In this document: positions 1-64,000 of the stretch, piece after piece
Layout: every line of letters starts with the position of its first letter
Position numbering within the stretch: position 1 is the first letter of the stretch
Source: Bacilli bacterium
Lineage (GTDB): Bacteria > Bacillota_I > Bacilli_A > RF39 > UBA660
Length of the DNA stretch: 64,000 nucleotides
Direction: 5' to 3'
Assembly: GCA_017626405.1 (NCBI GenBank)
Contig: JAGAIS010000005.1
Span: 4,086 to 68,085 of the forward strand
The notes under the pieces: model-generated
What the model was told of the DNA's origin: nothing
Seen by the model: only the letters and a program-made list of their open reading frames with translations
The model's database searches: none
Translations under genes and position numbers: made by a program

Positions 1-39
1 ATAACATGAATAAAATAGGGTATGGATATAGGTGATAAA

Positions 40-450
40 ATGAATGACGAATTCAAAGAAATATATGAGATATTATCAACAGATCGCGATGATGTAAAAA
101 AAATTAAAGGAGACTACCAAAGAGATATAGCCGACTTACTAGGTAAGATTAGAGGATATCACATTAATAATGTGGATATTTCCGATGACTATGATTTAGA
201 ACACGACTTTGATAAATATAAATTAGATGATACATTCTTAAGATTTACTATTAATGATGAAGCAATCGAATATAAAATAGTATTGTTGCAGGGATATCTT
301 CAAGATTTATTTCTCGAAAAGAAATTTAATGAATATCGCAGACAAAAAGAAGAAAAATTAACTAAAAACGAGTATCTTGAATACACTCATAATTCATCAG
401 TTAAGGGCGATAAAATATCTGCTTGGTATCAAGAATTTATGAACAAATAA
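40..450 (+). CDS. hypothetical protein
   Basis: ORF 22..450; AGGTGA SD favours the ATG at 40; no recognisable motif. Confidence 0.5.
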   Translation: MNDEFKEIYEILSTDRDDVKKIKGDYQRDIADLLGKIRGYHINNVDISDDYDLEHDFDKYKLDDTFLRFTINDEAIEYKIVLLQGYLQDLFLEKKFNEYRRQKEEKLTKNEYLEYTHNSSVKGDKISAWYQEFMNK

Positions 451-457
451 AAAACGC

Positions 458-1648
458 TTATGCGTTTTTATTTTTGTATAAAATATCGATATCAACATCA
501 GCATTTATACCATCAATTTTCCCAATACAACTCATTTGCCATATATAATAAGGCCCTGCATAGCTGGTATGATTAGTATAATGTGCTAACCAAACGGCCT
601 CATTATTCTTATTTTCCCAAATGTTCTCCAAATAGAATTTGCTACTATATAACATTGGTTTATAACCATTTGCTTTTACGTAAGTGGCAAAAGCATCGAA
701 TACATTATTAAGTTCATGAATATTAATTTTATACTTTCTAAACTTCGACCAATTTTCCCAATCGAATGCAATTCCCAAGTCTAATTTCTCTCCATGTAAG
801 TTTTTTACAACCCATTTAGCATGTTCGATAGCCTTATCAACATTAGTTGCACTACTATAGACATATACACCAATCTTTAATCCTACTTTCTTAGCACCCT
901 CAATATTCTTTAAGTAATAACTATCCATCGATAAATCTTTATTTATATCAGAATTAATACCAATTCTTATGATTACAAATTCGCAACCAGCATTTTTAAT
1001 TTTTTCAAAATCAATATCACCTTGATATCTCGATATATCAATACCAATCATAGTACTATCGTTTTTATGATTCTCTATAACATCACTAAATTTTAAATTT
1101 TGTTTTTCTTGTTTTACTTTGTTAGTTGTCTCATACTTTTCAATTACATTAACAGTCAATTTTTTTCTTCTTTCATTATTAGAAGAATCAGTAATTACAT
1201 ATTCTACTAAATATTTTCCAACATTCTTATTATCAATAATTCCATCAATTCGACATTTAGGTTCTCTATCATAATTATCGCCAAATACTATATCATCGCA
1301 AAAATTAGTTTTGCCATTTAATAGTATAGTTCGATAACCACTAGCACTTATATACTTTGGTGCTTGTTTATCAACCACTTTATATTTTAATTGATAAATA
1401 TAATTCTTTCCTTTGTATTTAAGGGGGACTTCTATTATCTTATTACCTATTGAATTAGTTGATATATCAATGCCATTTAAATCCAGTTCTGCATTAGAAG
1501 ATAAGTTGAAATCTTTTATATCTACTTTTTCATATACTTCTATTTCATCAATACTTTTATTTACCCATACATCGTCCGGAAGTTTATATTTATTGTTACA
1601 TCCAGTAAGTAAAAATAATATTATAAATACTAAAAGGATTTTTTTCAT
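458..1648 (-). CDS. GH25 family muramidase lipoprotein with Ig-like domains
   Basis: Lipobox LLTGC; Ig-like repeat (YxITDSSNN); C-terminal GIDISRYQG...AFDWE...WLAHY...WQ...GINADVDID GH25 motifs. Confidence 0.85.
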   Translation of the reverse strand: MKKILLVFIILFLLTGCNNKYKLPDDVWVNKSIDEIEVYEKVDIKDFNLSSNAELDLNGIDISTNSIGNKIIEVPLKYKGKNYIYQLKYKVVDKQAPKYISASGYRTILLNGKTNFCDDIVFGDNYDREPKCRIDGIIDNKNVGKYLVEYVITDSSNNERRKKLTVNVIEKYETTNKVKQEKQNLKFSDVIENHKNDSTMIGIDISRYQGDIDFEKIKNAGCEFVIIRIGINSDINKDLSMDSYYLKNIEGAKKVGLKIGVYVYSSATNVDKAIEHAKWVVKNLHGEKLDLGIAFDWENWSKFRKYKINIHELNNVFDAFATYVKANGYKPMLYSSKFYLENIWENKNNEAVWLAHYTNHTSYAGPYYIWQMSCIGKIDGINADVDIDILYKNKNA

Positions 1649-1717
1649 AATCATCACACAACTATTATATAACATAAATTGCCTTTATGATATAATTATA
1701 TGCATGGAAGTGATTTT

Positions 1718-2290
1718 ATGACCATAACTAAATATGATATAAAATGTCCTAAATGTAATTCGAAAAATAGATTCAAAGTGAATGATGAACTTGATGATAT
1801 TAAAATAGATGATGTAATTAATCGAAGTATTTTTCATCTATCATGTAAAAAATGTAATCAGGATATTTATGTCGAATATCCATTTAAAATATCTAATGAA
1901 AGATTCATTATACATTATACTCCAATGAAAAAAGAGGAGATTCAAGATGATTATCGTGAGTATATGAGAATATGTGATACATTTGATGATTTAAAAGAAA
2001 AACTAATGATATATAATGATAACTTAAACGATATTATAGTAGAATTTATTAAGGATTTTCTGCTTAATCAAATGGATAATGAACTTAAAAGTAATTCTAC
2101 TGAATTAAGATATAATGGCATTGAAGGCGAAAACATTTTATTCTCCATTATAGATCAGGATAAGATAATAGGTTGCAATAAAGTCTTCTATGATAATTTA
2201 ATGAAAAAGATGAAATTTAAAAAAAATAAAAAATGTGTATTAATAGATAAGAATACATATCATAAGTATTATAAGATGAGGTTGTTTTAA
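1718..2290 (+). CDS. CpXC domain-containing protein
   Basis: CPKC...CKKC zinc pair near the N-terminus plus LKEKLMIY motif typical of the CpXC family. Confidence 0.7.
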   Translation: MTITKYDIKCPKCNSKNRFKVNDELDDIKIDDVINRSIFHLSCKKCNQDIYVEYPFKISNERFIIHYTPMKKEEIQDDYREYMRICDTFDDLKEKLMIYNDNLNDIIVEFIKDFLLNQMDNELKSNSTELRYNGIEGENILFSIIDQDKIIGCNKVFYDNLMKKMKFKKNKKCVLIDKNTYHKYYKMRLF

Positions 2291-4200
2291 TGAAATATTC
2301 AATTAGAAATGGATCAGTAACATTAAGTGGAAATACCATTCTTGAAGAAGTTGATTTTGAGGTTAATTCTCGCGAACACATTGCGATCGTTGGACCTAAT
2401 GGAGCCGGAAAGACAACCCTTTTAAATGCTATTATAAATCCCGAATTGTTTGATGAAGGAATAGGTGACGAAAAATTCAACATAACAAAAATAGGTGAAT
2501 TTAACATTGGCTTTTTGAAGCAAATTGAGTTTAAAGATGATCGTGAGTTATTGATTGATATTGTAAGGGAACCATTTAAAGAACTTATAAATATGGAGAA
2601 AAAAATTCAAAATTTAGTTGAAGAAATGAATACCAATAACTCTAATGAATTAATAAAAAAATACACGGATACAATAGAAAATTTTAAATTGTTAGGAGGT
2701 TACTCATATAAGAAAGAATATGAAGTAATGTTAAATAAATTTGGGTTTACAGAAGCCGATAAAGAAAAAGCTATTTCATCATTTAGTGGTGGTGAGAAAA
2801 CTAAAATTGCCTTTATCAAACTACTTTTATCTAAACCGGATTTATTAATACTAGATGAACCAACTAACCACTTAGATATTAAAACTATTGAATGGTTAGA
2901 AGAATACTTGGCAAATTATAAAGGTGCGATAATCATCGTTTCACATGATCGCATGTTTATCAACAATATTGCTAGCATTATTTACGATATCGATTATGGA
3001 AGAGTTATTAAATACAACGGTAATTACTCGTTCTTTGAAAAAACTAAGAAGGCAAATTATGAGAAGTTACTTCATGACTATGAAGCTCAACAAAGAGAAA
3101 TCAAAAGATTAACGTCTATATACGAAAGATTTAGAAATAAACCTACTAAAGCAAGTATGGCACTTTCAAAATTACACCAAGTTGAAAAGATGGAATTAAT
3201 TGACAAGCCAAATAAAATCGATATGAAGACATTTAAGACAAATCTTGACTCAATTGAGCAATCCGTAAAAAGAGTATTAGTAGCGAAAGATTTAGTAATA
3301 GGCTATGACAAACCACTAGCAAAATTGAATTTCGAAATAATGAGAGGTAAAAAAATAGGCATTATAGGTGCAAATGGAACAGGTAAATCAACTTTGTTAA
3401 AAACTCTTCATGGGGTAATAACTCCACTCGATGGAGAATTAAGTTATGGACTAAAGGTTCTTCCAGGCTACTTTGATCAATCATTAGAGTTTATTACTGA
3501 CTCATGTGTATTAACAGAAATGCGCGAATATAACAAGGAACTAACTGAATTGCAAGCACGAAGTGCACTTGGTTCATTTCTATTCAAAGGAGAAGATGTC
3601 TACAAAGACTTATCCATCCTTTCTGGTGGCGAAAAAGTCCGTCTTCAATTATGCAAGATACTCTATAATAAACCTAATTTTCTTATTTTAGATGAACCAA
3701 CAAATCACATGGATATTGCATCGAAAGAACATTTAGAGGATATCCTGACTGAATATAAGGGAACTATTATTTTTGTATCTCACGACCGATATTTTGTTGA
3801 AAAAATAGCTGATGAATTAATCGTATTTGAAGAATCCGGTGCAAGTTATTATCCATTTGGATATGGAGAGTATCTTGAAAAAATTAGAAAGAAACAACCT
3901 ATAGTTGAAACAAAGAAAGTTAAAAAAATGATAGAGAAAGCTAAAATAGTAGAAGACAAAAGAGAAAAGAAAGTAAGCCGCGAAAAAGAACTTCAAATAA
4001 TTGAAAATAATATTATTAAGCACGAATCTCGCATTGCTTCATTAAATCAAGAATTATTTTCAAGTGATGTCATAAATGATTTTGCAAAGATTAATAGTAT
4101 TCAATCAAAAATAGATTTATTGAATCAAGAATTAGCTGAATTAAATGACAATTGGGAAAAACTAACCGATGAAATATTAACCGAAAAAAATCAGGACTAA
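2290..4200 (+). CDS. ABC-F family ATPase
   Basis: Two ABC cassettes (GPNGAGKT, SGGEK, LDEPTNH; GANGTGKS, LSGGEK), no TM segments, C-terminal coiled coil. Confidence 0.93.
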   Translation: MKYSIRNGSVTLSGNTILEEVDFEVNSREHIAIVGPNGAGKTTLLNAIINPELFDEGIGDEKFNITKIGEFNIGFLKQIEFKDDRELLIDIVREPFKELINMEKKIQNLVEEMNTNNSNELIKKYTDTIENFKLLGGYSYKKEYEVMLNKFGFTEADKEKAISSFSGGEKTKIAFIKLLLSKPDLLILDEPTNHLDIKTIEWLEEYLANYKGAIIIVSHDRMFINNIASIIYDIDYGRVIKYNGNYSFFEKTKKANYEKLLHDYEAQQREIKRLTSIYERFRNKPTKASMALSKLHQVEKMELIDKPNKIDMKTFKTNLDSIEQSVKRVLVAKDLVIGYDKPLAKLNFEIMRGKKIGIIGANGTGKSTLLKTLHGVITPLDGELSYGLKVLPGYFDQSLEFITDSCVLTEMREYNKELTELQARSALGSFLFKGEDVYKDLSILSGGEKVRLQLCKILYNKPNFLILDEPTNHMDIASKEHLEDILTEYKGTIIFVSHDRYFVEKIADELIVFEESGASYYPFGYGEYLEKIRKKQPIVETKKVKKMIEKAKIVEDKREKKVSREKELQIIENNIIKHESRIASLNQELFSSDVINDFAKINSIQSKIDLLNQELAELNDNWEKLTDEILTEKNQD

Positions 4201-4445
4201 CAATCCTGATTTAATTTTTTGCACAATTTATCAACTTCAGTTTTATTAACATCTTCAACTTTATAGTATCCAATATTTACCATGTCTTGATATATTTCTT
4301 CTTGCATTTCGAGATTGTAATCAAGACCATCTAACATTGCTTTTCTAACATTCTTATTGCTAGATTCCACCACAGCATTGGTATAGAGCATAACAAGCGA
4401 TTTAGTAAGTGTTAAATAATTAGTTAGTTCCTCTTTTTCACTCAT
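4197..4445 (-). CDS. Coat F (CotF/YraD-like) spore protein
   Basis: 82 aa, Y.NAVVESSN..VR...QEEIYQDM...GYY pattern of the Coat_F domain. Confidence 0.75.
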   Translation of the reverse strand: MSEKEELTNYLTLTKSLVMLYTNAVVESSNKNVRKAMLDGLDYNLEMQEEIYQDMVNIGYYKVEDVNKTEVDKLCKKLNQDC

Positions 4446-4624
4446 TATTTGTCACCTCCAAGGAGTTTCATTAATTTATTTACCATAGTTTGATGTGTAT
4501 CAATCTGATCTTGTAGCTTTTTCGCATACTTTTCATCATCAATTTGATTGTTTTCTAGTGCTGCAATTATAAGCCTTTCATGATTGATGACATCTTCAAT
4601 ATAATTTAATTCTTTTTGAGTCAT
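4445..4624 (-). CDS. small spore-coat-associated protein (59 aa, not in ORF track)
   Basis: Read by hand: MTQKELNYIEDVINHERLIIAALENNQIDDEKYAKKLQDQIDTHQTMVNKLMKLLGGDK; GGAGGG SD; its TAA overlaps the next ATG (TAATG). Confidence 0.75.
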   Translation of the reverse strand: MTQKELNYIEDVINHERLIIAALENNQIDDEKYAKKLQDQIDTHQTMVNKLMKLLGGDK

Positions 4625-4641
4625 ATTAATCCCTCCACTAT

Positions 4642-4670
4642 TAGTATGGCTGAAATTAGAAAATTTATTC
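4642..4670 (-). promoter_or_regulatory. sigma-G-type forespore promoter
   Basis: Minus strand reads GAATA-N17-CATACTA, matching the SigG consensus, directly upstream of the coat F operon SD. Confidence 0.65.
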
Positions 4671-4728
4671 TATTGCTTATTATTTTTTAATGACTTATAA
4701 TAATGATTACTTTTAAGGGGGATTCTAA

Positions 4729-5328
4729 ATGGAAATAATTCCAATGAAAAAAGAAATAATGCTATTTGATGGTAGTAAATTAAAGATTGATACTGAAGTT
4801 AAATTATCGAAGTCTATTACAATCAATGAAAAAGATTATGAATTTGGTGTTAATATGCTAATAGAACAATATCTAAGATCAGTAAAAAGTGCAATCGAAT
4901 CTTATAAGAATTCTAATTTGCCAAGTCTTTTTATTCGTGGACAAGAATATATAGTTACTGACGTATCATACTTAAGTATTGATAATTATCATCGTATATT
5001 GGGCGTATATAATTTACTATATGACCAAATATTATTTGACCCCGATTCAATATCAGGAATAGGAATAAATCCCAACTTTCTAATGGGACATGAGGTTGGA
5101 CATAAAATTTCAAAGTATAAATTAGACGATGCTACGAGAGAAGAAATAAGAAGCATTCTTGGGATACCTTGTATGAATGAACACATTATTGAAGAGACAT
5201 TTGCAGATGCATGTGGAGACATCGTTCAAAACGAAATAATAAATAATAATTATTCATTTATGCCTGACGATCTAATTAGACGTGAAAAAATGCGCATAAT
5301 TGCTTTGAGAACAAGTTACAAATGCTAA
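4729..5328 (+). CDS. HExxH metallopeptidase-like protein (ImmA/IrrE-like)
   Basis: GHEVGH followed by EETFADACG. Confidence 0.55.
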   Translation: MEIIPMKKEIMLFDGSKLKIDTEVKLSKSITINEKDYEFGVNMLIEQYLRSVKSAIESYKNSNLPSLFIRGQEYIVTDVSYLSIDNYHRILGVYNLLYDQILFDPDSISGIGINPNFLMGHEVGHKISKYKLDDATREEIRSILGIPCMNEHIIEETFADACGDIVQNEIINNNYSFMPDDLIRREKMRIIALRTSYKC

Positions 5329-5394
5329 ATATATCTTAAAATTTTTCTTTATTATTTTTAACTTTTATATTATAATTAGTATACTTAATTAGGG

Positions 5395-6306
5395 GTGAAA
5401 ACAGTGAATAGATATAAAGAAACCAAAATAGCAACTATAATAAGCATAATAGGAAATATTTTCCTGCTTATCATAAAGTTTATTGTTGGAATAGTTTCTT
5501 CATCACAAGCAATGTTAAGTGATGCTTTTAATAGTGCGGGAGATATTTTTTCCTCTCTGATGGCTTTTATTGGAAATAAAATAGCAAGTAAGGAAGCAGA
5601 TGAAGATCACAACTTAGGTCACGGAAAAGCAGAATATATCTTCTCTCTATTTATAAGTTTAGCGATGATTATTGTATCTATTGAATTATTAATTTCATCT
5701 ATTAAATCAATTTTTTACAATAATGAATATCAATTCTCGATATGGTTAATAATAGTATGTTTAGTAACAATTTTTACAAAGCTAATCTTATATATTATAG
5801 TAAATCATATTTATAAAAAACATCATAATATATTATTGCTATCGACAGCAACAGATCATAGAAATGATTGTTTTCTTACTAGTTTAACTTTAATAGCATC
5901 TATATGTGGATACTTGGGATATCGAGAAGTTGATGGAGTAATTGGAGCATTAGTATCTCTTTGGATATTGAGGTCGGGTCTATTAATATTCCGAGATAGT
6001 TATGATATTCTAATGGACAAAAGTATGGATAATGAATTAAAGGATAAGATATTAAATATAATAAGTAAATACCCTGACATAAAAAAAATTGATCACTTAA
6101 ATTCGACTCCGGTCGGATATCAATACCAAATTTCTTTGACTATTTTTATCGATGGAAATATGTCTACTTATGATTCTCATGAAATTGCAAATAAGCTCGA
6201 AAAAGATATTACTAAATTGGAAGAAGTATATCTAACTTTAATACATGTCAATCCAATAGATGTAAAAGTAAAGAAGAGTAAATCGAGCAATCAAAAAAAG
6301 AATTAA
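5395..6306 (+). CDS. cation diffusion facilitator (CDF) transporter
   Basis: SQAMLSDAFNS, HNLGHGKAEY, DHRND, six TMs, C-terminal IHVNP. Confidence 0.92.
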   Translation: MKTVNRYKETKIATIISIIGNIFLLIIKFIVGIVSSSQAMLSDAFNSAGDIFSSLMAFIGNKIASKEADEDHNLGHGKAEYIFSLFISLAMIIVSIELLISSIKSIFYNNEYQFSIWLIIVCLVTIFTKLILYIIVNHIYKKHHNILLLSTATDHRNDCFLTSLTLIASICGYLGYREVDGVIGALVSLWILRSGLLIFRDSYDILMDKSMDNELKDKILNIISKYPDIKKIDHLNSTPVGYQYQISLTIFIDGNMSTYDSHEIANKLEKDITKLEEVYLTLIHVNPIDVKVKKSKSSNQKKN

Positions 6307-6357
6307 AACTTGTTAATGATAATATAATTTGTTAGAATATAATTAGGAAGTGATATA

Positions 6358-6867
6358 GTGGCGAAGAAAATAATTCCTATAAAAAATTATGTAATTACTT
6401 TTGGAGTTGTAATTCTTATCATATGTGGATGTTTTGCATTTTATAATCTATTCCAGATCTATCAGGAAAATAAAATTAGCACTAGTCCTCTTGCAAATAA
6501 AGAAATATTATATGTCGACTTAAAGAACGCAACTGATGATATAGATGCTGATACATTCTTATTAATAAGCTATGTAGAAGATAGAAATATTCATAATAAT
6601 GAATTAGAAATAAAAAAATATTTAAACAAAAAAAATCTGTTAGATAACGTTTTATACTTAAATGCAACTGAATATTTGAATGATTCAAATTTTATTAATG
6701 ATATTAATTCGACTTTAGGATTAAATAAAAACTTAAGCATAGAAGTACTACCTGCTTTGATTTATTATCGCGACGGAAGTGTTGCTTACACTGTGGATTC
6801 TAAAGATCATATCATTAATAGAGGTGACTTTGAACACATTGTTGATATGTATGAATTAGCAAGTTAA
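6358..6867 (+). CDS. membrane-anchored protein, thioredoxin-like fold without CxxC
   Basis: N-terminal TM; VLYLN...LPALIYYRDG pattern. Confidence 0.5.
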   Translation: MAKKIIPIKNYVITFGVVILIICGCFAFYNLFQIYQENKISTSPLANKEILYVDLKNATDDIDADTFLLISYVEDRNIHNNELEIKKYLNKKNLLDNVLYLNATEYLNDSNFINDINSTLGLNKNLSIEVLPALIYYRDGSVAYTVDSKDHIINRGDFEHIVDMYELAS

Positions 6868-6921
6868 TACTTGCTTTTTATTTTGTAGTTTTGTATTCTA
6901 TTAAGAGAAAGAAGAATATAT

Positions 6922-7434
6922 ATGATTAATATTGTTTTATTTGAACCTGAGATTCCCGGCAATACTGGAAATATTATGCGTACTTGTGTAGCTACAAATT
7001 CAAAATTGCATCTGATAAAACCTTTAGGTTTCTCTCTTGATGAAAAGTATATTAGAAGAAGTGGAGTAAACTACATTGATAAGTGCGATTACACAGTCTA
7101 TGAAAATATAGATGAGTTTTACGAAAAGAATAAAGGAACTTATTACTATTTAACAAGATATGGCCATAAGCCTCACACATCATTTGATTATTCAAATTCT
7201 AACGAAAATATATATTTTATTTTTGGAAAAGAATCAACTGGAATTCCACCAAAACTACTTAAACCTCATATCGATCATTGCATGCGCATTCCTATGACAG
7301 ATAATGTTCGCGCACTAAATCTATCAAATACTGTTGCCATTATGGTATACGAAGCGCTAAGACAACAAAACTTTAATGATCTATTGAGAGATGAACCTCA
7401 TAAGAGCAAAACCTTTATTGAAGATACTAAATAA
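6922..7434 (+). CDS. trmL: tRNA (cytidine/uridine-34-2'-O)-methyltransferase
   Basis: VLFEPEIPGNTGNIMRTC, FGKESTG, RIPM...LNLSN SPOUT motifs. Confidence 0.93.
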   Translation: MINIVLFEPEIPGNTGNIMRTCVATNSKLHLIKPLGFSLDEKYIRRSGVNYIDKCDYTVYENIDEFYEKNKGTYYYLTRYGHKPHTSFDYSNSNENIYFIFGKESTGIPPKLLKPHIDHCMRIPMTDNVRALNLSNTVAIMVYEALRQQNFNDLLRDEPHKSKTFIEDTK

Positions 7435-7504
7435 AAAGTTTCTAGATTGAAACTTTTTTTGTGTAAATATTTATATAAATTATCTATCCAACAAAAAAGA
7501 AGCA

Positions 7505-7885
7505 CTAAGCTGCTTCTTCTAAGCCATCTTCTTCTGAATCTTGTTCATCGTGACATCTATGACAACAACAATGTTCATCGTTACATTCACAAACATCACC
7601 GCAATGGCAATCATTTCCACACTCACAAGATTCATCACATTCACAAGATTCATCACATTCACAATTATTTTCGCAATGGCACTCATTTGTTACTTCAATT
7701 TCACTATCTTCAATAGATATTGCAAATACTGGACAAGCCTCTAAAGCATCTTGAACTTTTTCATTTGGATTTTCATTAATCACTATTGAATATCCTTCAT
7801 CATTAAAATCAAAATTTTCTGGAGCAATAGCAACACAAGCCCCACATCCAATACATTTACTTTCGTCAACACATACTTTCTTCAT
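7505..7885 (-). CDS. ferredoxin with Cys/His/acid-rich C-terminal tail
   Basis: CIGCGAC...ACPVFAI single-cluster ferredoxin, followed by a tail with 16 Cys. Confidence 0.85.
   Translation of the reverse strand: MKKVCVDESKCIGCGACVAIAPENFDFNDEGYSIVINENPNEKVQDALEACPVFAISIEDSEIEVTNECHCENNCECDESCECDESCECGNDCHCGDVCECNDEHCCCHRCHDEQDSEEDGLEEAA
7623..7664. repeat. 18-bp in-frame tandem repeat (2.3 copies)
   Basis: TCACAAGATTCATCACAT at 7623 and 7641; encodes the (CECDES) repeat in the ferredoxin tail. Confidence 0.9.
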
Positions 7886-7990
7886 AAGTATCCTCCGTTC
7901 TTAGATAATTATACAAATTTATTAAAAAAAATACAATCACTATATACAAAAAGAAACAAAATATGATAAAATTTTGATAAGGTGAAGGAT

Positions 7991-9019
7991 ATGCAAAATA
8001 GAATGGATAAATATTCTGTTAATCCAAAAACTATTGGATCACGTACAGAAAGAAACAAAGAACTATACGAGAGTGTTCGAACTAGTTCAATGAAAAATTA
8101 TGAAATTAAATCAAATATTTCGATTATTGATAATGATGCAAGCAGTATAAATGTAGGAAAAGTACGCAAAATGATTGATGAACGTTATAGTGATTCTTCT
8201 CCTAAAAGAAGAAGTATTGAAATTCCAGATTTTGCACCAACTGAAGTTGAAAATAATACACAAGATACAAAAGAATATGATATAAATGCTATATTAGCAA
8301 AAGCTAAAGTTGGAAAAAATGTCGACTATAATAAAGAAAGACTAAAAAAAGTAAGAGACACGCAATACGAAATTTTAAATAATTTAGATTTAGAACTTAA
8401 AAGAGAAGACTTTCAAGAAAAATCTAAATCAAAAGAAGATGCTGAAAACAACTTAATGAACCTAATTAACACAATTACAGAATTAGAAATAAAGAATAAG
8501 AATAAGAATAAGAATATATCGAGCGATTCAGATCTATTAGATTTAACTGATGATTCAGATGATGTAACAGAACCAAATAGACAATATAATGATAAGATAG
8601 ATGTTATAAAGCCAATAGAGGAAAATAATGAAGAAGAGACGTGCAATGAGATAAGATTAATAAGAAAAAATAATTCTTCTACTCTTTCAAAGACCGAAAA
8701 GATGGAAAAGAATGATGCAATAGAGACTTCTGAGAAAATTGAAGAGAACTCTAATACTGAAAAAAATATTTCAATGTCATCAATTGAAAACAATCAAGAA
8801 ATTAAAAAAACAAAATCTAGTAAAAAAGACGATGAACACATTGAAAAAACTCTATCTAAACTTGATATTAATATGTCTAGTTATGAAGATTTTGCTGATA
8901 TATCAAAACGTGATAAAGGAACTTTAATAATCAAGATTATTATTTTCATTATAATTATTGTATTAGTATTAGGAGCAATATATATATTAAATGACATACT
9001 TAATTTAGGACTATTTTAA
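7991..9019 (+). CDS. hypothetical protein, charged cytoplasmic domain with C-terminal TM anchor
   Basis: Long ORF, YDINAILAKAK motif, single C-terminal hydrophobic helix. Confidence 0.7.
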   Translation: MQNRMDKYSVNPKTIGSRTERNKELYESVRTSSMKNYEIKSNISIIDNDASSINVGKVRKMIDERYSDSSPKRRSIEIPDFAPTEVENNTQDTKEYDINAILAKAKVGKNVDYNKERLKKVRDTQYEILNNLDLELKREDFQEKSKSKEDAENNLMNLINTITELEIKNKNKNKNISSDSDLLDLTDDSDDVTEPNRQYNDKIDVIKPIEENNEEETCNEIRLIRKNNSSTLSKTEKMEKNDAIETSEKIEENSNTEKNISMSSIENNQEIKKTKSSKKDDEHIEKTLSKLDINMSSYEDFADISKRDKGTLIIKIIIFIIIIVLVLGAIYILNDILNLGLF

Positions 9020-9050
9020 TAATAGTTCTTTTTATTTCATATAATGGAAT

Positions 9051-9725
9051 ATGAGGAAATTTAAATCGAAAGCAAAAAGTAGAATTGAATATTTTATTAT
9101 TATAATTTTCACTCTCACATTTATTCAAATGTATTATTATAATAAATTAATATCAGTTAGCTTACTCGATATCAGTTCAACTAAACTAGAAGAAATAACA
9201 AATGTATATATAAAAAAAGACATAGTGCCAATGAATAGTGATATCAATAATTTATTAACTATTAATAGAAATTCAAAAGATGAAATTCTCTATGTAGATA
9301 TAAACACTGAAGAGGCAAATAAGATAATGGTAGATGTAGTAACAAAGATACAAAAAAGCATCAATAAAATAGAATTTGAAGACGATTTATTAAAAAAGCA
9401 TAACAACAATATTTATATGAAAGTCCCTTTAACTTTTAATAGTGGACCCCTGATATCATCTCTTGGTCCTAAGATTCCTATAAAACTTGATTTTTATGAA
9501 CAAGTTCTTGCTAGTATTGATACTGAAGTAACTAATTATGGAATTAATAATGCTTTAATTAAAATATACTTAACAATAGATCTTGAGCAAAAGATTTATA
9601 TACCATTTAAAAATGATAAATTTAAAAGATCTTATCGAGTTCTATTGAGTGCTAAAATGACTAATGGAACTGTACCAAGTTTTTTAGGCGGAACAATAAC
9701 AAATCATGAAACTTCATCTTCCTAA
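9051..9725 (+). CDS. yunB: sporulation protein YunB
   Basis: N-terminal TM; LGPKIPIK...YGINNALIKIY...GTVP motifs. Confidence 0.85.
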   Translation: MRKFKSKAKSRIEYFIIIIFTLTFIQMYYYNKLISVSLLDISSTKLEEITNVYIKKDIVPMNSDINNLLTINRNSKDEILYVDINTEEANKIMVDVVTKIQKSINKIEFEDDLLKKHNNNIYMKVPLTFNSGPLISSLGPKIPIKLDFYEQVLASIDTEVTNYGINNALIKIYLTIDLEQKIYIPFKNDKFKRSYRVLLSAKMTNGTVPSFLGGTITNHETSSS

Positions 9726-9778
9726 ACACTAGCATTTATTTTCTTAATATGATACTATTATAATAGTAGGGTGATAGT

Positions 9779-10600
9779 ATGGAAGAGAAATATTTGGAAA
9801 AATATTTTATTAATCCAGGAATAGAATATGGAATAAAATCTTATATGCTACATAAAGAAAATCTTGGATACAAAAGAATCCATACTTTTGAAATGCATGT
9901 TATTAAGGCTTTGACTATTATATATGGAGAAAAATCAATTCTTTTACCATATAAAATCGACAACGAAAGAGCATTTGAATGTAATCTACTAATGTACGAT
10001 TTAAAAGAACAAGCCATGATAAACTTCTTAAAATATATGAACGAATACTATGAATTTGTCGATAATATCAAATCAGAAAAAAAAGCAACTGGCTTGATTT
10101 CAGAAATTGAGAGGATTCTCTTAGAAATGATAATCAAAAGAGGCAAAAGAAAAGAATACACTACAGAAGAGATAAAAGAATTCGACACTATATTTAATCC
10201 TAACGATGGCGATCTAAAGAAAATAAAAAATCTTATTGCAAGGGATCAGGGTTTAATAATTAGAGAATGGGAAAATAGTAAATACGAATTAACTAATACT
10301 CAGATTAGAATGATTGCAGTAAAGCCAAATTTATTGACGAGTGAAGAATATTCGAAGTATGGTTATGATATCAGATTGATAGCAACATTAAGTGAAGAAG
10401 AAATATCCAAAGTCAATAATATAATTTGGCAAGAAGAAACAAAAAAGTATACTTTTAATAAAAAAAGATTATTTGGTTTTAAAAACATTCTATTGACTAG
10501 CGGTAATGGATTTGTTGATAAACTAATGCTATTAAGCATAGTTGCGACCGAATTAATGATAGGAATCATAGTTTTATGCAAGTTAGGGGGTAAATTATGA
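9779..10600 (+). CDS. hypothetical protein with C-terminal NGF-TM segment
   Basis: ORF with SD; single C-terminal hydrophobic helix. Confidence 0.65.
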   Translation: MEEKYLEKYFINPGIEYGIKSYMLHKENLGYKRIHTFEMHVIKALTIIYGEKSILLPYKIDNERAFECNLLMYDLKEQAMINFLKYMNEYYEFVDNIKSEKKATGLISEIERILLEMIIKRGKRKEYTTEEIKEFDTIFNPNDGDLKKIKNLIARDQGLIIREWENSKYELTNTQIRMIAVKPNLLTSEEYSKYGYDIRLIATLSEEEISKVNNIIWQEETKKYTFNKKRLFGFKNILLTSGNGFVDKLMLLSIVATELMIGIIVLCKLGGKL

Positions 10601-10872
10601 GTTTGGAATTAAATGGAAAAAAATACAAATTAATAAAAGACTATAGAAATGGCTACGAAGAAGAGCAAATAAAAGAAAAAACAACAGATTACTTTATAGA
10701 TTTTGATTATATCCTAGGTGACTGGGCATATGGCAAATTAAGACTAAAAGGATTTTATAAAAATACGAATAAAAAAGTAAAAGAAATGAATAATTATGAT
10801 AATATTGACAAGTATATCAAAGAGAATTGTGCATTTGACTGCAAATATTTCATCCTTGAAAAGATAGACTAA
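10597..10872 (+). CDS. yutD: YutD family (DUF1027) protein
   Basis: FDYILGDWAYGKLRLKGFY...CAFDCKYFIL. Confidence 0.9.
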   Translation: MSLELNGKKYKLIKDYRNGYEEEQIKEKTTDYFIDFDYILGDWAYGKLRLKGFYKNTNKKVKEMNNYDNIDKYIKENCAFDCKYFILEKID

Positions 10873-10908
10873 TATTGTTATAATTTATTAAGATAAGAGG
10901 TGCTATTA

Positions 10909-12867
10909 ATGATAGGAAATGTACAAATATTAAAAAACAATGGTGAATCATTAATATCAAATGGACTTGCCCATTTTAAGTTCAATGATAATGATAAACA
11001 ATATTTAATATATACACTTGGAGAACAAATAAACGAGTTATTAAAAATATATATTGGTTATGAAAATGCACCAGTTACCAATCCTGGGATTTCGGATGAA
11101 GATAGTACAAAGATAACTGATTTACTGAAAAAAATTGGTAAAAATGAAGATGTTTCAACTTTGATCACAGTATTACCATTATCGGAAGGATTGTATCATG
11201 TTCACGATAAAGTGAAGAAAGTTGCTCTTCAAACAAGTGCGTTTAACAATATAATTACCACGCAACAAAGAGGACAAATTCAAACCTTGGATAAAGACGA
11301 ACCAATAATGAAAGAAAATACATTTTTTGATTCTTCATTAGTGAAAGAAGAAAATCCTGTGGCGAAAGTGACTCAAGAAGAAAGCATTTTCGCAAATCCT
11401 ATGCAACCTATTATGGAACCATCCGTTGAACAATCTTACAACGATGAAAATTTTAATTCGACGCAAGATTCATTAGTTGATGAACAATCTGTGGAAAACA
11501 TGGATGCAAATACATCAAATAATAATGATACAAATGGAATTGGTCAAACTATAACAAATATATCCGAGTTTAATAATGACAGCCAAACATCATCAAATAT
11601 ATCGGAACCAGAATTTATAAATTCAAGTATTGCAAGAACGAACGATAATAGTGGAAAAAACATTGAAATTAATGGAACTATTTCGGATGAAGAGGCAAAA
11701 AACGCAATATTAGCTGTTGAGGCAGCCCAAGCAACAATTAGAGAAAACATCACTATAATAAAAGAATTCATTAAGCAGCAAAAGAACAAAATAGTTCCTA
11801 AAACTATAGAATCATCAGTTGAGACTAAAAATGAATTAAATGAGGAAATAAAAGAAATTCCAGCAATGTCTAGCCAAGTAGAATCACTACCAGCACAATA
11901 TGATGTAGTAAATAATCTTGAGTTAGCTCCACAACCAGAATTAGCAGAAAATGTATTGAGTAATGAGTCAAATTTACAAAGCGATTATTTAGTTGATACT
12001 TCAATTAATCAAATATCTTCTGAGATAGATACAGGTAGTATTGTAGACACAAGTGTTTCTATACCTAGAGTAGACTTGTCAAAACAAATCCCTGTTGAAC
12101 CAGAAAAAGAATTAATTCAACAAAGTACAGAAAGCGTTGCATCCCAAAATCAAGCAAACGCTTCATCGCAAATGCCACTAAATGAGCAAAGTATACCTGC
12201 GGGGGCGACACTGCCAATTGAAGAGCAACCGGCTATGATAGATACAATGGCAATGTTACCTCATCAAGGAACGGAAAATAAAAACATCAGTACAGTGATG
12301 CCATTAGACAGTTCTAATTCGGAAATGCTAGATACGACAAATATGATTGTATCAGGTAGTGCTGCATTTATTCCTAATACTATGGAGAATAGTGTGGTTC
12401 AAAATATCTCAGATCCCAATAGCGAAAGTATAATTAATTCGGAAGACCAAAACTTATCAGGAACTGTTCCGGATGTAAAACCGGCAGAAACTATTACTGA
12501 AGGATCAGAAAATCAAATTGGTATTTCATCACAGAATATACAAAACACTTCAATTCCAACGATAGATATTCAAATTCCTGATGTAGAATCTGAAAATACA
12601 TTTAATATTCCTGAGACGGGGCAATTTACTCAAGAACAAAGCAATAACTTGCCAACAAGTATTCCGGATATTGGCACTCAGATAAATATGCAAGAGCAAC
12701 CAAACCTATCAGGTATTGTTGATGGAGAATTTTCAACCCCACAAATAGATATGAATGTTCCATCACTAGATCAAACACAAGCACCTGTTATTATGCCAGA
12801 TGGGCAATCGCAGGATGATAATCAAGGATTAGTTTTAACTCCTGATGCCTTTAATAAAGCAGCATAA
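10909..12867 (+). CDS. hypothetical protein with long acidic/Pro/Asn/Gln low-complexity region
   Basis: ~130-aa globular-looking N-terminus followed by ~500 aa of disordered-type sequence. Confidence 0.7.
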   Translation: MIGNVQILKNNGESLISNGLAHFKFNDNDKQYLIYTLGEQINELLKIYIGYENAPVTNPGISDEDSTKITDLLKKIGKNEDVSTLITVLPLSEGLYHVHDKVKKVALQTSAFNNIITTQQRGQIQTLDKDEPIMKENTFFDSSLVKEENPVAKVTQEESIFANPMQPIMEPSVEQSYNDENFNSTQDSLVDEQSVENMDANTSNNNDTNGIGQTITNISEFNNDSQTSSNISEPEFINSSIARTNDNSGKNIEINGTISDEEAKNAILAVEAAQATIRENITIIKEFIKQQKNKIVPKTIESSVETKNELNEEIKEIPAMSSQVESLPAQYDVVNNLELAPQPELAENVLSNESNLQSDYLVDTSINQISSEIDTGSIVDTSVSIPRVDLSKQIPVEPEKELIQQSTESVASQNQANASSQMPLNEQSIPAGATLPIEEQPAMIDTMAMLPHQGTENKNISTVMPLDSSNSEMLDTTNMIVSGSAAFIPNTMENSVVQNISDPNSESIINSEDQNLSGTVPDVKPAETITEGSENQIGISSQNIQNTSIPTIDIQIPDVESENTFNIPETGQFTQEQSNNLPTSIPDIGTQINMQEQPNLSGIVDGEFSTPQIDMNVPSLDQTQAPVIMPDGQSQDDNQGLVLTPDAFNKAA

Positions 12868-12894
12868 TTGTTGCTTTTTTTCATATTATATAAT

Positions 12895-13752
12895 ATGAAA
12901 AATACGATTCATTTTTATTATAATTTAAATTTTGATGAAATCTATGAATATGATAATTACTCAATATTGATTATGAGCGAGAATATTTATGCCTTTAAGG
13001 TATTGAATGTTAGCATGGAAGAATTGGTTATTATTATGAATACCTTGCAATCAAATAATATAAAGACTAATAAAATAATTCTTAATAAAAATAATGAAAT
13101 ATATACTGAATATAATGGAAAAAAATATGTATTGACATTAATAGAGAATAAAGAAACAATTAATCAGTTTTATTTATTTCCGCTAATTAATAGTAGAAGA
13201 GAAGATTTTATATCAGAAATATGGGTTAAAAAAATAGAATATTATGTAAAAAAAATCCCTGAAGTTGGTTTGGGAAACGGTTGGCTTATTAACAGTTTTA
13301 ATTATTATATAGGTATGGCAGAAAATGCAATTGCGGTTTACAATAGATGTAATAAGAACAACATAAGGTATATTGTCTCTCATAGAAGATTAAACTATCC
13401 ACTAACAAAAACAGTGTTCTTAGACCCTACAAATTTGCTTATTGATGCGATATCTAGAGATGTTTCAGAATATATGAAAATAAAATTCATTAGTGAAGAA
13501 TATGATATTTTGGAGATTAGAAAAATTGTAGAAAAATATAATTTTAATAATGATGAAATGAATATATTACTTGCAAGATTATTGTATCCGTCATACTATT
13601 TTGATGAATTGGATCAGTTTATCGAAAAAAAAGAGGCTAAAAATTTAAAAAAAATAGTTTCTAAAATAGATAATTATGAAAAAATGATAAAAAAATTTTG
13701 CAACGAGTTTAAAGATTATCAATTATATGTAATTGATTGGATAAAAAAATAG
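12895..13752 (+). CDS. YutH/CotS-like spore coat kinase-fold protein
   Basis: WxKKIEY, SFNYYIGMAENAI, HRRL, RDVSEYMK, LARLLYPSYYFD; sits in yunB-yutD-yutH-nifU synteny. Confidence 0.85.
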   Translation: MKNTIHFYYNLNFDEIYEYDNYSILIMSENIYAFKVLNVSMEELVIIMNTLQSNNIKTNKIILNKNNEIYTEYNGKKYVLTLIENKETINQFYLFPLINSRREDFISEIWVKKIEYYVKKIPEVGLGNGWLINSFNYYIGMAENAIAVYNRCNKNNIRYIVSHRRLNYPLTKTVFLDPTNLLIDAISRDVSEYMKIKFISEEYDILEIRKIVEKYNFNNDEMNILLARLLYPSYYFDELDQFIEKKEAKNLKKIVSKIDNYEKMIKKFCNEFKDYQLYVIDWIKK

Positions 13753-13757
13753 AACTA

Positions 13758-14018
13758 TTAAAGTTCTACATTAATTACACCTTTGACAGATGGAACAATT
13801 TCTTTTAGAGATTCAAAAATATTATCTTGCAATGTATAATCTTGAAAAGCGCAAGCTGCACATGCACCATAAAGCTTTACAAATACAAAACCATCCTCAT
13901 ATTTAATGTATTCAATATCGCCACCATCACTATTAAGATATGGACGTAACTGATTTATTGCTGCTATTATTTTTTCTTCATCAGAGTCGTTTTTTATATC
14001 TTTATTTACATTCTCCAT
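13758..14018 (-). CDS. NifU-like (Nfu) Fe-S cluster carrier
   Basis: LRPYLNSDGGDIE...LYGACAAC. Confidence 0.9.
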   Translation of the reverse strand: MENVNKDIKNDSDEEKIIAAINQLRPYLNSDGGDIEYIKYEDGFVFVKLYGACAACAFQDYTLQDNIFESLKEIVPSVKGVINVEL

Positions 14019-14096
14019 ACTTATCACCAATGCCATTATATCTAAAATGATGTACAAAGTAAAGATTATTTGCTATAATACTTTCGAGGTGCAATT

Positions 14097-14450
14097 ATGG
14101 AAGACATATGTGTCGGAAGTGTTGTGAAAGGTACTGTAACTGGTATTGAGAGTTATGGTATATTTGTTAAACTAAATGATACTTATAGTGGACTTATACA
14201 TATTTCAGAAATTACAGAGAGATTCGTAAAAAACATAAAGAATTATGCAGACGTTGGAGAAACTATATATGTTGAAATATTATCGATTGATGAGAATACT
14301 AAGAAGTGTATATTGTCAGTTAAAGGGTTAAACTATAGAATAGATGAGAATAGTTTAGTAAAAGAATCAGTTAGGGGATTCACTCCACTAAAACAACACT
14401 TACAAGGGTGGATTGATAAAAAATATAAAGAAATCCACAATGAAGAATAA
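14097..14450 (+). CDS. S1 RNA-binding protein (YugI/GSP13-like)
   Basis: GTVTGIESYGIFV...GLIHISEI S1 domain; GFTPLK..L..WI tail. Confidence 0.88.
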   Translation: MEDICVGSVVKGTVTGIESYGIFVKLNDTYSGLIHISEITERFVKNIKNYADVGETIYVEILSIDENTKKCILSVKGLNYRIDENSLVKESVRGFTPLKQHLQGWIDKKYKEIHNEE

Positions 14451-14533
14451 TTATATTATTCTTTTTATTTTGCTATATATGATGTATAAAATAGCGAAAA
14501 ATTCATATTATATTAAAAAAATGCTAAAATTAA

Positions 14534-14563
14534 TTGACTTAATAAAAAACATTATGTTATAAT
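14534..14563 (+). promoter_or_regulatory. sigma-A promoter of tRNA operon 1
   Basis: TTGACT-N18-TATAAT with TG extension. Confidence 0.75.
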
Positions 14564-14589
14564 CTATTTGTTCCGTGAAAACCGGACTC

Positions 14590-14681
14590 GGAGAAGTACC
14601 CAAGATGGCTGAAGGGACTGGTCTTGAAAACCAGCAGGTCGGGCAACTGGCGCGAGGGTTCGAATCCCTCTTTCTCCGCCA
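14590..14681 (+). tRNA. tRNA-Ser(TGA)
   Basis: Cloverleaf with long variable arm, anticodon loop CTTGAAA, encoded CCA. Confidence 0.95.
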
Positions 14682-14699
14682 TTTTAAAATAATTTATAT

Positions 14700-14776
<77 letters not shown>

Positions 14777-14781
14777 TATTT

Positions 14782-14858
14782 GGTCCGTTAGTCTAGAGGC
14801 CTATGACGTCTGCCTGTCACGCAGAAGACCACGGGTTCGAATCCCGTACGGACCGCCA
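14782..14858 (+). tRNA. tRNA-Asp(GTC)
   Basis: Anticodon loop CTGTCAC, GGTTCGAATCC, CCA. Confidence 0.95.
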
Positions 14859-14862
14859 TGAT

Positions 14863-14938
<76 letters not shown>

Positions 14939-14950
14939 GTAAAGTCAATT

Positions 14951-14975
14951 AACTACGTATTAACGTAGTTTTTTA
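14951..14975 (+). terminator. intrinsic terminator of tRNA operon 1
   Basis: AACTACGT-atta-ACGTAGTT followed by T-run. Confidence 0.8.
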
Positions 14976-15330
14976 TTGATTTTAATTATAATGTGAAAAA
15001 TGAAAAAATTAGTTTTTTACTTAGAATAAAATAAAAAAATGTAGAAAACATACGAATTTTAAATAATAAATTATAAGATAATAGTTTAATCTAATGTTAT
15101 TATCAATGAATAGTAAATACCACATTATTACTAAGTTCAAAATTAAAAAATATTCGTTAATGACATGCAGAAAATGCTACCAAAATAGTAAATATTGTTT
15201 AAAAGTTTTGATGTATAAGTAAAAAACATTAAAAAATTAAAGAAATTGAATAAAAATTTAAAAAAAGTCTTGATTTAGTCGTTGATTTAAGTTATTATTA
15301 AATAGTCTTAATTTGTTAGACATGGTGCAC

Positions 15331-15419
15331 GCCCGAGTGGCGGAATAGGTAGACGCACAGGACTTAAAATCCTGCGGGTGTTAAAGCCCGTGCCGGTTCA
15401 AGTCCGGCCTCGGGCACCA
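15331..15419 (+). tRNA. tRNA-Leu(TAA)
   Basis: Anticodon loop CTTAAAA, long variable arm, CCA. Confidence 0.95.
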
Positions 15420-15441
15420 TTTATAAATTTTTTTAAAAAAT

Positions 15442-15518
15442 GGGCGATTAGCTCAGTTGGTTAGAGCACTTGCCTTACAAGCAAGGGGTCATAGGTTCGA
15501 GTCCTATATCGCCCACCA
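15442..15518 (+). tRNA. tRNA-Val(TAC)
   Basis: Anticodon loop CTTACAA, CCA. Confidence 0.95.
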
Positions 15519-15526
15519 TTTTTTTT

Positions 15527-15602
15527 GCCGACATAGCGTAACTGGCAGCGCAACTGACTTGTAATCAGTAGGTTGGGGGTTCGACTCCCTCTGTCGGCAC
15601 CA
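15527..15602 (+). tRNA. tRNA-Thr(TGT)
   Basis: Anticodon loop CTTGTAA, CCA. Confidence 0.95.
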
Positions 15603-15612
15603 CTTTTTTTAT

Positions 15613-15696
15613 GGAGGGTTAGCGAAGTGGTCAAACGCGGCAGACTGTAAATCTGTTCCTTCGGGTTCCATGGTCCGAATCCATGACCCTCCACCA
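15613..15696 (+). tRNA. tRNA-Tyr(GTA)
   Basis: Anticodon loop CTGTAAA, variable arm, CCA; T-loop reads TCCGAAT. Confidence 0.93.
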
Positions 15697-15707
15697 CTTT
15701 AGTTTAT

Positions 15708-15783
15708 TGCCTCGTAGCCAAGTGGTAAGGCATCAGACTTTGACTCTGACATTCCGATGGTTCGAGTCCATCCGAGGCAACCA
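15708..15783 (+). tRNA. tRNA-Gln(TTG)
   Basis: Anticodon loop CTTTGAC, CCA. Confidence 0.93.
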
Positions 15784-15794
15784 CTTTATTATAT

Positions 15795-15870
15795 GTTCCG
15801 CTAGCTCAGCCGGTAGAGCATCTGACTTTTAATCAGAGGGTCTGGGATTCGAATTCCCAGCGGGACACCA
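15795..15870 (+). tRNA. tRNA-Lys(TTT)
   Basis: Anticodon loop CTTTTAA, CCA. Confidence 0.93.
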
Positions 15871-15956
15871 TCTGTATTTATTGCACAACGTTAAATCGTT
15901 GTTTTTTTATTTTAAATTCAAAATTAAGTTTTTTGCTTTTTTATAAAAAAAGAAAC

Positions 15957-16376
15957 TTATATAAATAAGTTTTCTTTATATTTTATATTTTTGTTAGTTA
16001 TTATTATACACAAATCTTCATTTTCATAAAAAGTATCTTCATAAGAGTTTTGAATTTTTCCGTTAGAAGCAACTCTTTTTTTTGCTAGTTGAAATTCTTG
16101 ATATCCGCCATTGGTAAAACTTATTCCAACTTTTGTGATATTTCTTTGCTTCATAATATTTTTCATAATTGTAGCGCTTCCTGCGTCGGTTTTTTGAAGT
16201 TTAATCATAAAAAAGTTAGCTTTTAGATTTCCTTCGTTATCTTTTTCGTAACTAATTTCATCACCATTATCATCAATATTTGAAATGTAAAAGTGATTAA
16301 ACTCGTCGGATGACACCGAGATTATGTCATTATTAGTTGTTGATAAATCTATGTTGTATATTATCCCAGTATTCAT
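15957..16376 (-). CDS. hypothetical protein between tRNA operons
   Basis: 139-aa ORF with AGGTGA SD; no motif recognised. Confidence 0.65.
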   Translation of the reverse strand: MNTGIIYNIDLSTTNNDIISVSSDEFNHFYISNIDDNGDEISYEKDNEGNLKANFFMIKLQKTDAGSATIMKNIMKQRNITKVGISFTNGGYQEFQLAKKRVASNGKIQNSYEDTFYENEDLCIIITNKNIKYKENLFI

Positions 16377-16547
16377 TTTATCACCTATAAAAATTATAGC
16401 ATATCTAATAATAATTTTATATATATTATTTTTAAAATTATAATGTTAATAAAATATATTAAAAATATGTAATATTTTTCTTGAAATTATCATAAAATGT
16501 GTTATAATGAATAAGTAATTCAGTTTTAATCACATCGAAAGGGAACC

Positions 16548-16624
16548 GCGCTCATAGCGCAATTGGATAGAGCGTTAGACTACGGATCTAAAGGTTAGGG
16601 GTTCGACTCCCTTTGGGCGCACCA
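16548..16624 (+). tRNA. tRNA-Arg(ACG)
   Basis: Anticodon loop CTACGGA, CCA. Confidence 0.95.
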
Positions 16625-16628
16625 TTTT

Positions 16629-16705
16629 CGAGAAGTAGCACAGTTTGGTAGTGCACTTGGTTTGGGACCAAGGGGTCGCAGGTTCGAATCCTGTCTTCTC
16701 GACCA
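16629..16705 (+). tRNA. tRNA-Pro(TGG)
   Basis: Anticodon loop TTTGGGA, CCA. Confidence 0.95.
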
Positions 16706-16718
16706 TTTATTATAAATC

Positions 16719-16743
16719 AACATCTAGATTAGATGTTTTTTTT
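16719..16743 (+). terminator. intrinsic terminator of Arg-Pro tRNA operon
   Basis: AACATCTA-gat-TAGATGTT followed by T-run. Confidence 0.75.
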
Positions 16744-16771
16744 ATGCCTGTGACTCCTTATTCCCAAACCT

Positions 16772-17515
16772 CTATACTTTGATTCGATTATATAGTTTCT
16801 CTAAATCAGTTTCTTGAATTTGGAATCCAGTGCCTCTATCTTGTATTTCACCTAAATGGTCTTCGTCTCTATAAATGCCAGCCTTGAAACATACTCTTAT
16901 AACTCCTTTTTCAATAAGAGTGATAAATTGTTCAAAATTTGTAAATTTGTAAAATTTTATTGCATAGTATTTGTAGTAGTCAACTCCTTTAATCTTATTT
17001 GGCCATGCTTCAATTAAAGCAAGTTTCTTCAACTTCTTTTCTAATTTTCCATTTAACAATTCAAAAGGCCAGTAGGTTATTCTTTCATAATCATTGAAAA
17101 ATCTATCGGTTATAACTAAATAAACTCTTTTTTCATTATAATCGACATCTAATTTAAATAAGTATCTATTTGCAACTATTTCGGAGTGATCTCCATAAGC
17201 TATAGCACTTAATACCTTAAACTGTTTAAATATCCTATCTGGATAGCCATATTTATCTCTCAATCTTTTAACTTCGAAATTTGTTTCACCTTTTGGTGCG
17301 CAATTAAAAAGAGTAATGTAACTTTTGCTATAACCTCTTTTTGTCTTTATTTCAATGCCTAAGTAATCTGGGGTATCATTGGAGTCTTCATCTTTACCAA
17401 GTAAATCTTCAAATGTTTTACCTATACCAGTAGTTCCCTTTCTAGAAGATCTAACATATCCCATATTTCTGATTCTTTCAAATTCTTTATTTAATAATCT
17501 AAATTCTTCGCTCAT
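16772..17515 (-). CDS. MvaI/BcnI family (MutH-like) PD-(D/E)xK endonuclease
   Basis: TGIGKTFEDLLG...PDYLGIEIKTKR...ITLF...YGYPD...DRGTGFQI. Confidence 0.85.
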   Translation of the reverse strand: MSEEFRLLNKEFERIRNMGYVRSSRKGTTGIGKTFEDLLGKDEDSNDTPDYLGIEIKTKRGYSKSYITLFNCAPKGETNFEVKRLRDKYGYPDRIFKQFKVLSAIAYGDHSEIVANRYLFKLDVDYNEKRVYLVITDRFFNDYERITYWPFELLNGKLEKKLKKLALIEAWPNKIKGVDYYKYYAIKFYKFTNFEQFITLIEKGVIRVCFKAGIYRDEDHLGEIQDRGTGFQIQETDLEKLYNRIKV

Positions 17516-17612
17516 ATAATCATCCTTTCTATTGAAGAATGATTGTTATTATACACACGAGTTTTTTTTAAAATGTCGAATTTTGTTCTAAATAATAAAA
17601 AAGAGTTAAAAA

Positions 17613-18551
17613 TTATGAAATTTTTAACCCGCATCCAGGACAATAATCATTAGCGCCAATTAAAGATGAGCCACATCTCTGACATTTTAAATCTTCACTC
17701 TTATTATGTGTTGAGTTTTCCTCTTTTTTAGTTCCACCAAAAGCAATACTTTCGTTAGATGCTTCTTTTTGTTTATATTGTTCATATTTTGCTGTATCTA
17801 CATGAACTATATTATCGTTATTTTTTAATTGGTCTTCAATGGAGTCTATGCCAGATGAAAGTAGACTATTTTCTTCTTGATCAAATATTTCTATAATATC
17901 TTCAATATTATCTTCTATTATGGGAATATCGTTATTTTTTTTGCTTTCTAGTTCTTCATCAACTATTTCATTTTCTAAATAATAATCATCTATAATTGAA
18001 TTTTCCTCTATGTTTTGTATCATTTCTTCAGTTTTTGAAACAAAAGTATTGTTAATACTATTAATATTGTTAATATCTTGTGTCTCTTCTCTAAAATATA
18101 AGTCATCTATGTCTAGATTGCTTTCTAAATTGTTTTCAATATTTTCTAATTCAAACAATGTCTTTATAGCTTTTCTTATATCCTTTGGTTTTTTACACTT
18201 ATCAGAAAATGCAATATAAAGCATAAAAGCATAAGGAAAAACAATTGATAAGTTCATCATCCATCTAGGTCTTTTGTATCTATTTAATAATTTATAGGGT
18301 AGTAAAATCATCACAATGACATTCACAAAAGGTATAAAGATTGTATAAAAAGGGATTTTCGCAATTTTGAACACTAAATAAAAGTTATAAAAGGGGATTA
18401 GTGAATAGAATTCCTTTATTTCCTCTTTTTTGAAAATGAACCATAATGATAATATGTAAGTAACAATCATAACTAACGAAAAAATACATAAAATGATTTC
18501 TGAAATTGGCAATAAATTATTCATAATTGGCAAAAATTTTTCAATGTTCAT
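17613..18551 (-). CDS. DUF5684-like membrane protein with acidic linker and C-terminal zinc ribbon
   Basis: LWFIFKK...SLIPFYN TM module; CQRCG...CPGCG at the C-terminus. Confidence 0.75.
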   Translation of the reverse strand: MNIEKFLPIMNNLLPISEIILCIFSLVMIVTYILSLWFIFKKEEIKEFYSLIPFYNFYLVFKIAKIPFYTIFIPFVNVIVMILLPYKLLNRYKRPRWMMNLSIVFPYAFMLYIAFSDKCKKPKDIRKAIKTLFELENIENNLESNLDIDDLYFREETQDINNINSINNTFVSKTEEMIQNIEENSIIDDYYLENEIVDEELESKKNNDIPIIEDNIEDIIEIFDQEENSLLSSGIDSIEDQLKNNDNIVHVDTAKYEQYKQKEASNESIAFGGTKKEENSTHNKSEDLKCQRCGSSLIGANDYCPGCGLKIS

Positions 18552-18623
18552 ACTATCCAACTCCTATTATAAGATAATTATACTAACAATAGTGTTAAAT
18601 ATCAAATAAAAAGTAGATAATAA

Positions 18624-20129
18624 TTATCTACTTAATCCATTTTCGTTTGAAAGTTCCATACTATTAATTTCGCGTTCAAATTCTTCTTTAAAAACATTCA
18701 AATCTAATTCAATTGGATTCTTCATTTGATCGAAATAGTATGTAATTTCTTCTACTAACTCATCGTATTTGCTCATTGCTTCATCATATGTCATATCAGA
18801 TGTTACATTATTCTTAATAAACATTCTTGTTATGTATTGGTATAATTCGTTAAAATCTTCAAACTCCGGTTCAATATAAGGTGTATATCTTAAAGCAGCT
18901 TCAGCATCAATTAGAGTAATAATATGATATGCATATTGTTCATCCTCCATGTACTCGTCCATTTTATCAATTAGATAATTAACACTATGATTCATGAAGT
19001 CTGCACCGTTATAGTCGATAGCATCTAATATTATTCTAAAATAGCTTGATTGAAGAGTATAGAAATTTGATTTATTTCCAAGCCCTTGCAATTCATAACA
19101 AAAATCAGTAATAAGAGCTTCCTCAATATACATTCCCATATTCATATCATCAAAGAATGAAACGAATATTTTCTTTCCGTCTTCTCTTTCAAATATAGTG
19201 TTTCTTGCACAATGAGTTAATTCATGTGCGACAATAATATAATCACTACTTTCTCGGCTTAAATCTATACCATCTAAAACATATATAGTGTTTTCACTCT
19301 TTTTATAACATGCAAGAGAAGTCGTAGATAATGTATGACGCGCCATTTCATCTTTTGTACAAACTTTAATTTCTAAAGTGGAAAGATTATGATAAAGTGT
19401 TGAAAAGTCAGAACCAGGATATAATCTATTCCAGTCTCTTACATATTGTAATATGAATTGCTTATAATCATTGTTTATTTTTGTATTACTATTAAGAGCA
19501 CTTTCTATTTGCTCTATAGTAACATTGCTATAACCATATACTTCTTCATATGCGTTACTATCTCTTACATATATACGATTTACATATTCTAATTCTTCGT
19601 AATCAGAAGCGTATTTAAAATCTATGCCATCATCAGCAGTTGCTAACAAATCTAAATAATTATCAACCTCTCCAACAATATTATTTTGAGAATCTGTGAT
19701 ATTGCTACTTTGATTGTTAGAAATTGCATCTACTTTTTCGGATTCATAACTCCCTTCTTCTATAGTTTCAGAGTCACTATATACGCTATTAGTATCAGTA
19801 TAAGCGTTTTTATATGATGGAAGATCTTCTAAAGTAAATGAAGGTTTTTGACCGCATCCAACTAGTAAAGATGAAGTTAAAGTAACTAAAACTCCGTATC
19901 TTATTGCTTTAGGAACAAAATGGAAATATTTTATCTTATCATTTTTTATGTTTTGAGAATGTCTACTGTAGTTAAATAAATAGTTTATTTCTATCAAATC
20001 GCTTAATTCAGGATAATAAAATTTTCCATCCTTAATTTCCAAAAAAGCAATCTTATTTGATTCGCTCATAAATAATTGATATCTTTTACTATTATATTTA
20101 AATCTTGCGATTTTTCTAAATTTATTCAT
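18624..20129 (-). CDS. membrane-anchored HExxH metallopeptidase-like protein
   Basis: AHELTH plus downstream EEA third-ligand helix; internal hydrophobic segment ending LLVGC; AGGTGG SD before ATG 20129. Confidence 0.65.
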   Translation of the reverse strand: MNKFRKIARFKYNSKRYQLFMSESNKIAFLEIKDGKFYYPELSDLIEINYLFNYSRHSQNIKNDKIKYFHFVPKAIRYGVLVTLTSSLLVGCGQKPSFTLEDLPSYKNAYTDTNSVYSDSETIEEGSYESEKVDAISNNQSSNITDSQNNIVGEVDNYLDLLATADDGIDFKYASDYEELEYVNRIYVRDSNAYEEVYGYSNVTIEQIESALNSNTKINNDYKQFILQYVRDWNRLYPGSDFSTLYHNLSTLEIKVCTKDEMARHTLSTTSLACYKKSENTIYVLDGIDLSRESSDYIIVAHELTHCARNTIFEREDGKKIFVSFFDDMNMGMYIEEALITDFCYELQGLGNKSNFYTLQSSYFRIILDAIDYNGADFMNHSVNYLIDKMDEYMEDEQYAYHIITLIDAEAALRYTPYIEPEFEDFNELYQYITRMFIKNNVTSDMTYDEAMSKYDELVEEITYYFDQMKNPIELDLNVFKEEFEREINSMELSNENGLSR

Positions 20130-20227
20130 ACAACCACCTATTATCATTATAACAAAATGCAATAATTAATTTTCTATTTTAGAACAATATTTAAAGTTAT
20201 TTACATAAAAATTAACAAATAATAATA

Positions 20228-20256
20228 TTGCTTATAATTTTATAACTTGGTATAAT
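20228..20256 (+). promoter_or_regulatory. sigma-A promoter of essC
   Basis: TTGCTT-N17-TATAAT with TG extension; GGGGAG SD downstream. Confidence 0.75.
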
Positions 20257-20283
20257 AAAATAAATAATAAGGGGAGTATTATT

Positions 20284-23200
20284 ATGATTTGTTATATATT
20301 AAGAGATGATAAACTGGATAAATTGCAATTGCCAGCAAAGGTTTCAGGTGTTTATTCTATTTTAAACAATGAAAATAAAATGATTACTAACATCGAAGCT
20401 GAAAATGACAAATGGGTGATTAAATCAAACGATGATATAGAGATTCAGGCTAACGGGCAAGTAGTTAAAGATGTTGAATTAGTTAGTTTTTGTTTGTATG
20501 TAATAAAAGAAGTTAAAAAGGAATTAACTACGAAAATAATATCTTTACCAACATATGATAATAATGTTGAATACTATATAAGTAAAAAAGATACGATTAC
20601 TATAGGTTCATCAAATGATTGTTCAATTGTTTATAATATACCTGCAGTTTCTAGCACTCATGTAACACTAAGTAAAAGTGGGAATCATTGGGTTGCAAAG
20701 ACGGAAAACAAAGGAGCTTATATTAATAACAAACCATTTAGAAATAAAAACATGTTTCATGGTGATTATATATTTTTATATGGGCTTAAGATAATAGTAA
20801 TCAATAATTATTTTATAATTAACAAACCAAATAATGCGTTATCTATTAACCCGGAATGTTTTGAAAAAAAGCAAATAGATAAGCAAGTAATTACATATGA
20901 AAAAGAAATCCCAGATGATACGCCTTTATATAATAAAAACCAATTGTTTTTTAAAGCACCAAGATTTAAAAGCGTTATAGAAAAAGAACGCGTTGTAATT
21001 GATACTCCACCCGAAAGAGAAGAAACTTCGACAGATCCGGCAATTTTACAGGTTGGTCCGCGTTTGACAATGGTAATTACATCGGCATATACATTATTTA
21101 ATACTCTTCAAAGCTATATGTTAGGTGAAACTACTTTCGAAAGATGTATTCCATCTATACTTGCAATTGTAACATTATTACTTTCATCTTTCTTTTGGCC
21201 AACTATAACAAGAAAATATCATGCTAGAAGGATGAAAAAAGAAAATATTAGAAGATATAAGAAATATCGAAAGTATTTAGAAAAGAAAAAGAATAAAATT
21301 GATGAGATTAAATCGCTACAAAAACAAATATTAATTGAAAATAATATTCCATTAGAAGAATGTCAATCAATAATTTACAATAGAAAGAGAAATTTATGGG
21401 AAAGAAATATTGATCATGATGATTTCTTGGAAGCAAAAATAGGAATAGGAAGAGTAGAGACACAAATTGATATTGAAGATCCTTCAGATCGCTTTACTAT
21501 TGAAGATAGTGATGTCTTACAGGATGCTTTAGATGAAATTTTAGCTGAAGCTAAATATATGGATGATTGTCCTGTCAATGTGTCGTTTATAAAAAAACAA
21601 GTAGTTGCCATAGTTGGAAATGAATTAATGACTAAGTATTTCGTTGATAGTTTATTCTTACAATTTATGACATTCCATGCTTATAATGATTTAAAGATAG
21701 TAACTATAACTAATAAGAAAAACGAATATTTATGGGAGTATTTAAAAATAATACCTCATTCATGGGATGGAGCAAAGGAAAATAGATACTTTGCAACTAC
21801 TGCTGAAGAAGCTGCAGAAATTAATACCGAATTAGAAAAGGTATTTGGAGATCGTCGATCAGATGATGAAACTGTTAAATTAGAAGAAAATGGCGAACAA
21901 GGTGAAGAAAGACCAAGATATTTCGATTATCGTCCATATTATTTAATTTTCTTGGATGATTTGGAAACTGGAAGAAATTTATCTGCAATAAAAAAAATAT
22001 TATCATATAGAACAAATTTAGGATTTTCAATAATAATTAGAAATAATCGTCTATCTAATTTGCCTAGTGAATGTACTACATTTATCAATGTCGATGGGGA
22101 AAATTCTGGATTGTTCGAAAGTGAACTAGCTTCATACAATCAAAAACAGTTTAATGCAGAACTAAACAAGTCGATAGATATGTATGGATGTGCTGAACAA
22201 CTTGCAAATATTCCAATGGTTAAGGACAAAGGTAAATACGAACTTCCTTCGAGTGTATCTTTCCTATCAATATATAAAGTGGGAAAAGTTGAACAATTAA
22301 ATTCACTTGAAAGGTGGAAAACTAATAATCCAGTAGCATCTTTAGCAGTACCTATTGGTATTAATCAAGATGGAGAGATTTTTAAAATGGATGCCCATGA
22401 AAAAGGATGGGGACCTCATGGATTAGTTGCAGGTATGACTGGTTCAGGTAAATCAGAATGGATCATTACATACATATTATCTTTAGCAGTTAACTTTCAC
22501 CCAGATGAAGTACAGTTCGTACTGATAGACTATAAGGGTGGAGGTCTTGCATTATCGTTTGAAAATAAAGAGATGGGTATTAAGTTGCCACATTTAGCGG
22601 GTACAATAACAAACCTTGATAAATCAGCAATAAACCGTGCATTGACTTCTATTGAAGCTGAATTAAAGAGAAGACAAAATCTATTTAATGAAGCGAGAGA
22701 GAAACTTCATGAATCAAGCATTAATATTTATAAATATCAACAATATTATCGTAAAGGTATGTTGGATGAACCTATGTCGCATCTATTTATAATTTCCGAT
22801 GAGTTTGCAGAGTTAAAGTCGCAAGAACCAGAATTTTTGGATCAACTTGTTTCGACAGCTCGTATAGGTCGTTCTCTAGGAGTTCACCTAATCTTGGCAA
22901 CACAAAAACCAAGTGGTGTAGTTAATGATCAAATTTGGTCGAACTCAAGATTCCACGTTTGTTTAAGAGTTCAAGATAAGAGCGATTCACAAGAGATGAT
23001 TAAGAGCACAGATGCAGCAATGTTAAAAACTACAGGTTCTTTCTATTTACAAGTAGGTTATAATGAATACTTCAGTTTGGGACAAAGTGCTTGGGCTGGA
23101 GCTAAGTACTATCCATCAGATATTGTTAAAACTGATGTAGATCAGTCTGTTCAGTATATTGATAACATGGGAAAAACAATAAATAGTTATGATGAAAACA

Positions 23201-24861
23201 CATTTAAAGAGAATGTTAGAAAAGAAGATAACGGAGAAGAATTATTAAATATTGTCTCTTACATTTCGAAAATTTCTGAAGGTGAACATATTGTTGGTAA
23301 GCAATTATGGTTGCCAAATATCCCAGAAGAGATTATGTTAGCAGATGTTAAAAAGAGGTATAACCATCAACCAAAGCCTTATGATTTTACAACAGTTATT
23401 GGTGAATATGACAATCCTGCTCTTCAAGAGCAAAATGTGTTTACTTATAATTTAAAAGAAAATACGGCAATATTTGGTGAAACTGGTTCAGGTAAGGAAA
23501 ATCTAATATCGACAATATTATGGTCTAGTATGACAGAACATACTCCAACAGAGATTAATTACTATATTATTGATTTAGGTTCAGAGACCTTGAGAATGTT
23601 TAGCAAGTTCCCTCATGTTGGCGAAGTAGCTTTCATTGAAAATTTTGATACCATAATTGGAATTCTTCAAATGATTGAAGAAGAAATTGAGCGCAGAAAA
23701 GATTTGTTCGCAGATTATAATGGTAGTTATGAAGGCTATTTAAAAGAGAGCGGAAAGGCATTGCCTCTTTGGACAATTGTAATTAATGCATTTGATATAT
23801 TTCAAGAGAATCTACCTAGATTAGTTGATGCTGTAAACAATATGTTTAGAGACGGAGTTAAATATGGAATTACTTTCATTGTATCAGTTTCTTCGCAACA
23901 AGCATTACGTTCAAAAGTTGCAGCATTCTTTAAAAATAAGATTGTTCTTCATCAACCTGATGATACTAATTATCGCTCAATATTAGGCTGTGATAAAAAG
24001 CTTATTCCTCAAAACGCATATAGTAGAGGAATTGCAATTATTAAAGATGATCTTTTCTGTGAATTCCAAGGAGCATATATAGCAGAAAAAGCAAATATAA
24101 ACTCTATTGTTAGAAAGAATGCTGATAATTTTGCTGCTTATTACAAAGTAAGAGCTAAGTCGTTACCTAAGATACCAGATACAGTTACAAGTGAAGAATT
24201 ATCCAAATATATTACGACATTAGATAAATTTCCTATTGGTTACAATTTCCACGAAAAAAACATTTGTACATTTGACATGTTGAAACAGAAAATGTTTGTT
24301 ATGTGTGTTGATAATTTTAAAGATACAATTAATTCAATATATGGAATTGTAAATATGTTATCTAAGTCTCCGGGTACTAAGGTTAGAGTACTAGACTTTG
24401 ATAATATATATAAGGGAACTAATATGGAAATTCAATATTTTAATGAAAAATTGGATGCAACAATATTAGCATTGAAGGGAGATCTTGAAAAACGTACAGA
24501 TAATCAAGATCAAGGTATTACTTTTGTATTAGGTGTAGGATTGTATAAGAATAAATTAAAAGAAGTAGGTACTCAATACTTTGTAGATTACATTAATGCA
24601 ATTAATGATGCTAAAAAATCAACAATTATCTTAGTAGATACTTATGAAAGAATGAAACGACTAAGAATCGAAACTTGGTTCAAAAGTGTTAATACAAGTT
24701 ATGGTATATGGCTAGGTAATAATATTTCTAATCAAAACTTATTCAGTGTTAAGTCAATTACAATGGAAGATCGCAAAATTGTATATGAGGGTCTAGGATT
24801 TGTTATAAATGATGCCGAATATATGATGATTAAGACAGTATTGGATGGTGAGGATAGTTAA
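20284..24861 (+). CDS. essC: type VII secretion ATPase EssC/YukB (FHA-TM-FtsK domains)
   Basis: FHA (ITIGSS..C.I....VS..H), two TMs, LWER...DFL, HGLVAGMTGSGKS, LIDYKGG, DEFAELK, ARIGRSLGVHLILATQKP, second P-loop GETGSGKE. Confidence 0.95.
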   Translation: MICYILRDDKLDKLQLPAKVSGVYSILNNENKMITNIEAENDKWVIKSNDDIEIQANGQVVKDVELVSFCLYVIKEVKKELTTKIISLPTYDNNVEYYISKKDTITIGSSNDCSIVYNIPAVSSTHVTLSKSGNHWVAKTENKGAYINNKPFRNKNMFHGDYIFLYGLKIIVINNYFIINKPNNALSINPECFEKKQIDKQVITYEKEIPDDTPLYNKNQLFFKAPRFKSVIEKERVVIDTPPEREETSTDPAILQVGPRLTMVITSAYTLFNTLQSYMLGETTFERCIPSILAIVTLLLSSFFWPTITRKYHARRMKKENIRRYKKYRKYLEKKKNKIDEIKSLQKQILIENNIPLEECQSIIYNRKRNLWERNIDHDDFLEAKIGIGRVETQIDIEDPSDRFTIEDSDVLQDALDEILAEAKYMDDCPVNVSFIKKQVVAIVGNELMTKYFVDSLFLQFMTFHAYNDLKIVTITNKKNEYLWEYLKIIPHSWDGAKENRYFATTAEEAAEINTELEKVFGDRRSDDETVKLEENGEQGEERPRYFDYRPYYLIFLDDLETGRNLSAIKKILSYRTNLGFSIIIRNNRLSNLPSECTTFINVDGENSGLFESELASYNQKQFNAELNKSIDMYGCAEQLANIPMVKDKGKYELPSSVSFLSIYKVGKVEQLNSLERWKTNNPVASLAVPIGINQDGEIFKMDAHEKGWGPHGLVAGMTGSGKSEWIITYILSLAVNFHPDEVQFVLIDYKGGGLALSFENKEMGIKLPHLAGTITNLDKSAINRALTSIEAELKRRQNLFNEAREKLHESSINIYKYQQYYRKGMLDEPMSHLFIISDEFAELKSQEPEFLDQLVSTARIGRSLGVHLILATQKPSGVVNDQIWSNSRFHVCLRVQDKSDSQEMIKSTDAAMLKTTGSFYLQVGYNEYFSLGQSAWAGAKYYPSDIVKTDVDQSVQYIDNMGKTINSYDENTFKENVRKEDNGEELLNIVSYISKISEGEHIVGKQLWLPNIPEEIMLADVKKRYNHQPKPYDFTTVIGEYDNPALQEQNVFTYNLKENTAIFGETGSGKENLISTILWSSMTEHTPTEINYYIIDLGSETLRMFSKFPHVGEVAFIENFDTIIGILQMIEEEIERRKDLFADYNGSYEGYLKESGKALPLWTIVINAFDIFQENLPRLVDAVNNMFRDGVKYGITFIVSVSSQQALRSKVAAFFKNKIVLHQPDDTNYRSILGCDKKLIPQNAYSRGIAIIKDDLFCEFQGAYIAEKANINSIVRKNADNFAAYYKVRAKSLPKIPDTVTSEELSKYITTLDKFPIGYNFHEKNICTFDMLKQKMFVMCVDNFKDTINSIYGIVNMLSKSPGTKVRVLDFDNIYKGTNMEIQYFNEKLDATILALKGDLEKRTDNQDQGITFVLGVGLYKNKLKEVGTQYFVDYINAINDAKKSTIILVDTYERMKRLRIETWFKSVNTSYGIWLGNNISNQNLFSVKSITMEDRKIVYEGLGFVINDAEYMMIKTVLDGEDS

Positions 24862-25115
24862 TGGACTATAAGGTTTTAGTAACGGTGTTTGTTCCGGAAA
24901 TAGATCAAAAATTTGAATTCTATATACCTGTAAATAGATATGTAGAACAAGTAATAACTATTATTAATCAAGCAATAAATAATATAGTATTTGACCAATA
25001 TCCAATAAAGGACAATCTTCAATTATGCAATAGAAGAACTGGTGAAATATATAACAATGGATTATATGTTAGAAATACCAATATTAAAAATGGTACACAG
25101 CTTGTATTGTTTTAA
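24861..25115 (+). CDS. YukD/EsaB ubiquitin-like T7SS protein
   Basis: 84 aa beta-grasp pattern ending IKNGTQLVLF; translationally coupled to essC (TAATG). Confidence 0.75.
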   Translation: MDYKVLVTVFVPEIDQKFEFYIPVNRYVEQVITIINQAINNIVFDQYPIKDNLQLCNRRTGEIYNNGLYVRNTNIKNGTQLVLF

Positions 25116-25170
25116 ATGTAAAGCATAAGTAAATACTATTTACAAATAATAGATAACAAATATATAATAA

Positions 25171-25218
25171 AGTTAGAGTAGTGAACGATATAAATTACTC
25201 TAGCTTTATTTTTGTTTT
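25171..25218 (+). terminator. terminator/attenuator-like hairpin before the WXG cassette
   Basis: AGTTAGAGTAGT pairs with ATTACTCTAGCT (12 bp including G-U), followed by TTATTTTTGTTTT. Confidence 0.55.
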
Positions 25219-25233
25219 GAAAGGAGAATCTAT

Positions 25234-25606
25234 AGTGCGCGATGGCGGAGTGTCTTTTGGTTCAGATGCAGGTCAAGGAATCAAAGAGATAGAGTTAGAA
25301 AATTTAATTTTAGAACTTAACAATGATGTTGATGATATTGGTTCTATTTTGAGAAATATCGAAAATATTGTATATGATGTTCAAGATTATATTAAGGGGC
25401 CTGTAGGTGATGCTTTAATAAGCAAATTAGATAATTATAAACGTCAATTTGATTTGTTAAAGTCTAATCTACTAAGCTATCCCGATGATTTACTTGGTTT
25501 GAAAATTAGTATGGATGAGAATGATAAAGCCGCAAGAGATGCAATGACAGATTTATCTCAAAACATTAATGTAGAAGCCAATAAGATTAACAATAAGGAG
25601 GTATAA
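25234..25606 (+). CDS. WXG100-like helical hairpin protein (degenerate IKG turn)
   Basis: AAGGAG SD before GTG 25234; helix-IKGPVGDA-helix; located in the T7SS locus. Confidence 0.6.
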
Positions 25607-25609
25607 TTT

Positions 25610-25927
25610 ATGGCACAATTAAATATCGAACAAGCTGGTATTGGTTATGATACTGTAGGTATATCAAATTTCTTAAATAAATTAAATTTAGATGTTATTG
25701 ATGACCTAATTTCAAAATTACATAACAATATGGGAACTTTAAGAGCAGCAGTTGATCAAGTATGGGCTGGTCAATCAGCAAATGCTTTTAAAGAAAAATT
25801 AGAGAGAGACTCTGAAACAATGATACAAACATTAGAAGGAATTAAGGATGACGTTAAAGCAGAATTTGCTCAAATTGCACAAAATGTTGATAATTATGAC
25901 TCTGCTATAGCTGAATCATTAAGATAA
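25610..25927 (+). CDS. WXG100 family protein (EsxA-like)
   Basis: 105 aa, central VWAGQSANAF, strong AAGGAGG SD, highly-expressed-type codon use. Confidence 0.85.
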   Translation: MAQLNIEQAGIGYDTVGISNFLNKLNLDVIDDLISKLHNNMGTLRAAVDQVWAGQSANAFKEKLERDSETMIQTLEGIKDDVKAEFAQIAQNVDNYDSAIAESLR

Positions 25928-25941
25928 GGAGGAAACGGAAT

Positions 25942-26442
25942 ATGTCTATACAAAATCTCGTAGGAAATGGAATAAGCGACCTATATCATATGGGAACTGG
26001 AACTCTTCAAGAAATCGGAAGTAGAATTGAATCACTATTAAGTGGTGCTACTGCAAGACTTGAATCACTTTGGGATGGTGGATTCGTTGGTATTGATACT
26101 GCAAACTACACTATCTTAACTGAAGCAATTGATGCTCATGTTAAATCTCTAGAAGATATAATTAATAACTTTAACACAGAAGCTTATATTGATGGAGCTT
26201 TAAAAGGACAAGCAAGAGATGAAGCTGTTTTATATGTTAAAGCAATTAAACAATTATTAGAAGCTTATGCTACTACTTATAGACAATTTAATATTGCATT
26301 AACTGGTGCTGCTCATGGTGAAAGAATTGAAGATTCAAGTATCATGGCTCAAATGATAGCTGGAGATCAAAGTAATGCTCAAGCTATTAATTCTGATGCT
26401 CAAGCAATTCAAACTGAAGCATCTCAAATTAGAATTGACTAA
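25942..26442 (+). CDS. extended WXG100-like protein
   Basis: 166 aa, helical; ALKGQARD turn, N-terminal extension with LWDGG; AAGGAGG SD. Confidence 0.6.
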   Translation: MSIQNLVGNGISDLYHMGTGTLQEIGSRIESLLSGATARLESLWDGGFVGIDTANYTILTEAIDAHVKSLEDIINNFNTEAYIDGALKGQARDEAVLYVKAIKQLLEAYATTYRQFNIALTGAAHGERIEDSSIMAQMIAGDQSNAQAINSDAQAIQTEASQIRID

Positions 26443-26478
26443 TAAATAATATTTTTTAAATAGAGGAGGGGTTTCAAC

Positions 26479-26835
26479 ATGGCAAGTATTCCAGAGTTGA
26501 AAAGACTATTAACAGATTTTGCAAATTATAAGATTTCTGTCAGTGTTACAGCAAGTTATATGATTAAATCTTCTAATTCACTTGGAAGTGTTAGTGAAAC
26601 TGCTAATAATAATTACAGTATCAACGATGATGGAAGTAATTTAGGGGAAGTTGCAAAATCATTAAAAGAAAGCTGTGCTGAAACTTCTAACTATTTAAAA
26701 AATACAGTTATTCCTGCTATAGATACTAAGATGGATGAGATAGAACAAGAAATTAAAAGATTAGAGGAAGAAGAAAGACGTCGTGAAGAAGCGGAAGCTG
26801 CAAGGCGATCATCTTTCAGCTCTTTTAGGTGGTAG
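26479..26835 (+). CDS. small helical T7SS accessory protein (DUF5082/Lap-like)
   Basis: 118 aa, YSIND turn, ID.K..EIE..I..LEEEERRR C-terminal coiled coil. Confidence 0.55.
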   Translation: MASIPELKRLLTDFANYKISVSVTASYMIKSSNSLGSVSETANNNYSINDDGSNLGEVAKSLKESCAETSNYLKNTVIPAIDTKMDEIEQEIKRLEEEERRREEAEAARRSSFSSFRW

Positions 26836-26838
26836 CTT

Positions 26839-27159
26839 ATGAACGAAAATTATATAGAGTGTGATACAGAAAAAATCCAAGATGCGGGATTAAAGATTTG
26901 TGATTATTTAGATGAATTGCAATCAAAAGTAGATAATTTTTTTAAGAAAATAGAGAGCATTCCAGTTACTGGTGAATGGACCGGAAAGAATGCTGAAGTA
27001 TACAGTGAAAAAGTATATAGAGATTTAAACATATATACAAAGTTTATTTCGAATATGAAAGATATAGCTGACGAAATGAAGAGATTTTCGGGAGATACAG
27101 AAGCCAAAGTAAAATCTTGCGAAAGTGAAGTTCAGGGTACTAATTCAAGATATTATTAA
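26839..27159 (+). CDS. WXG100 family protein
   Basis: 106 aa, central EWTGKNAEVY. Confidence 0.8.
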   Translation: MNENYIECDTEKIQDAGLKICDYLDELQSKVDNFFKKIESIPVTGEWTGKNAEVYSEKVYRDLNIYTKFISNMKDIADEMKRFSGDTEAKVKSCESEVQGTNSRYY

Positions 27160-27177
27160 GATGGTAGGTGAGATTAT

Positions 27178-28161
27178 ATGAAGTTAAATATTTCAAATTC
27201 AGGTATATATGACCCTATTAAGAACGATTTAGAAGATGCTATAACAAATCTTAATAATGCAAAATCTATTCTAACTAGTCCTCCAGCTTCTTTTAGTCAA
27301 AGTGGATATATGTCTAGTTTACCATCTAAAATTAATAACTTGATTAGAAAAGTTACTAATTTGAGCAATTCTGCTTTGCGAATTGATCAAAAATATAAAG
27401 ATTATATATTAGATAAGAAAACCAAATTTAATAGTATAGATGATTATACATTAAATGAGAGAATAGGTCTTAGTGATCAATTTCAAATGTCTAGTTCAAA
27501 GTACAATGTTAATAGTGAGATTATTATGAACGAAAGTGGTATGTTGGTATTTAAAGCAATTGCTAGCGCAACAGGTATTAAATCTGCTTTAGATCATGGA
27601 TCTAGTAATATAAAAGATAGCAATGAACAACCAAGTAAAGAAGAAAAGGCATATATTAAAGGAACTCCAGATACGGTTAGTATCGAAACTGACGAACCTA
27701 TAGATAATGTTCCAAAAGAACCGGTTATTGAAAATCCAACTCCATCAAATGGAAATGGTGATATTCCAGGTACTCATTCTCCAGGTACAATGGAACCTTC
27801 ATATCAAGCGCAAGCATATAATTTATCTCCTGAAGAGTATAAGGTTCTTTGTGCTACAGTGTATGCAGAAGCTGCAGAAGGAAATGAGTATACTTATTCT
27901 GATACTATGGGAGTTACTTCTTCAATACTTAATAGAGTTGAAGCCGGTAACTGGGGCGGTTCAAGTGTAACAGAGGTAGTATCTGCACCTAATCAGTTTG
28001 AAGGTTATGGATATCAAAACCAAAAGTTTTCTCGTGCTATGAATGATCCTAGTTGTATTTCGCCAGAAATGATGCAAGCTATAAATGATACTCTTGCTGG
28101 AAGAAGAAATACTGAAGGCTATAGTTTTTATGGAAATGGAACACATAATGCATTTAGATAG
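27178..28161 (+). CDS. putative T7SS substrate with C-terminal SleB-like (Hydrolase_2) cell-wall hydrolase
   Basis: No signal peptide; helical N-terminus, Pro-rich linker, LCATVYAEA.EG...GV.SSILNRV...SVTEVV.APNQFE...GTHNAF. Confidence 0.85.
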   Translation: MKLNISNSGIYDPIKNDLEDAITNLNNAKSILTSPPASFSQSGYMSSLPSKINNLIRKVTNLSNSALRIDQKYKDYILDKKTKFNSIDDYTLNERIGLSDQFQMSSSKYNVNSEIIMNESGMLVFKAIASATGIKSALDHGSSNIKDSNEQPSKEEKAYIKGTPDTVSIETDEPIDNVPKEPVIENPTPSNGNGDIPGTHSPGTMEPSYQAQAYNLSPEEYKVLCATVYAEAAEGNEYTYSDTMGVTSSILNRVEAGNWGGSSVTEVVSAPNQFEGYGYQNQKFSRAMNDPSCISPEMMQAINDTLAGRRNTEGYSFYGNGTHNAFR

Positions 28162-28190
28162 AAGAATAATTTAAAAAATTATTCTTTTTT
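28162..28190 (+). terminator. intrinsic terminator closing the T7SS operon
   Basis: AAGAATAATTT-aaa-AAATTATTCTT followed by T-run immediately after the stop. Confidence 0.65.
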
Positions 28191-28204
28191 GATAGGAAGA
28201 TAAT

Positions 28205-28945
28205 ATGAGCATTAATATTTTAAATAGTAAAGTAATAGATGATGAATATGAGTTAAGAGAATTGGAAATAGATAGCGAAAGAATTGTTTCTATCATGTCT
28301 TCTAATTCCTATCAATCTCTTTCATATATGGATAATGAAAAAGTGTTTGAAATATATGATAGTTATCCCAAACTCTATGATATTCTTTCTAATCTAGGTG
28401 CCGTTAATTCAGTTTTAGTATTAGGTGGTGGGGGTTTTTCTTATCCCAAATACTATATTAGCCATTATTCTGATAAAACAATGGATGTTATAGAAATAAA
28501 TTCAAAACTAATAGACATTTCGTTTAAATATCTATACCTAGATAGATTGTTTGCTGAACACGATCCGAATCATAAGAGATTAAATATATATTGTACTGAT
28601 GCCTATGATTTTATTATTAAGACAAATAGGAAATATGATGGAGTATTCATTGATTTATATGTAGATAATGAGCCACTAGATATAATTTTTGAAGAGAGAT
28701 TCATATATAATATTAAAAGAATCCTAAATAAAGACAAGTTTTTATCCATAAACTATATTTTACATGAAGGAAGTTTAGATAAATTTTATAAGTTCAAAGA
28801 ATTGTTATCTAAATACTTTACTAATACTAAAATAATAACAACAGATTATAATGTAAATTTGAGTGATAAAAATATATTTATTTTATGTTCGGATTCTGAT
28901 ATTACTATTCCCGATACTTATAAATATGTTGAGTATGAAAGATAG
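28205..28945 (+). CDS. spermidine synthase-like class I SAM-binding protein
   Basis: VLVLGGGGFSYPKY, DVIEIN, TDAYDFI, KYDGVFIDLY. Confidence 0.75.
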   Translation: MSINILNSKVIDDEYELRELEIDSERIVSIMSSNSYQSLSYMDNEKVFEIYDSYPKLYDILSNLGAVNSVLVLGGGGFSYPKYYISHYSDKTMDVIEINSKLIDISFKYLYLDRLFAEHDPNHKRLNIYCTDAYDFIIKTNRKYDGVFIDLYVDNEPLDIIFEERFIYNIKRILNKDKFLSINYILHEGSLDKFYKFKELLSKYFTNTKIITTDYNVNLSDKNIFILCSDSDITIPDTYKYVEYER

Positions 28946-29017
28946 GTGGAGTAATCTCCACTTTTTTAATTGGATAAAAGTTGATATAATATAAATATAC
29001 AGTTTGGAGGGCTTCAA

Positions 29018-31120
29018 ATGATTCTTATTATTGCAGAAAAACCATCGCTTGCAAGAAACATTGTCAATGCAATTGGGAACATGAAAAACAATAATGGCTA
29101 TTACACTAATGACAAATATATTGTTACATATACTATTGGTCATTTGTTCACTCTAGCTGATATTGAAGACTATAGCGATACTCCAACTGATGGAAGATGG
29201 ACAATGGATAATATCCCTTGCTTTCCAACGCGATTTAAATTTAATTTAAAAAAAGCAGCAAACAAAAAAGTAGATCCAGGTATTTTAAAACAATATAATA
29301 TAATTGAAAGTTTAATAAATAGAGAAGACGTCGATACAATAGTAAATGCAGGTGATGCTGATCGTGAAGGAGAAGTAATAATTAGATTAATTGTCGATAA
29401 TGCACTGAAGTCAGAAAAGAAAAAGGTTAGGCTTTGGGTTCCTGATCAGACAGTAGAGACTATTAATGCAGGACTAAGTGATCTGAAGGATGAATCTAAT
29501 TATGATAATTTAGCAAATGAAGGATTAGCAAGAACTTACATTGATTGGCTTTATGGAGTAAATTTAACGAGATTTGCAACTTTAAAGACAGGTACTCTTT
29601 TAAGAGTTGGGAGGGTAATTATTCCAATAGTAAAAGCTATATATGATCGCGATATGGCAATAAGAAACTTCAAACCGGAAATATACTATGGTATTAATAG
29701 TAATGAGCTAACTAAGAATGAAGAAATTGAACTTAATAGCAAAGAAAAATTTGATAAGAAAGATTTAAAGAAAGCACAGGAATATTGTAATACATTAAAT
29801 AGTTTAGATGCTATAGTAATGGATAAAAAAGTAAAGAAAGATACTTTAAATCCAGGAAAATTATACTCTTTATCAAAATTGCAAAATTACTTAGGAAAAA
29901 AGTATAAGATGCCAATGGATAAGTCTTTATCAATAGTTCAAAAACTATATGAAAGTGGATATTTAACTTATCCTCGTACTAATTCTGAATACCTAGCAGT
30001 AGCAGAAAAAGATAAGATTAAAACTATTCTAAATAATATATCAAAGATTGGTTATCCAGTTAAATTTAAAGATAAGAAAACAATTTTTGATGACTCAAAA
30101 ATTGAATCACATTCAGCTTTGACTCCAACATATAAGATTCCTAAAAAAGAAAATTTAACTGAAGAAGAATTTTTAGTTTATCAAACTGTATTTAAAAGAT
30201 TTGTAGCAGTATTCTGCAGTGAGGATTGTACAGTAGAAAAGACTGAGATTAAGATTAAATGTGGTGATTTAGAAGAATTTACTTTAAAGGGAACAATCAT
30301 TATTAATCCAGGATGGACAAAGTTTGATGATACTTCTACTAAAGATAAAATATTGCCCAATTTAGAAATTGGAGAAAAGATAAATACTAATTTTAAACCA
30401 AAAGAAAAAGAGACAACACCTCCTAAGCACTATACTATTGAAACTTTAAATAATTATCTAAAGAATCCATTTAAAGAAGATAAGAAGGCATTGGAAGAAA
30501 ACCAAGATGAAGTGGATGATACTGAAGATTATAAGGCAATTTTTGAAGGATTAGAACTAGGTACTGAAGCAACAAGAACGGGAATTATTAAAAATGCTAT
30601 TACTTCAGAATATATTGCTCTAAATAAAGATGTCTATACAATCCAAAATCAGGGAATATATTTAATTGAATCTTTAAGTCAAATGGATATATCTATGGAT
30701 AAATATAAGACAAGTGAAATGGGTAAGGCATTAAAAAAAGTCTATCATGAAGAAATATCTGTAGATGACTCTATTAAGATTGCAATTGATGAAATTAGTG
30801 AAGTTTTTAAGAAAAAAGATAGTCCAATAGAAAGAGATAAAGATACTGGTTTTTTTGGTGATGTAATAGGCAAGTGTCCATTATGTGGCAGTGAAGTAGT
30901 AAAGAATAGATATGCTTACGGATGCAAAGATTATAAGAATTGTTCTTTTAAAATTAATACAGTTATCTGTAATCGAGTAATATCAAAAAAACATGCTGAA
31001 AGCTTATTGGAGAATGGCATTACGGCAAAAATAAATGGATTTGTTTCTAAAAATGGCAAATCTTTTGATGCCAAACTTAAACTTGATAAAGATAAAGTTA
31101 TTTTTGATTTTAGTGAGTAA
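29018..31120 (+). CDS. topB: DNA topoisomerase III
   Basis: IIAEKPS, AGDADREGE, LYESGYLTYPRT, LGTEATR, C-terminal CPLCG / GFVSKNGKSFDAKL repeat. Confidence 0.92.
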   Translation: MILIIAEKPSLARNIVNAIGNMKNNNGYYTNDKYIVTYTIGHLFTLADIEDYSDTPTDGRWTMDNIPCFPTRFKFNLKKAANKKVDPGILKQYNIIESLINREDVDTIVNAGDADREGEVIIRLIVDNALKSEKKKVRLWVPDQTVETINAGLSDLKDESNYDNLANEGLARTYIDWLYGVNLTRFATLKTGTLLRVGRVIIPIVKAIYDRDMAIRNFKPEIYYGINSNELTKNEEIELNSKEKFDKKDLKKAQEYCNTLNSLDAIVMDKKVKKDTLNPGKLYSLSKLQNYLGKKYKMPMDKSLSIVQKLYESGYLTYPRTNSEYLAVAEKDKIKTILNNISKIGYPVKFKDKKTIFDDSKIESHSALTPTYKIPKKENLTEEEFLVYQTVFKRFVAVFCSEDCTVEKTEIKIKCGDLEEFTLKGTIIINPGWTKFDDTSTKDKILPNLEIGEKINTNFKPKEKETTPPKHYTIETLNNYLKNPFKEDKKALEENQDEVDDTEDYKAIFEGLELGTEATRTGIIKNAITSEYIALNKDVYTIQNQGIYLIESLSQMDISMDKYKTSEMGKALKKVYHEEISVDDSIKIAIDEISEVFKKKDSPIERDKDTGFFGDVIGKCPLCGSEVVKNRYAYGCKDYKNCSFKINTVICNRVISKKHAESLLENGITAKINGFVSKNGKSFDAKLKLDKDKVIFDFSE

Positions 31121-31126
31121 CTTATA

Positions 31127-31155
31127 TTGACAATTTTTCGATTACTAAGTATAAT
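31127..31155 (+). promoter_or_regulatory. consensus sigma-A promoter with no downstream ORF
   Basis: TTGACA-N17-TATAAT, exact consensus. Confidence 0.85.
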
Positions 31156-31161
31156 AAAGTT

Positions 31162-31509
31162 ACTTAGTATAATAAAGTAGTTAACGATTTTTATTTTTGT
31201 ATACTTTTATGTTAATAAAACTATACTTTCTAACATTTTAAATGTTAATTTATTCCTAGTTTAACTACTCTATAGACATTAATGAATAAGCATGTTGATT
31301 CATGGTTACTTGTAATCTTGATAGACTGCCAGATTCATTAAATGCCTATATTATCGAATGTCTTAATGACTATAACTTCGACTAAGTATGCACGTGTTAT
31401 TGAGAAAGAAAACTCATCAGAAGTTATGAGTGCTGATTATTACTGATAATAATAATTAGTATCTATTCAAAACTTGAAATTACTCTAGTTTATCAGGCTA
31501 GAGTTTTTT
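31162..31509 (+). ncRNA. candidate large structured ncRNA of unknown family
   Basis: Bracketed by a consensus promoter and a terminator (31482-31509); four consecutive paired domains; no SD-led ORF. Confidence 0.55.
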
Positions 31510-31581
31510 CATGGTTGAAAATAAGTAATTTACTTTTTTCAATTACTAAGATATAATTTTGTTAGAATAGAGAGTGGTAAC

Positions 31582-32745
31582 ATGAAAGAGAATAATAAAG
31601 TAAGTACATCGATGATTTTTATTGTATTTTTAATATTTGCAATATCAATGATATTTTTAACGGTTCTTTTATCTAACCGAATAATTAATACAGATAATTA
31701 CTTTAAAAACTATAATACTTATCTAGATAATAATCTATCAGAGCAATTGAGAAAGCAAGAAAAAGTAGATGAACAATTAAAGGATATCGCTAAGAATGGA
31801 AATTACTCTTTAAATAATCCTTATGTGATGGTGAATCCTTATGGAATAAGTCCATTAACTGCTATAATTATATTTAATACAATGAATAAGGAAAGTGTCT
31901 CTCTATACATCAATGATGTTAAAGTTGCTGAAGATAATGAATCAATAATGCATATTATTCCCGTTATTGGACTATATAATAATAGCAACAATGTTATTAC
32001 TTTAGAATCTTCTAGTGGAGAAAAATCAACAATTAATATATCAACTGAATCGTTAAATGATTTTGTTAATGACTTCGATCTAGAAAAGATTAAAGATACC
32101 AATAAATCTTCTATTATTTTAATGGGCAATATTAATAGTAATAACTCTATTATAAGAGGCTTCGATGAGAATAATAATTTGAATTATTACTTAGATTTTG
32201 ACTATTTAAGTGGGTATTTAGTTAAAGGGGATCATTTATTAGTTGAATATAATACCAGAATGTTTGGGAATACTAATATTAAAAATATTATTCTTGAAAT
32301 AGATTATTTGGGAAAAATACATTCAATAAAGACAGATACTAGTGAGATAAATCACAATATAAATTTCACATTAGAGGAATCTGAATATATTGCTCAATCA
32401 GCAAATTACTATAATGGAGTAGTATCTTATAATATTAATAAATGTATGGATAATTACGATTATTCAATTTTTAAGAATATTAATACAGAAAGTATAGTAA
32501 GTGAATTGGATAAGGCAGAAATCTATAGGGAAGACTTCGATATTGCTCTTATGGGAGAATACGTAAGTGTTGATTTTAAAGATAAGGATGTTACATTATT
32601 AATGGTAAATAAATATAACAATTTAGTTTATTCCTACGAAGTAGATGGAAGCGCTTTAATAAAAGTAAATGCACAAGATGATATTTCACTATTTGTAATA
32701 GTTGATAATAAATATTATAACTTACTAACTGTATTGGGAAAATAA
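31582..32745 (+). CDS. membrane-anchored protein with arylsulfotransferase N-terminal Ig-like domain
   Basis: NPYV.VNPYGISPLTAIIIFNT...HIIPVIGLYNNSNNVITL. Confidence 0.75.
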   Translation: MKENNKVSTSMIFIVFLIFAISMIFLTVLLSNRIINTDNYFKNYNTYLDNNLSEQLRKQEKVDEQLKDIAKNGNYSLNNPYVMVNPYGISPLTAIIIFNTMNKESVSLYINDVKVAEDNESIMHIIPVIGLYNNSNNVITLESSSGEKSTINISTESLNDFVNDFDLEKIKDTNKSSIILMGNINSNNSIIRGFDENNNLNYYLDFDYLSGYLVKGDHLLVEYNTRMFGNTNIKNIILEIDYLGKIHSIKTDTSEINHNINFTLEESEYIAQSANYYNGVVSYNINKCMDNYDYSIFKNINTESIVSELDKAEIYREDFDIALMGEYVSVDFKDKDVTLLMVNKYNNLVYSYEVDGSALIKVNAQDDISLFVIVDNKYYNLLTVLGK

Positions 32746-32826
32746 AAAGTGTTAAGTCACTTTTTTTAATAGAAAAAACATTTGACAATAGAAAATTAAG
32801 TGTTAGAATATGTGAAGGTGTTTTAT

Positions 32827-34560
32827 ATGAGTTTAATAAAAGAAGCGGAAGTATATTTGAATGATATTTTAAAGTCATTAAATTATGAAGGTATTGCTGT
32901 TAGATTAGAAGTATCTAGTAAAAGGGAATTTGGGCAATATCAATTTAATGGTGCAATGCAATTAGCTAAAAGGTACGGAAAAAATCCACGTGAAATTGCT
33001 GAAGAAATAGCATCTAAAATTGATAAATATTTTGAAAATATAAATATTCAAGGGCCTGGTTTTATTAATCTAACTTTTAAAAATGAGGTACTAATTGAAC
33101 ATTTAAATAAAGGTATTAATGATTTTGATATATTTGTTGATAAAGGTGAAAAAACTAAGAAAATAGTTCTTGATTATGGAGGAGCTAACATTGCAAAAGA
33201 ATTGCATGTAGGGCATTTGAGATGCAATATTGGAGAAGCCGTAAGAAGATTGATTAAATTATTTAAAGATGAATCAATTGGAGATGTTCACTGGGGAGAC
33301 TGGGGAACGCCAATTGGTCTTGTTATTCGTGAGATACAAGAAAATAATCCGGAATTGCCTTACTTTGATGAAAACTACACAGGACCTTATCCGGAAATAT
33401 CACCAGTTACAAGTGAGGATCTAGGTATCTACTACCCTCGTGCAAGTAAGCGTTCAAAAGAAGATGAAAAGTATGCAGAAGAAGCAAGAATTCTTACAGA
33501 AAAATTTCAAAAGGGAGTTCCTGGAATTCGTGCATTATGGAGACATATAGTAAACGTAAGTAAAGAAGATTGCAATAAAATATATGATTATTTGAATTGT
33601 AAGTTTGATTATAGTTATGGAGAGTCTGATGCTGATTCTTATGTTGACGAAACTTTAGAGTTCTTAAAATCTAAGGGAGTAACAGAAGTAAGTGATGGTG
33701 CTTTAATCATGCACGTTAAAGAAGATGATGACAAAAAAGAAATGCCTCCATTAATTTTAGTAAAAAGTAACGGATCTATTGGATATGATACGACAGATTT
33801 AGCGACAATTTTGCAAAGAATGAAGGACTTTAATCCCGATGGAATTTGGTATTTTGTAGATGAAAGACAAAATCTTCATTTTGAGCAAATCTTTAGAGCA
33901 TGTAAAAAGTCCGGTTTAGTACCTGAAGATTTCGATTTTAGATTTAATGGATTCGGAACAATCAATGGTCCTGATGGAAAACCATTTAAGACTCGCGATG
34001 GTGGAGTAATGAGTTTAAAAGGTTTGATTAAGTTAGTATATGATACGATTGAACCAAAGATTAAAGACGATATTGTTGGTGAAGAGAGAATTGATGTTGC
34101 TAATAAATTAACAGTAGCAACACTAAAATTTTCTGACTTGCTTCCAAATCGTGAAACTGATTATATATTTGATGTTGATAAATTTACATCGTTTGAAGGT
34201 AAAACGGGAATTTATGTAGTTTATACGACAACGCGAATAAAATCTTTAATTAATAAAATTGGAGATAATACTAGTGAAATAAAATTAATTCCAAATGAAG
34301 AAATACTTAATATCTTAGTAAAAATTACAGAATTGCCAAGAACTTTAACAAGTTGTTATCGTGAAGTTAATTTAAGTTATATATGTGAATTTTTATATGA
34401 ATTATGCAGTTTATATAATAAATTCTATACTAATTTTAATATTATGAATGAATCTGACGAAGAAATTAAAGCAAGTTATATTGGAGTTTCGAGGTTGGTT
34501 TATAATATTTTACACAATTTATTAGATACATTAGGTATTGATGAAGTGGAAAAAATGTAA
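32827..34560 (+). CDS. argS: arginine--tRNA ligase
   Basis: DYGGANIAKELHVGHLR, GDWGT, GKPFKTRDGG, FEGKTG. Confidence 0.96.
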   Translation: MSLIKEAEVYLNDILKSLNYEGIAVRLEVSSKREFGQYQFNGAMQLAKRYGKNPREIAEEIASKIDKYFENINIQGPGFINLTFKNEVLIEHLNKGINDFDIFVDKGEKTKKIVLDYGGANIAKELHVGHLRCNIGEAVRRLIKLFKDESIGDVHWGDWGTPIGLVIREIQENNPELPYFDENYTGPYPEISPVTSEDLGIYYPRASKRSKEDEKYAEEARILTEKFQKGVPGIRALWRHIVNVSKEDCNKIYDYLNCKFDYSYGESDADSYVDETLEFLKSKGVTEVSDGALIMHVKEDDDKKEMPPLILVKSNGSIGYDTTDLATILQRMKDFNPDGIWYFVDERQNLHFEQIFRACKKSGLVPEDFDFRFNGFGTINGPDGKPFKTRDGGVMSLKGLIKLVYDTIEPKIKDDIVGEERIDVANKLTVATLKFSDLLPNRETDYIFDVDKFTSFEGKTGIYVVYTTTRIKSLINKIGDNTSEIKLIPNEEILNILVKITELPRTLTSCYREVNLSYICEFLYELCSLYNKFYTNFNIMNESDEEIKASYIGVSRLVYNILHNLLDTLGIDEVEKM

Positions 34561-34584
34561 TTTGAAAGAGAGGAAAATGATAAT

Positions 34585-35298
34585 ATGGGCAGAGCATATG
34601 AAGTTAGAAAAGCAAGTATTCAAAAAACAGGAGCAGCCAAAGCTAAATTATATTCGACATTTGCTAAAGAAATATATTTAGCTGCTAAGGGAAATCCTGA
34701 AGTGGATACAAATATAAACTTAAAGAGGGTAGTTGAAAAAGCTAAAAAACAACAAGTTCCAAGTGATATTATCAATCGTGCTATTGATAAGGCAAAAGGA
34801 GCTAGTAATGACGATTATCAAGAATTGTCTTATGAAGGTTTTGGACCTGGATCATCAACTCTAATAGTAAAATGTTTAACTGATAATGTTAATCGTACTG
34901 TATCTTTTGTGAGAGAAGCATTCAATAAATGCCATAAAAGTTTGGGAGTAACTAATTCAGTATCTTACAACTATGATTATGAAGCTGTTATTGGTTTCAA
35001 ATGCGAAGATTCAGATCCAATATTCGAAGCTATCTTAAATGAAGGAATCGAGATAATTGACTTTGAATCAGAAGATGGAGAAGTCGTTATTACTGCTAAT
35101 CCAAGCGATGCTTCTAAAGTAAAAGATATATTAGAAAGCCATATTAGCAATATCGATTATACATTAGATGAAATTGGATGGTATGCAAAGGAAATGGTTA
35201 CATTGGAAGGTGAAGATAAGGAAGTATTTGAAAGATTGCTATCCCTATTAGAAGATATTGAAGATGTAACAAATATTTATCATAATGTTAATTTATAA
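34585..35298 (+). CDS. YebC/PmpR family protein
   Basis: MGRA..., YEGFGPG, LTDNVNRT, EDVTNIYHN. Confidence 0.95.
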   Translation: MGRAYEVRKASIQKTGAAKAKLYSTFAKEIYLAAKGNPEVDTNINLKRVVEKAKKQQVPSDIINRAIDKAKGASNDDYQELSYEGFGPGSSTLIVKCLTDNVNRTVSFVREAFNKCHKSLGVTNSVSYNYDYEAVIGFKCEDSDPIFEAILNEGIEIIDFESEDGEVVITANPSDASKVKDILESHISNIDYTLDEIGWYAKEMVTLEGEDKEVFERLLSLLEDIEDVTNIYHNVNL

Positions 35299-35369
35299 GA
35301 ATAGCTTGCTATTCTTTTTTTCTTTTAAATTTCATAAATTTAAGATATTATATAGAAGGTGGTGGTATC

Positions 35370-36029
35370 ATGCGTATTTTAGTAGTAGATGATGAAGAGC
35401 TAATTCGCGATGTAGTATGTGAATATGCAGAAAACGAAGGATATAAATGCGATCAAGCAGAAGATGGAATTAAAGCTATTGAAAAAGTTGAAACTAATAA
35501 ATATGATTGTATAATTATGGATATAATGATGCCAAACATGGATGGGTTGACAGCCATTAAAGAGATAAAAGAAATAGCTAATGTTCCCATTATTTGTCTA
35601 TCTGCGAGAGGAGAAGAATTTGATAAACTTCAAGGTTTTAAATTAGGAATAGATGATTATGTTACAAAACCATTCTCTCCTAAAGAATTGATTGCACGTA
35701 TTAAAGCAGTAACAAAGAGAACGAACGGAGACTTAATAACTGTTGGGGATATAACTATTGATGAATTGAAACATGAAGTAACTATAGATGGAGATGTCGT
35801 AGAACTGACACATACTCAGTTTTGTTTACTAAAACTTTTTCTTCAAAATGTAAATATTGCCCTTTCGCGCAACGCTATTATTGAGGCTATTTGGGGTTAT
35901 GACTATGAAGCAGATGATCGTACTATTGATGCTCATATTAAACTGTTGAGGTCCAAATTGGGAAAATATCGCAATTCAATTAAAACTATTAGAAAAGTAG
36001 GATATAAGTTTGTCTATGAAAAAAAGTAG
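35370..36029 (+). CDS. OmpR-family response regulator
   Basis: ILVVDDE, MDIMMP, DDYVTKPFS, winged helix RTIDAHIK.LR.KL...TIRKVGY. Confidence 0.95.
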   Translation: MRILVVDDEELIRDVVCEYAENEGYKCDQAEDGIKAIEKVETNKYDCIIMDIMMPNMDGLTAIKEIKEIANVPIICLSARGEEFDKLQGFKLGIDDYVTKPFSPKELIARIKAVTKRTNGDLITVGDITIDELKHEVTIDGDVVELTHTQFCLLKLFLQNVNIALSRNAIIEAIWGYDYEADDRTIDAHIKLLRSKLGKYRNSIKTIRKVGYKFVYEKK

Positions 36030-37389
36030 TTTAACTATCAAAACACTTTTTATTCTTAGTAGTTTTGTCATCCTTATACTTTTAAGTTTATGGGTAATTC
36101 AAGTTAAAATGACAGGTATATTCTATGAAAGTCATCAAGTTAAGAGAATAAACTATGTAGCTTCAAAAGTACAAAGTCAGAGTCCAACCTTATTAGATTT
36201 CAGTTTAGAAAAATACGCCTATAAATATGATATGTGTATAGAATATTATAATGGGAATGAATACTCTTCTTACAATACTAAAATGAATGGATGTATATTA
36301 AACAATATGGACCCGAAAGTAACAGATTATAAGAAAGCACTTATTAACAATGAAAAAAAATATATGAAAGTGTATGATGATACTGATAAAATTAAATCAT
36401 TGATTTACTATGTAAATATTGATGAAGATCGATTTGCTTTTTTAAATATTAATCTTGAAGATGAGAATTCTAGTTCATATCTATTAAAAAATCAATTAAT
36501 ATATTTAGTTCTAATACTGATAATAATATCTTTTTTTGTATCGATTTTTGTCTCGCGAATAATTAATAAACCAATTATTAAATTGACGGAGGAAGCAAAG
36601 AAGTTGGGTAAAGGTGTTCCTGTTAACTTTGAAGAAAGCAATATCAAGGAACTGGATGAGCTATCAAATACTTTAAAGATAGCTGCAAGTGAAATGAATA
36701 AAACAAATGAACTTCGCAAAGACTTAATAGCAAATGTCAGTCATGATTTAAAAACCCCTCTAACTATGATTAAAGCTTATGCTGAAAAAGTTCGAGATTT
36801 ATCATATGCCGATGATGAAAAGAGAAATAAAGATTTAAATGTCATTATTGAAGAAACAAATAGACTTAATAATCTAGTTAATGATCTACTCGATTTATCC
36901 AAATTGGAAAGTGGAATTAATAATCTTGAATACGAGGAGTACGATTTAGTTGCTAATATAAAAGAAATAATAAAGAGATATGATATTTTAATTGAAGATA
37001 ACAATTATAAATTTGAACTCGATTTACCAAAAGAATTAATAGTTAAAGCAGATAAACAAAAAATAGAACAGGTAATATACAATCTCATTAATAATGCTAT
37101 TGAACATACCGGAGATGATTTAGTAGTTAAAGTATCTATAAAAAAATCAAATACATATTATAAAGTTTCTATAACTGATACAGGAGGTCATTTAAAAGAC
37201 AGCGATAAGGCTCTAGTATGGAATAAATATTATAAAAAGGAAAAACAACACAAACGAAATGTAGTTGGAAGTGGATTGGGATTATCAATTGTAAAAAATA
37301 TTCTCGAAGCTCATAAATTACCTTATGGAATAGATTCAAAAGAAAATCAATATACAACTTTCTATTTTAAGATAAAAAAATATAAATAA
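36016..37389 (+). CDS. HAMP-domain sensor histidine kinase
   Basis: Two TMs, HAMP, SHDLKTPL, NLINNAI, GSGLGLSIV. Confidence 0.95.
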   Translation: MKKSSLTIKTLFILSSFVILILLSLWVIQVKMTGIFYESHQVKRINYVASKVQSQSPTLLDFSLEKYAYKYDMCIEYYNGNEYSSYNTKMNGCILNNMDPKVTDYKKALINNEKKYMKVYDDTDKIKSLIYYVNIDEDRFAFLNINLEDENSSSYLLKNQLIYLVLILIIISFFVSIFVSRIINKPIIKLTEEAKKLGKGVPVNFEESNIKELDELSNTLKIAASEMNKTNELRKDLIANVSHDLKTPLTMIKAYAEKVRDLSYADDEKRNKDLNVIIEETNRLNNLVNDLLDLSKLESGINNLEYEEYDLVANIKEIIKRYDILIEDNNYKFELDLPKELIVKADKQKIEQVIYNLINNAIEHTGDDLVVKVSIKKSNTYYKVSITDTGGHLKDSDKALVWNKYYKKEKQHKRNVVGSGLGLSIVKNILEAHKLPYGIDSKENQYTTFYFKIKKYK

Positions 37390-37437
37390 TATAATTATTT
37401 TCACATTTTATTCATATTCAATTGTTATATTAATAAT

Positions 37438-37548
37438 GAAAAAGGAAATGATAAAAAAAACTATACAATAAACAAAACATATAAACTCAAACTCACACTA
37501 AACTTTCTGTTTCCTTTTTTGCTAAGATGCACTTTTTGCATCTTTTTT
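37438..37548 (+). ncRNA. candidate TCS-regulated sRNA
   Basis: Upstream TTCACA-N5-TTCATA repeat and extended -10; AAAAAGGAAA/TTTCCTTTTT stem enclosing an A/C-rich loop; terminator 37524-37548. Confidence 0.5.
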
Positions 37549-37624
37549 ATTTCATTTTATTGCATAAATAACCTATATTTGATAAAATCTAGTTGTAGGG
37601 TAAGAAATAAAGGAGACATGAAGT

Positions 37625-38185
37625 ATGAATAGTGGTAAAGGAAATATGATTCTATTAACAGTAATAGCTGTAGCAACATTATTGGTTGCAGTTGTAGGAG
37701 CTACTTTTGCTTACTTTAGTGCAACTATGGGAAGTGTTTCGCCTAAGACAATTGAAGTAACTAGTGGAACTTTATCAACACAATTTAATGGTACATCAAG
37801 TGTATTAAATAATGGAGCTAATATTGGTGATGTTATTTATACTACTAATATTACAGTTACAGGAGTAGTTACTGGTTCAACTAATTTAAATTATGAAGGT
37901 GTATTAAATGTTAGAAATAATACTTATACTGATGGTGCTTTAGTTTATACAATAACAAGTAAAAATACTTCTAATAATGGATCAACAATTCAAACAACTT
38001 CAGTTCCAGTTGCAATTCCGACGGGAGCATCGACAATATCTTTGGGAAGTGGTCTATTTGCTGGACCTACAACAACAGGTTCAGTACATGAATATACATT
38101 AACAATCACATATGCAAATGATGCTCAAAATAATTATGGAAAAACTTTTGATGCAAGCGTTAATGTCGCTCAATCAATAAAATAA
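37625..38185 (+). CDS. SipW-dependent secreted TasA/CalY-like protein
   Basis: Signal peptide ending VGATFAYFS; Thr/Gly/Asn-rich beta-type mature domain; adjacent to sipW. Confidence 0.75.
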   Translation: MNSGKGNMILLTVIAVATLLVAVVGATFAYFSATMGSVSPKTIEVTSGTLSTQFNGTSSVLNNGANIGDVIYTTNITVTGVVTGSTNLNYEGVLNVRNNTYTDGALVYTITSKNTSNNGSTIQTTSVPVAIPTGASTISLGSGLFAGPTTTGSVHEYTLTITYANDAQNNYGKTFDASVNVAQSIK

Positions 38186-38267
38186 GGCGTAAAAGCCTTT
38201 TTTTAATTTACATCTTTATTGAATTATATTTGAGTATTAATTATAATAAAATAAGGAGAGTATCAAG

Positions 38268-38948
38268 ATGAGTAAAAAAGGGATTAAGGGAATTCTAGAT
38301 TTTATCATAAAATTACTATCATATATTTGTTTAGTAGTTTTATTTTTGATTGCTGTTTTTTTGATATTCTATATAGTTACTAATCAAGTAGCTAAAAATA
38401 AGGGAGAGAATCCATTAATTAGTGTTTATACAATTGTTTCTGAAAGTATGGTTCCTACTATAGATGTATATGATATTATAATTGATACGAGAGTTAATGA
38501 TCCATCTTCTCTTAAGGAAGGAGATATTATAACTTTTCGTTCTAACTTTATCGATACTGATGGATATACCATAACACATCGAATAATTAGTATAGATAAT
38601 ACTAGTGGAGAGACTAGGTATTACACTAAGGGAGATCACAATAGTAGACAGGATGAGGGGTACATTACATTTGATAATATTGTTGGAAAAGTAGTTTATA
38701 TTGCTCCTAAGATAGGTAAGATTCAAGCATTCGTATCGAGTAAATTTGGCTGGTTGCTAATCATATTTATTCCTGCTGTCGGCATTATTATAATGGATGT
38801 ATTTAGATTAATAAAAGTATATCGAATAAAGAATCAAATAGAGAGTATTCCTAGATTAAAAGAAGTTGATAAGGTTCGTGAAATAGAAAAAAATAAAAAG
38901 GAAATTGAAAAACTAGAAAGTGAATTAAAGAAAAATGGCGAAAGATAA
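38268..38948 (+). CDS. sipW: ER-type signal peptidase I (SipW)
   Basis: VSESMVPTI, GDIITF, ITHRI, TKGDHN (Ser/His/Asp type). Confidence 0.88.
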   Translation: MSKKGIKGILDFIIKLLSYICLVVLFLIAVFLIFYIVTNQVAKNKGENPLISVYTIVSESMVPTIDVYDIIIDTRVNDPSSLKEGDIITFRSNFIDTDGYTITHRIISIDNTSGETRYYTKGDHNSRQDEGYITFDNIVGKVVYIAPKIGKIQAFVSSKFGWLLIIFIPAVGIIIMDVFRLIKVYRIKNQIESIPRLKEVDKVREIEKNKKEIEKLESELKKNGER

Positions 38949-39681
38949 TAGTGTTCTACTAAGGGCAGAAAGTATCATTAACAAATATAAAAATGATGAT
39001 TCTATTTATTATCGCGAACTTGTAAAGACCTATAAGGAATACAAAAAAAGCACTAACAATGATTCAATTAGAAATGAATTATATGTAAGTCATATAAATG
39101 ATTTATGCAACTTGATTATTGAAGGAAAAAGATCTAATATAACCATAATCTTGATGATTTTGGTTTTAGTAATTGCTTTAGGTTTATCTGGTTATTCAAC
39201 ATATAAATTTATTGATATTTCCAATAACTTAAATAAGAATATTATTAAAGTTAATAAGGCGAATTCTCTAATTGTAAAATTTGAAAATTTAGATAACTTT
39301 AATGCCTTGGTATTAAGTGATGTATCTAATTATAAAAAATTAAAGCCACTTACTCTAAATCTCCTTAATCATTCAGTTGATGAAAAAGATATGCATTATG
39401 ACGTATATTTAGTTGAAGAAAATTCTTCAATTGATGACGGTATGATAATACCTAGAGATACATTTCTCTATCATGTTGAGTCAGATTCTATAGATAATGG
39501 AATAAAATATTTAGGTAATTGTATTGAAGATGGAAACAAAATAAGAATATTTTCTGGAACTATAAAAGCTAATGAAATGATTGATATTAAACTTCGAATG
39601 TGGTTAGATTCAAGTAGTAAAAATGATTATACTAATAAAAAGTATCGTTTTAAAATTTTTGTCGATGGATATACTCTTTAG
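38935..39681 (+). CDS. membrane-anchored beta-sandwich protein, coupled to sipW
   Basis: Overlaps the sipW stop; one TM at ~aa 70-90; C-terminal IKLRMWLD...YRFKIFVDG. Confidence 0.65.
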   Translation: MAKDNSVLLRAESIINKYKNDDSIYYRELVKTYKEYKKSTNNDSIRNELYVSHINDLCNLIIEGKRSNITIILMILVLVIALGLSGYSTYKFIDISNNLNKNIIKVNKANSLIVKFENLDNFNALVLSDVSNYKKLKPLTLNLLNHSVDEKDMHYDVYLVEENSSIDDGMIIPRDTFLYHVESDSIDNGIKYLGNCIEDGNKIRIFSGTIKANEMIDIKLRMWLDSSSKNDYTNKKYRFKIFVDGYTL

Positions 39682-39740
39682 AATAATTGACAATACTTTA
39701 TTATAATGATAGAATAAACCCTCGAAAAGAGGGTTTTTAT

Positions 39741-40238
39741 ATGGTCAAGAAGATACTTATAGGAATTGTTATAATAATATCTGTTTTAACAGTTTCTATG
39801 CCGTTATATAATTTAGCAAAAGGTAATAAAGTGGGGTTGCTTGCTAGTTATTATACTGAACAACCAATAGAACTTACAAAGGGAGAATTTTCAACACTTA
39901 GAATAATAGATAATTTTGAAGCATTTGAAAAAGTAACTCCAACTAAATTAGTCTATAAGAATAAAAATGGCTTTGATAAGAAATTTGATTTAATATTAAC
40001 AATTAATAAAGAAAGTAATATTGATTTTAACAATATTGTAGTTTGTCTTAATACCGAAATAAAATACTTAAGTGATGTAAGTATGGAATATGATGAAAAT
40101 TATTACTATTTCACAATAGCATCAAAAGAACTTAAGGCCTATTCGGAATCTGCAGATTATTTCCGTATGTGGTTGAAGAAAGATTCCGTAAATTTAGATA
40201 AGAATTCATCTATAAAGATTAATTTTATAATAAAATAA
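39741..40238 (+). CDS. secreted/anchored protein related to the upstream gene
   Basis: N-terminal hydrophobic helix; YFRMWLK motif shared with 38935. Confidence 0.6.
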   Translation: MVKKILIGIVIIISVLTVSMPLYNLAKGNKVGLLASYYTEQPIELTKGEFSTLRIIDNFEAFEKVTPTKLVYKNKNGFDKKFDLILTINKESNIDFNNIVVCLNTEIKYLSDVSMEYDENYYYFTIASKELKAYSESADYFRMWLKKDSVNLDKNSSIKINFIIK

Positions 40239-40325
40239 GCTTATGCTTATTTTTTGTTTGCAAATAGTTAATAATACTTGTATAATGTAAGTAGGGTTGA
40301 TACTTGTGATTCAGGGGGATTTTTT

Positions 40326-41027
40326 ATGTATGAAGAAGACAAAAAAAGAATGAATTGGGTCACAACTTTATTGAAATTTATCGTGCTATTGCTGATCATT
40401 TTACTATCTGTCAAACTTATAAATATAATATTTGATAAACAAAAAAATACGACGAGAGAAAGTAAGTACAATGAATTGCTGAAGTCGATGGACGATTATG
40501 CAAATGATTTATTTACAATAGATAATATTCCCGAAACTTCGGGTAAGACAAAAGTAATTTATTTGAAAGAATTAGTAGATAGTAAAAAAGTAAAAAAAGA
40601 AGATACGTGTGATCTTAATAGTTCGTATATTAAAGTTGTAAGATTAGATACTGAATATGAAATTAAAACTTATCTTGTATGTGATAATTATGAAAACAGT
40701 ATAAATTCATATAAGAAATTAAAAAGTGATATAACAATTAAACCTCATACGACAACAACTGTGACACATAAGACGACTACGAAAAAAAGAGTAATTAAGA
40801 CTACTAAGAAGACAAGCATTAAACAGTATACACTATCATTTAATACCAATGGTGGTGAACTGATAAAAGATATAATTATTAATGAAAATGGAGTACTAAA
40901 GAATGAACCTATTCCAGTAAGAAAAGGATACAAATTCATTGGTTGGTACTATCACGGAAGGCAATTCAATTTTAGCACGAGGATAAATCAAGATTATGTA
41001 TTTACTGCAAGATGGGTTTTAGAATAA
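40326..41027 (+). CDS. pilin-like surface protein with Thr-rich linker and InlB B-repeat
   Basis: TM; YLKELVD...C...YLVCD; YTLSFNTNGG...PVRKGYKFIGWY...ARW. Confidence 0.7.
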   Translation: MYEEDKKRMNWVTTLLKFIVLLLIILLSVKLINIIFDKQKNTTRESKYNELLKSMDDYANDLFTIDNIPETSGKTKVIYLKELVDSKKVKKEDTCDLNSSYIKVVRLDTEYEIKTYLVCDNYENSINSYKKLKSDITIKPHTTTTVTHKTTTKKRVIKTTKKTSIKQYTLSFNTNGGELIKDIIINENGVLKNEPIPVRKGYKFIGWYYHGRQFNFSTRINQDYVFTARWVLE

Positions 41028-41080
41028 GCGTTGAGCTTATTCTTTTATTATGCAATAAAAAAACTTCACTAAGTGAAGTC

Positions 41081-42184
41081 TTATTTAAATATGTATGGAT
41101 CTTGTTCAGTTCCAGTACCACTTACATAAATAGTTTTATCAGTTAAGTTGAATACTGCATTAACATAATACTTAGTTTTACATCCGATTGAATTTGGCTT
41201 ACGGTAAATTGAATAAGCATGATCACTAGTTTCAGCTTCTCCAGTAATTGTCCAAATTGTCTTACTAATTGTTCCTAACCAGTTGTAGTTTCTACAATTC
41301 TTATCTAAAGTATCAGAACAAGAACTATCAAGTGATGCTTGTAAGTATTCATATACTGCTAAAGTACCTAATACTTGATTTTCAAGTTTTACTGAACATT
41401 CAGTAGAACCATCTTTTGTTGTATCTGTTTTAGAACGTTTTCCAATACATAGCGTTTGAGTTTGAACATATCCTTTTAATTCATCAGTCCAAACATTAGC
41501 ATATTTAGAATCAGTATAGTAATTGTCTAATGCTTCTTTTAATCTTGAACTAACCTGATTGTTTAAAATATATTCATTTATACCATTAGTAAATTTTGCT
41601 GTTTCGTTGTATCTGTCATCCCAAGTTATTGAAGGTATACCTTCAGCTTCGATTACACGAATTGAATTGTCGTCGTTAATACGAATTATGCGATACAATT
41701 TATCTTTATATTTGATGTAGTTGTTTAAAACTTCGCCTTTCATAATATATTTATCGCCATCTTCATAAAGTCCAACACCAGATTCAACTAGAGCATCTTC
41801 AATTATTTTTTCATATAGATACTTAGTTCGATAATCTTTTCCACAAGTTAGATATGGACTGTAGCTATAATAACCATTATTATTTGAAACAGTTACGCTT
41901 CCATCACATTTTATATCTTCATTATCGAATAATTCTTCTAGTTCATCAATTTTACCATCGCTGATCATCTTCTTTAAGGTATATACTTTTTGATCTTTGT
42001 CTTGTGTAGGTAATTCCTTCTCATTATGTTCATAATAGTCTTTTGCTACTTTCAACATTTTTTCTTCAAGTTTTTCGTATGTATAGTGTCCACCAGAACA
42101 ACTTGATATCAAGAATATTATAATTATGAATATTACGAAACCTGCTATTATACCTCCAAGAATTTTCATCATTTTTTCATTCAT
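41081..42184 (-). CDS. pilin-like surface protein with Cys-containing C-terminal domain
   Basis: TM; AKDYY...LKKMISDGKI...YLTCG; NNYIK...LYRIIRINDD; ends SGTGTEQDPY. Confidence 0.65.
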   Translation of the reverse strand: MNEKMMKILGGIIAGFVIFIIIIFLISSCSGGHYTYEKLEEKMLKVAKDYYEHNEKELPTQDKDQKVYTLKKMISDGKIDELEELFDNEDIKCDGSVTVSNNNGYYSYSPYLTCGKDYRTKYLYEKIIEDALVESGVGLYEDGDKYIMKGEVLNNYIKYKDKLYRIIRINDDNSIRVIEAEGIPSITWDDRYNETAKFTNGINEYILNNQVSSRLKEALDNYYTDSKYANVWTDELKGYVQTQTLCIGKRSKTDTTKDGSTECSVKLENQVLGTLAVYEYLQASLDSSCSDTLDKNCRNYNWLGTISKTIWTITGEAETSDHAYSIYRKPNSIGCKTKYYVNAVFNLTDKTIYVSGTGTEQDPYIFK

Positions 42185-42275
42185 GAAATCACTCCATTCA
42201 TCATATAAATTATAGCAAAGAAACTGGCCTCTTTCAATATTTATTTAGATGTGGTATTATTAAAGAGGTGGTAAA

Positions 42276-43352
42276 ATGAAAAAGAGAAAGAAAAAAACAA
42301 ATAATAACAAAAAAATAATAATATTTTTAGGAATCGTATTAGTAATTGCGGCAATTATTGGAACTCTTATCTTTTTTGGAAATAAATCTTTAGATAAGAA
42401 TGATAATGATGGTAAAGCTAATGAACCTGATATTGAACTAAATGTCGATCAACCCAAGACACTTAAGATTGTCGATGTCGATTCAAAATCGAGACCATAT
42501 GCGGTAATGATCAATAATATTTCGACAGCGAGACCATATCATTCAGGATTACAAGAAGCTATGATTGTATATGAAATGATTGTTGAAGGTGGAATTACAA
42601 GAATGATGGCAGTATATAAAGATGCCAATGTCGATAGAATCGGAAGTGTTAGAAGTTCACGTCATTACTTCCTAGATTATGCATTGGAAAATGATGCTAT
42701 CTATGTTCATATTGGTTGGAGCCCACAAGCAAAATCTGATATGAGTGCTTTAGGTGTCAATAATATAAATGGTTTATATGATTCAGCATTCTATCGTGAT
42801 AAATCTTTAAAAATTAGTAAAGAACACACATCATTTACTGATACGGGAAGAATTAATAAGTTAATTTCTAAAAAAGGATATAGAACGACAACTAACCGTG
42901 ATTTATTATTAAATTATAGTGCTGAAGATTTAGACTTATCAACAATGCAAGGAACAATCGCAGCAAATAATATATCTATAAAATACTCGGGATCTGCAAA
43001 GACTGAATACAAATATGATCCGGTTAGCAAGTCATATTTGAGAAGTGTCAATGGTGTTGCTCATAAAGATTATGTTACTGGAAAACAATATACAGCTAAG
43101 AATATCATTACATATCAAGTAGGAAATACTAAGATATCTTCCGATAAGAAAAATCGCCAAGATTTGGATAATTTAGGAAAGGGAACAGGATATTTCATTA
43201 GTAATGGATATGCAGTTCCAATTACATGGGAAAAAACTTCTAGAGATTCACAAACAGTATATAGATATAATAATGGTGAAGAAATAAAAGTAAATGATGG
43301 AAATACATTTATTCAAATTCAACCAAAATCACAAGAACTGATAATAAATTAA
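42276..43352 (+). CDS. DUF3048 (YerB-like) protein
   Basis: RPYAVMINN...ARP.HSGL..A.IVYE..VEGGITR, GSVRSSR, GNTFIQI. Confidence 0.9.
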   Translation: MKKRKKKTNNNKKIIIFLGIVLVIAAIIGTLIFFGNKSLDKNDNDGKANEPDIELNVDQPKTLKIVDVDSKSRPYAVMINNISTARPYHSGLQEAMIVYEMIVEGGITRMMAVYKDANVDRIGSVRSSRHYFLDYALENDAIYVHIGWSPQAKSDMSALGVNNINGLYDSAFYRDKSLKISKEHTSFTDTGRINKLISKKGYRTTTNRDLLLNYSAEDLDLSTMQGTIAANNISIKYSGSAKTEYKYDPVSKSYLRSVNGVAHKDYVTGKQYTAKNIITYQVGNTKISSDKKNRQDLDNLGKGTGYFISNGYAVPITWEKTSRDSQTVYRYNNGEEIKVNDGNTFIQIQPKSQELIIN

Positions 43353-43404
43353 TTGAAATAATATATGATTAATGTTAAAATATATATAGAATTGGGGATG
43401 GCTT

Positions 43405-43653
43405 ATGTTAGATTTTATATTAGCTAATTACATTATATTTATAGTCATTGGAATAGTATTATTACTAGGTTTATTCGGATATATGATGGATAAGAAAAAG
43501 TATAACGACTATCGCGAAGAAATATTGAATGAAGATAAAGCAATAGAAACTTTAGAATCAAATCCAAATATTCAAGAGGTAGTTACGCCAATTACTGTAC
43601 AAGATACACAAGTACCTGAAACTTCAAATGATCCATTAACTGGTCAAAATTAA
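43405..43653 (+). CDS. small membrane protein
   Basis: Single N-terminal TM (NYIIFIVIG...GLFGY). Confidence 0.65.
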   Translation: MLDFILANYIIFIVIGIVLLLGLFGYMMDKKKYNDYREEILNEDKAIETLESNPNIQEVVTPITVQDTQVPETSNDPLTGQN

Positions 43654-43715
43654 TGCATCTAATGCATTTTTTTTGACAAGATTATTTTTTAAATAGATAG
43701 TATGGGAGTGATAAA

Positions 43716-44543
43716 ATGAATTTAGATCTAAATTTATCATTAATATGGAGTATAGCGACAAATCTATTAGATATATGTTTAGTATGGGCAATTATATACT
43801 TCTTATTTAAGAATCTTAAAAACAATGTTAAGATGGTTCTTATTTTTAAAGGAGTAATATGGCTATTGATTATTAAACTTTTAAGTAATGTTCTAAAACT
43901 ATATACGGTAGGAGTATTGCTTGAATATGTAGTATCATGGGGACCTATCGCATTAATCATTATCTTTCAACCAGAAATTCGTAATGTTCTTGAACAAATT
44001 GGTAGAACACAACTTCTTGGACGTCATAAGGTATTAACTGTTGATGAAAGAGAAAAGGTTGTATTTGAAATAGTTACAGCAATTGAACATTTGAAACGTC
44101 AAAGAATTGGTGCTCTAATTGTAATTGAAAGAAATATGAGTTTACAAGAGTATATTAATCCAACTACTAAATTATATGCTGATATCTCAAGTCAATTACT
44201 TGAAGCTATATTCTTGCCACCAAATCCACTTCATGATGGCGGTGTAATTATTCAAGGAGATAAGATTACTTGTGCTGGAGCAGTGTTTAAGACAAGTATG
44301 AATCCAAATGTTAATAAAAAGTTAGGTACGAGACATAGAGCAGCTTTAGGAGTAGCTGAAGAAACTGATGCTATTGCATTGGTTGTATCAGAAGAGACAG
44401 GAAGAATTTCTATAGCATGTGATAATTACTTGCATTATAATTTAACAATAGAAGAATTTAGAACTATGCTATTAGATGAATTAAAACCAAAAGCTGATGT
44501 GTTCTATGATGCAGATGAAAGTGAAGGTGAAGAAGATGAGTAA
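43716..44543 (+). CDS. cdaA: diadenylate cyclase CdaA/DacA
   Basis: Three TMs, FQPEIR, PLHDGG, LGTRHRAA, VSEETG. Confidence 0.95.
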   Translation: MNLDLNLSLIWSIATNLLDICLVWAIIYFLFKNLKNNVKMVLIFKGVIWLLIIKLLSNVLKLYTVGVLLEYVVSWGPIALIIIFQPEIRNVLEQIGRTQLLGRHKVLTVDEREKVVFEIVTAIEHLKRQRIGALIVIERNMSLQEYINPTTKLYADISSQLLEAIFLPPNPLHDGGVIIQGDKITCAGAVFKTSMNPNVNKKLGTRHRAALGVAEETDAIALVVSEETGRISIACDNYLHYNLTIEEFRTMLLDELKPKADVFYDADESEGEEDE

Positions 44544-45891
44544 GATTTTTAAACCTTTCATAATGTTTTTTAAATTTATATATCGTATAATCGATAAAAT
44601 AATTATTACACCAATTAGTAGAGTTGCCTATGCTGCAGGAGAGTTTTCTCGCGAAAATTCAAATAAATTAGAAAAGATATTGAATAGACCAAATATTCTT
44701 ATCTATTTGTCTTTGCTATGTGCTTTAGGACTTTTCCTACTAATTGATTCGAAGGTAATTGATTTAACAGATCACAATGCACAAATACTAGAAGATCAAC
44801 CTGTAACTGTTATAAATCATAAGAAATCTTATGTAGTTGAGGGAGTTCCCGAAACTGTTGATATAACACTTATTGGAAGTAAGTCGAGTATTTATTTAGC
44901 AACACAGCTTGGTAATCATGAAGTTGAATTAGACTTATCTAAATACGGAGTTGGTACTTATAAAGTTCCACTTAAGTTGAGTTCATCATCAATCGATTCA
45001 GTAGAGTATAAAATTGATCCATCTACAGTTACAGTTAAAATAAGTGAAAAAGTTAGTTCACGTAAGAAGTTAACGTATGATTTATTAAATGAAGACAAAC
45101 TAGAATCTAAATTAAGTGTTTCAAATGTAGAATTAAGCGATAATACAGTTATTGTTCAATCTTCGAAAGAGATTCTTGATAGAGTAGCTGTTGTTAAAGC
45201 ACTTATTGATGCTTCCCTAATTGACTTGAAAGAGTCGGGCGAGACGACGATTGAGAATGTTGAATTAGCTGCTTATGATGCTTTAGGTAACAAGATTAAT
45301 AATATCGAAATTGTGCCTTCTAAGGTATCGGCAACAATCACGATTGATTCATATCATGCAACTAAACCAGTACGCGTAGTTACTACAGGAGAAATGCCTG
45401 ATGGATATGCTATCAGCGGAACGACATCTTCGGTAAAAGAAGTAGTTGTATATGGAGAAAAATCAGTAGTAGATAAACTTAACTATATTGAGGCACCTAT
45501 TAAAGTATCGAAAATTGATGATGATAGAACATTGTCGGTTACACTAAATACTCCTAGTGGTGTGAGATATATGAGTGAAACAACTACTAATGTATCAGTA
45601 ACTGTTGGAACAGCATCGCAAAAATTGATTTCAGGAATTCGAGTAGAATGGGAAAATGTAGGCGTAGACTTTGTTGCTCAGGCGGCTACGCAAAATGATA
45701 ATGTAATTGATGTGTATATTACTGGCGTTGAATCAATCCTTAATGGAATTGATGCATCTAATATAACTGCGACAGTTGACTGCTCAGGTAAGGGAAGAGG
45801 AACTCATAATCTACCAGTAAAAGTTACGGTAAATAATGAATTAGTAAAATCTGAACCAACGAAAAAAGAAATTAGTGTAAAGATTTATTAA
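44536..45891 (+). CDS. cdaR: CdaR/YbbR regulator
   Basis: TM followed by repeated YbbR-type beta domains; overlaps the cdaA stop. Confidence 0.88.
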   Translation: MSKIFKPFIMFFKFIYRIIDKIIITPISRVAYAAGEFSRENSNKLEKILNRPNILIYLSLLCALGLFLLIDSKVIDLTDHNAQILEDQPVTVINHKKSYVVEGVPETVDITLIGSKSSIYLATQLGNHEVELDLSKYGVGTYKVPLKLSSSSIDSVEYKIDPSTVTVKISEKVSSRKKLTYDLLNEDKLESKLSVSNVELSDNTVIVQSSKEILDRVAVVKALIDASLIDLKESGETTIENVELAAYDALGNKINNIEIVPSKVSATITIDSYHATKPVRVVTTGEMPDGYAISGTTSSVKEVVVYGEKSVVDKLNYIEAPIKVSKIDDDRTLSVTLNTPSGVRYMSETTTNVSVTVGTASQKLISGIRVEWENVGVDFVAQAATQNDNVIDVYITGVESILNGIDASNITATVDCSGKGRGTHNLPVKVTVNNELVKSEPTKKEISVKIY

Positions 45892-45961
45892 AAGTAGTTA
45901 GAAATAACTACTTTTTTTTATCTTTGTGTTATTATATTATATATAATAGGATGTGTATATT

Positions 45962-46498
45962 ATGAAGAAAAATGGTTTTACATTAGTGGAATTATTATCA
46001 GTTTTAATTATCCTTGGAATACTAGTAGTTTTAACAATACCGGCTTTTGCCAATATCTATACGGGAGTTAGAAGAGAAAATCTAAATGGTAAAATAACGG
46101 AGATTAAAGCAGCAGCATTAAAGTATGGAAGTAAGATAAAAGATGAAATTAAAGATGCTAGTGGAAGTTGTATTGAGACTAATGTTGCCGAATTAATTGA
46201 AAAGGGATATTTAATATCTGAAAGTGAATCGGAGAATGTCATATATAACACAGTAGATAATACAACCTTAGATGAACAAATAATGATATGTTATAATATC
46301 CCAAAATTCGATATTGAGGCTTACTATGTATATAACTTTAATAGTAATAAATATTATTATAAAAATGATATGGTTAAGTATCACAATCCTAGCAATAATA
46401 AAGATGAAATATATAAATGTGTTATAGATTATCCTGCTAAAGGGGGGATTTATGCCACAAATGAAAAGAGTAAAAAATATTTTATTAAGGAAAAATAG
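45962..46498 (+). CDS. type IV prepilin-like protein
   Basis: MKKNG|FTLVELL class III signal; VAELIEKGYL motif. Confidence 0.88.
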   Translation: MKKNGFTLVELLSVLIILGILVVLTIPAFANIYTGVRRENLNGKITEIKAAALKYGSKIKDEIKDASGSCIETNVAELIEKGYLISESESENVIYNTVDNTTLDEQIMICYNIPKFDIEAYYVYNFNSNKYYYKNDMVKYHNPSNNKDEIYKCVIDYPAKGGIYATNEKSKKYFIKEK

Positions 46499-46559
46499 AG
46501 ACGAGGTATATACTCGTTTTTTATGAATTTTTATGTTAGAATAATAATAGGTGATGAGC

Positions 46560-48074
46560 ATGAAAAAAGTCATTATGGTTATATTAGATGGATTTGGTAT
46601 TAATGAATCAGTTTATGGCAATGCTATAAAGCAGGCCAATATGCCTAATTATAATGAATTATTTAATGAGTATCCTCATTCGATATTACAAGCTTCGGGA
46701 GAATATGTTGGCTTGCCTGATGATCAATTTGGCAATAGTGAAGTAGGGCATTTGACAATTGGCGCTGGAAGAAGACTAAAACAGGATATTACTCTTTGCA
46801 ACGAAGTGTTGGGAAGTACTCTAATTGAAAAAAATGAAGAGATGTTAAAATTAGTTGAACGAGTAAATAATCATAATGGAGTATTACATTTAATGGGTTT
46901 AGTGAGTGACGGAGGGGTACACTCGGATATTACATATATGAAAAACTTAATTGGACATTTAAAAACAATGGGTATAAAGAAAGTTAAATTTCATGTTATA
47001 ACAGATGGAAGAGATACGGGTGTTAAAACTTCTATTTCATATATCGAAGATCTTGATAAAGCATTACAAGAAAATGGTATTGGAAATATTGCGACGATAT
47101 GTGGACGTTATTATGCAATGGATCGAGATAACAAATGGGAGAGAACAAAACTTTATTCCGATATGCTACTAATGGGTAAGGGTGCCCAAATTAAGAATTA
47201 TAAGACAGCAATTGAAGCATGTTATAAGAGGGATGTTACTGATGAATTCTTACCACCGATTATAATTGATACAGATGGAATGCTTAAAGACGGAGATTCC
47301 GTTCTTTGGCTCAACTATCGTGGAGATCGTGCAAGACAGATATTAACAGTATTAAAGGATCCGGATTTTTCCGAATATCCAGTAAAAAAATTGGAAGATT
47401 TTGAAGTAGTAACATTAGTTTCAGTTCCTAATACAGTTGAATTGCCACATTTAATGGAAAATAATTCGGAAGTCTATTCAATGGGATGTTATTTGTCTGA
47501 CTTAGGACTTCATCAAGCAAGAATTGCCGAGACGGAGAAGTTTGCTCATGTTACATTCTTCTTCAATGGTGGAGACAAGACTAAACTTAAAGGATGTGAT
47601 AACTTTCTTATTCCTTCCCCTAAAGTTGCAACTTATGATTTAACGCCGGCTATGAGTGTGCGCGAAGTAACAAAACAAACTATTAAATGTATTGAAAAGG
47701 ATTATGATTTTATATTAGTAAATTTTGCCAATCCAGATATGCTTGGACATACGGGAAATATCGAAGCTACAAAAGAGGGCCTTGAAATCGTTGATGAATG
47801 TCTAGGAGATATTATCACAGCTGTCGATGATAACTTCTATAAATTAATTGTAACGGCAGACCATGGAAACTGCGATGAAATGCTCGGAAGTAACGGAGAA
47901 GTAATAACTACTCACTCAACAAATCCTGTTCCATTTATAATAAGAGATACTCATGTTAATTTAAAACATAAAGGAGACTTAACTCAAATTGCTCCAACAA
48001 TCTTAAAATATATGGATATAGCAATTCCTAAAGATATGCAAGAGTCACCGACATTGTTTGTTGAGGAAGACTAA
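46560..48074 (+). CDS. gpmI: 2,3-bisphosphoglycerate-independent phosphoglycerate mutase
   Basis: ILDGFG, GNSEVGH, DGGVHS, GRYYAMDRD, AETEK.AHVTFF, NPDMLGHTG, TADHGN. Confidence 0.96.
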   Translation: MKKVIMVILDGFGINESVYGNAIKQANMPNYNELFNEYPHSILQASGEYVGLPDDQFGNSEVGHLTIGAGRRLKQDITLCNEVLGSTLIEKNEEMLKLVERVNNHNGVLHLMGLVSDGGVHSDITYMKNLIGHLKTMGIKKVKFHVITDGRDTGVKTSISYIEDLDKALQENGIGNIATICGRYYAMDRDNKWERTKLYSDMLLMGKGAQIKNYKTAIEACYKRDVTDEFLPPIIIDTDGMLKDGDSVLWLNYRGDRARQILTVLKDPDFSEYPVKKLEDFEVVTLVSVPNTVELPHLMENNSEVYSMGCYLSDLGLHQARIAETEKFAHVTFFFNGGDKTKLKGCDNFLIPSPKVATYDLTPAMSVREVTKQTIKCIEKDYDFILVNFANPDMLGHTGNIEATKEGLEIVDECLGDIITAVDDNFYKLIVTADHGNCDEMLGSNGEVITTHSTNPVPFIIRDTHVNLKHKGDLTQIAPTILKYMDIAIPKDMQESPTLFVEED

Positions 48075-48090
48075 AGAATAGAGGGATATT

Positions 48091-49458
48091 ATGAATTTTG
48101 ATAAAAGTATACTTAGAGAAGCTGATATAAGAGGTATCTATCCTCACCAAATATCTGCAGAATTTGCAAATAGACTAGGAAAAGTATTTGGGACTTACGT
48201 TAAATCAGTTGGCAAATCATTTGTCGTTGTTGGACATGATAATCGTTTTGGTGGACCTCATTTAACTAAAAATCTTATCGAGGGGTTAATTAGTACAGGT
48301 ATAAATGTCATTTATATTGGATTAGTAACAACTCCAATGCTTAACTTTGCCTCTCGTAAATTAGGACAAGAATATGGAATAATGGTAACTGCTTCTCACA
48401 ATCCAAAAGAAGATAATGGATTTAAATTATTTGGTGATAGATATCAACATTGCGATCACGAGTGTTTAGATATAATATATGAAGCCTTAAGCAATCCAAA
48501 ATATAAAATTGCTAAAGGAAAGGGTACAATTGAACATGTCGATATTCAAGATTCCTATGCTAAATATTTAAGTGAGTCAATTAATCCAAGTAATAAACCT
48601 ATGAAAGTTGTTGTTGATTGTGGTAATGGAACTGCATCAGTAATAATAAGAAAAGTATATGAACTATTGCCATTTGAAACTATTTTTCTATACTGCGATT
48701 CTAATCCAAATTTTCCAAATCATCATCCAGATCCTAATGTAAAGGAAAATTTAGCTAAACTAGCAGCTGCGGTAAAACACAATCGAGCTGATTTGGGCCT
48801 TGCTTACGACGGTGATGCTGATCGATGCGGATTTGTCGATAATAAGGGCAATATCATCGAATCAGATGTTTTGATGGCTTTAATGATTCCAGAAATACTA
48901 AAGAATAATGAAAGCAAAACTATATTAATCGATGTAAAATGTTCTAAAGTAGTAGAGGACACAATAAAAAAATATGATGGAAAAATATACCTTGAAACTC
49001 CTAGTAGTGCTATGCAAGAAAGAACAATAGATAAATTAGATATCCCTTTTGGTGGAGGATATTCTAATCATATATTTTTTAAAGATCGTCATCCAGGATA
49101 TGATGATGGAATATATGTTGGTTTGAGAGTTCAAGAGATGCTAAGCAATTCAAATGAGACATTTAATGATATGTTTAAAAAATTGAAATTATATTATAAT
49201 ACTCCTGAAATTAGAGTTAAGACAACTGATGCTAAGAAGTTTAAAATTGTTGAAGGTATAAAACAATACTGCGATTCTCATAATTATAAATATTCTACTG
49301 TCGATGGTATTAAGATATATAAGGGTGAATCTTGGGCATTAGTCCGCGCTAGTAATACAGGGCCAAATCTAACACTTAGATTTGAATCAAATACGGAAAG
49401 TGGACTTAAAAAGATTCAAAAAGAATTTATGGATGTCTTAGGTATATTAGAAAAGTAA
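48091..49458 (+). CDS. phosphomannomutase/phosphoglucomutase-family phosphohexomutase
   Basis: DIRG, TASHNP, FPNHHPDP, DGDADR, VRASNT. Confidence 0.9.
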   Translation: MNFDKSILREADIRGIYPHQISAEFANRLGKVFGTYVKSVGKSFVVVGHDNRFGGPHLTKNLIEGLISTGINVIYIGLVTTPMLNFASRKLGQEYGIMVTASHNPKEDNGFKLFGDRYQHCDHECLDIIYEALSNPKYKIAKGKGTIEHVDIQDSYAKYLSESINPSNKPMKVVVDCGNGTASVIIRKVYELLPFETIFLYCDSNPNFPNHHPDPNVKENLAKLAAAVKHNRADLGLAYDGDADRCGFVDNKGNIIESDVLMALMIPEILKNNESKTILIDVKCSKVVEDTIKKYDGKIYLETPSSAMQERTIDKLDIPFGGGYSNHIFFKDRHPGYDDGIYVGLRVQEMLSNSNETFNDMFKKLKLYYNTPEIRVKTTDAKKFKIVEGIKQYCDSHNYKYSTVDGIKIYKGESWALVRASNTGPNLTLRFESNTESGLKKIQKEFMDVLGILEK

Positions 49459-49468
49459 ATCAAATGAT

Positions 49469-50290
49469 TTACTTTTTATTTTCAAGTATTTTACCAAGTA
49501 TCTTCGCGTTTTCTTCATCGAATTCTCGAGGCATTACTATTTTAGAACCATTTTGAATTAATATTTTATCAATCTGATTATCGAATATCGAACCATAATT
49601 ATAATTACTTCTTTGACTTTCGAACGATACATTATCCTCCGTTATTAATCCATCAGTCGAGATAGTTACTAATGGTCCAATATTACAAACCCCATTTTCT
49701 CTATCTTCTTCCATACCATACCCTGCATATGCGATAATAGGTAAGTGAGGTATAAAATCTTCTTTAGAATCATTTAAATACCTTGCATTTCCTTCATTGA
49801 ATAAATTGTAATCTAATTCTCTAAAATCAGCAAAAAAACGGGATTTTTTATATTTATTCATATTGCTATAGAATTGTTGACATAATCCCAGTCTTTGCAT
49901 TTCATAAAAATGGTATTTATCTAAAGATATAAATATTTTAAAAGTGTTTCTTCTAAATCTGTGATGATTTGAATACCTTACGAAATATTTAGCTAAATCA
50001 ATTAGCTTTTTAGAGTATATAGTTCCATTTATTGTAACCGATATATTATCGACAAATATTCTTTTTTTAACAATTGTTTCAATAACCTTTTGCAATCTAT
50101 CAATGTGCATAGTTGGTTCACCACCACATATATTTAGATTATGAATGTATTTTATTTTGCAAAAAGTCTCTTCGATTACTTCGTCTGACATGACTTCTTT
50201 TGTTTTCTTTCCACGCAAACAATGAAGACAATTTAAATTGCAGTCTTCGCCAATTATTAAACATAAATTTTGTACACATATTGTAATCAT
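49469..50290 (-). CDS. radical SAM protein
   Basis: CNLNCLHC (CxxxCxxC), GGEP, TINGT. Confidence 0.85.
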   Translation of the reverse strand: MITICVQNLCLIIGEDCNLNCLHCLRGKKTKEVMSDEVIEETFCKIKYIHNLNICGGEPTMHIDRLQKVIETIVKKRIFVDNISVTINGTIYSKKLIDLAKYFVRYSNHHRFRRNTFKIFISLDKYHFYEMQRLGLCQQFYSNMNKYKKSRFFADFRELDYNLFNEGNARYLNDSKEDFIPHLPIIAYAGYGMEEDRENGVCNIGPLVTISTDGLITEDNVSFESQRSNYNYGSIFDNQIDKILIQNGSKIVMPREFDEENAKILGKILENKK

Positions 50291-50380
50291 ATAAATTCCT
50301 CTTTAATTAATTTAGTATTATAGCATTTTTATAAAATAAATAAAATATATGATATAATAATAACAATAGGAAGTGATTTA

Positions 50381-51844
50381 ATGGGTTTATTTTCATCGCT
50401 GATTAAGAGTAAAAAATATGAAGATGATTTCGCTAGTACATTAGAATCACTTACTGATAGTATTGCAAAAGATGATGAGAGAGAAGTAACAATAGAGTTC
50501 CCCGATGATGAAATTGTACAAATCAGCAGTGATATAATTGATACTCGATCTTATGAAAATGAATTGAAACTTAAACACAATTTAAGTGTTTTAATAAAGA
50601 GAGCAAAGAAAAATAATAGTGTTGATAATTTTGTGATTATAAGAGAAGATGATATTTTTCCTGACAATTGGGAATGGCTGCCATCAAGTGATTATACAAC
50701 TCTTGAATATGAATCTATTAACCTATCATATATGTTGAGAAAAAGAATTGCTGAAAGCAAATTAAAAAAAATTAAAATAGGTGATATAGAATTACCTCAT
50801 ACAAGAGATGAAATTGACGAAGAATTAAATAATATGGATAAGACGATAGGAAATGTTTATATGCCTAGTTATTTTAGATCTACTAAACATTTCACGATTA
50901 ATACTCCTTTAGGCGTAACGGGAGATTATAATGCGGTTGAATCAGGAAGAAAGTTTATTATAATTGATAATATGGATAACTTTTTAAACTCGGGATATGC
51001 TTATTCAGTAGGTTATCGAGACGCCTATTTAGATGTGACTCATGAAAGTTTGAAAATAAGTGATGATGCGATAGTTTTAATTGATTCGGAAAAATATGAT
51101 GAAATTATGAAAGATGAGAATATAGCTGAGCAATTAAAAATGAGAAGGGTAATAAAATATACGGGCGACGAAACTTTAGCAATTGATATGGTATTATCAG
51201 AAATGTCGATTCTTCCTTCGAGAATTGGAATGAAGTATGCTTTTTATGATGAAACCACTCAAAAAATATTAGAATCAAGTATTAAGAAATTAGCAGAGAA
51301 AAATAATTTGCTCTTTAATAAGAGTCATGCTGGACCCTTAACTCTTGAAGGTGGTCATTTTTCGAACTATTATGACGATAAGAATTATGATCGAAGAAAA
51401 TATTTTAGCAATCTAGCCAAATTTATTGAATCTGCATGCCCAGGCGTTAATTTTGATTTTACTTTTATGATGCGCGTAGATGAACAAAACATAAATAATC
51501 TGATTGATACGATTGGAACTTTCAAACTTTTATCTATAATAGAAGAGTATAATACCAAAGTAAAAGAAGAGTTTATGATAAGAAAAAAAACATATTTATC
51601 TGAACGCAAACAAATTACTGAAGAAATACATGATTTATTTATTAGTACAATTGGCTTAATAGATGATTATTATATGAGTGCTGATAGAAAAGACGAAGGA
51701 CTCGAATTTGAAAATCTTATTCAATTGTTTTTTCAAAGTAAAACACTTGAAGAACAAATAGAGAGTGCTAAAGAAATCCAAAAAATATTAAATAAAAGTA
51801 TATCTATTAAAGAAGAATCAAATAATAAAAATAAATTATTATAA
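50381..51844 (+). CDS. hypothetical soluble protein
   Basis: 487-aa ORF with SD; no family recognised. Confidence 0.7.
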   Translation: MGLFSSLIKSKKYEDDFASTLESLTDSIAKDDEREVTIEFPDDEIVQISSDIIDTRSYENELKLKHNLSVLIKRAKKNNSVDNFVIIREDDIFPDNWEWLPSSDYTTLEYESINLSYMLRKRIAESKLKKIKIGDIELPHTRDEIDEELNNMDKTIGNVYMPSYFRSTKHFTINTPLGVTGDYNAVESGRKFIIIDNMDNFLNSGYAYSVGYRDAYLDVTHESLKISDDAIVLIDSEKYDEIMKDENIAEQLKMRRVIKYTGDETLAIDMVLSEMSILPSRIGMKYAFYDETTQKILESSIKKLAEKNNLLFNKSHAGPLTLEGGHFSNYYDDKNYDRRKYFSNLAKFIESACPGVNFDFTFMMRVDEQNINNLIDTIGTFKLLSIIEEYNTKVKEEFMIRKKTYLSERKQITEEIHDLFISTIGLIDDYYMSADRKDEGLEFENLIQLFFQSKTLEEQIESAKEIQKILNKSISIKEESNNKNKLL

Positions 51845-51853
51845 GGAGATAAT

Positions 51854-52417
51854 ATGAAGAAGACAGTTATAACAATAATAATAGTAATTGTAGTTTTACT
51901 AGCTACAGGATTAATTTTCTATGGAACGAGCAAAACAAATGAGATTAAAAGAAGTTTTGATGATGCTCACTCTTCAACTATGACTATACCTAAGAGTACG
52001 ACGACGACAAAGCGAACGAGAACAACTACGACAACCAAAGCTACCGAAATCGATGTCGAAAGTCTATTAAAGAATGTCAAAAGAGAAAAGGGCAAAGTTA
52101 ATATTTATTTTTTCTATGGAGAAGGATGCCCTCACTGCGAACTTGAACATAAAGTGTTTGCTGAGATAAAAGATAAATATGGGAAATATTATAATTTATA
52201 TGAATTTGAAATTTGGTACAATAATGAAAATCGAGCTCTTGGTCATCTATTTGCTAAAAGTATGAATACAGAACTTAGTGGAGTACCTTTTACGGTAATA
52301 GGAAATCAATATATGACAGGATTTGGAAGTGAGTCAAAGAGTACGTTGATAGAAAAAATTGAAGAGGAAAAAGACAAAGGATACGATTTGTATTTTGATG
52401 TAATAAAAAAGCAATAA
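51854..52417 (+). CDS. membrane-anchored thioredoxin-like protein
   Basis: TM, Thr-rich linker, FFYGEGCPHC, GVPFTVIG. Confidence 0.85.
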   Translation: MKKTVITIIIVIVVLLATGLIFYGTSKTNEIKRSFDDAHSSTMTIPKSTTTTKRTRTTTTTKATEIDVESLLKNVKREKGKVNIYFFYGEGCPHCELEHKVFAEIKDKYGKYYNLYEFEIWYNNENRALGHLFAKSMNTELSGVPFTVIGNQYMTGFGSESKSTLIEKIEEEKDKGYDLYFDVIKKQ

Positions 52418-52459
52418 ACATTTGCTTTTTTATATTTATTAGAAATTAACAAAATAATA

Positions 52460-52691
52460 TTGCTTATATTTTTATAAGTATTATAATGTAGTTAGACGGT
52501 GAGTGAGTATAAGAATCCGTATGAAAGATAATAAACTATGAATATGTTTTCTAAATATTTCCGTTATGCATATAAAATAAGGTAAATTACAACAGAGATA
52601 TTAACACAATGAGGGCTTTATTAATTAAATAATTGCATAGTCAATACTACTATTTTTAATAAAGACAATAATGTGTAAACATTATTTTTTT
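52460..52691 (+). ncRNA. candidate small transcript (promoter to terminator, no substantial ORF)
   Basis: TTGCTT-N16-TATAAT at 52460-52487; terminator AATAATGT-gtaa-ACATTATT-T5 at 52667-52691. Confidence 0.4.
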
Positions 52692-52767
52692 ATTCTTTTT
52701 TTACAAAAAGTGTAATAAAAATGGCGTAATATCGAAGAAAACTAACAATTGTGAGAATATTAATATA

Positions 52768-52829
52768 TGTTGCAAATGCAACAAAATAATAAAAAATTCA
52801 ATTTTCACAATTTTGTTGTAAATGCAACA
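52768..52829. promoter_or_regulatory. two palindromic operator-like sites upstream of nrdD
   Basis: TGTTGCAAATGCAACA (52768-52783) and TGTTGTAAATGCAACA (52814-52829). Confidence 0.6.
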
Positions 52830-52886
52830 ATTATTGAAAATATAATTTGGTATAATTTGGTTATAGTAGAGGGAGGAGTAAATAAC

Positions 52887-55085
52887 ATGAAGGTTATAAA
52901 AAGAGATGGGAGTATAGTTGACTATAATCCTGGAAAAATTGAAATTGCTATTAACAAAGCAAATGCTGAGGTTGATGAACAGGATCAAGCTAGCAGCACT
53001 CAAATTAAAAAGATTATAAAATATATTGAAGGTTTAAAGAAGAAAAGAATTCTAGTAGAAGATATTCAAGATATAATTGAAGAAAAACTAATGGAATTAA
53101 AGAAATATAAATTAGCTAAGACTTATATTACTTATAGATATACGAGAGAATTAGTTCGTAAGAGCAATACGACAGATTTAGCTATCAAAGAACTAATTGA
53201 TGGAGAATCAGAATATTGGAATACAGAAAACTCTAATAAGAATGCAAAAATTGTTACAACACAAAGAGATTATCTTGCAGGTATTACAAGTACAGACATT
53301 ACAAAGAGATTCTTACTTCCTGAAGATATTGTAAAAGCTCACGAATCAGGATTAATTCACTTCCACGATGCTGATTACTTTGCACAAAATGCACTACACA
53401 ACTGTGACCTAATCAATTTAGATGATATGCTTCAAAACGGAACAATTATCAATGGTGTAATGATTGAAAAACCACATAGATTTTTAACAGCTATGACAAT
53501 AGCAACACAACTTATTACAGCTGTTAACTCAAGTCAATATGGCGGATGTACAATTACACTTACACATTTAGCTCCTTTTGTAAGAAGCAGTTATGAATAC
53601 TATGTAAAAAAATATAAAAAGAGAAAATTCTCTAGTGAAGATGTTGAAAAGTATGCTAAAGAAGATTTAAAGAAAGAAATTGTTGATGGAGTACAAACAT
53701 TCCAATATCAAATTAATTCAATGACTACAACAAACGGTCAAGCTCCTTTCTTAAGTGTATGCTTATATTTAGGTGAAACAGAAGAGTATAAAGAAGAACT
53801 TGCAATGATTATTGAAGAAGTTTTAAAACAAAGAATCGAAGGAATGAAAAATGAAAAAGGTGTATACGTAACACCAGCATTCCCAAAACTTCTATATGTT
53901 CTTGAAGAAGATAATATCAAGAAGAATGGCAAGTATTATTATTTAACTAAGTTAGCTGCTGAATGTACGGCTAAACGCATGGTTCCTGATTATATTTCTG
54001 AAAAAATAATGAAAGAATTAAAGAAAAATGAATTAGGGGACGGCGAATGTTATCCATGCATGGGATGTCGTTCATTCTTAACTCCAGATCGTTCAATGAG
54101 TTTAGGAAATATTGCCAAAGCTAAAAACTATGTTGAAGGCAAAGGAAAATACTATGGTAGATTTAATCAAGGTGTTGTTACAATTAACCTAGTTGATGTA
54201 GCTCTATCAAGTGGAAAAGACATGGAATTATTTGATAAAATTTTTGATGAGCGTCTTGAGTTATGCCATCGTGCATTGCAATTGAGACATGAACGTCTAG
54301 CAAAGGCAACTTCTGATGTTGCACCAATTTTATGGCAAAACGGAGCACTTGCTCGTTTAGAAAAAGGAGAATCCATTCATGAATTATTACATCATGGATA
54401 TTCAACTATTTCTCTTGGATATGCCGGATTATATGAATGCGTTAAATATATGACTGGTCATTCTCATACTGATAATGGTAAGGGTAAAGAATTCGGTCTA
54501 AAAGTAATGCAACATTTAAATGATAAATGTGCTGAATGGAAGGCAGCAGAAGATATCGATTATTCAGTATATGGAACTCCAATTGAATCAACTACTTACA
54601 AGTTTGCAAAGAGTTTGAAAGATCGTTTTGGTATTATTAAAGGTATAACAGATCGTAATTATATTACTAATTCATATCATGTACCTGTATTTGAAGAAAT
54701 CGATGCATTCACTAAATTAAAACTTGAGAGCGAATTCCAAAAATTATCTCCAGGTGGTGCAATTTCTTATATTGAAACACCAAATCTTGCAAATAACTTA
54801 GATTCAGTATTAGAGGTTATTCGATTCATCTACGATAATATAATGTACGCAGAATTAAATACTAAATTAGACTATTGTCAATGCTGTGGATATTCAGGAG
54901 AAATACTAATTGATGATAATCTTGAATGGTATTGTCCAAATTGCGGTAATCGTGATCATGATAAATTAAATGTTGCTCGTCGTACTTGTGGTTATATTGG
55001 TTCAAATTTCTGGAACAAAGGAAGAACTCAAGAAATCAAAGATCGTGTTATTCATTTAGACAATAAAGATGCAGACGAGGAATAG
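52887..55085 (+). CDS. nrdD: anaerobic (class III) ribonucleoside-triphosphate reductase
   Basis: ATP cone (VIKRDG), IHFHDADY, MGCRSFL, TNSYH, CQCCG..CPNCG, RRTCGY; GGAGG SD before ATG 52887. Confidence 0.97.
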   Translation: MKVIKRDGSIVDYNPGKIEIAINKANAEVDEQDQASSTQIKKIIKYIEGLKKKRILVEDIQDIIEEKLMELKKYKLAKTYITYRYTRELVRKSNTTDLAIKELIDGESEYWNTENSNKNAKIVTTQRDYLAGITSTDITKRFLLPEDIVKAHESGLIHFHDADYFAQNALHNCDLINLDDMLQNGTIINGVMIEKPHRFLTAMTIATQLITAVNSSQYGGCTITLTHLAPFVRSSYEYYVKKYKKRKFSSEDVEKYAKEDLKKEIVDGVQTFQYQINSMTTTNGQAPFLSVCLYLGETEEYKEELAMIIEEVLKQRIEGMKNEKGVYVTPAFPKLLYVLEEDNIKKNGKYYYLTKLAAECTAKRMVPDYISEKIMKELKKNELGDGECYPCMGCRSFLTPDRSMSLGNIAKAKNYVEGKGKYYGRFNQGVVTINLVDVALSSGKDMELFDKIFDERLELCHRALQLRHERLAKATSDVAPILWQNGALARLEKGESIHELLHHGYSTISLGYAGLYECVKYMTGHSHTDNGKGKEFGLKVMQHLNDKCAEWKAAEDIDYSVYGTPIESTTYKFAKSLKDRFGIIKGITDRNYITNSYHVPVFEEIDAFTKLKLESEFQKLSPGGAISYIETPNLANNLDSVLEVIRFIYDNIMYAELNTKLDYCQCCGYSGEILIDDNLEWYCPNCGNRDHDKLNVARRTCGYIGSNFWNKGRTQEIKDRVIHLDNKDADEE

Positions 55086-55087
55086 TT

Positions 55088-55582
55088 ATGCGATATAATA
55101 AAATAAGAAAAATGGATATATCAAACGGACCTGGAGTTCGTGTATCCATTTTTATGCAAGGATGTGTGTTTAATTGTAAGAATTGTTTTAATCCAGAAAC
55201 ACATGATTTCAATGGAGGAAAAGAATTTACTGATGATACAATTGAACGAATACTAGAATTGTGCGATCAAGATTATATAGCTGGTTTATCAATATTGGGT
55301 GGAGAGCCAATGCATCCTAAAAACATTGAAGGAACTACAAAGTTAGCTAAGGCTTTTAAAGAGAAGTTTCCTAATAAGACAATTTGGTCTTGGTCGGGTT
55401 TCTTGTTTGATCGCGATTTAAAAGATAAAGAAGTAATGAAATATATCGATGTTTTGGTTGATGGGCAATATAAAGATGAACTACATGATTTTAGACTTGA
55501 ATGGAGAGGATCAAGTAATCAAAGGGTTATTGATGTTCAAAAAAGTCTAAAAAATAATGAAGTAGTACTTTATTCAGAATAA
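55088..55582 (+). CDS. nrdG: anaerobic RNR activating radical SAM protein
   Basis: NGPGVRVS, GCVFNCKNCFN, LGGEP, RGSSNQR. Confidence 0.96.
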   Translation: MRYNKIRKMDISNGPGVRVSIFMQGCVFNCKNCFNPETHDFNGGKEFTDDTIERILELCDQDYIAGLSILGGEPMHPKNIEGTTKLAKAFKEKFPNKTIWSWSGFLFDRDLKDKEVMKYIDVLVDGQYKDELHDFRLEWRGSSNQRVIDVQKSLKNNEVVLYSE

Positions 55583-55660
55583 TAGAGAATGTTTTATAAC
55601 ATTCTTTTTTTATCTAAATTATTATTAACTATGTTATAATCAATATAGAAGGGTGAACAT

Positions 55661-56227
55661 ATGAAAGTTAAAGTTGGAGTATCGAATAAACATATTCATT
55701 TATCGGAAAGTGACTATAAGAAATTATTTGAAGATAGAGAATTAGAAAAATTAAAGGATATTAGTCAGCCTGGCCAATATGCCCTCAATTGTATGCTTAA
55801 GATAGAGGGACCAAATGGTAAAGTATTAAATGTCAGATTAGTTGGACCAACCAGAGATTATTCGCAGGTTGAATTATCAGTAACGGATTGTATAAGTATT
55901 GGCTTAAAAGATTATATTATTAAAGAATCTAGTCATATTGAAAATGCTCCTAAAGTTTCTGTTTACTATGATGATCCAAATAATAGAATAAGTGTATCAG
56001 TTATCGTTGCTCAAAGACACTTACACTTGAGTCCGGAAGATTGTGATCAAGACATAAATAAGAATGGTCAAAAAGTTAAGGCGATAGCCAATACGCGAAG
56101 AAGTGCTATAATTGACGATATTATCGTTAGAATGGGACCTAGTCACAAGACGGAACTTCATCTTGATACTGATGAAGCTAATGCATTTGATTTACATAAC
56201 GGTGATGAAGTTGAAATAATTGTCTAA
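55661..56227 (+). CDS. pduL: PduL-type phosphate acyltransferase
   Basis: VSNKHIHLS, SQPGQY, QVELS.TD, AQRHLH, ELHLDTDEANA. Confidence 0.88.
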   Translation: MKVKVGVSNKHIHLSESDYKKLFEDRELEKLKDISQPGQYALNCMLKIEGPNGKVLNVRLVGPTRDYSQVELSVTDCISIGLKDYIIKESSHIENAPKVSVYYDDPNNRISVSVIVAQRHLHLSPEDCDQDINKNGQKVKAIANTRRSAIIDDIIVRMGPSHKTELHLDTDEANAFDLHNGDEVEIIV

Positions 56228-56291
56228 GAAATTATTTCAACTTTTTATTTATCATATTTAATTTATGCTATAATTTATTTGGTGGTTAAAT

Positions 56292-56933
56292 ATGAGTAAA
56301 ATTAAGATTCCTAATTACAATATAAAAGAAGAATTAATAAATTCAATATCGCACGGATTAGGTGCTATATTTAGTATTGTCGTTTTAGTTTTATGTATAA
56401 TAAAAGCAAATGGAGCTAAATCGATTGTATCAGTTGTACTATATGGCGTTATTATGATTATTCTCTATGTAATATCTTGCATATATCATGCTTTACCTAG
56501 AAATAATCGCGGTAAAAAAGTCTTAAGGGTATTGGACCATATCAACGTAATGCTAATGGTAGCAGGTTCTTATATGCCTATATGCCTATCTCTTTTTAAT
56601 TCTGTACTGGGCTGGTGGACTTTTGGAATTGTTTGGTTTATAACAATAATCGCTGTTGTATTTAATGCTATAGATGTGGATAAATATACGGTTGTTTCTG
56701 CATTGTGCAATTTAATATTAGGTTGGGGAGTTTTAGTTTTAATTAAACCTCTTCTAGAGGTTACTACTTGGAGTGGAGTTATTCTTTTAATTCTTGGTGG
56801 AGTAATGTATACGATTGGATCCATACTTTATGGAATTGGAGCAAAAGTTCCATATATGCATTCAATATTTCATTTCTTTGTTTTATTCGGAAGTATATTT
56901 CATTTCATTTTTATTTATCTTTATTGTATATAG
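56292..56933 (+). CDS. hemolysin III / PAQR family membrane protein
   Basis: EELINSISHG, SCIYH, LDH...AGSY.P, GGVMYTIG, HSIFH.FVL.GS..H. Confidence 0.92.
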   Translation: MSKIKIPNYNIKEELINSISHGLGAIFSIVVLVLCIIKANGAKSIVSVVLYGVIMIILYVISCIYHALPRNNRGKKVLRVLDHINVMLMVAGSYMPICLSLFNSVLGWWTFGIVWFITIIAVVFNAIDVDKYTVVSALCNLILGWGVLVLIKPLLEVTTWSGVILLILGGVMYTIGSILYGIGAKVPYMHSIFHFFVLFGSIFHFIFIYLYCI

Positions 56934-56942
56934 GTGTAACAT

Positions 56943-57542
56943 ATGAAAATTAATATAAAGAATTATGATTTAGAAAAATTTGTTAAAAAGGACAATAGTT
57001 ATTATTATCGAGAAGATTTAAATGATAGTTTTTATTGTGAAATCATTATAAAAGATGATACTTTAGATATTAAAGTATATGATAAAAATACTTCAGAAGA
57101 ATATATACCATTCAATATTAAAAGTAATCATGGAGCTCTTTGTTCTTTCTTGCACGAATCAGTTGATAAGATAATAGATATGTTAAAAAAGGAGTCTAAC
57201 ATAGTAGATGACCTAGTTAGATATATCGAAAACAAATATAGTATTAAACCTCAATATCCTTTTCCCAATGATTCTAATTCATTTACTTTGAATAAGAACA
57301 AAAAATGGTTTTTGTTATATATGAATATATCATCTAAAAAGCTTGGAATAAATGATATTAGAGATATTGATATTGTTAATATTAAATTGCCGACTGAACT
57401 AATATCTGAATTAATTGATAATGTCGTATTCTTTAGGGCATATCACATGAATAAGAAATATTGGATTACTATTAATCTTGACAATGTATCATCGATAGAA
57501 GAAATAGTTGATTATATCGATATGTCTTTCAATCTTGTTTAA
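56943..57542 (+). CDS. MmcQ/YjbR family DNA-binding protein
   Basis: KKWF, NIKL, AYHMNKKYWITI. Confidence 0.88.
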   Translation: MKINIKNYDLEKFVKKDNSYYYREDLNDSFYCEIIIKDDTLDIKVYDKNTSEEYIPFNIKSNHGALCSFLHESVDKIIDMLKKESNIVDDLVRYIENKYSIKPQYPFPNDSNSFTLNKNKKWFLLYMNISSKKLGINDIRDIDIVNIKLPTELISELIDNVVFFRAYHMNKKYWITINLDNVSSIEEIVDYIDMSFNLV

Positions 57543-57583
57543 TTTAGTATTCATGTGCTATAATTTGATGGGTTGGTGATTAT

Positions 57584-58414
57584 ATGATAGATGTATTATT
57601 AGATACACTTTTAGATATAGTAAAATTATTACCTTTTTTATTTATATCTTTTTTAATATTAGAATTACTAGAGCATAAATTGAGTACAAAATCGAAAAGA
57701 GTAATAACTTCTTCAGGAAAGTTTGGACCTTTAATCGGAGCTCTTTTAGGAGGAATACCTCAATGTGGCTTTTCTGTAGTTGCAACGAATTTTTATGTTA
57801 CTAGGGTTATAACTTTGGGAACCTTAATTGCTATTTATTTATCGACAAGTGATGAAATGCTTCCAATATTACTTGCTAATCAAGTATCAATTATAGAAAT
57901 TGTAAAAATAGTAGGTTTAAAGGTTGTAATAGGTATGGTGGTTGGATTTATAATCGATTTTATTACTCATTCAACTATTAAAGAGGACTTCAATATTTGT
58001 GAGGATGATCATTGTGATTGTAACCATTCACTTATTAAGTCTGCTATAATACATACTTTAAAGACTTTGTTATTTATTGGTATAGCAACTTTTATTCTAA
58101 ATATAACTTTCTATTTTATATCGGAAGATTCTATTAAGAAACTATTCCTATCTAATTATGTTATTGGTTCTTTCTTATCTCCGTTATTAGGACTTATTCC
58201 TAACTGTGCAGCATCAGTAATTTTAACTGAGTTATATTTGAATGGGGTATTGACATTAGGAACGACTATAGGTGGATTATTAACTGGTAGTGGAGTTGCA
58301 ATCCTTATTCTTTTTAAGAATAATAAAAACGTAAAGGAAAATTTAAAAATAGTAGGTATTATATATGCTATTGGTGTAATATCGGGACTTATTTTAAATA
58401 TAATTGGTATATAA
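57584..58414 (+). CDS. putative metal permease (manganese/ArsG-like family)
   Basis: Duplicated G.IPQCGFS / GLIPNCAAS motifs, STSDE, His/Cys loop CEDDHCDCNH. Confidence 0.75.
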   Translation: MIDVLLDTLLDIVKLLPFLFISFLILELLEHKLSTKSKRVITSSGKFGPLIGALLGGIPQCGFSVVATNFYVTRVITLGTLIAIYLSTSDEMLPILLANQVSIIEIVKIVGLKVVIGMVVGFIIDFITHSTIKEDFNICEDDHCDCNHSLIKSAIIHTLKTLLFIGIATFILNITFYFISEDSIKKLFLSNYVIGSFLSPLLGLIPNCAASVILTELYLNGVLTLGTTIGGLLTGSGVAILILFKNNKNVKENLKIVGIIYAIGVISGLILNIIGI

Positions 58415-58429
58415 TAATTAAAATGTTAA

Positions 58430-58475
58430 GAGTAGTTGACAAATTTCCAAGTAGAATTGGTAGAGTGCAACTACT
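58430..58475. promoter_or_regulatory. inverted repeats upstream of the XRE gene (likely operator)
   Basis: AGTAGTTG...CAACTACT flanking CCAA-gtagaa-TTGG. Confidence 0.45.
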
Positions 58476-58511
58476 TATTATTTTATAATAATTTCATGAA
58501 AGAGGTGAATT

Positions 58512-59132
58512 ATGAGTATAGGAGAAAGACTAATAAGTTTGCGAAAGTCAAAAAACTTATCTCAAGAACAAGTGGCAGATAAATTAAATGTTACTCGCCA
58601 GACAATATCGAAGTGGGAGACAGATCAGTCGATGCCTGATCTCGATAAGATAGTTCCGATTTGTGAATTATTTGGTATTTCAATAGATGAACTATTAAGT
58701 GGAAATAAAAGTAGAAAAGTAGAAGAAAAAGAAGAAGATCAAAAGACGATAAGAAAGAAAAAATCTTTGGGAATTGGTCTTGGCGTTTTAGGATATTTTA
58801 TAGCTATAGCATGGATAATGATATCAATTCTAGTTATGAGTTTAAATCCAATCGTTTCATCGGCGATATTTTTACTAATTTGTGGATTGGCAACATTTGT
58901 AATTATTTATTCCAGTATCAATTATAAGATTGAGCATAAAGAAAGACACGAAAATAAAGTAAAATCAGCTATTAAAGAAATCGCGGCTATTATTACATGT
59001 CTTATCTATTTTATTATTAGTTTTATTACTTTTGCTTGGCATATTACATGGATAATATGGGTGGCTTATGGATTAATCGAAGCTATAATTGATTTAATAT
59101 TTCAATTGAAGGAGAATGAAAATGAAGAATAA
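58512..59132 (+). CDS. XRE-family HTH regulator with C-terminal TM domain
   Basis: LSQEQVADKLNVTRQTISKWE...PD, then four TMs. Confidence 0.9.
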   Translation: MSIGERLISLRKSKNLSQEQVADKLNVTRQTISKWETDQSMPDLDKIVPICELFGISIDELLSGNKSRKVEEKEEDQKTIRKKKSLGIGLGVLGYFIAIAWIMISILVMSLNPIVSSAIFLLICGLATFVIIYSSINYKIEHKERHENKVKSAIKEIAAIITCLIYFIISFITFAWHITWIIWVAYGLIEAIIDLIFQLKENENEE

Positions 59133-59958
59133 ACCACTTATAATAACATTAATTGTAATCTTATCTATTCTTACTATTGGGATAGTTAGTCTATTAGTTT
59201 TATTATTAAATAATAGTACAAGTATAAATAAATTTTTCAGTAATGGATTCTATTCTACTAGCGAGACAATTATTCATGATCAATATTATGAAAATAAATA
59301 TGACTTGATAGATATTAAAAATTCTCTAGGTGATATTTTTATTCTAAACAGTGAAGATGAAAAAATTCATGTAGTAGTGTATGGAGATAAAAATCAATTG
59401 ACAATTAGAGATAGTAATAATTTAAAAATAGACTATAAGTCAAAGCCATGCTTTGGTTTCTGTTTTAATCAACCATCTTCTAAAGTAGAAATATATTTAC
59501 CTAGTACATATGATAAAGAAATTAATATAGAAAATAAGACCGGAGATATTAAGATTGAAGACTTTAAGGAAGCAATTTTAATCGTCGATTCAGACCTAGG
59601 TGACACTGACATAGGTACTGTTAAATCTCTAGAGATTACAAGTCATGCTGGAGATATTGAAGTAAATAAAGTAAATAGAATTAAAGCAATTAATAATCTA
59701 GGTGATATTAAAATAGACAAGGTAAATGAATTTTTAGATATAAAAGCAGATTGTGGCAATATTAAAATCAAATGTGTTGATATTAAGGAAAATTCAAAAA
59801 TTGAAAATAATATGGGTGATATTAAAATTAATTCTACCAATGATATTAGAATAGATGCAAAAGTAAACTTAGGTGAAGAAAAGGTTAATAATAGCAATTA
59901 TAAATCAGATATTGTTTTAAATTTAGAAAATAGTTGTGGCAATATCGAAGTAAATTAA
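59122..59958 (+). CDS. DUF4097 beta-strand repeat (adhesin-like) protein
   Basis: TM followed by repeated (N/S)xxGDIxI units. Confidence 0.85.
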   Translation: MKNKPLIITLIVILSILTIGIVSLLVLLLNNSTSINKFFSNGFYSTSETIIHDQYYENKYDLIDIKNSLGDIFILNSEDEKIHVVVYGDKNQLTIRDSNNLKIDYKSKPCFGFCFNQPSSKVEIYLPSTYDKEINIENKTGDIKIEDFKEAILIVDSDLGDTDIGTVKSLEITSHAGDIEVNKVNRIKAINNLGDIKIDKVNEFLDIKADCGNIKIKCVDIKENSKIENNMGDIKINSTNDIRIDAKVNLGEEKVNNSNYKSDIVLNLENSCGNIEVN

Positions 59959-59973
59959 ATATAAAAAAACTCT

Positions 59974-62079
59974 CTATTTAGAGAGTTTATTTTTTTTATT
60001 TAATGGTATCAGAGCAAATATCTCTATTGCTATAATAACACTACTAATTATTATATATATAGTAGGAGTTGTATAACTTCTCTTACTTCTAAGTTCAACT
60101 TTAAAAGTGAAAGATCCATTAGTCTTTTTACCATTTACAAATACATTTCCGTCAGGATAAATATTATAAGGTTCATAAGTATATGAACTAATGCCAATTG
60201 TATTTGTCGCATCTTCCATTGGAACTATAGTAATGTAATATGTCGATTTATTATCAACTTTAATAGTATTAAATCTAAATATTTTAAATTTATCATTTTT
60301 AATATCTTCTTTATTAAATACTATTGTTTCTACTACATTATAATTTTCATCTAATAATCTAAATTGATAATTGATATTGTCATCTTTATCTTCGACAATA
60401 AACTTTATAGAAACTGAATTAAAATCATCATAGGCAATAAACGATTGATATATTTTATCATTACCTATATTCTTATATGCTTCTGATCTACTTTTAACTT
60501 GATAGACTCTTGTATTAACATATTTGTCTTTTTTGATTACATATTTATGATAATTAGATATTAGTAAAAATATTGAAAGTACTAATAATGTGTATGGCAA
60601 AATTTTAGTTAGTTTATCATTTATTTTAATCTTACTAAAACTATCAATTCCGAGTGGAAATAGAATTATAAACCAAGGAAGAAAACTTAGACTATAACGA
60701 GCCTGTACTTCCCAGATACTATAGAATAGAAAAGCTCCAAAGATAGCTATATATAAGAACTTTAAATTAGATATTCTGTTATCTTTTTTTAGCTCTCTAA
60801 ATAGCATATAAGTTACTATAACCATAATCATAGATTTTAAGATTTGTAAGTAATACAAAATAAATATCATATTACATCCACCTATATATTCAAAATCTGA
60901 TCTTATAGTTTCGACAATTCTTATTTTATCTGGATAACGATATGCACCATTTGACCAAGCAAGAGCAATTTTTTGCCCCCATATTTTAATTAGTCCAATA
61001 GGTCCTAAGTCCTTGATACGAGTTTTAATTTCTTTTATATTGGCATCCATCTTTTCTTCTTTTGTTTTAAAAGATTTAGTGAAATCATGATCTATTTCAT
61101 TATATCTTCCGCCACTTTTATCATTAAGTCCCATCATAACCCAATGAGTTATTGGAAAAGCTAAAGTATCATCTTTTGGTATATCGAAATTCGATTCAAT
61201 AAGTGTATAGTTTACTAGACCTAAAATAAATCCAATAAGTAAACAAAGAGAGTATTTACAAGTTTTAATAAATCTTTTTTCATTTATGAAATTTGCAACT
61301 ATAGCAGCAATTAATACAAATACAACTACTAATCTAATCTGCATTCCTAACGCAATAATAAAACCAGTAATCACGAGTAAAATAATAGATGCTTTCTTAT
61401 TAGTCTTATGGATATTCAGTAATAGATAAATTGCAATAGAAGCAAAAGGCAAACATAGGGTATCTGTATAGAAATATGATGCATACATATAGAATATTGG
61501 ATTAAGTATAAAGAATAATAAACCTACGATTCCGTATTTACTAGATTTAATCTCTTTGATTGATAAGAAGGTAAAATAACTACTTACACTCATAAATAGA
61601 GAGTTTATAAGTGTAGCAAATACTTTCAAATTTCCAAACGATAATAGTTTTCCAATGTAATATACATAATATAGAAAAACTGTTAGGGGAACTTGATTAG
61701 TATATTTTCCAAAATAACCGATGTTAGTTACGATAGGACCATTTTGCATCATTAAGTTAAGTTCTCTTTCTACATGGCTTAAATCATAAGTTGGAACTAT
61801 TAAATGTCTAATTCCAAATATAGAAAGGGCAACAAAGAATAAAAACGAAAGTACTATCGCGAGTCTATTTAATCTTTTATCGCTAACTCGATCTAATTTT
61901 TTTAATATTCTAATAAAGAAATAAAAACCTACAATAACACCAATAATAATTATTAATGGGTTCAATACTTCATTTGTCGTTTGATAAAAATTTCCTAAAG
62001 CAGCTACTGTAGCTACGATAGAAACAATTATCGAAAATATAATCATTATTTTATAAGCACACTCTTTTAATTTATCCAT
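59974..62079 (-). CDS. GT-C (PMT/GT39-like) multi-pass glycosyltransferase
   Basis: Y...Y.NQ, FYTDT, HWVMMGL, WEVQARY; >10 TMs; extracellular beta domain. Confidence 0.7.
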   Translation of the reverse strand: MDKLKECAYKIMIIFSIIVSIVATVAALGNFYQTTNEVLNPLIIIIGVIVGFYFFIRILKKLDRVSDKRLNRLAIVLSFLFFVALSIFGIRHLIVPTYDLSHVERELNLMMQNGPIVTNIGYFGKYTNQVPLTVFLYYVYYIGKLLSFGNLKVFATLINSLFMSVSSYFTFLSIKEIKSSKYGIVGLLFFILNPIFYMYASYFYTDTLCLPFASIAIYLLLNIHKTNKKASIILLVITGFIIALGMQIRLVVVFVLIAAIVANFINEKRFIKTCKYSLCLLIGFILGLVNYTLIESNFDIPKDDTLAFPITHWVMMGLNDKSGGRYNEIDHDFTKSFKTKEEKMDANIKEIKTRIKDLGPIGLIKIWGQKIALAWSNGAYRYPDKIRIVETIRSDFEYIGGCNMIFILYYLQILKSMIMVIVTYMLFRELKKDNRISNLKFLYIAIFGAFLFYSIWEVQARYSLSFLPWFIILFPLGIDSFSKIKINDKLTKILPYTLLVLSIFLLISNYHKYVIKKDKYVNTRVYQVKSRSEAYKNIGNDKIYQSFIAYDDFNSVSIKFIVEDKDDNINYQFRLLDENYNVVETIVFNKEDIKNDKFKIFRFNTIKVDNKSTYYITIVPMEDATNTIGISSYTYEPYNIYPDGNVFVNGKKTNGSFTFKVELRSKRSYTTPTIYIIISSVIIAIEIFALIPLNKKNKLSK

Positions 62080-62156
62080 TTCATCACTTTCTTTTTCAAA
62101 CTCATTATACTATATAACAAGTTAGAAGTACAATAAATAAAAAAAAGTAGGAATTC

Positions 62157-62879
62157 CTACTTAATGATTGACTCTAGGGCTAGTGTTATCATCGTATTGA
62201 GTGATGTTTCACGATCTTCAGGACTGACAATTACATCAGGTTGATATTTTGAATCGACAATTGTTGCCAACATTGATGCTTGCTTATTACAATAAGCAGC
62301 AATATGCATAAGTCCAAATCCTTCCATCTCAACACACATTAAATCATCTTTAATTGGACATCTATTAATTAAATCAGATATATCACAGTAAACATCGAAT
62401 ACATCACTAGTGTATGTTGGTCCATATTTTAAATTAGTAATATTCATTTCTTTTGCTGTATTCAATATAATTTTATTTAATTCTTTAGAAGATTCAATAA
62501 AACTATTTTCACATTTTAAAAGAGTATTTTCAAAAGTTGATTCTGAATAAGCACCTGTCGATAATATGACATCTAATATCTTAGCATTGGGATTTAATGA
62601 TCCACTAGAACCTATTCTAATAATCTTTTCAACATTATAAAAATGATATAGTTCATAGGCATAGATTCCTACTGATGCAATTCCCATCCCAGAACCCATA
62701 ACTGTTACTCTAACACCTTTATAATAACCTGTATACCCAAGCATATTTCTAACACTGTTTACTAAAACAGCATCTTCTAAAAAATTCTCTGCAATATATT
62801 TTGCTCGCAAAGGATCACCCGGAAGTAAAACTATTGGAGCAATACTATCTTTTTCAGCCACTATATGTACTGGTTCCAT
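62157..62879 (-). CDS. deoD: purine nucleoside phosphorylase DeoD-type
   Basis: LLPGDPLRAKYIAE, RNMLGYTG, GSGMG, IRIGS, VEME. Confidence 0.93.
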   Translation of the reverse strand: MEPVHIVAEKDSIAPIVLLPGDPLRAKYIAENFLEDAVLVNSVRNMLGYTGYYKGVRVTVMGSGMGIASVGIYAYELYHFYNVEKIIRIGSSGSLNPNAKILDVILSTGAYSESTFENTLLKCENSFIESSKELNKIILNTAKEMNITNLKYGPTYTSDVFDVYCDISDLINRCPIKDDLMCVEMEGFGLMHIAAYCNKQASMLATIVDSKYQPDVIVSPEDRETSLNTMITLALESIIK

Positions 62880-62969
62880 ATCATCACCTATTATAATAAT
62901 AGCATAAGTATGTTATAATGACATTATAAAAAAAATTATTTTACGCATAATAAAATGAGAGGTGTCAAT

Positions 62970-64000
62970 ATGGTTTATAAGAGCTATAAAATGGGGTCAT
63001 ACAATCTCCATACAATAAAGACAAACAGGTTTAAAACGATAAGAATGGAGATAATGTTTAGAAATAACATTAATCCTGAAAATATTGTAAAAAGAACAAT
63101 GTTATTTGAATTGCTACTCGAAAGTAGTAAGAAATACAAATCTAAAAGAGATTTGATATTGAAATGTGAAGAACTTTATAATGCCAATATATATGCCGAA
63201 ACTATGAAAGTAGGAAATGAGGTAGTAAGTGCAATAAACTATGAGATATTAGATCCCAAATATACTGACGATTTAGATTTAGAAGAAGCACTAAAGTTGC
63301 CTTTCGATATTATTTTTAATCCCGATGTAATAGATACAGAATTTAACGAGGAAAAACTTGAAACTATTAAAATACGTTCTTTAGCTGAACTGGATGCTCT
63401 AAAAGAAAATTCCAAAAGATATGCTATTTCGGAAGCTTTAAAAGCTATGGATTCAAAATCAGTATCGAGTATTAATATCCTAGGCGATAGGGAATCTATT
63501 AATCGAGTAAACAAGTCTAATATTTTTCAAGAATATATGTATATATTAGAACATGACTATATTGATATATATGTTATAGGAGACATTAATGAAGACAAAA
63601 TAATTGATATTGTTAATAAACACCAACATTTCAACACAATAAAACATCATGAGGTATCTTTATATGTCGATAATAAAGTTAGAACGAGAATAAACAAAGT
63701 AGATGCAAAGGAGAAATTAAATCAGTCTCAATTGATATATATTATGAATTTGAATAATCTATCAAAATTTGAAACTTCTTATGTATCACATATCTTTAAC
63801 CATATATTAGGTGGAGGTTCTCTAGATTCTAGATTATATAAAAATTTAAGAATAGATAATTCTCTTTGTTATTCGGTTTCTAGTAATTATAGTAAATATG
63901 ATCGATTAATGATTATATCTACATCTATTGATAAAGATAATATTAAACTTGCCAAAAAGTTAATAGAGGACGCAATAAAGAGTATGGGTGCAAATGTAAG
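62970..64000 (+). CDS. M16 peptidase-like protein (YmfF-like), truncated by window end, not in ORF track
   Basis: GAGGTG SD; MVYKSYKMGSYNLHTIKTNRFKT...; later ILGGGSLDSRLYKNLR..NSLCYSVSS. Confidence 0.85.
   Translation, partial: MVYKSYKMGSYNLHTIKTNRFKTIRMEIMFRNNINPENIVKRTMLFELLLESSKKYKSKRDLILKCEELYNANIYAETMKVGNEVVSAINYEILDPKYTDDLDLEEALKLPFDIIFNPDVIDTEFNEEKLETIKIRSLAELDALKENSKRYAISEALKAMDSKSVSSINILGDRESINRVNKSNIFQEYMYILEHDYIDIYVIGDINEDKIIDIVNKHQHFNTIKHHEVSLYVDNKVRTRINKVDAKEKLNQSQLIYIMNLNNLSKFETSYVSHIFNHILGGGSLDSRLYKNLRIDNSLCYSVSSNYSKYDRLMIISTSIDKDNIKLAKKLIEDAIKSMGANV

Follow-up and report, generated by a model that had tools for sequence, protein, structure and literature searches.

Can a type VII secretion system (T7SS) be built around an EssC ATPase without the membrane proteins EssA, EssB, and EsaA, and if so, what does it export? 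This question is raised by a locus of eight ORFs, all on the + strand, in a 64-kb window (the whole stretch of DNA analysed, 64,000 nucleotides) from a Bacilli genome of 1.25 Mb that is 88.7% complete in 11 contigs. As judged from sequence, the locus probably encodes a working, compact T7SS that belongs to an EssB-/EsaA-less lineage and exports a hydrolase.

The layout given in the preliminary description stands: essC (1525 aa) is followed by a small ubiquitin-like gene (84 aa), five small ORFs (141, 105, 166, 118, and 106 aa), and the gene for a SleB-domain protein (327 aa). At TAATG (24859-24863), the stop codon of essC overlaps the start of the 84-aa gene, in agreement with the proposed coupling of the two, and a Kyte-Doolittle scan confirms that transmembrane (TM) segments within the operon are confined to EssC, the maximum 19-residue mean of all other products being ≤1.11, below TM grade. 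Each component is single-copy in the genome, and a genome-wide search finds no further substrate. Upstream of essC, a promoter-like region with a ribosome-binding site (20228..20283, + strand, read directly from the sequence) comprises TTGCTT at 20228-20233, a 17-nt spacer, an extended -10 element TGgTATAAT at 20248-20256, and the putative ribosome-binding site AAGGGGAG at 20269-20276. This promoter-like site is absent from the top sites of a consensus scan; the highest-ranking + strand site of the region is TTTACA-18-TATAAT (25139..25168, +; a consensus match only, at 11/12 positions), which lies between the 84-aa and 141-aa genes. Since this stronger promoter-like site is internal, the single promoter proposed for the operon is not established, and the site upstream of essC is retained as a candidate. 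In 2 runs of a single study, RNA-library contigs, which may include DNA, cover 25193-26509 at 99-100% identity to the window. Their coverage starts just past the internal promoter-like site. The terminator reported at the end of the operon is visible as an AT-rich hairpin and T-run (28163..28190, +), although the terminator scanner, which requires 3 G-C pairs, made no call.

The essC gene (20284..24861, +) encodes an FtsK/SpoIIIE-type T7SS ATPase with a TIGR03928 (T7_EssCb_Firm) score of 918.9 bits (cut-off, 778.4) and a PF01580 match (E 1.3e-46). An N-terminal FHA region (residues 105-163; PF00498, E 1.6e-6) and a TM region at about residues 258-310 (by hydropathy) precede the Walker A sequences GMTGSGKS (residue 717) and GETGSGKE (residue 1065), the first of which is intact. 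An alignment of 30 EssC sequences contains more than 150 invariant columns, including the Walker A motif. This conservation argues against reading the locus as a remnant, decaying or inactive, that sits on an accessory island, as do the integrity of all eight ORFs, a gene order maintained across loci whose EssCs are 40-57% identical, and the RNA-library contigs matching the WXG block. A remnant would fit the patchy distribution within the genus (EssC occurs in 11 of 22 genomes surveyed, plus one fragment) and the restriction endonuclease and topoisomerase III genes that flank the locus, but we regard it as very improbable.

The partner gene p84 (84 aa; 24861..25115, +) encodes a protein whose ubiquitin-like identity, suggested earlier, is upheld by an AlphaFold model and not by sequence. 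The model is a beta-grasp (pLDDT 94.4), and among the Foldseek matches listed, the best TM-scores are those of the EccD5 Ubl domain of ESX-5 (7np7/7npt; TMq 0.80/0.79), with ubiquitin, ISG15, and SUMO next; the 50 matches listed include no YukD entry. The C-terminus has no Gly-Gly. There is no Pfam match, YukD (PF08817) included, a profile search of the PDB finds nothing, and hhalign gives a probability of 0.1% against the EsaB of a control genome (G026) with a classic T7SS locus. We therefore assign p84 by fold only, as the predicted TsxB/EsaB/YukD-type partner of EssC. A Ubl gene adjoins essC in 38 of 39 EssB-less loci, and aside from this EssC-Ubl pair, no family is universal among these loci.

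The next five products had been described as helical proteins; all five small ORFs are present and two of them have an invariant WxG, while the helicity of the other three is a prediction. Sequence comparisons identify the two, h105 (25610..25927, +) and h106 (26839..27159, +), as WXG100-type proteins. W52-x-G54 of h105 is invariant in 8 sequences and W47-x-G49 of h106 in 10, and hhalign aligns them with the control EsxA at probabilities of 91% (E 1.1e-6) and 52% (E 1.4e-4), respectively. The control EsxA also recovers h105 with phmmer (E 5.4e-4); both proteins score under the cut-off of 27.3 bits for Pfam WXG100 (PF06013), at 19.5 bits for h105 and 20.9 bits for h106. Their HMMs match each other, and h106 is probably a paralogue-like partner of h105. 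As for the remaining proteins, h141 (141 aa, GTG start; 25181..25606, +) has no Pfam family but belongs to a conserved one, with relatives of 99-138 aa in an order conserved in 7 loci (one labelled Saccharibacteria), and h166 (166 aa; 25942..26442, +) and h118 (118 aa, with a charged C-terminal tail; 26479..26835, +) are conserved in 6 and 9 loci, respectively, and match no family above threshold. We consider h141 and h118 candidate Lap-like targeting partners and h166 a candidate Lap-like partner or effector.

The absence of EssB and EsaA is borne out by HMM searches, which are negative in the genome itself, the genus, and the family and positive, beside essC, in all the other EssC-positive genomes sampled from the class. 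Models for EssB (PF10140 and TIGR03926) and for the N terminus of EsaA (TIGR03929) have no matches in the genome and match none of the 25 family genomes in a sample of relatives, whereas the same models find EssB and EsaA beside essC in the control genome (EsaA at 57 bits on TIGR03929). In a class-level sample of 250 genomes, 24 have EssC above the cut-off, 11 in the same family (f1) and 13 in other families; EssB, the best-detected component, is present in 13/13 of the latter (E 8.6e-32 or better) and in 0/11 of the former. When proteins of the control genome are used as phmmer queries against the 4,436 ORFs of the genome, EsaA, EssA, EsaB, and EssB retrieve nothing better than E 0.1 (best E values are 0.13 for EssB and 0.34 for EsaA), while EssC finds its match at 8e-129 and EsxA at 5e-4. 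For EssA, PF10661 and TIGR03927 give only sub-threshold matches to TM segments, in EssC-positive and EssC-negative genomes alike, and miss the control's EssA.

Given these results, an ordinary T7SSb with EssB, EsaA, and EssA encoded at another site, missing from the assembly, or too diverged for HMM detection is improbable. Several observations are compatible with such a system: EssC passes the T7SSb model, and the EssA, EsaB, and EsaA of the classic control locus go undetected by Pfam at E 1e-3. Our EsaA search comprised one N-terminal model and one control protein. At 88.7% completeness, a gene could also sit in the missing part of the genome, but over 30 other genomes show the same pattern. 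In relatives, essC is flanked by small TM proteins of various kinds, and these small single-pass neighbors, which belong to differing families in several genera, could be unrecognised EssA/EssB analogues. The EssC phylogeny argues further against an ordinary T7SSb. The EssB-positive sequences (12, later 14) form one side of a branch with an SH-aLRT of 100%, and this long branch parts them from the EssB-less EssCs, which in these trees are a separate, fully supported clade; the EssCs of three genomes labelled Saccharibacteria nest within it. A distinct EssC clade lacking the partner genes, named in the preliminary description as the outcome that would support its claim, is thus what the trees recover. 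Its term "stripped-down," which implies loss, goes beyond them, as the tree with an outgroup does not fix polarity.

In likeness to the T7SSb systems (Ess of Staphylococcus aureus and Yuk of Bacillus subtilis), the present locus has an ATPase recognised by the EssC equivalog model with an FHA-bearing N terminus, a small Ubl gene beside essC, WXG100-type proteins, and a cargo with a helical N-terminal domain and small partner genes. It differs from them in that no EssB or EsaA is found despite positive controls, in that its EssCs fall in a separate clade, in Ubl and WXG proteins too diverged for Pfam, and in having two WXG100-type genes rather than one esxA. The N-terminal domain of the cargo is WXG-like and about 100 aa long, whereas the LXG domain of LXG toxins is about 200 aa.

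The suggestion that this is an undescribed system does not hold. According to the available part of Garrett, Higginson & Palmer 2024 (PMC11217815), eight T7SS subtypes without EssA, EssB, and EsaA have already been published, and a core of ATPase, Ubl, and WXG100 proteins is (almost) universal among T7SS subtypes. With pared-down subtypes already in print, the concept is known, and the present locus is a variant and not a new kind. It has the core found in T7SSc-j (TsxA, WXG100; TsxB, Ubl; TsxC, ATPase), likewise with no EssB or EsaA detected, and, in further agreement with the available text of PMC11217815, small WXG-like, Lap-like genes beside the cargo and the WXG100 gene pair of some subtypes; T7SSg is there termed "relatively simple," with two WXG100 proteins, a Ubl, an ATPase, and one more protein. 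These parallels would favor placing the locus in one of the published subtypes T7SSc-T7SSj, most plausibly a simple one, in which case the system is already fully described. We consider this unlikely, however, since the families that define the subtypes are missing from the locus and the rest of the window: Pfam searches (E up to 0.1 for the 12 locus proteins and up to 1e-5 for the other 54 window ORFs) find no kinase TsxD, PPM phosphatase TsxF, FHA/DUF6382 protein TsxJ, vWA protein TscE, DUF5050 propeller TsgL, AAA+ ATPase TsfV, or large Ig-like TsdI in the 64 kb. EspG-like and TshM-like proteins are defined by fold in the available part of PMC11217815, and the window was searched for them by Pfam only. 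Moreover, the ATPases of subtypes c, g, and h lack the FHA region found here, and the present ATPase passes the T7SSb equivalog model; and PMC11217815 drew on RefSeq, whereas the lineage described here is, in this analysis, known only from metagenome-assembled genomes. (Our own phylum-level sample contains no Bacillus or Paenibacillus-type genomes.) Within the 64-kb window, then, the lineage matches no gene set described for T7SSc-j. It also differs in its hosts, which are uncultured small-genome gut bacteria, and in two neighboring genes, C5 (zincin-like) and C4 (DUF5684/Zn-ribbon), whose families go unmentioned in the available part of PMC11217815.

These divergently oriented genes for membrane proteins, overlooked in the preliminary description, weaken its reading of the flanks, in which no gene was likened to EssA, EssB, or EsaA: both co-occur with essC genus-wide, though not family-wide. 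C5 (512 aa; 18624..20162, -) is a zincin-like ectoprotein with no Pfam family. Its conserved cytoplasmic N-terminal domain of about 85 aa leads into a hydrophobic anchor that terminates in LVGC, a lipobox-like sequence; a disordered linker and then the ectodomain follow. Its HExxH...E motif (H313, E314, H317, and E348) is invariant in 14 sequences. The C5 model (pLDDT 70.5) yields fold matches that are almost all zincins with Z scores of ≤8.6: VIA-align places M1 aminopeptidase catalytic domains first (Z 8.6/8.0), ahead of lethal factor (6.8) and thermolysin (5.3), and Foldseek matches are weak, with collagenase the best (E 3.6e-3). C4 (315 aa; 17613..18560, -) is a membrane protein with 2-3 TM segments in a DUF5684 domain (PF18936, 33.1 bits). 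It also has an acidic linker, the motif AIAFGG, and, at its C terminus, a zinc ribbon (CxxC...CPGCG); this architecture is widespread in Bacillota. C5 occurs in 9 of the 11 EssC-positive genomes of the genus and, near full length, in 3 of the 11 EssC-positive genomes of the family sample; full-length C4 is present in exactly the 11 EssC-positive genomes among the 22 of the genus and in a single genome (G000) of the class sample. Both are lineage-specific accessories and not core parts, C4 being a genus-level companion of essC. In the mycobacterial T7SSa, the subtilisin MycP, which has a C-terminal membrane anchor, is a core subunit. C5 resembles it in being membrane-anchored, extracytoplasmic, protease-like, and linked to a T7SS ATPase gene, so a functional analogy is possible, but C5 is zincin-like, is anchored at its N terminus, and is present in only part of the clade.

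The last gene of the operon, hyd327 (327 aa; 27178..28161, +), encodes a helical N-terminal domain of about 100 aa, a Pro/Glu-rich linker, and, at residues 241-321, a Hydrolase_2 domain that scores 35.3 bits on PF07486 (cut-off, 27), which substantiates the SleB-type domain recognised earlier. The protein has no sequence match to a solved SleB. The motifs YAEA...ILNR...QF...RN are conserved in 6 hydrolase sequences, and we take the conserved Glu to be the catalytic residue. A Hydrolase_2 domain is also present in the cargo of relatives, and the N terminus of hyd327 clusters with helical proteins of 100-150 aa from other loci. The N terminus of hyd327 has no hydrophobic signal, and a Sec-type signal is absent from all of 15 long family members.

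Two known systems offer models for such a cargo. [quoted passage not shown] With its T7SS-type helical N-terminal domain and no Sec-type signal, hyd327 would itself be a T7SS substrate, unlike EssH. In the LXG toxin/Lap system of T7SSb, small helical proteins bind the helical domain of the cargo to form the export signal, and a large cargo gene follows several small-protein genes, as it does here (PMC9600955, in the part available). The present locus departs from that system in that it has no match to LXG (PF04740, at E up to 0.1 for hyd327), DUF3130, or DUF3958 and no immunity gene, and its cargo domain is conserved in the genus and not polymorphic.

Whose wall the enzyme cuts is a separate question. 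We lean, tentatively, toward the producer's own wall, with EssH-like opening or remodelling in a system without a wall-spanning EsaA, and put the chance of this at just short of even. The second reading, that the same machinery delivers an interbacterial weapon or a tool that breaches the wall of a partner, is possible if on balance improbable. Most known T7SSb cargoes with helical N-terminal domains are antibacterial, as reported in the available part of PMC11217815, and the loci of relatives contain long family members in arrays of two or three, whose domains include CW_7 or LysM (peptidoglycan-binding modules) and whose C termini vary; these look more like polymorphic cargo and fit an interbacterial role. 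The small size of the producer genome (1.25 Mb) is in keeping with this role, as is the presence of the same module in three genomes labelled Saccharibacteria, a group described in the available part of PMC13622651 as dwelling on the surface of host bacteria. Against a weapon, however, the catalytic domain of hyd327 is conserved and not polymorphic, being 64-78% identical to those of three loci in which EssC is 41-43% and the targeting domains are 22-28% identical. In addition, none of the six Hydrolase_2-bearing loci examined has a conserved, immunity-like gene after the hydrolase, where a methyltransferase-like gene is found in two loci and prolyl-tRNA synthetase in three others; this suggests wall opening at least as strongly as it does the attack or attachment proposed in the preliminary description. 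The producer also has a wall of its own (4 PBP-type genes), so that a general wall hydrolase without safeguards would put both it and its kin at risk.

Under our preferred explanation, a working, compact T7SS, multimers of EssC would serve as both channel and motor in the membrane. The Ubl p84 would bind EssC and nucleate assembly as YukD, which binds the channel protein YukB, does in B. subtilis (PMC12637312, in the part available), but without an EssB bridge. The two WXG100-type proteins h105 and h106 would act as an EsxA-like pair, and h141, h166, and h118, as Lap-like partners, would build a composite export signal together with the helical N-terminal domain of the hydrolase. The hydrolase, as the sole enzymatic cargo in the genome, would then be exported without Sec and cut peptidoglycan outside the membrane. 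The pared-down export machine of this small-genome gut bacterium thus appears to be built to export one wall-cutting enzyme.

The locus is a real, intact, and compact type VII secretion system (T7SS) from a clade that lacks EssB and EsaA, and ORF calling reproduces the gene layout given in the preliminary description. Its essC (20284-24861; 1,525 aa) scores 918.9 bits against TIGR03928, the T7SSb EssC equivalog (cut-off, 778.4); the protein matches FHA over residues 105-163 and, at residue 717, carries a canonical Walker A motif. The essC stop overlaps the start of the gene for the 84-aa ubiquitin-like protein (the Ubl; 24861-25115, forward strand) in the sequence TAATG, as had been proposed, and the hydropathy of the operon proteins bears out that EssC alone has a TM-grade segment. 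Five small ORFs follow, encoding proteins of 141, 105, 166, 118, and 106 aa, in two of which (105 and 106 aa) W-x-G motifs are invariant across the respective families; both proteins score under the Pfam WXG100 threshold, and hhalign matches both to a canonical EsxA, with a probability of 91% for the 105-aa family and 52% for the 106-aa family. The last gene (27178-28161, forward strand) encodes a 327-aa protein with a Hydrolase_2 (SleB/CwlJ-type) domain over the Pfam threshold and, by hydropathy, no hydrophobic N-terminal signal.

The regulatory signals ascribed to the operon stand only in part. Upstream of essC are a -10 element, TGgTATAAT, and a strong RBS, but the best promoter-like site in the region, according to a promoter scan, is internal to the operon (25139-25168); the terminator placed after the hydrolase gene is present as an AT-rich hairpin, which is not among the scanner's calls. 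RNA-library contigs identical to the window (two pig-gut metatranscriptome runs from one study) cover 25193-26509, that is, only the three genes just downstream of the internal site, a pattern that would fit strong expression of the WXG block from that site but is no proof of transcription; nor does the absence of such contigs from essC indicate that it is silent. Two DNA runs, X9 and X11, match the window only as short pieces, at 90-95%.

The surrounding genome spans 1.25 Mb in 11 contigs and is 88.7% complete; the GC content is about 28%. After the hydrolase gene lies a 246-aa spermidine-synthase-like (methyltransferase-fold) gene (28205-28945, forward strand), found only in this genome and its closest relative and followed by its own G+C-richer terminator-like hairpin (28944-28963). 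A topoisomerase III-type gene with C-terminal zinc-ribbon repeats (29018-31120, forward strand) forms the downstream border of the locus in six genomes, which, with the patchy distribution of the locus in the genus, suggests an accessory island. Two genes upstream of the locus is an MvaI/BcnI-family restriction endonuclease gene (16772-17515, reverse strand; E value of 3e-44), syntenic in five relatives.

The proposed absence of the other T7SSb membrane proteins holds for EssB and EsaA under profile searches. The YukC/EssB and EsaA-N models have no match in the 88.7% complete genome, nor in any of the 25 genomes of its family, and among 41 relatives EssB occurs only in G026, a genome from another family in which EsaA-N, EssB, and EssC are adjacent and serve as an internal positive control. 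The EssA models give only sub-threshold TM matches in the window's genome, match genomes weakly whether these are EssC-positive or EssC-negative, and miss the control, with no match in G026; Pfam names neither EssA, EsaB, nor EsaA of G026. In phmmer searches of the full set of 4,436 ORFs in the window's genome with the G026 proteins, EssC and EsxA found counterparts, and EsaA, EssA, EsaB, and EssB found nothing better than an E value of 0.1. Across the class, 24 of the 250 genomes sampled and scored have an EssC above the cut-off: EssB is present in none of the 11 EssC-positive genomes of the window's family and in all 13 from other families, adjoining essC, with E values of 8.6e-32 or better.

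Phylogenetic analysis of 46 full-length EssC sequences (omitting four split or partial copies [L037, L040, L056, and L071], duplicate loci, and second copies) separates 12 EssB-linked from 34 EssB-less sequences by a branch with 100% SH-aLRT support, thereby recovering a distinct EssC clade without EssB. Adding five sequences, two of them short FHA-less ATPases serving as the outgroup, leaves the EssB-linked sequences as one clade (14 sequences, 100%), although the tree tool's long-branch warnings apply to these trees. The EssC of G364, a genome of another family in which EssB was not found, falls outside the main EssB-less group, so the outgroup-bearing tree fits either a loss of EssB or an older EssB-less state. 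The phylum-level sample covers small-genome families of one class only, with no Bacillus-type subtypes among them. In a 2.2-Mb genome of another family, an EssB-less essC is accompanied by a Ubl and by proteins related to those of 106 and 141 aa (L120:7090-12566; locus GC, 0.45); its EssC lies outside the main EssB-less clade, a position compatible with either gain or loss of EssB.

The Ubl is the only family that travels with essC across the 39 EssB-less loci, being adjacent to it in 38, the exception being a 6-kb contig. The exact order of the Ubl, the 141-, 105-, 166-, 118-, and 106-aa families, and then a cargo carrying a shared helical N-domain recurs in five other Bacilli loci, and gut metagenomes of pigs and sheep, from about 11 studies, contain the locus. 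Several genomes of the family contain a second, divergent EssB-less essC with its own Ubl of 83 to 93 aa and different neighbors (L032:5320-10162, L033:9292-14134, and L098 to L101), which amounts to two such systems per genome. A different T7SS-like set occurs in another family of the class, in genomes where EssB was not found (L121:3802-10588 and L122:7364-14140), and starts with two 99-aa WXG-like genes, followed by a single-pass protein of 709 aa, then an FHA-less ATPase (about 1,273 aa), and finally an 83-aa gene, which matches the Ubl profile weakly in L121 (E value of 1.8e-4) and, in the same place in L122, not at an E value of 0.001.

The preliminary description, which noted that no flanking gene resembles EssA, EssB, or EsaA, did not consider two divergent upstream genes. 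C5 (18624-20162, reverse strand) encodes a protein whose conserved cytoplasmic N-domain is followed by an anchor with a lipobox-like motif at its end, then by a disordered linker and an ectodomain with an invariant HExxH plus Glu in the alignment, whose structural matches are almost all zincin peptidases with middling scores; the C5 profile has no significant match among PDB sequences. C4 (17613-18560, reverse strand) encodes a membrane protein that combines DUF5684 with a zinc ribbon at the C terminus, an architecture common in Bacillota. Within the genus, C4 is present in exactly 11 of 22 genomes, namely, those with a complete or split essC, and C5 in 9 of these 11, with positions relative to essC that vary between genomes. 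Both were considered as the missing universal core membrane subunits, and this was rejected on the wider samples: full-length C4 occurs only in the window's genome and near-full C5 in 3 of the 11 EssC-positive family genomes of the class sample, partial matches appear also in EssC-negative genomes, and neither protein is present (C5 as judged by locus content) in the genomes labeled Saccharibacteria or in two further module-bearing Bacilli genomes. Because the link dissolves beyond the genus, C4 and C5 are treated as lineage-specific accessories. A complex prediction for EssC residues 1 to 330, the Ubl, and C5 residues 1 to 112 scored 0.00, which gives no verdict either way.

The 84-aa protein receives no name from Pfam or NCBIfam, and its profile has no significant match among PDB sequences. 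Its 24-sequence alignment yields a beta-grasp model (pLDDT, 94.4) with 223 Foldseek matches at E values of ≤0.001, led by the ubiquitin-like domain of EccD5 from the mycobacterial ESX-5 complex (TM-scores of 0.80 and 0.79) and then by ubiquitin, ISG15, and SUMO; no YukD entry is among the best 50 of the 223. YukD is described as a bridge between the channel protein YukB, which it binds, and YukC (Oka et al., PMC12637312), a finding that supports a YukD-type role that we infer for the 84-aa protein, here without YukC. Among 5.8 billion proteins the family has 128 relatives, and the 120 listed carry no Pfam domain and no name beyond "hypothetical protein," marking a blind spot of current annotation.

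A T7SS without EssA, EssB, and EsaA is not an undescribed system, as first suggested, since the concept is already published: a RefSeq-based study by Garrett, Higginson, and Palmer (PMC11217815) describes eight such subtypes, T7SSc to T7SSj, which (almost) always include the ATPase, a Ubl, and a WXG100 protein. That the present clade belongs to one of these is improbable: none of the accessory genes defining them was found by profile search in the locus or the rest of the 64-kb window, the ATPase is FHA-bearing and of T7SSb type, and the hosts are uncultured, in contrast to the RefSeq hosts of that study.

By HMM scan, the window's genome holds one copy of each T7SS component and no further substrate, making the hydrolase its only enzymatic cargo. 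The hydrolase sequence has no significant match in the PDB. In its catalytic domain the enzyme shares 64-78% identity with three loci, against 41-43% for EssC, 32-36% for the Ubl, and 22-28% for the targeting domains of the same loci. The enzyme is thus either retained or exchanged, and the targeting domain follows the machine. Four PBP-type (transpeptidase-domain) genes indicate a walled producer and rule out a wall-less one. The only MraY-model match in the genome (G000:C5:19279-20145, where C5 is a contig label) scores 81.5 bits against a cut-off of 192; MraY may lie in the missing 11% of the genome or be divergent. A role on the producer's own wall, in wall opening or remodeling, seems slightly more likely than other uses, given the conserved catalytic domain, the lack of a conserved gene 3' of the hydrolase across the Hydrolase_2-bearing loci examined, the walled producer, the absence of EsaA, and the EssH precedent (PMC13059805). 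An interbacterial role is kept alive by relatives with arrays of CW_7- or LysM-bearing family members and by the occurrence of the same module in episymbionts. Relatives also contain runs of two or three long proteins (L051:16324-20835, L053:12327-20477, and L058:17134-18495), each with the shared helical N-domain and several with a CW_7 peptidoglycan-binding repeat, with unannotated C termini and no intervening small genes seen. The window further holds a GH25 lysozyme-family gene (458-1675, reverse strand) and two sporulation-associated genes, with a Coat F domain (4197-4445, reverse strand) and YunB (9051-9725, forward strand); a SleB-type cargo in a possible spore-former raises a putative link to cortex lysis.

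The same module, rearranged, is present in three loci that submitters labeled "Candidatus Saccharibacteria" or Nanosyncoccus (L043:10001-18700, L044:10001-17500, and L045:10001-17500), from genomes of 0.7 to 0.8 Mb and contigs of 102 to 330 kb. Each has essC, a Ubl, and small-protein families, of which six in L043 and three in L044 and L045 are common with the window; module GC contents (0.40 to 0.44) match most flanks. T4SS pilin genes lie beside the modules, as does a multi-TM protein of 1,173 to 1,230 aa that was rejected as an EsaA analogue, its TM segments clustering in the N-terminal third and the gene sitting with the pilin genes. The EssCs are 45% identical to that of the window and nest beside one Bacilli group inside the EssB-less clade with 100% support, a placement most simply explained, if the submitters' taxon labels hold, by transfer from Bacilli. 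Our literature search, in the text available for its sources, found no T7SS reported from Saccharibacteria or Patescibacteria.

These results extend the RefSeq-built catalogue of T7SS subtypes into uncultured small-genome gut bacteria, and the module's presence in three independent Saccharibacteria-labeled genomes suggests movement of T7SS modules between phyla, into episymbionts. Tentatively, we entertain the doubtful but possible scenario that EssC and the 84-aa Ubl would be a self-sufficient translocon lacking further conserved membrane subunits, which would make it the smallest T7SS gene set seen so far. In this scenario, the compact module, with its WXG and helical partner genes, would have passed horizontally from gut Bacilli with small genomes to Saccharibacteria as the first Patescibacteria (CPR) T7SS, where it would serve, together with wall-active cargo, to open peptidoglycan at cell-cell contacts. 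The significance would grow if the Saccharibacteria copies were confirmed or if EssC and the Ubl proved sufficient, in which case this lineage would provide reconstitution and structural studies with the simplest natural T7SS and would bear on which components make up the T7SSb channel and on the contribution of EssB, EsaA, and EssA.

Follow-up and report, generated by a model that had tools for sequence, protein, structure and literature searches.

A signal-less protein of the SleB/CwlJ fold (Pfam Hydrolase_2) is encoded at the end of a type VII secretion operon in the 64,000-nucleotide stretch of DNA analyzed here (the window). We propose, at a probability of about 0.55, that this protein is a type VII payload exported by EssC with two small operon partners, p118 and p106, and that it acts on peptidoglycan outside the producer. 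Three lines of evidence favor export by this system. The gene tracks essC across its genus, its N-terminal domain is exchanged among close relatives for others, two of which are related to free proteins of type VII loci, and a three-chain model places its N-terminal hairpin against both partners.

The hydrolase is the last gene of an essC operon

The hydrolase gene follows essC and genes for five small helical proteins (Table 1). EssC scored 918.9 bits against TIGR03928, for which the cut-off is 778.4. Directly 3' of essC, p84 gave no Pfam YukD match, and it is kept beside essC in loci L003-L007, L013, L014, L016-L018, L020 and L022. The paralogues p105 and p106 (E 6e-6) both fall under the WXG100 cut-off of 27.3 bits; the p106 orthologue P0175 reaches 25.1 bits, and the WxG of p106 is unvaried in 10 of 10 sequences. 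p118 has nine homologues and belongs to no Pfam family. The free protein p166 matches the N-domains of hydrolases from other genomes (P0015, P0020 and P0023) at E 8e-18, with 31% identity over 158 residues.

Table 1. Features in and around the essC operon, in window coordinates
Feature	Coordinates	Strand	Basis
315-aa DUF5684 membrane protein, zinc ribbon	17613..18560	-	Pfam DUF5684, 33.1 bits
512-aa single-pass membrane protein, HELTH motif	18624..20162	-	Conserved; no family found
EssC, FHA and FtsK/SpoIIIE ATPase, type VII motor	20284..24861	+	TIGR03928; Pfam FHA and FtsK_SpoIIIE
p84, 84 aa, directly 3' of essC, EsaB/YukD size and position	24861..25115	+	Position
p141, small helical protein	25181..25606	+	Weakly similar to p118 and N-domain
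p105, WXG100-like, p106 paralogue	25610..25927	+	Pfam WXG100, 19.5 bits
p166, free helical protein, homologue of N-domains of other genomes' hydrolases	25942..26442	+	BLASTP
p118, small helical protein, acidic/basic tail, main predicted N-domain partner	26479..26835	+	Complex model
p106, WXG100-like, W47-T-G49, predicted N-domain partner	26839..27159	+	Pfam WXG100, 20.9 bits
Signal-less SleB/CwlJ-fold (Hydrolase_2) protein, 327 aa, candidate type VII cargo	27178..28161	+	ORF, Pfam, AF2 model
N-domain, residues 1-110, predicted helical hairpin	27178..27507	+	AF2 pLDDT 60-72
Linker, residues 111-197, disordered, Pro-rich	27508..27768	+	pLDDT < 50 for residues 104-191
Catalytic domain, residues 198-327, SleB catalytic fold	27769..28158	+	VIA-align, Foldseek, profile search
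GAA codon of Glu231 (YAEA), presumed catalytic acid	27868..27870	+	Conservation, SleB alignment
13-bp AT-rich hairpin and T run, weak terminator-like	28160..28188	+	-8.5 kcal/mol, z -2.43

On the opposite strand, genes for two membrane proteins lie beside essC. Homologues of the 512-aa protein occur in loci L004-L006, L013-L017 and L022, and ORFs resembling the DUF5684 protein stand at the edges of L004-L006, L016, L017, L020 and L022, the last being a locus free of the hydrolase. Searching the genome, at 88.7% completeness, with profiles for EssB/YukC and EsaA (YukC PF10140, TIGR03926 and TIGR03929) turned up nothing. A phage or plasmid origin was considered and rejected, with one weak phage match (35% identity, E 3e-5) and no plasmid match.

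The hydrolase gene opens with an ATG 18 nt past the stop of the preceding gene, with a Shine-Dalgarno-like AGGTGAG upstream. The feature had originally been drawn to 28190, which corresponds to the end of the ORF at 28161 plus the hairpin that follows the stop. This hairpin had been read as a terminator. The AT-rich stem and its T run are indeed there, and 2 of 200 shuffled sequences fold as well, but the consensus terminator scan passed over it, and a site richer in G+C lies after the next gene (28944-28963).

The C-terminal domain has the SleB catalytic fold

Hydrolase_2 (PF07486) is the only Pfam match of the protein, at 35.3 bits against a cut-off of 27 over residues 241-321, and at 39.1 bits in the genome scan. 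The AlphaFold2 model of the C-domain (pLDDT ~85-93) aligned with the SleB structures 4fet_A (VIA-align Z 11.2, rmsd 2.4, 104 residues aligned) and 4f55_A (Z 10.8); the next row stood at Z 7.2. Foldseek likewise matched SleB structures, with probabilities of 1.00 and 0.99 and target TM scores of 0.57-0.61. A profile of 70 C-domain sequences reached 4fet at E 1.4e-14. Searched against the PDB, the single C-domain sequence returned nothing at E <= 10, and the full-length profile A1 returned chance helical matches only. Of the 150 listed representatives, 34 went through the Pfam scan and 69 into alignment A5; three sequences were left out of alignment A1, namely P0010, P0014 and P0001, the last being the same as the window protein.

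Glu231 lies just upstream of the Pfam match and within the structural match to SleB. The profile search aligned it with the Glu of the SleB motif VYGES, which we take to be the catalytic residue. Together with N252, R253 and F317, Glu231 is unvaried in all 70 aligned relatives, and it is also kept in 23 of 23 sequences of a smaller alignment. The catalytic Glu that had been predicted for this domain is thus in place. Given the SleB fold and the unvaried Glu, the C-domain would be expected to cleave glycan strands by means of Glu231.

The protein had also been predicted to lack a Sec signal. Its N-terminus is hydrophilic, and the highest 19-residue Kyte-Doolittle mean, 1.11 at residues 120-138, falls short of what a signal or membrane helix would need; we therefore count the hydrolase as free of both. 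By a crude hydropathy rule, signal and membrane segments are absent from 42 of the 45 closest relatives as well.

The N-terminal hairpin is predicted to bind p118 and p106

AlphaFold2 predicts a helix at residues 9-33, a loop at 34-40 (SPPASFS) and a second helix at 41-85, followed by a third at 92-109. This agrees with the helix-PPASF-helix hairpin ending in FNSID that was first read from the sequence: FNSID closes helix 2 as residues 84-88 and takes the form F84-x-x-x-D88. Across 7 of 7 same-type orthologues, F84, N85 and D89 are unvaried and position 88 is D or E, which is weak evidence because these orthologues are 64-81% identical overall. The loop carries no WxG, the Pfam scan of the N-domain found neither LXG nor WXG100 at E <= 0.1, and no paralogue of the domain was found elsewhere in the genome.

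Structural matches to the hairpin were generic, tied at Z ~7 with many unrelated helical proteins, and we dropped them as a diagnosis of fold. Nor do we claim homology of the N-domain to p118, p106 or p141. Profile comparison with hhalign found no match to p118 or p106 (probabilities 0.1 and 0.3), and p141, which resembles p118 at E 1e-3, matches the N-domain at E 0.012 only when composition statistics are off.

The original prediction had singled out the proteins encoded at 26479 and 26839, p118 and p106, as possible partners of this domain. A three-chain model of p118, p106 and the N-domain passed its controls: three runs scored 0.81, 0.82 and 0.79, and the best of three controls reached 0.01. 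Replacement of p118 lowered the score from 0.81 to 0.01. The partners had pLDDT values of 79-80, and at least 80% of contacts were common between runs. The mark used was reached by 116 of 157 solved complexes and by 2 of 215 mismatched pairs, counts that are only a rough guide for a model with three chains and custom alignments. The modeling suggests that the N-domain binds p118 and p106, chiefly p118.

Between hairpin and enzyme, the Pro-rich linker that had been anticipated was recovered, with 9 Pro among the 56 residues from 150 to 205 and low model confidence (Table 1). Orthologues are 30-64% identical in the linker, 70-90% in the N-domain and 80-88% in the C-domain. For the one pair compared, with the L003 orthologue, dN/dS is 0.45 for the linker, 0.26 for the N-domain and 0.09 for the C-domain. 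Judged by these sequence comparisons, no part of the protein evolves faster than the linker, and purifying selection acts on the catalytic domain.

The hydrolase tracks essC and exchanges its N-domain

Across 22 genomes of the genus, essC is present in 12. A Hydrolase_2 relative occurs in 11 of these 12 and in none of the 10 genomes lacking essC, counts that are not independent and that rest on related, often incomplete genomes. In 9 of the 11, the gene lies on the same contig as essC and no more than 6 kb from it. At a limit of 10 kb, essC accompanies the hydrolase in 5 of 5 genome loci. The same holds for 2 of 3 metagenome loci; the contig of the remaining one is cut off. Homologues occurring independently of essC would have spoken against a cargo role, and the 10 genus genomes without essC hold none.

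The reverse association is looser. One intact locus, L022 of genome G166, has no hydrolase gene, and no match to the hydrolase was found in the six essC-positive genomes of other genera of the family. The hydrolase is thus accessory, not core, to the type VII locus. An order-wide sample of 151 genomes yielded only distant relatives (33-39% identity); on this sampling, the close family is confined to the genus.

The C-domain had been expected to be polymorphic among homologues. Close relatives do the opposite, swapping the N-domain and keeping the C-domain: 25 of them carry five unrelated N-region clusters on one C-domain type (pairwise identity median 70%, minimum 46%). One of the exchanged N-types is that related to p166. 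A second is homologous to a free 116-aa protein of the same locus (E 4e-26), and the distant relative P0044 has a Pfam WXG100 match of 31.1 bits, over the cut-off of 27.3. LXG matched neither the window protein at E <= 0.1 nor any protein in the 22 genus genomes. Taken together, the tracking of essC, the N-domain fusions, the complex model and the absence of LXG support the original proposal that the protein is type VII cargo and that its targeting domain is not of the LXG kind.

Other members of the genus depart from this pattern. In the more distant G158 and G160, tandem genes share a common N-domain and differ in their C-domains. In G170, the slot after the p118 and p106 homologues is filled by a Hydrolase_2 protein of 246 aa whose N-region is of low complexity and shows no evident hairpin. 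The C-domain of this protein is 32% identical to that of the window protein, and the two EssC proteins are 67% identical. The targeting model therefore leaves some relatives uncovered, and conservation of the C-domain is uneven.

Two further observations concern relatives in the genus. Some carry LysM wall-binding domains on signal-less cargo with common N-domains. For the alternative C-domain of the G160 cargo, an Atlas search returned unnamed clusters (0.96) and a '3D domain' cluster (0.88), which we record as a lead only.

Immunity, wall synthesis and sporulation in the producer

The hydrolase gene is followed by genes for a spermidine-synthase-like (SpeE-like) protein and a topoisomerase, and ProS takes such a position in other loci. 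Between essC and these housekeeping genes, we found no ORF with an export signal, lipobox or membrane segment in the window, L003-L007 or L018, which bears out the claim that the enzyme has no immunity gene beside it.

The mur and PBP genes, to which the original prediction had turned, give a divided picture. The producer genome contains four PBP-type ORFs, MurG and an MraY-type gene. MurB, however, was detected in 0 of 22 genus genomes, and Mur_ligase_C in 2 of 22, against 68 of 80 other sampled genomes of the family. Judging from this gene content, the standard route to wall precursors seems closed to the genus, an unexpected lead for the suggestion that the producer is intrinsically insensitive. 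The muropeptide-recycling enzymes AnmK and MurQ were likewise found in 0 of the 22. Sporulation genes are present in the producer (Spo0A, SpoIVA, SpoVAC/EB and YunB), as is another Hydrolase_2 gene, of more canonical type, at G000:C1:6740-7060 (57 bits).

Proposed mechanism

In the cytoplasm, the N-terminal hairpin would pack with p118 and the WXG-motif protein p106 into a helical bundle. This bundle may be likened to the binding of LXG toxins by Lap1 and Lap2 and to ESX pairs, with an export-arm motif, F84xxxD88, on the cargo and a WxG on the partner. EssC would then recognize the composite signal and export the hydrolase. Outside the membrane, the disordered linker would give the catalytic domain reach to the glycan strands, which Glu231 would cut. 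What protects the producer would be the nature of its wall, or how little of it there is, rather than an immunity protein.

We read the hydrolase as the main payload, and not as a helper for other cargo, because it is the only enzyme-bearing candidate cargo found in the genome. A target outside the producer, in neighboring cells or wall debris, is somewhat more likely than the producer's own wall. The PBP-type ORFs, MurG and the MraY-type gene count against a foreign target, since with them the producer presumably builds some wall and would itself be exposed to the enzyme. Moreover, with a Hydrolase_2 cargo in nearly every essC-positive genome of the genus, the enzyme resembles a constant component of the system more than a variable weapon.

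Competing explanations

The enzyme could instead be exported by the type VII machine to open the producer's own wall for the apparatus or for small substrates. It would then be an analogue of S. aureus EssH or of the specialized lytic transglycosylases of type III and IV systems, but one exported by its own machine. We regard such a self-directed role as possible but doubtful. EssH provides a precedent, being required for secretion and for EsaA to be assembled across the wall according to the available portion of its description (PMC13059805). The missing immunity gene and the strong purifying selection on the catalytic domain also fit, as does the retention of a Hydrolase_2 cargo in 11 of 12 essC-positive genus genomes despite exchange of the N-domain or of the C-domain subtype. 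So does the failure to find EsaA and EssB/YukC, wall-spanning and core parts of T7SSb, in the 88.7% complete genome. An indispensable helper, however, is hard to square with the otherwise intact locus L022, or with the 6 of 6 essC-positive genomes from other genera of the family that gave no match. Nor does the locus contain further enzyme-bearing cargo in need of help, and LXG proteins are lacking from the genus. With the standard wall-precursor route apparently missing from the genus, a thick wall of the producer's own is also a less certain barrier.

A CwlJ-like cortex-lytic or mother-cell enzyme, which crosses no membrane and only happens to be encoded last in the essC operon, would not be a type VII substrate at all. 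CwlJ is a signal-less Hydrolase_2 enzyme that reaches the spore cortex without membrane crossing. The window protein shares with it the spore-cortex-lytic fold family and the lack of a signal peptide, and the genome has sporulation genes. We nevertheless consider a sporulation role unlikely. None of the 10 genomes of this spore-forming genus that lack essC has a relative, the canonical Hydrolase_2 gene elsewhere in the genome is a separate one, the N-domains are homologous to free proteins of type VII loci or, in a distant relative, to WXG100, and the p118 and p106 model passes its controls.

A classical antibacterial polymorphic toxin, with its immunity protein encoded elsewhere or unrecognized, is very improbable: the tandem genes of G158 and G160 do have the polymorphic-effector layout and the C-domain subtype in the orthologous slot does differ between the window genome (G000) and G170, but no immunity candidate stands between essC and the housekeeping genes in the loci inspected (window, L003-L007, L018), close relatives conserve the enzymatic domain and vary the N-domain, the C-domain has a dN/dS of 0.09, and the activity class is always Hydrolase_2.

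The payload reading could be carried further, to a genus-wide type VII system dedicated to attacking or harvesting peptidoglycan and releasing muropeptides from neighbors; we hold this extension to be improbable. The lineage would have lost MurB and the MurC-F ligases and kept MurG, an MraY-type transferase, a MurT-like ligase, PBPs and sporulation. EssC would export the signal-less lytic transglycosylase along with LysM cargo, and the muropeptides set free would be eaten or reused for wall or spore cortex. Such a way of life would account for the lack of need for an immunity protein. The absence of AnmK and MurQ means that the standard recycling route gives the harvest idea no support.

Relation to known enzymes and secretion systems

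With SleB and CwlJ of Bacillus, the hydrolase shares the catalytic fold, the Glu-containing motif and an NR motif. SleB consists of a signal peptide, PG_binding_1 and Hydrolase_2, and has YpeB as its partner. The window protein is only ~20% identical to SleB and has the hairpin and linker in place of the signal peptide and PG_binding_1, for which it gave no match at E <= 0.1. Unlike either Bacillus enzyme, it is encoded in an essC operon and, within the genus sample, found only in essC-positive genomes.

A close parallel in layout is with LXG toxins and their Lap1/Lap2 targeting factors, such as TelC with LapC1 and LapC2 of Streptococcus intermedius, as far as the accessible part of the source describes them (PMC9600955). 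There, too, a helical N-terminal targeting domain precedes a C-terminal enzyme, and two small WXG100-like helical genes lie directly upstream; the pre-secretion bundle is in our case predicted from models. An F-x-x-x-D motif close to where the second helix ends is common to both, here on the cargo and in LXG systems on the Lap1-type partner. TelC acts on the wall pathway outside the membrane, in the part of the review drawn on here (PMC10765036), and the presumed target of the hydrolase is also wall-side. The differences are equally plain: the hydrolase has neither an LXG domain (PF04740) nor an immunity gene, p118 and p106 have no Pfam match to DUF3130 or DUF3958 (the Lap families), and among close relatives the enzyme domain is kept and the targeting domain swapped.

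EssH of the S. aureus T7SSb is likewise a peptidoglycan hydrolase tied to the essC locus, with a family-less N-domain and a C-terminal catalytic domain. The portion of the EssH paper at hand describes a CHAP amidase/peptidase that bears a Sec signal peptide, by its authors' statement is no type VII substrate and is needed for secretion (PMC13059805). The window protein, by contrast, is a SleB-fold enzyme with no CHAP domain and no Sec signal, and the intact locus L022 does without it.

ESX (T7SSa) pairs carry a bipartite signal, with YxxxD/E on one partner and WxG on the other, as set out in the part of the source available (PMC9600955). The arrangement here is similar, with F84xxxD88 at the end of helix 2 of the cargo and the unvaried WxG of p106 encoded by the adjacent gene. 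It differs in phylum and machine, the FHA-EssC of Bacillota, and in that the main predicted contact is p118 rather than the WxG protein.

Variants T7SSb to T7SSj were surveyed by Garrett, Higginson and Palmer in 2024 (PMC11217815). The survey, as far as its accessible text goes, shares with our locus an FHA-EssC, a small protein in the EsaB/YukD position, WXG100-related proteins, and candidate substrates encoded beside one or two small WXG100-related genes. The kinase, PPM phosphatase, EspG-like, TsdI-like, DUF5050 and Tad genes of those variants were not found beside essC here; a DUF5684 membrane protein and the 512-aa HExxH membrane protein are conserved instead. In the main text of the survey, to the extent available, the words 'hydrolase', 'peptidoglycan' and 'LysM' do not occur.

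Implications

Within the partial texts that our literature search reached, we found no published description of a type VII-exported SleB-type or other glycan-cutting wall hydrolase. In that literature, no wall hydrolase other than EssH, which is Sec-exported, was linked to a type VII locus of Bacillota, and the authors of the EssH paper, in the part consulted, see no obvious counterpart in Bacilli or Streptococci (PMC13059805). As type VII cargo, a signal-less SleB-type enzyme would belong to no kind so far described for such systems. How substrates pass the producer's wall and how toxins enter through the wall of the target cell are named as open questions for T7SSb, in the accessible portion of a review (PMC10765036).

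If the payload reading is right, it would add a new class of cargo and new non-LXG targeting domains with partner proteins of their own. It would also mean that Sec is not the only way out of the cell for Gram-positive wall hydrolases. One enzyme domain carried on at least five targeting domains would make a natural test case, useful for studying recognition by EssC. An ecological angle open to testing comes from the wall-precursor pathway, apparently lost in this genus; the source organism is an uncultured gut bacterium.

A signal-less SleB-type hydrolase closes a type VII operon

The hydrolase stands last in a one-strand gene series that runs from EssC, the type VII motor ATPase, through p84 to p141, p105, p166, p118 and p106, five small helical proteins that, like p84, are named by their length in amino acids. 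An AGGTGAG ribosome-binding stretch precedes its start. The protein has neither a hydrophobic N-terminus nor a membrane segment, its top 19-residue Kyte-Doolittle window averaging 1.11. An AlphaFold2 model, built on a 23-sequence alignment, gave an N-terminal hairpin (helix 9–33, loop SPPASFS, helix 41–85; pLDDT 60–72), a third helix at residues 92–109, a stretch below pLDDT 50 at residues 104–191, and a compact C-terminal domain at about 85–93. Pfam placed Hydrolase_2 over residues 241–321 (35.3 bits, cut-off 27), and a fold search returned SleB catalytic domains at the top: 4fet at Z 11.2 (rmsd 2.4, 104 residues aligned) and 4f55 at Z 10.8, with the following match at only 7.2. Foldseek also ranked the same three chains first (probability 0.99–1.00). 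A profile of 70 relatives matched 4fet at E 1.4e-14, pairing the family's VYaEA with the SleB VYGES, and Glu231, Asn252, Arg253 and Phe317 were invariant in all 70 aligned sequences. The open reading frame, missing signal, hairpin, Hydrolase_2 domain and glutamate of the original prediction were thus borne out; the strength of its terminator was not, as the AT-rich 13-bp hairpin and T run 3' of the stop (−8.5 kcal/mol, z −2.43) drew no call from a consensus terminator scan. In a single pairwise comparison, with the orthologue in the related locus L003, the catalytic domain had a dN/dS of 0.09, the N-domain 0.26 and the linker 0.45, so on this pair the enzyme is under purifying selection.

Features of the type VII locus and related genes (G000, the window's genome; other positions are those of the window)
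Feature	Position	Strand	Description
MvaI/BcnI-family restriction endonuclease gene	16772–17515	−	152 bits; just outside the type VII locus
512-aa single-pass membrane protein	within 17613–20162	−	HELTH (HExxH) motif; recurs in related loci
DUF5684 membrane protein	within 17613–20162	−	recurs in related loci
EssC	20284–24861	+	TIGR03928, 918.9 bits (cut-off 778.4); FHA and FtsK/SpoIIIE domains
p84	24861–25115	+	84 aa; EsaB-sized, in EsaB/YukD position; conserved in related loci
Hydrolase	27178–28161	+	327 aa; starts 18 nt past the preceding gene's stop
Glu231 codon of the hydrolase	27868–27870	+	invariant in 70/70
Second Hydrolase_2 gene	G000:C1:6740–7060		outside the window; more canonical; 57 bits, 160-aa open frame
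Mur_ligase_M match	G000:C5:483320–484768		single, weak; 483-aa ORF adjoining ftsA and ftsZ; P-loop and four-Cys ribbon

The make-up of the type VII core is out of the ordinary: EssC exceeds the T7SSb equivalog cut-off, yet no YukC/EssB or EsaA N-terminal family was found in this genome (1.25 Mb, 11 contigs, 88.7% complete). The set of EssC, DUF5684, HExxH and 84-aa proteins matched none of the T7SSb-j variants as the available text of PMC11217815 describes them. Among the small proteins, p105 and p106 are paralogues (E 6e-6) whose Pfam WXG100 matches fall below threshold, W47-T-G49 of p106 is invariant in 10/10 homologues, and p141 is weakly like p118 (E 1e-3). Because these pairs are alike, the series looks like a duplicated module, [p141, p105, p166] and [p118, p106, hydrolase], and p166 may be a targeting domain of the cargo type with no enzyme attached. 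Across 25181–27159, a longer helical protein comes after each small-protein pair: p166 after one, the hydrolase N-domain after the other.

The region's best promoter-like match lies between p84 and p141 at 25139–25168 on the plus strand (TTTACA, 18 nt, TATAAT; 11/12). It hints at a promoter of their own for the small proteins and hydrolase, a weak hint because the scan found 70 sites where 59.5 were expected. Identity to the L003 orthologues declines from EssC to the hydrolase (96, 93, 89, 88, 88, 86, 82 and 71%) and returns to 92% at the topoisomerase; by this comparison, evolution is fastest at the operon's cargo end.

The N-domain is predicted to bind two small upstream-encoded proteins

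We predicted p118, p106 and hydrolase residues 1–110 as a three-chain complex in three runs with three controls. The runs scored 0.81, 0.82 and 0.79 and the best control 0.01, with partner pLDDT of 79–80 and at least 80% of contacts shared between runs; putting an unrelated protein in place of p118 dropped the score to 0.01. The tool's mark is reached by 116/157 solved complexes and 2/215 mismatched pairs, a calibration only roughly valid here because custom alignments and three chains were used. The modelling supports binding of the N-domain to p118 and p106. By sequence this domain is neither LXG nor WXG100 and has no profile similarity to its predicted partners.

The predicted bundle parallels LXG–Lap1–Lap2, in which, according to the available text of PMC9600955, the toxin is joined before secretion by two small WXG100-like proteins from upstream genes, and export requires an FxxxD motif close to where Lap1 helix 2 ends. 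Lap1 bears this motif in LXG systems, whereas here the cargo itself carries F84-x-x-x-D88 on helix 2. With WxG on p106, the closer likeness is to the ESX bipartite signal, as summarised in that text.

The enzyme follows essC and changes its N-terminal domain

The hydrolase had 25 relatives at E ≤ 0.001 in a 5.8-billion-protein set; its C-domain (residues 198–327) alone had 169 among 1.84 billion representatives, 23 of them at E ≤ 1e-10. An EssC homologue lay within 10 kb of the relative in 5/5 loci from genome contigs and in 2/3 metagenome loci, the third contig stopping before the expected essC place. In these loci the hydrolase gene again closes the cluster, followed by prolyl-tRNA-synthetase-like and topoisomerase genes.

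Within the genus, essC is present in 12 of 22 genomes, the window's included (10 over the family cut-off, one with essC split across two contig ends in G153, one with essC cut at a contig end in G170). C-domain matches (E ≤ 1e-5) occur in 11/12 essC-positive and 0/10 essC-negative genomes; these counts are descriptive, the genomes being kin and many incomplete. In nine, match and essC share a contig and lie at most 6 kb apart; G160 has the match on a 3.3-kb contig, and the sole match in G166 sits elsewhere in an unrelated context (L019). G162, on a short contig, has none. Beyond the genus, 0/6 essC-positive genomes of other genera of the family had a match, and an order-wide sample of 151 genomes gave only distant ones (33–39% identity). 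In the genomes searched, the enzyme was never found without the machine, whereas the machine was found without the enzyme, which is how a cargo, rather than a core component, is distributed.

The type VII locus of G166 (L022, G166:C27:1–14000), read from essC to proS, carries no hydrolase gene where one would stand, after the small acidic protein and before proS. Its gene order is the same as in L004–L006, and it is a natural 'knock-out' of the hydrolase.

Among the 25 close relatives, the sequences ahead of the conserved SPGT motif sort into five clusters unrelated to one another, and the C-domains are 46–100% identical (median 70%). The window's free p166 is a homologue of one N-type, that of P0015, P0020 and P0023 (E 8e-18); the N-type of L004 has a free paralogue of 116 aa in its own locus (E 4e-26). 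In P0044, a more distant relative, a Pfam WXG100 domain stands ahead of the hydrolase domain (31.1 bits, cut-off 27.3); other distant relatives bear a Sec-type signal (P0030), membrane anchors, or LysM, ChW or phage tail lysozyme domains. Such varied fittings are consistent with an enzyme that acts outside the membrane, given different export routes. By a crude rule, 42 of the 45 closest relatives have zero hydrophobic segments.

A second, more distant Hydrolase_2 subtype is also present at type VII loci of the genus. At L018:391–1131 (G170), where the gene order is that of the window, a 246-aa Hydrolase_2 protein comes after the p118 and p106 homologues; its C-domain is 32% identical to the window's, the EssC proteins are 67% identical, and a low-complexity Ser/Asn/Gln-rich region replaces the hairpin. 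At L016:9898–12165 (G158) and L021:1–2393 (G160), signal-less genes in tandem have one helical N-domain in common but different downstream parts: LysM and Hydrolase_2, LysM and an unassigned region, or an unassigned C-domain (nearest named Atlas cluster '3D domain', 0.88, a lead only). The tandem genes resemble a short series of type VII cargo aimed at the wall. Given the wall-related domains shared across these loci, the cell wall is a common cargo theme.

Payload, helper or spore enzyme

Judged from sequence and models, the hydrolase is probably a wall-cutting type VII cargo, whether its target is the producer's wall or another; this confidence roughly pools the two export readings that follow. 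The best explanation, at a probability of about 0.55, is an exported payload acting on peptidoglycan outside the producer. No LXG protein was found in any of the 22 genomes of the genus, and no paralogue of the N-domain or small proteins elsewhere in the window's genome; this leaves the hydrolase as the one candidate cargo found there that bears an enzyme, which favours the payload reading.

Rather less likely is a self-directed role like that of EssH, in which the exported hydrolase acts on the producer's own wall. The missing EsaA and EssB, the presence of Hydrolase_2 cargo in nearly every essC-positive genome of the genus (11/12) and the EssH precedent speak for it; EssH itself, in the available text of PMC13059805, is Sec-exported and not a type VII substrate, whereas the window's hydrolase is signal-less and a candidate substrate. 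PMC10765036 treats how type VII cargo crosses the wall as still open. Within the type VII cargo reading, the choice between foreign and own wall is close to even.

The genome carries Spo0A, SpoIVA, SpoVAC/EB and YunB and so belongs to a spore former, in which a CwlJ-like role without export is possible though not likely; such a role leaves unexplained both the tie to essC and the second, more canonical Hydrolase_2 gene, which is the likelier germination enzyme. A classical effector–immunity pair is unlikely, because from essC to the housekeeping genes, in the window and in L003–L007 and L018, no open reading frame has a signal peptide, lipobox or membrane segment, as the original prediction of no immunity gene had anticipated.

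Type VII substrates with Lap-like partners are a known kind; new in this candidate are the enzyme class, the targeting domains, the reversed polymorphism and the lack of an immunity gene. The survey covering the variants T7SSc to T7SSj describes, in its available text, substrates flanked by small WXG100-related genes, and that main text makes no mention of hydrolases, peptidoglycan or LysM (PMC11217815). In the literature searched, no paper described a SleB-type enzyme exported by a type VII system.

Wall-precursor genes appear reduced across the genus

The original prediction had offered an intrinsically insensitive producer as one possibility and asked after its mur and PBP genes, for which the answer is divided. 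The window's genome has four ORFs with a PBP transpeptidase domain and an MraY-type gene, and a MurG-type gene occurs in 21/22 genomes of the genus; MurB_C was found in 0/22, Mur_ligase_C in only 2/22, and AnmK and MurQ in 0/22. The 483-aa Mur_ligase_M ORF presumably resembles MurT more than MurC–F. Taken together, the genus seems to be without the usual route to wall precursors. Queries with G171 and G160 ORFs resembling MurE and MurF found no match in the window's genome despite syntenic neighbours. The same family search found Mur_ligase_C in 68/80 other sampled genomes of the family, mostly at 3 to 6 places each; the method therefore works on genomes of this kind, and the loss in this genus seems real and lineage-specific. 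The missing Mur genes give some substance to the idea of an insensitive producer and, on a bold reading, suggest wall harvesting by the genus. The Mur loss, however, is genus-wide, whereas the hydrolase is confined to the essC-positive half.

What the first reader, a model, noticed from the sequence alone, without database searches (positions are those of the whole stretch)
31127..31509. Unannotated ~340-nt multi-domain structured RNA behind a perfect sigma-A promoter
Seen: TTGACA-N17-TATAAT followed by back-to-back paired domains. (1) AGTAGTTAA 31176-84 pairs with TTAACTACT 31261-69, enclosing two hairpins (31199-31226 and 31231-31247). (2) TATAGACATTAATGAAT 31271-87 pairs, with one mismatch and one bulge, with ATTCATTAAATGCCTATA 31333-50. 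(3) TATAACTTC 31371-79 pairs with GAAGTTATG 31420-28. (4) Hairpin 31441-31461. A terminator follows at 31482-31509. The longest ORF I found (34 codons) lacks an SD. I see no RNase P (GAGGAAAGTCC), tmRNA, SRP or T-box signatures. An 18-bp imperfect duplication gives a second TATAAT at 31168. Inference: a novel standalone ncRNA.
Basis: partly seen in the sequence, partly recalled or inferred. Interest (0 to 1): 0.72.

Follow-up and report, generated by a model that had tools for sequence, protein, structure and literature searches.

The report
Full-length PGK-motif RNA gene
This is a real, separately transcribed, roughly 350-base folded RNA of an uncultured gut bacterium; part of it is already catalogued as the function-unknown 'PGK motif', and its sequence pattern suggests that two copies pair with each other.

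Summary
A perfect TTGACA-17-TATAAT promoter, unique in the window, an intrinsic terminator and all four paired domains are present. They are conserved in 19 of 21 same-genus genomes. On the genus alignment 94.0% of cells pair, against 85.7% shuffled and 33-43% slid. Animal-gut RNA-library contigs cover only 31183-31473 and neither flanking gene.

It behaves as a stand-alone ncRNA, but it is not a new family. Positions 31365-31456 match Rfam PGK RNA (RF03040) over the full model at 50.6 bits; the cut-off is 50.8. Same-genus orthologues score 54.6 and 62.1, and pgk-adjacent relatives 94-98. RNase P, 6S, tmRNA and SRP RNA lie elsewhere in the genome.

Apparently undescribed:
- The 92-nt motif is the core of a 276-578-nt promoter-to-terminator RNA.
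- The RNA's extreme 5' end pairs inside the motif, forming a pseudoknot.
- The terminator loop is complementary to the motif's hairpin loop.
- An 8-14-nt segment is a perfect palindrome in 44 of 55 relatives, with 10 different cores. This is the signature of a symmetric RNA-RNA dimer.

The scan noted a similar orphan RNA in another genome (e1-4950290).

The parts
31127..31155 (+). Sigma-70-type promoter: -35 TTGACA (31127-31132), 17-nt spacer, -10 TATAAT (31150-31155)
   Evidence: 12 of 12 matches and unique in the window. The same TTGACA lies at a fixed distance before the conserved 5' motif in relatives; the gap from the -10 box to CUUAG is 7 nt in 42 of 57 distinct upstream regions.
31161..31509 (+). 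Predicted transcript, about 349 nt: the full-length PGK-motif RNA. Both ends are inferred, not mapped.
   Evidence: Inferred from promoter and terminator positions. RNA-library contigs cover 31183-31473 only. Conserved in 19 of 21 same-genus genomes.
31161..31168 (+). P0, 5' strand (UACUUAGU) at the extreme 5' end
   Evidence: Pairs with 31381-31388 in the MFE and in RNAalifold. 100% paired in 19 of 19 genus sequences. Other sequence but kept pairing in G138, G148, L035 and L055, by reading.
31176..31269 (+). 5' domain closed by helix P1a (31176-31184 with 31261-31269). It holds hairpin 31199-31226 and the lineage-variable hairpin 31231-31247.
   Evidence: P1a: 90.7% of cells paired, 5 of 9 pairs changed on both sides. 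Hairpin 31199-31226: 95.7% paired, 5 of 11 pairs changed on both sides.
31271..31350 (+). Domain 2: one long irregular hairpin with a conserved apical part (GAUUCAUGG...AUCUUGAUAG)
   Evidence: In the MFE. 19 of 19 genus segments fold as a single hairpin. Compensatory UCA/UGA to UCG/CGA changes, and G000 versus G003 changes, seen by reading. Column counts on the MAFFT alignment are poor at 54-73%.
31360..31370 (+). Small hairpin (GUC/GAC) after the conserved GCGAAUGUC
   Evidence: 96.5% of cells paired; no pair changed on both sides.
31365..31456 (+). Match to Rfam RF03040 (PGK RNA): P1 31371-31379 with 31420-31428; H1 31401-31416 (loop AAAGAAAA); H2 31433-31459 (loop CUGAUAA, 31443-31449)
   Evidence: cmscan 50.6 bits, E = 1.9e-5, model 1-92 of 92. 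Single copy in the genome. P1 is 89.5% paired in the majority register, H2 83.2% with 8 of 10 pairs changed on both sides.
31381..31388 (+). P0, 3' strand (ACUAAGUA) inside the loop closed by P1. P0 therefore crosses P1, which makes a pseudoknot.
   Evidence: The crossing follows from the coordinates.
31390..31397 (+). Self-complementary element: CACGUG at 31391-31396, or 8 nt counting G31390-U31397 as a wobble. Candidate symmetric dimerisation site.
   Evidence: Unpaired in the monomer MFE. A palindrome of 8 nt or more in 44 of 55 relatives, with 10 different palindromic central hexamers.
31463..31479 (+). Conserved linker (CUAUUCAAAACUUGAAA; UAUUC...AAACUCGAA in relatives)
   Evidence: Invariant or nearly invariant columns. 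Its role was not tested.
31482..31509 (+). Intrinsic terminator: stem 31482-31488 with 31498-31504, then a U run. The loop carries UUAUCAG (31490-31496), complementary to the H2 loop.
   Evidence: Stem 99.1% paired, 5 of 6 pairs changed on both sides. The 7 loop-loop pairs are invariant in 19 of 19 genus sequences.
31529..31557 (+). Separate promoter-like site (TTTACT-17-TATAAT) for the next gene (31582-32745). Not part of the RNA.
   Evidence: 10 of 12 matches. Comparable sites in relatives: 17 of 37 spacers score at least 11 of 13.

Best explanation
Window 31161-31509 (+) is a stand-alone gene for a structured non-coding RNA, the full-length form of the Rfam PGK motif (RF03040).

Shown here:
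- It has its own consensus promoter and a strong intrinsic terminator.
- It is conserved across its genus and in many uncultured gut Bacilli.
- Most of its helices covary.
- RNA-library contigs cover its body but not the flanking genes.

Inferred fold: the first 8 nt (P0) pair with ACUAAGUA inside the loop closed by PGK stem P1, giving a pseudoknot. That ties the lineage-specific 5' domains (P1a, domain 2) to the conserved core. The H2 loop CUGAUAA can pair with UUAUCAG in the terminator loop.

Inferred mode of action: it works in trans as a stable folded RNA, not as a leader of the next gene. Two molecules associate symmetrically through the self-complementary element at 31390-31397, either as a kissing-hairpin pair or as an extended duplex. 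P0 and the loop-loop contact could equally form within one molecule or between the two.

What the dimer then does, for example scaffolding a protein, is not known.
For: Transcription unit:
- Promoter 12 of 12 and unique in the window; terminator.
- The TTGACA box and -10 box sit at fixed positions before the conserved 5' CUUAG; the -10 to CUUAG gap is 7 nt in 42 of 57 distinct upstream regions.

Expression:
- Contigs of 3 RNA runs of one study and of 1 run of a second study (that one possibly DNA) lie only on 31183-31473 of the 2,201 bases laid. All stop at 31473, with no loose ends and nothing on topB or the next gene.

Conservation:
- 19 of 21 same-genus genomes.
- RF03040 found in 20 of 151 genomes of the family sample, one per genus, 15 of them over the cut-off.
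- 3 of 151 genomes in the class sample, all in this family.
- 110 pattern matches among species genomes, about 50 of them in gut Bacilli-type MAGs with the same plan.

Structure:
- 94.0% of cells paired against 85.7% shuffled and 33-43% slid; covariation score 0.297 against 0.149; 0 of 500 shuffles as high.
- The first, uncorrected count gave 83.0% against 76.2%.

Independence from neighbours:
- Downstream genes differ: PGK in 11 loci, PFL-like in 5 (and in most of the genus), Arylsulfotran_N-like in 5, LPG synthase in 3, dUTPase in 2, and others.
- Upstream genes differ too: EF-P, topB, fmt, SpoIVA, AsnS, L7/L12.
- Promoter-like sites stand between terminator and next gene. 17 of 37 spacers score at least 11 of 13. 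The pgk-adjacent loci L052, L093, L098 and L100 have a perfect TTGACA-17-TATAAT there.

Dimer:
- 44 of 55 RNAs have a perfect palindrome of 8 nt or more (50 of 55 have 6 or more) at the same place. The mean is 8.5 nt against 4.6 in shuffles.
- There are 10 different central hexamers and every one is self-complementary.
- Adjacent central bases cannot pair within one chain. The same argument was used for the OLE and GOLLD symmetric kissing loops (PMC12286853, passages seen).
- The element is unpaired in the monomer MFE.
Against: - Both transcript ends are inferred. The contigs start 21 nt after and stop 36 nt before the predicted ends. Contigs cannot show ends, strand or expression level, and the three clean RNA runs come from one study.
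- P0 and the loop-loop pairs are nearly invariant within the genus, so they carry little covariation there. Across the family only the +1 flank of P0 exceeds permutation: 28 of 38 against 23.2, with 27 of 2000 permutations as high. The compensatory cases (G138, G148, L035, L055) were read by eye.
- L035 and L055 keep the H2 loop but have other terminator loops, and they carry an ordinary 3-nt-loop hairpin instead of a palindrome. Neither feature is therefore universal. The conserved H2 loop may have a different partner.
- 11 of 55 RNAs have no perfect palindrome of 8 nt.
- I corrected the P1 register and dropped domain 2 from the count.
- Rfam types the family as cis-regulatory. pgk or pfl follows in the same orientation in many loci.
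- No direct evidence of dimerisation exists.
Confidence: 0.55

Rival explanations
1. Cis-regulatory leader or riboswitch, as Rfam types the PGK motif. The RNA would be the 5' untranslated region of the next gene (pgk or pfl in relatives), and the terminator a regulated attenuator that responds to a metabolite or protein bound by the conserved core.
For: - Rfam type is 'Cis-reg'.
- pgk follows directly, in the same orientation, in 11 loci, and pyruvate formate-lyase in 5 loci plus most of the genus. Both are central carbon-metabolism genes.
- The terminator lies 45-100 nt before the next start codon in most loci.
Against: - In this window the next gene is an Arylsulfotran_N-like protein followed by argS. 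Elsewhere it is dUTPase, LPG synthase, Obg, MetRS, an ABC ATPase or a TnpB-like gene.
- A promoter-like site stands between terminator and gene here. It scores at least 11 of 13 in 17 of 37 relatives and is a perfect consensus in four pgk-adjacent loci.
- I found no conserved alternative (antiterminator) pairing by eye.
- RNA contigs do not continue into the next gene.
- Tandem or multiple copies occur in some genomes.
Confidence: 0.15
2. Monomeric trans-acting base-pairing sRNA. The invariant single-stranded loops (CUGAUAAU in H2, AAAGAAAA in H1) would pair with target mRNAs. The palindrome would be only a small hairpin.
For: - Own promoter and terminator, as in classical sRNAs.
- The H2 loop is invariant even in L035 and L055, where the complementary terminator loop is missing. 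This fits an external partner.
Against: - At 276-578 nt, with many covarying helices and a 5'-end pseudoknot, it is far more elaborate than typical base-pairing sRNAs.
- The self-complementary centre of the palindrome in all 10 sequence variants is not explained by a hairpin.
- No target search was done.
Confidence: 0.2
3. Not an RNA at all: AT-rich intergenic DNA with chance hairpins, a DNA-level element, or a small protein gene.
For: - The minus strand folds equally well, z = -4.36.
- AT-rich spacers give many promoter-like sites: 13 found against 7.9 expected.
- A 34-codon ORF exists.
Against: - Compensatory changes occur in 29 of 66 pairs, including G-U pairs that exist only on the plus strand.
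- There is a full-length Rfam match.
- RNA contigs are restricted to the element.
- The ORF's ATG is TTG in the closest relative, and the region carries indels in the others.
Confidence: 0.03

Closest known systems
PGK RNA motif, Rfam RF03040. From recall, it was reported in the Weinberg et al. 2017 survey of 224 candidate RNAs, PMC5737381.
   Same: Positions 31365-31456 align to all 92 model positions: stem P1, the CUAAGU internal loop, hairpin GAGAAAGAAAACUC, and the hairpin with loop ACUGAUAAU. Same-genus orthologues exceed the gathering score.
   Different: - The score is 0.2 bits under the gathering cut-off, so default annotation misses it.
- The next gene is not pgk.
- The Rfam model covers 92 nt, whereas the unit here is about 349 nt, with a 5' domain, a 5'-end pseudoknot and a terminator whose loop complements the H2 loop.
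- The evidence here favours a separate transcript over the 'Cis-reg' type.
OLE, ROOL and GOLLD RNAs: large bacterial ncRNAs that form RNA-only homo-oligomers (PMC12286853, abstract and passages seen)
   Same: - A stand-alone, ornate, function-unknown RNA of anaerobic or gut Firmicutes-type bacteria.
- A sequence element that switches between different palindromes. That is the evidence used for the symmetric kissing loops OLE L9.3 and GOLLD L21a.
   Different: - No match to any of those Rfam families at E up to 10.
- It is smaller, about 350 nt.
- Oligomerisation here is only inferred from sequence.
HYER ribozymes HYER1 and HYER5, which dimerise by palindromic base-pairing while relatives without palindromes stay monomers (review PMC12990946, passage seen)
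   Same: Within one family, most members carry a palindrome and a minority (L035, L055) do not.
   Different: No relation in sequence or fold is known, and there is no evidence of catalysis here.
Orphan 360-nt RNA noted earlier in this scan (e1-4950290)
   Same: A promoter-to-terminator RNA of about 360 nt with a conserved 3' part, in AT-rich spore-forming Firmicutes, for which the closest known family was also the PGK motif.
   Different: It lies in another genome with other neighbours (typA).

Membership tests
Rfam RF03040 (PGK RNA) | Covariance-model score at or above the gathering score (50.8 bits) | tested here: not met
   50.6 bits, E = 1.9e-5 in a 601-nt search and 9.2e-6 for the genome; not listed at gathering threshold. 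The miss is 0.2 bits. Same-genus orthologues score 62.1 (G014) and 54.6 (G012).
Rfam RF03040 (PGK RNA) | Full-length match with stem P1, hairpin H1 (GAGAAAG...CUC) and hairpin H2 (loop ACUGAUAAU) | tested here: met
   Model positions 1-92 of 92, with two non-standard pairs marked. In the genus, P1 is 89.5%, H1 98.4% and H2 83.2% paired.
Rfam RF03040 (PGK RNA) | Orthology with sequences that score as clear members | tested here: met
   A continuous series runs from the window copy through the genus (67-94% identity) to the pgk-adjacent type at 94-98 bits. All share the same 5' motif, core and terminator loop.
Rfam RF03040 (PGK RNA) | Position upstream of a phosphoglycerate kinase gene (source of the name; that this is part of the family's description is recalled, not read) | tested here: not met
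   The next genes here are Arylsulfotran_N-like and then argS. pgk follows in 11 of the related loci scanned.
Riboswitch or transcription-attenuation leader | Lies in the 5' UTR of the regulated gene with no promoter in between, next to a consistent set of genes | tested here: not met
   A promoter-like site lies at 31529-31557. 17 of 37 relatives' spacers score at least 11 of 13. The neighbouring genes vary.
Riboswitch or transcription-attenuation leader | Conserved alternative pairing (antiterminator) that competes with the terminator | tested here: inconclusive
   None seen by reading the alignments. No systematic search was run.
Housekeeping RNAs (RNase P, 6S, tmRNA, SRP RNA) | Match to the family model at this locus | tested here: not met
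   No such match at E up to 10. All four are found elsewhere in the genome above their cut-offs.
Homo-oligomeric ornate RNAs (OLE / ROOL / GOLLD type) | Sequence membership in one of those families | tested here: not met
   No Rfam match other than PGK and two chance-level hits.
Homo-oligomeric ornate RNAs (OLE / ROOL / GOLLD type) | Covariation that keeps a loop or strand self-complementary (symmetric intermolecular pairing) | tested here: met
   44 of 55 RNAs have a perfect palindrome of 8 nt or more, with 10 different palindromic central hexamers. The criterion follows PMC12286853.
Homo-oligomeric ornate RNAs (OLE / ROOL / GOLLD type) | Physical evidence of a multimer | not testable with these tools
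   Needs native gels, mass photometry or cryo-EM.

The most novel reading that the evidence does not exclude
PGK-motif RNAs are a further family of natural self-assembling RNAs. They would be abundant, stand-alone transcripts of small-genome, spore-forming gut Bacilli that form symmetric homodimers, or larger assemblies, through a covarying palindrome. The 5'-end helix P0 and the H2-loop/terminator-loop contact might form between chains (domain swap). The Rfam label 'cis-regulatory element of pgk' would then be an artefact of gene order in one lineage.
Probability: 0.4. Interest if true: 0.8.

Novelty: new member of a known kind. Interest (0 to 1): 0.6.

Why it matters
The PGK motif is a catalogued RNA of unknown function that is typed as a gene-control element. 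This locus and its relatives point to a different picture.

- The 92-nt motif is only the core of a much longer RNA with its own promoter and terminator, so its annotation and its model are incomplete. Default Rfam annotation misses this copy.
- The covarying palindrome gives a concrete and cheap test: dimerisation in vitro, with compensatory mutants. A positive result would add a compact, roughly 300-nt member to the very short list of natural RNAs with quaternary structure.
- It would also give a first handle on the function of an RNA that seems to be highly expressed in a poorly known group of gut bacteria.

Tried and rejected
Literature and earlier findings
Its main text has no 'PGK'. What the discoverers said about flanks, terminator or palindrome is therefore unknown to me and may overlap with what I call undescribed.
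- Literature searches for the motif or for its dimerisation found nothing. Three papers on RNA multimers hold no 'PGK' in their main text.
- Earlier-findings look-ups by place, by relatives and by sequence returned nothing.

Alignments and counts
- RNAalifold on the MAFFT genus alignment missed P1a and PGK P1. P1a is split by indels, and P1 crosses P0.
- My first pair count gave PGK P1 only 44% paired, because G000 and G003 sit one column out of register with the other 17 rows. I redefined P1 on the majority register, which leaves G000 and G003 as the 'other: 2' cells.
- Domain 2 could not be counted reliably on this alignment (54-73% paired). I fell back on single-sequence folds.

Ideas rejected or left open
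- Pairing of the second AAACUC motif before the terminator with the 5' half of H1: no consistent complementarity across groups, by reading.
- A helix between GAAU before P1 and AUUC before the terminator looks possible in several groups by eye, but it was not tested.
- An alternative pairing of the 5' end (AGAUAG) with the P1 5' strand exists in the pgk-adjacent group but not in this genus.

Limits of the searches
- The class-level RF03040 search uses stricter filters and missed a genus member known from the DNA search (G005). Its negatives are therefore weak.
- RNA contigs do not cover the first 21 nt, the last 36 nt or the flanks.
- No covariance model was built; the whole RNA exceeds the size the tool calibrates.
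- Script errors of my own.
Full report
**Setting.** The finding lies in the 461-nt spacer between a topoisomerase III-type gene and a 387-aa gene. The upstream gene is at 29018-31120 (+) and carries Pfam Topoisom_bac, Toprim and Toprim_Crpt. The downstream gene is at 31582-32745 (+) and has an Arylsulfotran_N domain. argS follows at 32800-34560. The genome held for this window has 1.25 Mb in 11 contigs and is 88.7% complete.

**Observation.**
- TTGACA-17-TATAAT at 31127-31155 is a 12-of-12 match. It is the only one in 64 kb; 0.04 are expected.
- The terminator at 31482-31504 plus T run is the only terminator-like site in 30900-31800.
- The four pairings appear in the MFE, in inverted-repeat lists or in an Rfam alignment.
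- The 18-nt direct repeat is real, 94% identical, and the 34-codon ORF is the longest.
- The fold is better than shuffles on both strands, z = -4.18 and -4.36. The strand therefore rests on the promoter, the terminator and the G-U pairs.

**Known families.** At Rfam gathering thresholds nothing but 12 tRNAs is found in the window. With E-value reporting on 31050-31650, RF03040 (PGK RNA, type Cis-reg) matches 31365-31456 over all 92 model positions. The score is 50.6 bits, 0.2 under its gathering score, with E = 1.9e-5. RNase P RNA, 6S RNA, tmRNA and SRP RNA are all found elsewhere in the genome above their cut-offs. This is therefore not a diverged housekeeping RNA.

**Conservation.**
- A DNA search of 41 related genomes finds the region in 19 of 21 genomes of the same genus, at 67-94% identity. 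The 5' 80 nt and the 3' 165 nt are the best kept.
- In 17 loci the region follows the topB homologue. The next gene is mostly a pyruvate formate-lyase, but argS or an unknown gene in others, and the Arylsulfotran_N-like gene in G000, G003, G012 and G004.
- RF03040 itself is found in 3 of 151 genomes sampled across the class, all in this family.
- It is found in 20 of 151 genomes sampled one per genus in the family, 15 of them above the cut-off. That search uses stricter filters and missed one genus member known.
- A pattern built from three invariant motifs found 110 places among species genomes. 80 were fetched.
- About 50 of those are uncultured gut 'Bacilli', 'Tenericutes' or 'Clostridium sp. 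CAG:914'-type MAGs with the same plan. The rest, from Bacteroidota, cyanobacteria, archaea and others, lack the other motifs and look like chance.
- Rfam scores form a series: pgk-adjacent loci 94-98 bits, efp-adjacent 84, same-genus G014 62.1 and G012 54.6, this window 50.6. Membership in the family is therefore secure by orthology, although the formal cut-off is missed.

**Common plan of the full-length RNA.** All members share the following elements, in order.
1. A TTGACA box at a fixed distance before a conserved 5' motif UU(A/G)CUUAG. The gap from the -10 box to CUUAG is 7 nt in 42 of 57 distinct upstream regions. For 12 more, my picker chose a later TATAAT, and the box at the usual place is a variant.
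2. A lineage-specific 5' region of about 100-270 nt.
3. The PGK core.
4. Zero to about 200 nt of insert.
5. A conserved UAUUC...AAACUCGAA stretch.
6. A terminator whose loop carries UUAUCAG.

Predicted lengths run from 276 to 578 nt in the loci where both ends were found by motif. One larger figure, for L095, is an artefact of the end-finding motif. The Rfam model covers only 92 nt of this.

**Structure in this genus.** On the 19-sequence alignment A1 I counted pairs for a structure taken from the window sequence.
- First count: 83.0% of cells paired against 76.2% in shuffles and 32-43% with partners slid. Covariation score 0.247 against 0.141, with 0 of 500 shuffles as high.
- Two parts were bad. 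PGK P1 was 44% paired because G000 and G003 sit one column off the other 17 rows. Domain 2 was 54-73% paired because it is poorly aligned.
- After redefining P1 on the majority register and leaving domain 2 out, a post-hoc change, the figures are 94.0% against 85.7% and 33-43%. The covariation score is 0.297 against 0.149, and 29 of 66 pairs changed on both sides.

Per helix:

| Helix | Cells paired | Pairs changed on both sides |
|---|---|---|
| P0 | 100% | 1 of 8 (6 never vary) |
| P1a | 90.7% | 5 of 9 |
| Hairpin 31199-31226 | 95.7% | 5 of 11 |
| Small hairpin | 96.5% | 0 of 3 |
| PGK P1 | 89.5% | 3 of 7 |
| H1 | 98.4% | 1 of 4 |
| H2 | 83.2% | 8 of 10 |
| Terminator | 99.1% | 5 of 6 |
| H2-loop / terminator-loop pairs | 100% | 0 of 7 (invariant) |

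Domain 2 folds as one long hairpin in 19 of 19 sequences, with mononucleotide-shuffle z from -0.56 to -5.97. Compensatory changes are visible between G000 and G003 and in the apical UCA/UGA to UCG/CGA switch.

**P0.** The first 8 nt of the predicted transcript pair with ACUAAGUA. That sequence sits between the P1 5' strand and H1, so P0 crosses P1 and forms a pseudoknot.
- Within the pattern-selected family set the core is invariant. The flanks pair in 38 of 38, 36 of 38 and 28 of 38 distinct combinations, and only the last exceeds permutation (23.2 expected, 27 of 2000 as high).
- Four more distant members keep the pairing with other letters: G138, G148, L035 and L055. I read these by eye.
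- P0 is therefore well supported as conserved complementarity and moderately supported by covariation.

**Palindrome.** The 9-18 nt between CUAAGU and H1 hold a perfect Watson-Crick palindrome.
- It is 8 nt or longer in 44 of 55 RNAs and 6 nt or longer in 50 of 55. The mean is 8.5 nt against 4.6 in shuffles of the same segment.
- There are ten different central hexamers, and each is self-complementary to its very centre.
- Two adjacent central bases cannot pair within one chain. An ordinary hairpin therefore does not explain why the centre is always self-complementary. Pairing between two copies does.
- This is the reasoning used for the symmetric kissing loops of OLE and GOLLD, where a loop switches between different palindromes (PMC12286853, passages seen). 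Palindromic pairing also underlies HYER1 and HYER5 dimers (PMC12990946, passage seen).
- In the window the element is CACGUG at 31391-31396, or 8 nt with a G-U pair. It is unpaired in the monomer MFE.
- Exceptions: L039, L042, L094 and L075 are imperfect, and G148 has none. L035 and L055 have a plain hairpin with a 3-nt loop there, and they also lack UUAUCAG in their terminator loops.
- The two candidate contacts may therefore be lost together in one divergent subgroup.

**Stand-alone or leader?**
- The neighbours differ between lineages. Downstream genes are PGK in 11 loci, PFL-like in 5, Arylsulfotran_N-like in 5, LPG synthase in 3 and dUTPase in 2, plus an unknown ~120-aa gene and single cases of Obg, SpoIVA, MetRS, an ABC ATPase, YutD and TnpB-like. 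Upstream genes are EF-P in 11 loci and topB in about 10, plus fmt, SpoIVA, AsnS, L7/L12 and SpoVS.
- Between terminator and next start codon there is a promoter-like site here, TTTACT-17-TATAAT. In 17 of 37 relatives' spacers the best site scores at least 11 of 13.
- Four pgk-adjacent loci have a perfect TTGACA-17-TATAAT there.
- Some genomes carry two or three copies, some in tandem.

All this favours an independent gene. The name-giving pgk neighbour would then be gene order in one lineage. A leader role with terminator read-through is not excluded.

**Expression.** Of the runs that hold the stretch, three small animal-gut RNA libraries of one study were laid on window 30300-32500, together with one wastewater library of a second study that may be DNA. 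Their contigs (291, 151+151, 151 and 258 nt; 0-3 differences) lie only on 31183-31473. All stop at 31473, have no loose ends and leave both flanking genes uncovered. But if DNA were the source, cover only on this 291-nt piece of the 2.2 kb laid would not be expected.

**Verdict.** This is a real, conserved, structured and probably abundant stand-alone RNA. The family, the PGK motif, is already catalogued with unknown function. The new points are its full extent, the 5'-end pseudoknot, the complementary terminator loop, the evidence against a cis role, and above all the covarying palindrome that predicts a symmetric dimer. I found none of these in the searchable literature.

Noticed in passing
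window 14590-16702: A cluster of 12 tRNA genes on the + strand (Rfam tRNA, 53-77 bits).
   Followed up: no
L039 1495-1586 and 1848-1937 (- strand); also G288:C33:325-417 and 681-774; G249 with three matches: Some relatives carry two PGK-motif RNAs in tandem about 350 nt apart (upstream of pgk in L039), or up to three copies per genome. The window's genome has one copy.
   Followed up: partly
window 31582-32745 compared with loci L004-L021: Gene order breaks right after the RNA. Most same-genus genomes have a pyruvate formate-lyase gene there. G000 and G003 have an Arylsulfotran_N-like gene followed by argS. G013 has argS directly, and G006 an unknown 270-aa gene followed by argS.
   Followed up: partly
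window 32746-32799 (before argS, GTG start at 32800): Only 54 nt separate the previous gene from argS, and no T-box or other Rfam leader was reported anywhere in the window at gathering thresholds.
   Followed up: no
L072 1781-2242: An IS605 OrfB/TnpB-like open frame (HTH_OrfB_IS605, Cas12f1-like_TNB) lies directly after the RNA's terminator in one relative.
   Followed up: no
window 31142-31177: The first copy of the 18-nt direct repeat, inside the promoter spacer, reads ACUAAGUAU. This is identical to the 3' strand of P0 at 31381-31389 (D6) and is seen only in G000 and G003. If any transcript started further upstream, it would carry a competitor for the 5' strand of P0.
   Followed up: no
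window 27178-28161; relatives L042, L049, L078, L107: Sporulation-type genes occur in these small (0.8-2 Mb) genomes: Hydrolase_2, a cell-wall hydrolase, in the window, and SpoIVA and SpoVS next to the RNA in relatives.
   Followed up: no
L035 255-369: A ribosomal protein L10 leader (RF00557, 47.6 bits, over its cut-off) lies upstream of rplL. The PGK-type RNA follows rplL in that relative.
   Followed up: no
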